Made by a program: the position numbers and the translations under genes
Source: an uncultured archaeon
GTDB taxonomy: Archaea > Nanohalarchaeota > Nanosalinia > Nanosalinales > Nanosalinaceae
Length of the DNA: 12,580 nucleotides
NCBI GenBank assembly: GCA_964485165.1
Contig: CAZAII010000017.1
Span: 1-12,580 of the forward strand
Reading direction: 5' to 3'
The notes under the pieces: generated by a model
Seen by the model: only the letters and a program-made list of their open reading frames with translations
Database searches by the model: none
What the model was told of the DNA's origin: nothing
Part shown: positions 1-12,580 of the stretch, piece by piece
Position numbering within the stretch: the stretch's first letter is position 1
How the letters are laid out: every line of letters starts with the position of its first letter

Positions 1-643
1 TGAGGTGGGACTCAACTTCCATCTCTTCCAGCATCTGGAATCCCTCGTCAGCGGTTATCTCCGCGACCGTTATGCCGTTGCCGGATGCAGTATCCCGCTC
101 CATCGCGGACTCTATCGACCTGATGACCAGCTGTTTGCCTTCCTCGTGATCCATGCCCTCCTCGTAGCTGTCCTCAAGCAGACCATAGGCCATCTGGGAA
201 CCTGAACCGGTCGCCGTGAACTTCTCATGCTTCATCAGGCCGCCAGCAGGGTCAAGATCGTACAGCACCCCTCCATCCTCGTCTATACCACCCAGAACGA
301 ACTGGTTGAAGAACGGCATCATCTTGTGTCTATGGAGGATGTTCGCAAGCAGCGTGCCAGCTCCCTTCACGCTGAGTTCCTTTGTCTCGAGCTTGTGGAG
401 GTTCAGCTGGCCTCTCATTATCCGGACTATCTTCTGTGCATCGCCGACACTCCCCGCGATGGTCAGGCCGATCGTGTCGTCAAGCCTGTAGACCTTCTTC
501 GCGTACTTGGAAGCGGTCAGGCGCCCCATAGAAGCCCTGCGGTCGGCAGCCAGTATCACTCCTCTCTCCGTCGTCAGTCCGACTGTTGTTGTCCCTGTTT
601 CGAGTTCGTCCATGTCCTTCTTTTCAGTTCTCGCGTTCTGCAT
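1..643 (-). CDS. psmB: Proteasome beta subunit (20S core, Ntn-hydrolase), C-terminus truncated by window edge
   Basis: The reverse-strand translation starts MQNARTEKKDMDELETGTTTVGL and continues ...TERGVILAADRRAS...IAGSVGDAQ. The G/TTTVG propeptide-processing site and the active-site Thr are characteristic of archaeal proteasome beta subunits. The ORF runs off the window at position 1. An alternative start exists at the internal ATG at 613-611 (MDELETGTTTV), which would give a short propeptide of Thermoplasma-like length. Confidence 0.88.
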   Translation of the reverse strand, partial: MQNARTEKKDMDELETGTTTVGLTTERGVILAADRRASMGRLTASKYAKKVYRLDDTIGLTIAGSVGDAQKIVRIMRGQLNLHKLETKELSVKGAGTLLANILHRHKMMPFFNQFVLGGIDEDGGVLYDLDPAGGLMKHEKFTATGSGSQMAYGLLEDSYEEGMDHEEGKQLVIRSIESAMERDTASGNGITVAEITADEGFQMLEEMEVESHL

Positions 644-720
644 AACAGTATCACGTCGTTTAACAGAAACTCGGATGAAAAACCTGTTAATAAGCACTTT
701 AGAGGTTTAGATTTAAATAC

Positions 721-1734
721 CTACTTGGAATCGTCCTCTCCTGTAGCCTTCCTCTCATCATCCAGCATGCTCGACCTGAGGCCTCCTGTCAGCTCCTCAA
801 GGTTGACGTTCTCCAGCACCTCGTCGACTATGTTCTGCACCGGTGAAGGGCCCTCGTCAACATCGCTTTGCTCCGGCATCAGCTCGGCGGGAATCGTAAG
901 TATGGTCGAGTTTTCCTGTGCGACGCGGTCCAGAGTCTCCAGCGTCCTCAGCTGGTATCCTCCCTTGCCCAGGATGTCTGATGCCGCACGCATCTCCACT
1001 GCAGCCTGCAGCTCTCCCTCTGCCTCCTTCAATTTGGCGCGCCTTGAACGCTCCGCTTCCGCCTCAGCCGCCATCGCCCTTTCCATCGAGTCGGGGATGG
1101 AGACATCCTGGATCTCGACGTCACGAATATGGATGCCGAAGTCGTTCGTCGCCTTGTCAAGGTCCTGTCTCAGCTCCTCGGCTATCTCGTCCCTGTTCTG
1201 GAGGATATCGTCCAGCTCCTTCCTCCCTATTATCGCCCTCAGCATTGTCTGACCGTAGTTCACCGTGACCTGGTTGAAGTCCTCGACCTCAAGTATCGCC
1301 TTCTTTATCTCCTCGGGGTCGCGCCGCACCTTGTAGAACACTATCGCATCGACTGTAACCGTCACGTTGTCCTTCGTCAGCACCTTCTGGGGGTTGACGT
1401 TCACTGTCTTGACCCTGTAATCCACCTTCTTCGTCCACTCGAGGAAAGGTATTATGATGTTGAACCCCGGTCCAAGGACGCGGGAGTAGCTTCCCAGTCG
1501 GAAGACAAGGGCGCGTTCGTACTCCTGGTTTATGACTATGGAAAAGTAGAACAGTAAAGCGAGCCCTGCACCGACGAACATGCCAGCACTTCCACCAACC
1601 ACCGATCCGATGCCCGCCAGTATCACCAGCAGAACCACTGTTAGTACTATCTTTGCCGCCGAGAACGAGCCCGACATGCCTGGCGACATCGACCCGTGAA
1701 GGTCCTCACTTACCGCAACTGCTCCGTTGGCCAT
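721..1734 (-). CDS. SPFH/band-7 domain membrane protein (stomatin/prohibitin/HflK-C family)
   Basis: This is a 337-aa ORF. The N-terminal hydrophobic stretch is AKIVLTVVLLVILAGIGSVVGGSAGMFVGAGLALLFYF. A band-7 core follows (RALVFRLGSYSRVLGPGFNIIIPFLE...VTVDAIVFYKV...GQTMLRAIIGRKELDDIL). An Ala/Glu-rich coiled-coil segment (ERAMAAEAEAERSRRAKLKEAEGELQAA) and an acidic C-terminal tail complete the protein. Confidence 0.85.
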   Translation of the reverse strand: MANGAVAVSEDLHGSMSPGMSGSFSAAKIVLTVVLLVILAGIGSVVGGSAGMFVGAGLALLFYFSIVINQEYERALVFRLGSYSRVLGPGFNIIIPFLEWTKKVDYRVKTVNVNPQKVLTKDNVTVTVDAIVFYKVRRDPEEIKKAILEVEDFNQVTVNYGQTMLRAIIGRKELDDILQNRDEIAEELRQDLDKATNDFGIHIRDVEIQDVSIPDSMERAMAAEAEAERSRRAKLKEAEGELQAAVEMRAASDILGKGGYQLRTLETLDRVAQENSTILTIPAELMPEQSDVDEGPSPVQNIVDEVLENVNLEELTGGLRSSMLDDERKATGEDDSK

Positions 1735-1754
1735 GAAAATGGTTTATCGGCAAG

Positions 1755-1766
1755 CTAGTTAAATCT
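1755..1766 (-). promoter_or_regulatory. TATA-like box (AGATTTAACTAG on the minus strand) about 20-25 nt upstream of the SPFH gene ATG
   Basis: This A/T box lies in the 88-nt spacer between the proS stop and the SPFH start. Its spacing matches the other boxes in this window and suggests a leaderless or short-leader mRNA. Confidence 0.35.
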
Positions 1767-1805
1767 TGCGATAGCCGAGCCAGTAATCCTTCGCGTGACT
1801 GGCGG

Positions 1806-1822
1806 TCAAATAAAAATTTACT
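1806..1822 (-). terminator. Oligo-T tract immediately after the proS stop codon (archaeal-type intrinsic terminator candidate)
   Basis: On the minus strand the sequence after the TGA stop reads AGTAAATTTTTATTTGACC, with T5 and T3 runs. Archaeal RNA polymerase terminates at oligo-dT tracts. Confidence 0.4.
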
Positions 1823-3286
1823 TCAGTAGTTCTTCGCGAAATAGACCCATTTCTTCGCGTTCTCCCCGCAGACCGCGCATTCGCCTTCGATTTCCTCCTC
1901 GCGGATCTCCTCAGGTTTCGAGTCCTCCCGGAACGGGAGCACGACTATCTCCGCTGCGACCTCCTGCTTGACCTCTTCCTCACACGATTCTTCACCACAC
2001 CACTTCGCCTTCACGTAGCCGCGGTTCTTGCCTATGATGCCAAGGATTTCCTGCTTCGACTCCGCCTCCCGGATGTTCTCCTCAAGGTACTCCTCCAGCC
2101 GGTTGTACATCGACCTCTGGACGTCGTAGAGCAGCTGCTCGACCTCTTCCTCCGCCTCGCCGACAGGTATCGACTCCTGTTCGTCAGTATCACGTCTGAC
2201 CGCGGTCACCTCCGCGTCCGACACCTCGTTAGGCCCTATCTCGAGCCTCAGCGGGACACCTTTCAGCTCCCACTCGTTGAACTTGTAGCCCGGCGACCGG
2301 TGGTCGCGGGCATCTACCTCGGTCCTGAACTCGGAGAGTTCCTCATTCACCTCTTCCGCGTATTCCAGGACCTCCTGCCTGTTGTCGTCTTGGTAGATGG
2401 GGACGATGACGACCTGTACCGGAGCGACAGTCGGAGGAAGTTTCAGGCCATCATTGTCGCCGTGCGCCATTATCAGGGCGCCGACAGTCCTGGTTGACAG
2501 GCCCCAGCTGGTGGTCCAGCAGGTCCGGGTCTCAGCGTTCTCGTCCTCGAACTCTATATCGAACGCCTCCGCGAAGTTCTGGCCGAGCTGGTGCGATGTC
2601 CCTGACTGGATGGACTTACCGTCTGGCATCAAGGTCTCGATGGTAGTAGTGTATTTCGCGCCCGGGAACTTGTCGTGCTCAGGCTTGTAGCCGAGTATAG
2701 ATGGAATCGCGAGGTGCTCCTCTATGACCTCCTTGTACTGCTCAAGCCTCAGCATCGTCTCCTCGTCCGCCGCGCTCTCATCCGCGTGTGCCGTGTGGCC
2801 CTCCTGCCAGAGGAATTCCCTGGTGCGCAGGAAAGGCCGCGTATCAGTGGCTTCCCACCGGACGATGTTCGCCCACTGGTTGAGCCGGAGCGGAAGGTCG
2901 CGGTGCGACCTCACCCACTTCGACATGAAGGGTGCGATTATCGACTCGGAGGTCGGCCTTACAGCGAGCCGCTTCTCCAGCTCCTCGTCACCACCGTGGG
3001 TGACCCAGGCGACCTCCGGGGAGAAACCCTCGACGATGTCCGCCTCCTTCTCAAGGTATTCTTCGGGTATCAAAAGTGGGAAGTAGGCGTTCTCAGCCCC
3101 TGTTTCAGTTATCTTTTCGTTGAAATCCTGCTTTATCGACTCCCAGAGCTTCAGGCCGTACGGCCTGAACACCATGCAGCCCTTTACAGGTGCGTAATCC
3201 GCCAGCTCCGCCTTCTGCACCACCTGGGTGTACCACTCTGAAGGGTTGCTCTGCTTGTCCGCCGTTATACCCAGTTCCTGCGACAT
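1823..3286 (-). CDS. proS: Prolyl-tRNA synthetase, archaeal/eukaryotic type (class II)
   Basis: The translation carries ...SEWYTQVVQKAELADYAPVKGCMVFRPYG...FPLLIPEEYLEKEA...LAVRPTSESI...RTREFLWQEGHTAHA...GDNDGLKLPP and ends in the family-typical ...KWVYFAKNY. The ORF-track start at 3343 is a TTG. The first ATG is at 3286-3284 (M20, MSQELGI...). Its position matches the N-terminus of archaeal ProRS, which begins near the SEWY motif. A TATA-like box lies about 26 nt upstream of this ATG. Confidence 0.9.
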   Translation of the reverse strand: MSQELGITADKQSNPSEWYTQVVQKAELADYAPVKGCMVFRPYGLKLWESIKQDFNEKITETGAENAYFPLLIPEEYLEKEADIVEGFSPEVAWVTHGGDEELEKRLAVRPTSESIIAPFMSKWVRSHRDLPLRLNQWANIVRWEATDTRPFLRTREFLWQEGHTAHADESAADEETMLRLEQYKEVIEEHLAIPSILGYKPEHDKFPGAKYTTTIETLMPDGKSIQSGTSHQLGQNFAEAFDIEFEDENAETRTCWTTSWGLSTRTVGALIMAHGDNDGLKLPPTVAPVQVVIVPIYQDDNRQEVLEYAEEVNEELSEFRTEVDARDHRSPGYKFNEWELKGVPLRLEIGPNEVSDAEVTAVRRDTDEQESIPVGEAEEEVEQLLYDVQRSMYNRLEEYLEENIREAESKQEILGIIGKNRGYVKAKWCGEESCEEEVKQEVAAEIVVLPFREDSKPEEIREEEIEGECAVCGENAKKWVYFAKNY

Positions 3287-3312
3287 GCTTGTCTCACGGG
3301 GAAAGTTCAGAA

Positions 3313-3324
3313 GATAAGCTATTT
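3313..3324 (-). promoter_or_regulatory. TATA-like box (AAATAGCTTATC on the minus strand) about 26 nt upstream of the proS ATG at 3286
   Basis: An A/T-rich box sits at the canonical archaeal TATA distance from the first ATG, so the transcript would be leaderless. It lies in the divergent spacer shared with the zinc-finger gene. Confidence 0.4.
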
Positions 3325-3364
3325 CAAGGTTTTTAGTTGACAAGCCGGCCGAAAGAGGTCATTC

Positions 3365-3372
3365 TTTTTAAC
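3365..3372 (+). promoter_or_regulatory. TATA-like box (TTTTTAAC) about 21 nt upstream of the zinc-finger/thioredoxin gene ATG at 3394
   Basis: The box is seen in CATTCTTTTTAACTCGAGACGCCTAACTCGTTGTATG. Its spacing to the ATG is the same as at mre11 and herA. Confidence 0.4.
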
Positions 3373-3393
3373 TCGAGACGCCTAACTCGTTGT

Positions 3394-3957
3394 ATGTCTG
3401 GAGAAGCCTACGAGTGCCCGGAGTGCGGCAAGAAGTTCGGCTCGGAGGAGACTCTCCACGACCATTTCGAGATGGAGCACGAATCCGTCGACTTCCTCGA
3501 ATCCAGGAGGGCGGGAGAGAAGAGACCTGTCGACCTTTTTAAGGCTATAAGGCCCTATCTCAACGTCTCGTTCGCCCTCGGCCTAATGGCCGGCTTCCTT
3601 ATTACGACAGCAGCTTTTACCGGATACGCCCACCTCAGCAAGGACCGCGGCGTTCCAGTGGAGATAACGGTTGTGACCTGCGAAAACTGCAGCTACGACC
3701 GTTTCCGCGACACCACCGACCGGCTTTTCAACACCCGCTACGAGGAGGTGGACTACCGGAGCAACAGGGGGCGGGAGCTCATCACCAGGTACAACCTTAA
3801 GTACGTGCCCGGCTTCGTCTACTCCAAAGACATCGAGGAGGCGAAGAACTTTACCTACGTCCGCGCCTCCCTGGTCGAGTTCGACGATGCGTACGTTCTC
3901 GCGGACGAGGGCAACCGCGTAGCCCAGCGGTTCAGCAAGGGAATGCAACTGGAGTAG
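3394..3957 (+). CDS. Membrane protein: N-terminal C2H2 zinc finger, single TM helix, C-terminal thioredoxin-fold domain with a CENC motif
   Basis: The zinc finger is a canonical eukaryote-type C2H2 (C-x2-C-x3-F-x5-L-x2-H-x4-H), seen as YECPECGKKFGSEETLHDHFEMEH. The TM helix is VSFALGLMAGFLITTAAFTGYAHL, with Arg/Lys clustered on its N-terminal side, implying N-in/C-out topology. The C-terminal domain has beta1-CxxC (EITVVTCENC), then helix, beta, helix, and a cis-Pro-type motif KYVPGFVY. This fits a thioredoxin/glutaredoxin fold. The ORF track starts at a TTG at 3337; the first ATG is at 3394. Confidence 0.6.
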   Translation: MSGEAYECPECGKKFGSEETLHDHFEMEHESVDFLESRRAGEKRPVDLFKAIRPYLNVSFALGLMAGFLITTAAFTGYAHLSKDRGVPVEITVVTCENCSYDRFRDTTDRLFNTRYEEVDYRSNRGRELITRYNLKYVPGFVYSKDIEEAKNFTYVRASLVEFDDAYVLADEGNRVAQRFSKGMQLE

Positions 3958-3963
3958 TTATCG

Positions 3964-3975
3964 ATAAAAGATTTT
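3964..3975 (+). promoter_or_regulatory. TATA-like box (ATAAAAGATTTT) about 23 nt upstream of the mre11 ATG
   Basis: The 36-nt spacer CGATAAAAGATTTTGAACCAAACCTTCTCCAGATG contains the A/T box. Its T-run could also terminate the upstream gene. Confidence 0.4.
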
Positions 3976-3993
3976 GAACCAAACCTTCTCCAG

Positions 3994-5157
3994 ATGAAGG
4001 TTTCTATAATCAGTGACACCCACTTCGGATACAAATGGGGAGAGGAGCGCGGGGAAGACGCCTTCGAGAACGCGAGGGGGGCCTTCGAGAAGTCCCTTGA
4101 TGCCGACCTGATAATCCTGCCCGGCGACATCTTCGACCGGAAGATTCCCAAGCAGGAGGTCCTCGATAGAGCGGCGGAAGTCCTCTCCATCCCGATGGAA
4201 GGTGAGCGCAACGTGGAGGCGGACTGCGAGCTCGGTATCCACGGCAACGGCATCCCCACAGTAGCGATTCACGGGACGCACGAGAGGAGGCCCAGCGCAT
4301 ACACCAACCCCATCGAGCTGATGGCGAACACGGGACACCTTTTCCACCTCCACAACGACCACATAGTATTCGAGAAGGACGGGGAGAAGGTCGCGGTCCA
4401 CGGCATGAGCGGCGTCCCGGAGAAGTACGCCCCCCAGGTGCTGGAGAAGTTCGATCCCGAACCCGTCGACGATGCGTTTAACATACTGGTCATCCACCAG
4501 TCAATCGAGGGCTTCGTCTACACAGGTGAAGGCGAATACCTCACGCTGGAGTCGCTGCCCAAGGGGTTCGACCTGATAGTCGACGGTCACATCCACTGGT
4601 ACAACATCGAGAGGTTCAAGGAAGATCCGGAGGAGAGACCGCTGGTCTTCCCCGGTTCGACGGTCACGACCCAGATGAGGAAGATAGAGGCCGAGAAGCC
4701 GAAAGGGTTCCTTATGCTCGACACCGAAACGCGGGAGCTCGACTTCGTCGAACTCGACAGGCCGCGCGATGTCCACTACATCGAGATGGAGGTGGACGGA
4801 GAGGACTGGACCGAGATAAAACGGGAGGCGGTGGAGCGGCTGGAGGAAGTCGCGAGCGACGAGAAGCCGCTGGTGAACCTGAAGATAAAGGGAGAGACTT
4901 CCGGCCGTGTCAATCCGCGGGAACTCAAGCAGCTTTTCCGCGACCGGATGTTCCTCAACGTCAACTCCTCCATCGAGGGAGCGGAGACCCAAAGTTCCTC
5001 CATGAGCCAGAACATCGACCCTCTTGAAGAAGGGAGAGAGATGCTTGCGGAGAAGCTCGACGTCAAGTTCGGGCAGGAGGAAGAGCTTTTCGAGCTCCTT
5101 GAGAGCGGCAGCACTTCTGAAGCCATAAAACTGCTGAAGCAGGCGGAGATAGGATGA
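3994..5157 (+). CDS. mre11: DNA double-strand break repair nuclease Mre11 (calcineurin-like metallophosphoesterase)
   Basis: Phosphoesterase motifs are present: I (IISDTHFG), II (ILPGDIFD), III (AIHGTHERR, the GNHE-type position) and V (DGHIHW). A C-terminal capping-domain-like region follows. The stop codon overlaps the rad50 start as ATGA. Confidence 0.9.
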   Translation: MKVSIISDTHFGYKWGEERGEDAFENARGAFEKSLDADLIILPGDIFDRKIPKQEVLDRAAEVLSIPMEGERNVEADCELGIHGNGIPTVAIHGTHERRPSAYTNPIELMANTGHLFHLHNDHIVFEKDGEKVAVHGMSGVPEKYAPQVLEKFDPEPVDDAFNILVIHQSIEGFVYTGEGEYLTLESLPKGFDLIVDGHIHWYNIERFKEDPEERPLVFPGSTVTTQMRKIEAEKPKGFLMLDTETRELDFVELDRPRDVHYIEMEVDGEDWTEIKREAVERLEEVASDEKPLVNLKIKGETSGRVNPRELKQLFRDRMFLNVNSSIEGAETQSSSMSQNIDPLEEGREMLAEKLDVKFGQEEELFELLESGSTSEAIKLLKQAEIG

Positions 5158-7412
5158 TAAAGAAGGTCGAACTACAGAACTGGAAGTCACACCACGAGAC
5201 CGATCTCGAGTTCTCGGAGGGAGTCAACGCACTGATAGGGACCATGGGCTCCGGAAAGTCGAGCGTCCTCGAGGCGATCGTATTTGCTCTCTACGGTACC
5301 ACGCCCAGCCTCAACGCCCGGGAGGTCAAGCTGGACGATGTCATCAGGAGGACCCCGTCAAGAGCGGACAGTGCCCGCGTGAAAGTGGTGCTAGAGGTGG
5401 AGGGCGAGGAGTACTCCGTGGAGAGGGAGATAGAGCGCGGCAAGGGAACCTCGAGGAGCGAGCTGCGGAAGGACGGGGAGCTCATCGAGGCGCCTTCCAC
5501 CGAGGAGGTGACGGAGCAGGTTGTAAAGCGGATCGGCATGGACTTCCAGTCTTTCACGAGAGCGGTTTTCTCAGAGCAGAACAACCTCGACCTGTTCCTG
5601 GAGATGCGCGCCGGGAAAAGAAAGGAGAGGATAGACGAGCTTCTCAGGCTGGACAGGTTCGAGGACGCCCGGCAGTCGGCGGTCAAGGTGGAGAACCAGA
5701 TGGAAAAAGAGTTCGAGTCGAAACAGGAGGACCTGAAAGCACTTGAAGAAGACTGGGAAGAGGAAGAGCTTGAAGAGCTTGAAGAGGAGATAGAAGAACA
5801 TAAGGAAAAGATAGAGGAACTGGAGCAGGGGCTCAAGGAGCTCTCAGAACAGGTAGAAGACAGGCGGGAAAAGCTTGACGAGTTGAAGCAGAGACGTGAC
5901 CGCCATCGGGAACTCGAGAAGAGACATACGAAACTGGAGACACGGCTGGAATCAGTTGAGGAGCAGGTTGAGGAGATAGACGCAGAGATGGTTGAGGACG
6001 CGGCCGAGGAACTGGAAAAGGCGCGTGAAGAGCTCGAAGAACTGGAACAGCTGGAAAGGGACATAGACCGCCAGAAGCAGGAGCTTGACCACCTGGAGCA
6101 GAAGCGAGAAAGCCTTGAAGAAGAGAAAGAGCAGGTAAAGGAGAACGTCGAGAAGTTCGAAAGGTTCGACGAACTGGAGGAAGAGCTGGATGAGGTCGAA
6201 CAGCAGATAGACGAGATAAAGAACGAGGGCAACCAGGTATACGCCGAGAGGACCAACCTGGAGGAGAGCCTGGAGACTCTTGAGGATACTGATGGTGAAT
6301 GTCCTACCTGCGGCCAGGAGCTCGACGAGGAACACAGGGAGGAGATACGGCAGGAGAGGACGCGGAAGATAAAGGAGCTGAAGAAGCAGGAGAAACGACT
6401 CAGGCAGGATATCGAAAAACTCATGGACAGGAAGGAAGAACTGGTGGAAGAAAGAGACGAACTGCTCCAGCACCGGAACGCGGCCGAAAAACTGGCAGAC
6501 AAAAAAGAAGAGCTGGAAAGTCTGGAGAAAGATATAGAGGCCGCGGAAAAGGAACTTGAAGAGATTGAGGAAGAGTTCTCTCCGGAAAGAGTGGAACGCG
6601 TGGAACAGGAAATCGAGGAGCTGGAAGCCGCGGAAGAACTCCGGGAACTGGAGCAGAAGAGAGACGCGCTTGAAGAAAAGATGGACGAAACGGAGGAGGA
6701 ACTTGAAGAGCTGGATTTCGACGAGGAACGGATGGAGGAGGTGCAGGAAGAAGTTTCAGACCTGGAAAAAGAGCAGTCGGTAAAGCAGAACACCGTGGAA
6801 TCGGAGAGGGAACTGCTGGAAGAGAAGCAGAAAAGGCTCGAAAACCTTGAGAAGCAGAGAGAGCGGCTGGAAGAGCTGGGGCACGAGACCGAAAAGCTCG
6901 ACAGGCTGATGGACTACCTTCACCACTACCGGACCGCGCTCGAAGACACACAGGTCTCGCTGAGGCAGAGGTTCGTGCAGCGGCTTAACGACCTGATGGA
7001 CCGGATCTGGAGCCAGGTCTACCCCTACGACGACTACTACTCCATAAGGTTGAACGCCGAGGAAGACTACCTCCTGGAACTCCTCGACGCAGAGAACAAC
7101 TGGATATCAGCCGAGGCACAGGTATCGGGCGGCGAGAGGCATTCCGCTGCGCTGGTGATGAGACTCGGCCTCACTTTCGTGCTCTCCCCCAAGATCCAGG
7201 TCCTGATGCTCGACGAGCCAACCCACAACCTTGATTCAAGCGCGGTAGAAGAACTCGCGGAGACCCTGCGAGACAGGACCTCCGACCTCATAAAACAGCT
7301 TTTCGTCGTCACACACGATCCCGCGCTTGAAGCCGCGGCGACAGGAAGGCTCTACCAGTTCGAGAAGAAGGACACCGAGACTGGACTCACAGAGGTAGAG
7401 GAAGTCCGGTAG
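5154..7412 (+). CDS. rad50: DNA double-strand break repair ATPase Rad50 (SMC-like ABC ATPase with zinc hook)
   Basis: The N-terminal Walker A is LIGTMGSGKSSVLEAI. A very long Glu-rich coiled coil is interrupted by a zinc-hook CPTC (DGECPTCGQEL, nt 6299-6310). The C-terminal half carries the signature SGGERHSAALVMRLGL, Walker B VLMLDEPTHNLD and the H-loop VVTHD. The ATG at 5154 overlaps the mre11 TGA. Confidence 0.92.
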   Translation: MIKKVELQNWKSHHETDLEFSEGVNALIGTMGSGKSSVLEAIVFALYGTTPSLNAREVKLDDVIRRTPSRADSARVKVVLEVEGEEYSVEREIERGKGTSRSELRKDGELIEAPSTEEVTEQVVKRIGMDFQSFTRAVFSEQNNLDLFLEMRAGKRKERIDELLRLDRFEDARQSAVKVENQMEKEFESKQEDLKALEEDWEEEELEELEEEIEEHKEKIEELEQGLKELSEQVEDRREKLDELKQRRDRHRELEKRHTKLETRLESVEEQVEEIDAEMVEDAAEELEKAREELEELEQLERDIDRQKQELDHLEQKRESLEEEKEQVKENVEKFERFDELEEELDEVEQQIDEIKNEGNQVYAERTNLEESLETLEDTDGECPTCGQELDEEHREEIRQERTRKIKELKKQEKRLRQDIEKLMDRKEELVEERDELLQHRNAAEKLADKKEELESLEKDIEAAEKELEEIEEEFSPERVERVEQEIEELEAAEELRELEQKRDALEEKMDETEEELEELDFDEERMEEVQEEVSDLEKEQSVKQNTVESERELLEEKQKRLENLEKQRERLEELGHETEKLDRLMDYLHHYRTALEDTQVSLRQRFVQRLNDLMDRIWSQVYPYDDYYSIRLNAEEDYLLELLDAENNWISAEAQVSGGERHSAALVMRLGLTFVLSPKIQVLMLDEPTHNLDSSAVEELAETLRDRTSDLIKQLFVVTHDPALEAAATGRLYQFEKKDTETGLTEVEEVR

Positions 7413-7415
7413 CTG

Positions 7416-8888
7416 CTACATGAAGGCTTCCGCGTCGCTGTCCTTCCTCTCCTGTTCCTCCTCCCAGTCCTCAAGAGCCTCCTCCAGCGCGTCGCTGGAC
7501 TCCGCTTCCTTAGACCGGCGCTCCCTCACGTCGACGAAAGTGGGGTAGTTGACGGCCTCCCCTATAACTATGGCCTCCCCGGTCTTGAGTCCGGGTATCT
7601 GGTTCTTGACATCGCTGGTGATGCCCTCACTGGACTGCGCGATGTGCTCCAGGTCGTTGGGATTGGTAACGCGAAGGATGAACTGGGTGTTGCACTGTGA
7701 GAGCGCGGTAGTGGAAAGCCTCACCGGCCTCTGCGATATCAGGCCGAGAGAGCAGTTGAACTTCCTTCCCTCCCTGGCGATTTTCTCCATCACCGGGCGG
7801 GAAGGCGCCGGCGCCTCACCTGGAGCAAAGTTGTGTGCCTCTTCAACCAGGTAGAGGAAGGGCGGGATGCTCCCCCTTCTCCGCAGCCGGAAGAACCTCC
7901 GGCCGAAGTAGGCGGCTATTATCTGTTTCTTCTGGTTGTTTATGACGTCGTTGAGGTCGATTATGTTAAGCCGGCCGGGTTCTATATCGACGGGTGCCGG
8001 AGAGTCCGTTTTCCCAAATATGTCCATCGAGTCCAGCTTCCTCAGCTTCCTCATCAGGGCATACTTCACGCTGGAATTCATCTCCTTCGCCTTAATCCGC
8101 GAAATGACGTCTTCAAGGCCGAAATCCGTGTTTTCAGAGCGGTTGAGCTCGGAGAACACCTCTCTCAGCTCCTCTCTCTGCGGGCCGCTCATCTCCCCGT
8201 TGAAGAACATCGCCACCTGTTCGGCGGAGAGCTTGTTGACGGCGATGCCCAGGTCGCTGTCGCCGTAGACACGGGTCCGGGACATGTAGTTCTCGTCCTC
8301 CGCGAAGGAGGTATAATCGCCGTGAGGGTCGACCGCGACCACCGCGGGAGCGTTCTCCCGGTCAAGCAGTTCCTCAAGTATGACCGAGGCGGAGTAAGAC
8401 TTGCCGGCGCCTGACTGGGCGAGCACAGCAAAGTGTTTCTGTAGCGTGTCAGTCATGTCAAGGCTCGCATCGAGCCCCTGCTGCTGTACTGTCCCGATCA
8501 CGAGGCCGCCCTCCACCAGGCCGAGGAACCTCTTGACGCGATCGGAATCGGCCTTCTCCACTTCCTGTCCCGGAGAAGGCGCCTGGCTGACCCTCTTGAT
8601 CATACCCTGGCTGAACTTTCCCATCACCACCGCCTTGGCTATCGAGACCTCCCAGTCGTCGACCGGGAACCTGTCGCGGATCGATTCACCTTTTCTCATG
8701 GACTCGGAGACACTCTCCGGGTTCTCGAAGTATTCATTGGACCGGAAGACCTCTGCGATCCGGGCCATAACAGTTTCATCACCTTTCCCGTATTCCAGGT
8801 AGGCGCCTTTCCCTATATCCTCGTCAAGGACAACGTAGAACTCGTCTGAGCTGGGTGTATCGTTCCAGCCGACAATAGTTCCTGCCAT
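7416..8888 (-). CDS. herA: HerA-type HAS-barrel/FtsK-like hexameric helicase-translocase
   Basis: The N-terminus is HAS-barrel-like (MAGTIVGWNDT..EFYVVLDED...YLEYGKGDETVMARIAEV). Walker A is LAQSGAGKSYSASVI. Walker B is of DEAH-like type (LYLVEEAHNF). The HerA-characteristic motif block is REGRKFNCSLGLISQRPVRLSTTALSQCNTQFILRVTNPNDLEHI. The C-terminal tail is acidic. Confidence 0.85.
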   Translation of the reverse strand: MAGTIVGWNDTPSSDEFYVVLDEDIGKGAYLEYGKGDETVMARIAEVFRSNEYFENPESVSESMRKGESIRDRFPVDDWEVSIAKAVVMGKFSQGMIKRVSQAPSPGQEVEKADSDRVKRFLGLVEGGLVIGTVQQQGLDASLDMTDTLQKHFAVLAQSGAGKSYSASVILEELLDRENAPAVVAVDPHGDYTSFAEDENYMSRTRVYGDSDLGIAVNKLSAEQVAMFFNGEMSGPQREELREVFSELNRSENTDFGLEDVISRIKAKEMNSSVKYALMRKLRKLDSMDIFGKTDSPAPVDIEPGRLNIIDLNDVINNQKKQIIAAYFGRRFFRLRRRGSIPPFLYLVEEAHNFAPGEAPAPSRPVMEKIAREGRKFNCSLGLISQRPVRLSTTALSQCNTQFILRVTNPNDLEHIAQSSEGITSDVKNQIPGLKTGEAIVIGEAVNYPTFVDVRERRSKEAESSDALEEALEDWEEEQERKDSDAEAFM

Positions 8889-8905
8889 GAAGACTCCTTG
8901 GCCTC

Positions 8906-8916
8906 AAAAAATTTAA
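8906..8916 (-). promoter_or_regulatory. A/T box (TTAAATTTTTT on the minus strand) overlapping the stop codon of the upstream surface-protein gene, about 22 nt upstream of the herA ATG
   Basis: The 24-nt spacer reads TAAATTTTTTGAGGCCAAGGAGTCTTC before the ATG. The box has TATA-like spacing for herA. The same T6 run could terminate the surface-protein operon. There is also a GGAG 8 nt upstream of the herA ATG. Confidence 0.35.
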
Positions 8917-11066
8917 CTCTGAGTGAAGACCAAGATACCCGATACCAACAGTATCACGATGAGATGCACCATGCCTATGCCCGGCACATTCCTCGTCTGG
9001 ACCTCCACCCCTCCTGTGGTGTTTGTGCTAGAGCTGGAGAGTATATCAACCACCACGCTGTCTTCGCCGGAGATGGCGGAGTTCTGGACATCAGCCTGTA
9101 CCCTGAGGTCCGACGCATCTATGTTCTCGTTGCCTCCGTATATCTCTGCCTGGAAAGTCCGGGAACTCCTTGCCGGGATGGTGGTGTTGAAGCCATCGCC
9201 TCCCTGGCCGACGAAGCTTACCCACTGCGACACCGGCGTATTCTGGAGTTCAACGTCGAAGGTGCGGGCCTGCGACTCGACGTTGATGAGTTGGAAGTTT
9301 ACCTTCCTGGTCTCTCCCAGGCCTACCTCTATCGAATCCTCCTCGAACACTATCGGCCACTCCTCGTACCATACGTTCTGGAAGCAGGCGATGGTCCGGC
9401 TGTCGCTTCCGAAGTTGAAGGTCACGTTCTCGCCCGGCTCGTAGACCATCCTCTTCTGCTTGTCGGGCGGAACCGGGTAGCTGGAACCCTCCAATATACA
9501 GCTCCCGTCTGTCTTTGCAACACCTATAACCGAGTTATTGTTGTCACATAGCCGGGTATTGCATCTCTGGGTTACAAGGTGTTCTCCATCATCATCACCG
9601 CCGCAGAAACCCATCGATGCGATGGTCCTGTTGGGGTTGGGGGATACCAGCTCGCCGCTTGAAACCGGTGATATCTCCCATTCACCGTCACCGTCAGGAT
9701 CGTAGTCCGGTGTCCCGTCGGCGTCATAATCATAAGTTGGATGGGACGGGTTCGATGTCAGGTTATCGGTTATATCGCCGTCGGCCCACCGCTGTCGCAG
9801 GTACTGGTTCCAGTCATCGTCAATCCCTCCCTGAACCGCGAACGGGTAGGTGGTTACGTATCCCGAGTCGAACCATCTTACGCCCTGAGAGCCGTAGAGG
9901 GTGTTCTGCTGGCATGTATCCTGACCCCCTCCAACGGTAGTGTTCCCATAATCTTGATCCCACCATTTCCATATGGAATCTAGTGAATCCTCCAGACAGA
10001 TTTCCTCATCCTGCTTGAGACGACCCCATCTCTCCCCGCTTTCGCGAACATCGATCGTATCACCGTCCTCGAAAAGCTTTTTACCAGGTGCATCCATGTA
10101 GACGCACGCGGCCCGGGAATCAGCACAAGCGTAACGGCCATCGTAAAGACCCGAGTTTTCTACTTCTCCTGCCTCCTCAAGAAGGAACTCCTTCTGGTCG
10201 TCGCCGCACATCGGAGGTTCCAAGAGCGGAACGGTCTCCCCCACAGTACTGGTATCTGAGGCGCCTTCATCCACATCACCGTCCCCGTCGTTATCTTCAG
10301 TGTCTTTCTCGCCCTCGAAGTAGATATTCCCGTACATGACCCAGTTGCGCGGAGCATCAGTATAGGTTATATCATCGTTGTCATCAGTATTGATGCCGAT
10401 ACCCGAGTCAGGTCCTGAGAGGTCCATCCCGAATGAAAGCGCCATGCGCCAGTCCCTCCTTATCTTCCCGTTCAGGCTCCATTTCCTCAGCTGGTCGGGG
10501 TCTATCCAAACGCCGTCACCAATCTCAACCGTATCACCCTTCTGGTCCGTCCATGAAGTCGTGGCCTCCGCTGCGTATGAGTTGCCGAAGACCTTCACTG
10601 TCTTGGAAACGCTGTCATCCTCGGCATCCGACCTCTGAGGACCTGAATAATCGTCGTGGTAGTAAGTGGCTCCAGGACTGTAAGGAACCCCGCGGTTCGA
10701 CAGGCTGTAGTTCATGAAAAGGGTTATCGCCCACTGGTCGGCCCGGTCCTGTGTACCCATCGAGTCGTGCCACTTCGCATCATCCGGGGAGTCGACGTTC
10801 TGCTGCCCGTCAAGTTCCGTGTCCGGGTCGGAAGCGGGACTCGACATGCCGAAGGCGGTGGTGTTCATGCCGGGCTCCAGCTGGTTCGAAGAGTCCTCGA
10901 GCTTGTTAACCTTACCATTAAATTCAGGAGGCGGCGATGAAGGAGCAGTATCGGTGCCGTTATGATGAAAGTCCTCGTCCCTTTCGTATTGTGATTGACC
11001 GAGGCCCGCGAGCAATAGGACGAGGAAAACAAGTATAACGATTCCAGATAGTGAGGTCTCACGCAT
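8913..11066 (-). CDS. Secreted/cell-surface protein: signal peptide, Asp/Gly-rich calcium-loop-like repeats, Cys-containing domain paralogous to the upstream gene, beta-sandwich-like domain, Ser/Thr linker and C-terminal TM anchor
   Basis: This 717-aa ORF begins with a signal peptide (MRETSLSGIVILVFLVLLLAGLGQSQ). DxDxDG-type loops are present (DTEDNDGDGDVDEG, DYDADGTPDYDPDGDGEWE). There are at least 10 N-x-S/T sequons and paired cysteines. The C-terminus reads ...SSSSTNTTGGVEVQTRNVPGIGMVHLIVILLVSGILVFTQS, which is a Ser/Thr linker, then a PGx motif and TM helix resembling a PGF-CTERM, but without a basic tail. The ATG lies 1 nt after the stop of the upstream ORF. A GGGAGG sits about 10 nt upstream of the ATG. 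Confidence 0.72.
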   Translation of the reverse strand: MRETSLSGIVILVFLVLLLAGLGQSQYERDEDFHHNGTDTAPSSPPPEFNGKVNKLEDSSNQLEPGMNTTAFGMSSPASDPDTELDGQQNVDSPDDAKWHDSMGTQDRADQWAITLFMNYSLSNRGVPYSPGATYYHDDYSGPQRSDAEDDSVSKTVKVFGNSYAAEATTSWTDQKGDTVEIGDGVWIDPDQLRKWSLNGKIRRDWRMALSFGMDLSGPDSGIGINTDDNDDITYTDAPRNWVMYGNIYFEGEKDTEDNDGDGDVDEGASDTSTVGETVPLLEPPMCGDDQKEFLLEEAGEVENSGLYDGRYACADSRAACVYMDAPGKKLFEDGDTIDVRESGERWGRLKQDEEICLEDSLDSIWKWWDQDYGNTTVGGGQDTCQQNTLYGSQGVRWFDSGYVTTYPFAVQGGIDDDWNQYLRQRWADGDITDNLTSNPSHPTYDYDADGTPDYDPDGDGEWEISPVSSGELVSPNPNRTIASMGFCGGDDDGEHLVTQRCNTRLCDNNNSVIGVAKTDGSCILEGSSYPVPPDKQKRMVYEPGENVTFNFGSDSRTIACFQNVWYEEWPIVFEEDSIEVGLGETRKVNFQLINVESQARTFDVELQNTPVSQWVSFVGQGGDGFNTTIPARSSRTFQAEIYGGNENIDASDLRVQADVQNSAISGEDSVVVDILSSSSTNTTGGVEVQTRNVPGIGMVHLIVILLVSGILVFTQS

Positions 11067-11067
11067 G

Positions 11068-12580
11068 TTATGCCGGCCTCCCGAAGAAGGAATAAAATAC
11101 TGGTTTATGTCTGTAGGGTGTTACCCAAGCATCGTCACATCCCCAAAGTAAAGGACCACAGTCGTCCTCAAGCGCTAGGCCAGTGTTGCCGTCAGGACTC
11201 CCGACACCCCTTAGATTGTAGCTGGAGTGGTAGGGATTCTGGTTCTCCCTCCAATAGTAAGCAACATCATATATATCTCCTGGATCGCCACCAGTTATCA
11301 GTGAGTTACCTACACCGTTAAGGTAATCGTTTACCCTTTCATCGTCCATGTCATACCACTCACCACCAAAATCGCCTACCCCAACAGTGTGGTCTGCATT
11401 GTCCCAGGGCTTGGTGTCACTTCCAACCCCACCAAAGTCGAGACAGACCTCAAAGTCGGGAGATTCCAGATTCCACTCATACGGATAAACAGGTAAAACA
11501 GTCCCCTCAGCAAAAATGCCTCCCTTATTGACACAAGCGCTTGAAGTTATAGATTCCCCGAAGTAGTCCTGATCATCCGCCCAGTCGACACATCGCTGCT
11601 CATGGGCCAGGAAATTTTTTGTAACACCACTGTCTACCTCAGATCCCTCCATCAGAATCAAATGCTCGTCATCTTCATCTCCACAGGCCTCAGGCAGTGG
11701 GGAAACATCTTCGGAGCCTGGAGAACCTCTTTCATAATCGCAGTCGATTAGCTCTCCACCCGGCCCGTTTTGTTCGTTGATGTAGTTTATCATCTTGCAG
11801 ACTGAGTAAGAATCATCAGGCGTAAAGGTCTGTACATTTACCTCAACCGCATTATCAGCGGCTACACTTGGGTCTTCATTCACCCATCCACTGCTCTTTG
11901 TCCTGTAATCAATGTACTTCAGACAGTATCTCTTGTCGGCCGGACATGAATTCGAGATCAAATCCCTTCTTGCGCTGGAAGCTCCGTTTACGAAAACTCT
12001 TTCCCCAACCCTGTCAGAACCATCAGGGCTCATAGTCGCCACTATAGAGCCAGGAACTTCCTCTATCACGACGAAACCGTCGCCGTAACCACGGGGTCCA
12101 TCCGCGTCCACCGTGGTAATCTCCTCGTAGCCGCACCATACCTTGCCCTCAGGACCTATACTGTTGTCAGCATGGGCGGTGAAATCGGTTAGGACGCCTG
12201 CAGGGTCATTATCCGCCTTATTCGAGTATTCATCGTCGTTGGTATCCCCGCCCCCGTCTATCCGGTTGTTCGTGTTGCAGTCGATTGTACCTGTCATCTC
12301 AAAGCTCCTCTTATTGCCTGCATCGTCACCGTCTGCGTTGCACTCGCTACCGAAGCAGGTGCAGCTACCGTACTGGTCGTAGCAGCCACAACATGTCCCG
12401 GAATTTCCGGCACTACATCCCGAAGCGGAGGCCACACAGTCGGTGCAGTCCACAGTGCATTCGTAATGCTCAAGTATGTCTCCGTTCGTCAGCCAGTAGT
12501 CATTGGATTCATCCCCGCTGTAATCGGTATCCACGGAACAACTTGCGTCGGTACAGCTCGGGCTTCCACATGCGCTACCG
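11068..12580 (-). CDS. Secreted/cell-surface Cys-, Asp- and Gly-rich protein (5' end outside window), paralogous to the downstream gene
   Basis: The frame stays open from 12580 to the TAA at 11068-11070. The ORF-track M at 12534 is a GTG, and upstream codons (GSACGSPSCTDASCS) continue in frame. A hyper-Cys module lies at nt ~12274-12580 (CTVDCTDCVASASGCSAGNSGTCCGCYDQYGSCTCFGSECNADGDD). Calcium-loop-like motifs are present (DADGPRGYGDG, DGGGDTNDDEY). A domain at ~11170-11688 is shared with the 717-aa protein (ACGDEDDEHLILMEGSEVDSG ~ MCGDDQKEFLLEEAGEVENSG; DDERVNDYL ~ DDDWNQYL). There is no C-terminal TM segment. Confidence 0.7.
   Translation of the reverse strand, partial: GSACGSPSCTDASCSVDTDYSGDESNDYWLTNGDILEHYECTVDCTDCVASASGCSAGNSGTCCGCYDQYGSCTCFGSECNADGDDAGNKRSFEMTGTIDCNTNNRIDGGGDTNDDEYSNKADNDPAGVLTDFTAHADNSIGPEGKVWCGYEEITTVDADGPRGYGDGFVVIEEVPGSIVATMSPDGSDRVGERVFVNGASSARRDLISNSCPADKRYCLKYIDYRTKSSGWVNEDPSVAADNAVEVNVQTFTPDDSYSVCKMINYINEQNGPGGELIDCDYERGSPGSEDVSPLPEACGDEDDEHLILMEGSEVDSGVTKNFLAHEQRCVDWADDQDYFGESITSSACVNKGGIFAEGTVLPVYPYEWNLESPDFEVCLDFGGVGSDTKPWDNADHTVGVGDFGGEWYDMDDERVNDYLNGVGNSLITGGDPGDIYDVAYYWRENQNPYHSSYNLRGVGSPDGNTGLALEDDCGPLLWGCDDAWVTPYRHKPVFYSFFGRPA

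What the first reader, a model, noticed from the sequence alone, without database searches (positions are those of the whole stretch)
8913..12580. Two-gene operon of paralogous, very Cys/Asp/Gly-rich secreted proteins with calcium-loop-like motifs: candidate novel surface complex
The two ORFs are separated by 1 nt (TAA c ATG), with a GGGAGG about 10 nt upstream of the second start. This implies coupled expression. Both products are dominated by D, G, N, Y, W and paired Cys. Both contain multiple DxDxDG-type loops (DNDGDGDVD, DADGTPDYDPDGDG, DGGGDTNDD, DADGPRGYGDG), reminiscent of thrombospondin-3 or beta-roll calcium sites. The downstream protein has at least 10 N-glycosylation sequons. It has a clear signal peptide, a C-terminal Ser/Thr linker and a TM anchor. 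The upstream protein has no C-terminal anchor. A natural model is a secreted subunit held at the cell surface by its anchored paralogue, in an adhesin-like or S-layer-accessory-like arrangement. I do not recognise the family. The upstream gene also has visibly lower GC (about 47-50%, against about 55-58% for neighbouring housekeeping genes). This may be a composition effect or a sign of horizontal acquisition.
Basis: partly seen in the sequence, partly recalled or inferred. Interest (0 to 1): 0.7.

Follow-up and report, generated by a model that had tools for sequence, protein, structure and literature searches.

The report
Split nanohaloarchaeal cell-surface glycoprotein gene
The two genes are the two halves of one large, uncharacterised cell-surface protein found only in Nanohaloarchaea (tiny salt-loving archaea that live attached to other archaea); most relatives make it as a single chain, and here it is split into a free outer piece and a membrane-anchored piece.

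Summary
The ORFs are real. Gene A (11068..>12580, minus strand, cut by the contig end) and gene B (8913..11066, minus strand) are separated by TAA-c-ATG, with GGGAGG 10 nt upstream of the ATG.

They are not full-length paralogues. They share one ~100-aa cysteine module, present once in A and twice in B.

Both families occur only in Nanohaloarchaea, in about 38 species genomes. They always sit in the same position, upstream of HerA/Rad50/Mre11/ProRS. In most relatives A and B form one ~1,500-aa polypeptide: signal peptide, A, B, beta-sandwich domains, Ser/Thr linker, then a conserved VPG[IL]G..Q transmembrane C-terminus. The window is therefore a gene-fission variant in which B has gained its own signal peptide. 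Other lineages split B again.

This supports a surface complex of secreted A held by anchored B. No Pfam, NCBIfam or PDB relative exists for about 80% of the length. The Ca. Nanohalococcus orthologue is transcribed.

The low GC is a sharply bounded 1.2-kb mosaic tract (10872-12044). It has saturated synonymous divergence, which fits a recombined allele of the distal part.

Function (host contact or envelope/S-layer) is inferred, not shown.

The parts
11068..12580 (-). Gene A, partial CDS. It encodes the C-terminal 503 aa of a secreted, anchorless, Cys-rich protein of about 780 aa. The stop codon TAA is at 11068-11070. About 280 N-terminal codons, including the signal peptide, lie beyond the contig end.
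   Evidence: Translation. The closest orthologue, P0029, is 782 aa, 72% identical, and aligns to its residues 285-782. Full-length orthologues have an N-terminal hydrophobic signal-like segment.
12277..12579 (-). Variable Cys-rich stretch of A (residues 1-101). It holds 14 Cys in CxxC-, CxC- and CC-type spacings.
   Evidence: Cys positions. This region is poorly conserved in alignment A2.
11725..12276 (-). Conserved core of A (residues 102-285), with the near-invariant motifs IDGGGD (12244-12261) and TVDADGPRGYGDGFVVI (12064-12114).
   Evidence: Invariant columns in A2. The AlphaFold2 model is beta-rich with moderate confidence here. No PDB fold match was found.
11332..11724 (-). Copy of the 'CGDD-E(Y/H)L ... 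CV ... PD.EVC ... WYD' cysteine module in A (residues 286-416).
   Evidence: hhalign of seed alignments: A module against the first B module 93% (E = 2.7e-7), against the second B module 89% (E = 2.5e-6).
11071..11331 (-). Conserved C-terminal tail of A (NPNPYH, LALEDDCG, FYSFF). In fused orthologues this tail abuts the start of the B part directly.
11064..11082 (-). A/B junction: GGGAGG (11077-11082), A stop codon TAA (11068-11070), one spacer base (11067) and the B start codon ATG (11064-11066). This layout fits translational coupling.
   Evidence: Other split loci have 4-nt or 11-nt overlaps between the two genes.
8913..11066 (-). Gene B, complete CDS of 717 aa: a membrane-anchored, N-glycosylation-sequon-rich surface protein.
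10989..11066 (-). Sec-type signal peptide of B (residues 1-26, MRETSLSGIVILVFLVLLLAGLGQSQ). It is absent from fused orthologues, so it was gained after the fission.
   Evidence: In fused P0004 the junction reads ...FYSNFSEGARDEDYHP with no hydrophobic segment. Hydrophobicity scan.
10305..10988 (-). B-N module (residues 27-254), with motifs RDEDF, NQLEPGM, ADQWAIT, KVFGNS, GVWIDPD, DLSGPDSGIG and YFEGE. In some lineages it is encoded as a separate gene.
   Evidence: Conserved columns. Split into its own gene in L005/L006/L007. AlphaFold2 confidence is low here.
10230..10304 (-). Asp-rich linker (DNDGDGDVDEG and flanks). This is the position where B is split in the three-gene lineages.
9942..10229 (-). 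First cysteine module of B (residues 280-375; PPMCGDDQKEFLLEE ... WWDQDYG).
9627..9941 (-). Conserved middle region of B (GVRWF, GGIDDDWN). It contains a lineage-specific Asp-rich insertion, DYDADGTPDYDPDGDG, at 9684-9731.
9351..9626 (-). Second cysteine module of B (residues 481-572; FCGGDDDGEHLVTQ ... VWYEEWP). It is predicted with confidence as a beta-rich domain.
9039..9350 (-). Beta-sandwich stalk domain of B (residues 573-676), of the CARDB/macroglobulin Ig-like type.
   Evidence: AlphaFold2 pLDDT is 81-91 here. Foldseek matches the macroglobulin domains of complement C3 and cobra venom factor at E about 1e-8. CARDB appears in the precomputed Pfam column for the B homologue P0023; the direct CARDB hit in P0067 lies in a different, N-terminal part of that protein.
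8991..9038 (-). Ser/Thr-rich linker (SSSSTNTTGG...).
8916..8990 (-). Conserved C-terminal signal-plus-anchor: R-N-V-P-G-I-G-M-V-H followed by a hydrophobic helix, ending FTQS.
   Evidence: The PG pair is invariant. Gln or His sits at +6 in 81 of 93 members. The distance from Pro to the C-terminus is fixed at about 23 aa. The same ending occurs on other nanohaloarchaeal proteins that are otherwise unrelated apart from a shared C-terminal beta-sandwich.
10872..12044 (.). Divergent low-GC mosaic tract. It covers A codons 179-503, the junction and B codons 1-65.
   Evidence: DNA identity to the sister locus L003 is 0.61-0.73 here against mostly 0.75-0.93 (median ~0.83) outside. GC is 0.46-0.53. 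pS is 0.85-0.86 and pN 0.16-0.21, against pS 0.43-0.65 and pN 0.05-0.11 in the flanks. The GC3 drop is absent from orthologous A genes.

Best explanation
**What it is.** Genes A and B are the two halves of one conserved envelope glycoprotein specific to Nanohaloarchaea. In most members of the phylum it is a single chain of about 1,500 aa. The order is: Sec signal peptide, variable Cys-rich N-terminal region, A core, cysteine module, B-N module, cysteine module, middle region, cysteine module, beta-sandwich, Ser/Thr linker, and a VPG[IL]G..Q transmembrane C-terminus.

**What happened in this lineage.** The gene was split exactly at the A/B-N boundary. The downstream half gained its own signal peptide. 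The two halves stayed translationally coupled (1-nt spacer, GGGAGG 10 nt upstream of the ATG).

**How it most likely works.**
- Both halves are exported by Sec. Their conserved cysteines are oxidised outside the cell.
- B is N-glycosylated and tethered to the membrane by its C-terminal segment. That segment may be processed like a sorting signal.
- A has no sequons and no anchor. It docks non-covalently on the B ectodomain as the membrane-distal part.
- The distal part is the fastest-diverging segment and has been exchanged by recombination. I therefore infer that it is the outward-facing contact surface of this obligate episymbiont, most likely for recognising or attaching to the haloarchaeal host envelope.

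**Shown:** the gene anatomy, phyletic restriction, synteny, fusion and fission, shared module, conserved C-terminal signal, transcription of an orthologue, and the mosaic tract.

**Inferred:** export, disulfides, glycosylation, A-B docking, and the host-contact role.
For: - **Restricted family.** Homologues of B (28) and A (14) are all from Nanohaloarchaea. A profile search of 1.84 billion representatives finds only 142 proteins at E <= 1e-3. A scan of GTDB species genomes returned 40 loci (39 labelled nanohaloarchaeal or 'uncultured archaeon/euryarchaeote', one a mis-binned 'Colwellia' MAG), including complete genomes. No relative was found in IMG/VR viral contigs.
- **Constant position.** The locus always lies upstream of HerA/Rad50/Mre11/ProRS.
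- **Fusion.** In P0004, residues 58-557 are 41% identical to A (E = 1e-99) and run straight into RDEDY, the start of mature B, with no signal peptide between. About 30 cluster representatives of 1,300-1,650 aa show the end of the A profile abutting RDEDY, with an N-terminal signal peptide and the PG-plus-TM C-terminus.
- **Fission.** B is further split into B-N and B-C genes in L005/L006/L007, and B-C there has its own signal peptide. In a neighbour-joining tree of the B-C region, split and fused forms interleave. This indicates several independent events at module boundaries.
- **Export of A.** Full-length A orthologues have N-terminal signal-like segments and no C-terminal anchor.
- **Extracellular features.** All 10 Cys of B and at least 12 Cys of A are invariant. 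B has 10 sequons and A has none. Nanohaloarchaea encode PDI- and DsbB-like proteins.
- **Conserved C-terminal signal.** It is shared with other nanohaloarchaeal surface proteins.
- **Expression.** SVXNc_0418, the fused orthologue, is listed at 4033 'RPKM' (PMC10266531 Table S1). Only 8 of the first 163 genes in that table are higher. ProRS is listed at 1712 and the annotated 'S-layer' proteins at 3458 and 747.
- **Rapid evolution of the distal half.** A is 71.6% identical to its L003 orthologue, against 83-97% for six neighbouring genes. The mosaic tract is described.
Against: - There is no direct evidence for localisation, glycosylation, disulfides or A-B binding.
- AlphaFold2 models are poor for most of both proteins (mean pLDDT 55 and 51). 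No fold-based functional clue exists apart from the generic beta-sandwich stalk.
- No adhesin, lectin or enzyme domain is detectable.
- A universal, single-copy, syntenic gene is more typical of a structural envelope component than of a strain-specific adhesin.
- Ca. Nanohalovita has a B homologue (HBNXNv_0667), but no A homologue was recovered for it. A may therefore be dispensable or replaceable.
- Values in the expression table recur identically across genes of different length. They may not be length-normalised, so 'highly expressed' is not secure.
- The N-terminus of this particular A is missing.
Confidence: 0.55

Rival explanations
1. It is the S-layer of Nanohaloarchaea, or a main lattice component of it. 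A would form the outer canopy and B the membrane-anchored stalk, in the manner of SlaA/SlaB of Sulfolobales. In the single-chain form it would resemble the haloarchaeal S-layer glycoprotein.
For: - Nanohaloarchaea show a regular S-layer by EM and cryo-ET, but the papers read here do not identify the protein (PMC7443923; PMC11291902).
- The gene is universal, essentially single-copy and syntenic in the phylum.
- It is transcribed at or above the level of housekeeping genes.
- Its C-terminal layout (Ig-like beta-sandwich, Ser/Thr linker, PG motif, TM) and its sequons mirror haloarchaeal S-layer glycoproteins (the comparison rests on my own knowledge of Hfx. volcanii csg).
- The anchorless-plus-anchored gene pair mirrors slaA-slaB.
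Against: - There is no sequence match to any S-layer family in Pfam or NCBIfam.
- Other genes are annotated as S-layer proteins in the cultivated strains (SVXNc_0478 and 0977; BNXNv_0277, 0530, 0625, 0988), and a preprint reports homology-detected S-layer proteins in the phylum.
- Size varies greatly (650 to 4,622 aa), with 8-10 tandem module copies in some species. That is unusual for a lattice protein and typical of fibrillar adhesins.
- No lattice evidence exists.
Confidence: 0.25
2. It is a metal-dependent (Ca2+ or Mg2+) acidic matrix protein whose Asp/Glu-rich loops are the functional sites. In some lineages these would be modified post-translationally by the HTTM (vitamin-K-dependent gamma-carboxylase-like) membrane protein encoded inside the cluster.
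For: - A has conserved acidic Gly-rich motifs (VDGGGD, VDADGPxGxGDG), and the cysteine modules carry invariant CGDDxxE.
- An HTTM gene (Pfam E = 3.5e-12) lies between A and B-N in L005, L006 and L007, and next to an A homologue on a fourth contig.
Against: - No Pfam calcium-binding family matches.
- HTTM is present at the locus in only 3-4 species. It appears to have been acquired from Halobacteria (42-45% identity), where its genomic context is uninformative.
- It is absent from this window.
- High Asp/Glu content is the norm for proteins of salt-in halophiles.
Confidence: 0.07
3. The split is an artefact or a decaying gene: a frameshift or assembly error in a MAG has broken a single ORF, and A and B are not separately functional.
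For: - The two frames differ by one base at the junction.
- The source is a short metagenomic contig.
- Most relatives are fused.
Against: - B starts with a 26-aa signal peptide that is absent from fused forms. The junction is therefore not a simple frameshift.
- The same split, with the same layout, occurs in an independent assembly (L003/L008). Comparable splits with 4-nt or 11-nt overlaps occur in at least 8 other species.
- Where synonymous sites are not saturated, both halves look constrained against L003: B dN/dS 0.08 overall, and A codons 1-178 also 0.08. For the rest of A, dS is saturated and no ratio can be computed.
Confidence: 0.03

Closest known systems
SlaA/SlaB S-layer pair of Sulfolobales
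   Same: Adjacent co-oriented genes. A large anchorless secreted subunit sits next to a smaller subunit with beta-sandwich domains and a C-terminal transmembrane anchor that holds the first subunit on the cell.
   Different: No sequence or detectable fold relationship. Here the two subunits are demonstrably one polypeptide in most relatives. There is no evidence for a lattice. The anchored subunit has no predicted coiled-coil stalk. The family is confined to Nanohaloarchaea.
Haloarchaeal S-layer glycoprotein with PGF-CTERM (archaeosortase A substrate)
   Same: Sec signal peptide, acidic composition, N-glycosylation sequons, Ig-like beta-sandwich domains, a Ser/Thr-rich linker, then a conserved Pro-Gly motif, one hydrophobic helix and a short tail at the extreme C-terminus. 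The motif is shared by several surface proteins of the lineage.
   Different: The NCBIfam PGF-CTERM model does not match. The motif is VPG[IL]G with a conserved Gln or His inside the helix. The basic tail is absent in the window protein. About 80% of the ectodomain has no known domain. No archaeosortase could be looked for on a 12.6-kb contig.
Giant nanohaloarchaeal/DPANN surface proteins (SPEARE and the 8,880-9,409-aa Ig-repeat proteins of Ca. Nanohalovita and Ca. Nanohalococcus)
   Same: Surface proteins of Nanohaloarchaea that are proposed to mediate host interaction. Members of the present family can also be expanded to 3,000-4,600 aa by tandem module repeats.
   Different: The family and domains are different: no protease, restriction-endonuclease, WD40 or VirB4-like parts (PMC10266531). 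The present gene is a core syntenic gene rather than strain-specific. It is not discussed in the papers searched.
Cleaved two-subunit surface glycoproteins made from one precursor (for example viral class I spikes: a distal receptor-binding subunit bound non-covalently to an anchored subunit)
   Same: A distal variable part and a proximal anchored part derive from one ancestral chain and must stay associated. The distal part evolves fastest and recombines.
   Different: This is an analogy only. Separation here is at the gene level. No cleavage site or fusion machinery has been shown, and there is no homology.

Membership tests
PGF-CTERM / archaeosortase A sorting signal | Match to the curated PGF-CTERM model (NCBIfam/TIGRFAM) | tested here: not met
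   Four C-terminal 39-42-aa segments of family members gave no NCBIfam hit at E <= 10. The whole proteins also gave none.
PGF-CTERM / archaeosortase A sorting signal | Tripartite extreme C-terminus: conserved Pro-Gly motif, one hydrophobic helix, short (usually basic) tail | tested here: inconclusive
   The PG pair is invariant in all 93 of 107 family members that carry a PG motif in the last 45 residues. The helix and its length are conserved. K or R occurs in the last 6 residues in only 47 of 93 members, and the window protein ends FTQS.
PGF-CTERM / archaeosortase A sorting signal | The same signal occurs on several different proteins of the lineage | tested here: met
   Nanohaloarchaeal proteins of 150-630 aa that lack the A, B-N and cysteine modules (they share only a C-terminal beta-sandwich with B) end in [ED]VPG[IL]G..Q plus a helix.
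PGF-CTERM / archaeosortase A sorting signal | An archaeosortase gene in the same genome | not testable with these tools
   Only a 12,580-bp contig of this organism is available. The complete nanohaloarchaeal genomes could not be scanned with an ArtA model here.
Thrombospondin type-3 / DxDxDG calcium-binding repeats | Match to the Pfam TSP_3 model, or repeated canonical DxDxDG loops that are conserved in the family | tested here: not met
   No Pfam hit at E <= 1. DxDxDG-like strings occur only in B, in a semi-conserved linker and in a lineage-specific insertion.
RTX beta-roll (HemolysinCabind) | Tandem GGxGxDxUx nonapeptides / Pfam match | tested here: not met
   No Pfam hit. Only a single GxGDGFVV string is present in A.
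SlaA/SlaB-type two-component S-layer | Anchorless large subunit gene adjacent to a gene for a C-terminally anchored subunit | tested here: met
SlaA/SlaB-type two-component S-layer | Sequence or fold homology to SlaA/SlaB, and formation of a 2-D lattice | tested here: not met
   No Pfam, NCBIfam or PDB sequence match. Fold searches return only generic Ig-like domains. Lattice formation cannot be tested here.
Haloarchaeal S-layer glycoprotein family | Match to curated halobacterial surface glycoprotein models | tested here: not met
   No NCBIfam or Pfam match.
SPEARE proteins of Nanohaloarchaeota | Giant size with protease, adhesion and restriction-endonuclease domains | tested here: not met
   A and B, and fused orthologues up to 2,555 aa, show none of these domains in Pfam.
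Substrates of HTTM / vitamin-K-dependent carboxylase-like enzymes | Gamma-carboxylated Glu residues, and a dedicated HTTM enzyme in the genome | not testable with these tools
   An HTTM gene is embedded in the orthologous cluster of 3-4 species but not in this window. The modification cannot be assessed from sequence.

The most novel reading that the evidence does not exclude
This is the principal outward-facing envelope structure of Nanohaloarchaea. It would be either the still-unidentified S-layer or a spike embedded in it. Its distal A half would be a recombining, exchangeable host-specificity determinant. Its proximal half would be attached through a previously undescribed sorting signal specific to Nanohaloarchaea (VPG[IL]G..Q-CTERM). 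In one clade the protein would additionally be modified by an HTTM enzyme captured from the haloarchaeal host lineage.
Probability: 0.2. Interest if true: 0.75.

Novelty: new variant of a known kind. Interest (0 to 1): 0.5.

Why it matters
Nanohaloarchaea are obligate episymbionts of haloarchaea. How they recognise and hold their hosts is an open question. So far only strain-specific LamG/PKD proteins and giant SPEARE-type proteins have been proposed for this role.

This analysis defines a phylum-wide surface protein that is syntenic, transcribed and entirely unannotated. It has named orthologues in all three cultivated strains checked: LC1Nh_0457, SVXNc_0418 and HBNXNv_0667. About 80% of its length has no known domain.

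Natural fusion and fission events say which parts work together. The distal part shows allele replacement. The family also exposes a conserved C-terminal sorting-like signal shared by other nanohaloarchaeal surface proteins.

All of this gives concrete, testable targets for envelope proteomics, cryo-ET and host-binding assays. The window itself is an ordinary (split) member of that family, not a new mechanism.

Tried and rejected
- **Domain and family searches.** Pfam and NCBIfam on A, B, fused orthologues and upstream neighbours gave nothing except CARDB, Big_7 and HTTM on other proteins.
- **PGF-CTERM model on C-termini.** No hit.
- **PDB profile searches** with both family alignments: 0 hits at E <= 1.
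- **AlphaFold2 of B (26 sequences) and of the full-length A orthologue (14 sequences).** Only the B C-terminus is confident.
  - Foldseek against PDB for B returns only macroglobulin/Ig-like stalk domains.
  - Foldseek against PDB for A returns nothing (best E = 0.8).
- **Full-length paralogy.** Rejected. The first hhalign hit between the two family alignments was caused by fused sequences inside the B alignment. It was redone on trimmed alignments. The expanded module alignments cross-recruited 45 segments, so the seed-only values are the ones quoted.
- **Exact look-up of the window B protein and of P0009.** Not on record.
- **Viral origin.** No relative in IMG/VR.
- **tRNA and Rfam scans of the window.** Nothing.
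- **Literature.** No paper was found that links Nanohaloarchaea to Cys-rich proteins, archaeal HTTM, or LC1Nh_0457. The DPANN cryo-tomography preprint concerns a different organism. The supplements of the PNAS paper with proteomics are not held.
- **Haloarchaeal HTTM neighbourhoods.** Uninformative.

Full report
**1. Observation**

The window is a whole 12,580-bp metagenomic contig. On the minus strand, ORF B (8913..11066, 717 aa) follows ORF A (11068..>12580, at least 503 aa, open at the contig end).

The junction reads TAA-c-ATG. GGGAGG lies at 11077-11082, 10 nt before the ATG.

- B has an N-terminal hydrophobic signal-like segment, 10 N-x-S/T sequons (5.8 +/- 2.2 expected), an SSSSTNTTGG linker and a C-terminal hydrophobic helix.
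- A ends without an anchor and has no sequons (4.1 +/- 1.8 expected).
- A is Cys-rich (25 Cys, 5.0%). B is not (10 Cys, 1.4%), but all ten are invariant in its family.
- A has GC3 of 0.52, against 0.66 for B and 0.72-0.80 for the neighbouring genes.

The neighbours are SPFH, ProRS, Mre11, Rad50 and HerA. HerA starts 24 nt downstream of B on the same strand.

**2. Are A and B paralogues?**

BLASTP of A against B gives E = 0.2.

A first profile comparison gave 98% probability. That result came from A-like N-terminal extensions on some sequences inside the B alignment. With trimmed alignments, only one module is shared. Its pattern is P.CGD[DE]..E[YH]L ... C.D ... CV..G..[YF].EG ... PD.E[VI]C ... 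WYD.

The module occurs once in A (residues 286-416 of the window fragment) and twice in B (280-375 and 481-572). Seed-only hhalign gives:

| Comparison | Probability | E-value |
|---|---|---|
| A module vs first B module | 93% | 2.7e-7 |
| A module vs second B module | 89% | 2.5e-6 |
| First vs second B module | 79% | 1.7e-5 |

. Expanded alignments give 97-99.5%, but they cross-recruited segments from each other. The A core and the B-N module are unrelated to each other. 'Paralogous proteins' should therefore be replaced by 'two proteins sharing a repeated cysteine module'.

**3. Distribution and context**

- The named hits of both searches are all Nanohaloarchaea; unnamed metagenome hits carry no taxonomy: 28 for B and 14 for A.
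- An exhaustive profile search of 1.84 billion representatives finds only 142 proteins at E <= 1e-3.
- A scan of one genome per GTDB species returned 40 loci: 39 labelled nanohaloarchaeal or simply 'uncultured archaeon/euryarchaeote', plus one on a MAG mislabelled Colwellia polaris. These include Ca. Nanosalina, Ca. Nanosalinarum, Ca. Nanohalobium and two complete chromosomes.
- No viral contig encodes a relative.
- In these loci the gene(s) lie upstream of ProRS, usually with HerA, Rad50 and Mre11 in between.
- Orthologues in cultivated strains are LC1Nh_0457 (1,499 aa), SVXNc_0418 (1,504 aa) and HBNXNv_0667 (974 aa). All are annotated 'hypothetical protein'.

**4. Fusion and fission**

In P0004, residues 58-557 are 41% identical to A (E = 1e-99). 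They continue directly into ...SEGARDEDYHP, which is the start of mature B, with no signal peptide between.

My survey of ORFs in 47 loci and of the profile hits shows one dominant architecture. It is a single chain of 1,300-1,650 aa, with an N-terminal signal peptide, the end of the A profile abutting RDEDY, and a PG-plus-helix C-terminus. Sizes range up to 4,622 aa, with 8-10 module copies at a period of about 400 aa.

The A|B split seen in the window recurs in about ten other species, with 4-nt or 11-nt gene overlaps. In L005, L006 and L007, B is itself split between YFEGE and P.CGDD. The result is a B-N gene and a 431-aa B-C gene with its own signal peptide.

In a neighbour-joining tree of the B-C region, split and fused forms interleave. 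The tree is rough and has no support values. For example, the window and L008 (split) are sister to L004 and L009 (fused). This implies several independent events at module boundaries.

The window is therefore a fission variant. A frameshift artefact is excluded for three reasons:
- B has its own 26-aa signal peptide, which fused forms lack.
- An independent assembly (L003/L008) has the same layout.
- Both halves show dN/dS of about 0.08 wherever it can be measured.

**5. Export and anchoring**

Full-length A orthologues start with a hydrophobic signal-like segment and have no C-terminal helix. P0029, at 72% identity, indicates that about 280 residues of A are missing from the window.

Of 107 B-family members, 93 end in [RQ][DN][VI]-P-G-[IL]-[GT]-x-[VI]-Q-(hydrophobic)-[FY]FF-x-S. 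The PG pair is invariant. Gln or His sits at +6 in 81 of 93. The distance from Pro to the end is 23 residues in 45 of 93.

The same ending closes other nanohaloarchaeal proteins that lack the A, B-N and cysteine modules and share only a C-terminal beta-sandwich with B. One of them is annotated 'Ig-like domain-containing protein'.

This degree of conservation, and the sharing between families, is what sorting signals look like. However, the curated PGF-CTERM model does not match, and no sorting enzyme could be sought on a 12.6-kb contig.

**6. Fold and family**

Pfam and NCBIfam give no hit for A, B or five fused orthologues, apart from one CARDB match. PDB profile searches give nothing.

The AlphaFold2 model of B is confident only for residues ~495-680, which cover the second cysteine module and a beta-sandwich. 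Foldseek matches this region to macroglobulin-type Ig-like domains (E about 1e-8), which is a generic stalk.

The model of the A orthologue is of moderate quality for residues ~300-560 and 600-720. It matches nothing credible.

**7. The calcium-loop idea**

A's VDGGGD and TVDADGPxGxGDGFVVI are at least 90% conserved. B's DNDGDGDVDEG is semi-conserved. B's DYDADGTPDYDPDGDG is an insertion found only in the window and in P0002. No calcium-binding family matches. The idea is not excluded, but it has no specific support.

**8. The low-GC region**

Orthologous A genes have GC3 similar to their neighbours, so the low GC is not a property of the family.

Against the sister locus L003, DNA identity is mostly 0.75-0.93 across the contig (a stretch of Rad50 dips to 0.65-0.70). 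It falls to 0.61-0.73 between 10872 and 12044, where the window's GC is 0.46-0.53. Identity then rises abruptly to 0.89-0.93.

In that tract pS is 0.85-0.86 and pN 0.16-0.21. In the flanks pS is 0.43-0.65 and pN 0.05-0.11. Synonymous saturation combined with a codon-usage shift points to replacement of this segment by recombination with a more distant, lower-GC nanohaloarchaeon. Relaxed constraint alone would not produce this pattern.

The tract covers the C-terminal two-thirds of the A fragment, the junction, and B's signal peptide and first ~40 mature residues. No closer donor is present in the databases.

**9. Expression**

Table S1 of PMC10266531 lists SVXNc_0418 at 4033 'RPKM'. For comparison:

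| Gene(s) | Listed value |
|---|---|
| SVXNc_0418 (fused orthologue) | 4033 |
| Ribosomal proteins | 2800-9450 |
| ProRS | 1712 |
| Annotated 'S-layer' proteins | 3458 and 747 |
| SPEARE protein | 13131 |

Only 8 of the first 163 genes listed exceed SVXNc_0418. Identical values recur for genes of different length, so the numbers may not be length-normalised. I take them only as proof of clear transcription.

The same table lists PDI-like and DsbB-like genes, which fits extracytoplasmic disulfide formation.

**10. Interpretation**

*Shown:* a phylum-restricted, syntenic, transcribed surface-protein gene of modular build. Its halves are fused in most species and split here. It has a conserved C-terminal signal-like anchor and a recombined distal segment.

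*Inferred:* both halves are exported by Sec. A docks non-covalently on anchored, glycosylated B. The fast-evolving distal part faces outward and mediates contact with the haloarchaeal host.

*Main rival:* the protein is the S-layer, or a main component of it (about 0.25). Universality, synteny, expression and a csg-like C-terminal layout favour this. The extreme size variation with tandem module expansion, the lack of homology to known S-layer proteins, and the existence of other annotated S-layer candidates count against it.

I found no paper describing the family.

**11. Verdict**

It is wrong on paralogy and unsupported on calcium loops.

The window itself is one ordinary member, in split form, of an undescribed, Nanohaloarchaea-specific envelope protein family. 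Interest is moderate. It is a useful, testable lead for DPANN host-interaction and envelope biology, not a new kind of system.

Noticed in passing
L005:2632-4269, L006:2970-4604, L007:2710-4344: A 545-aa multi-pass HTTM-domain protein (vitamin-K-dependent gamma-carboxylase-like; Pfam E = 3.5e-12) is encoded between the A gene and the B-N gene in one nanohaloarchaeal clade. Its nearest relatives (42-45% identity) are Halobacteria (Natrialbaceae, Halorubrum), which is the host lineage. This suggests horizontal capture. The haloarchaeal genomic contexts are uninformative.
   Followed up: partly
L002:4329-9959 (also upstream of A in L011, L019, L025, L033, L039): Two paralogous secreted Cys-rich proteins of 949 and 902 aa lie directly upstream of A. 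They have no Pfam domain and carry a CNDGVDNDG.G metal-site-like motif, and they are preceded by DUF1512 and SpoU/TrmJ genes. By gene order (unverified by sequence), the probable equivalents in Ca. Nanohalococcus, SVXNc_0415-0417, are transcribed. The surface-protein island is therefore larger than the two genes in the window.
   Followed up: partly
window 12580 (contig end); L003:1-131; L004:1; L005:1-169; L021:1; L027:1; L030:1: Many independent assemblies break inside or just upstream of the A gene. This suggests strain-level microdiversity or repeats that defeat assembly at this locus.
   Followed up: no
P0045 (3709 aa, Ca. Nanosalina sp. VS9-1, L029:1955-13084), P0053 (4622 aa), P0047 (3044 aa): Giant members of the family carry 8-10 tandem copies of the cysteine module at a period of about 400 aa before the normal B end. 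The family can therefore be expanded like a fibrillar adhesin.
   Followed up: partly
C-termini of P0150, P0151, P0154-P0158, P0160, P0163-P0165, P0169, P0170: Other nanohaloarchaeal proteins of 150-630 aa, which share only a C-terminal beta-sandwich with B, end in the same [ED]VPG[IL]G..Q-plus-helix sequence as B. This may be a lineage-specific sorting signal that the PGF-CTERM model does not recognise.
   Followed up: partly
window 7416-8888 (HerA, minus strand), 5154-7412 (Rad50, plus), 3994-5157 (Mre11, plus), 3337-3957 (206-aa ORF, plus): HerA starts 24 nt downstream of B on the same strand and converges on Mre11-Rad50. No NurA is evident. The 206-aa ORF upstream of Mre11 has no Pfam match and is conserved in L003 (86% identity).
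   Followed up: no
window 227-1252 (plus strand): A 341-aa ORF without any Pfam match overlaps the SPFH/Band-7 gene (721-1734, minus strand) on the opposite strand. It is probably not a gene.
   Followed up: no
L033 (JBLGBK010000008.1): A contig carrying a typical nanohaloarchaeal fused A-B gene followed by ProRS is deposited under a 'Colwellia polaris' MAG. The contig is evidently mis-binned.
   Followed up: no
PMC10266531 Table S1: The 'RPKM' values recur identically for genes of very different length (for example 632.856, 1712.5 and 17.108). They may be quantised counts rather than length-normalised values.
   Followed up: no
Ca. Nanohalovita haloferacivicina HBNXNv_0667 (P0009/P0043): This cultivated strain has a B homologue with a different, Ig/Fn3-like N-terminal extension, and no A homologue was recovered for it. 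The distal part can apparently be swapped for another domain.
   Followed up: no
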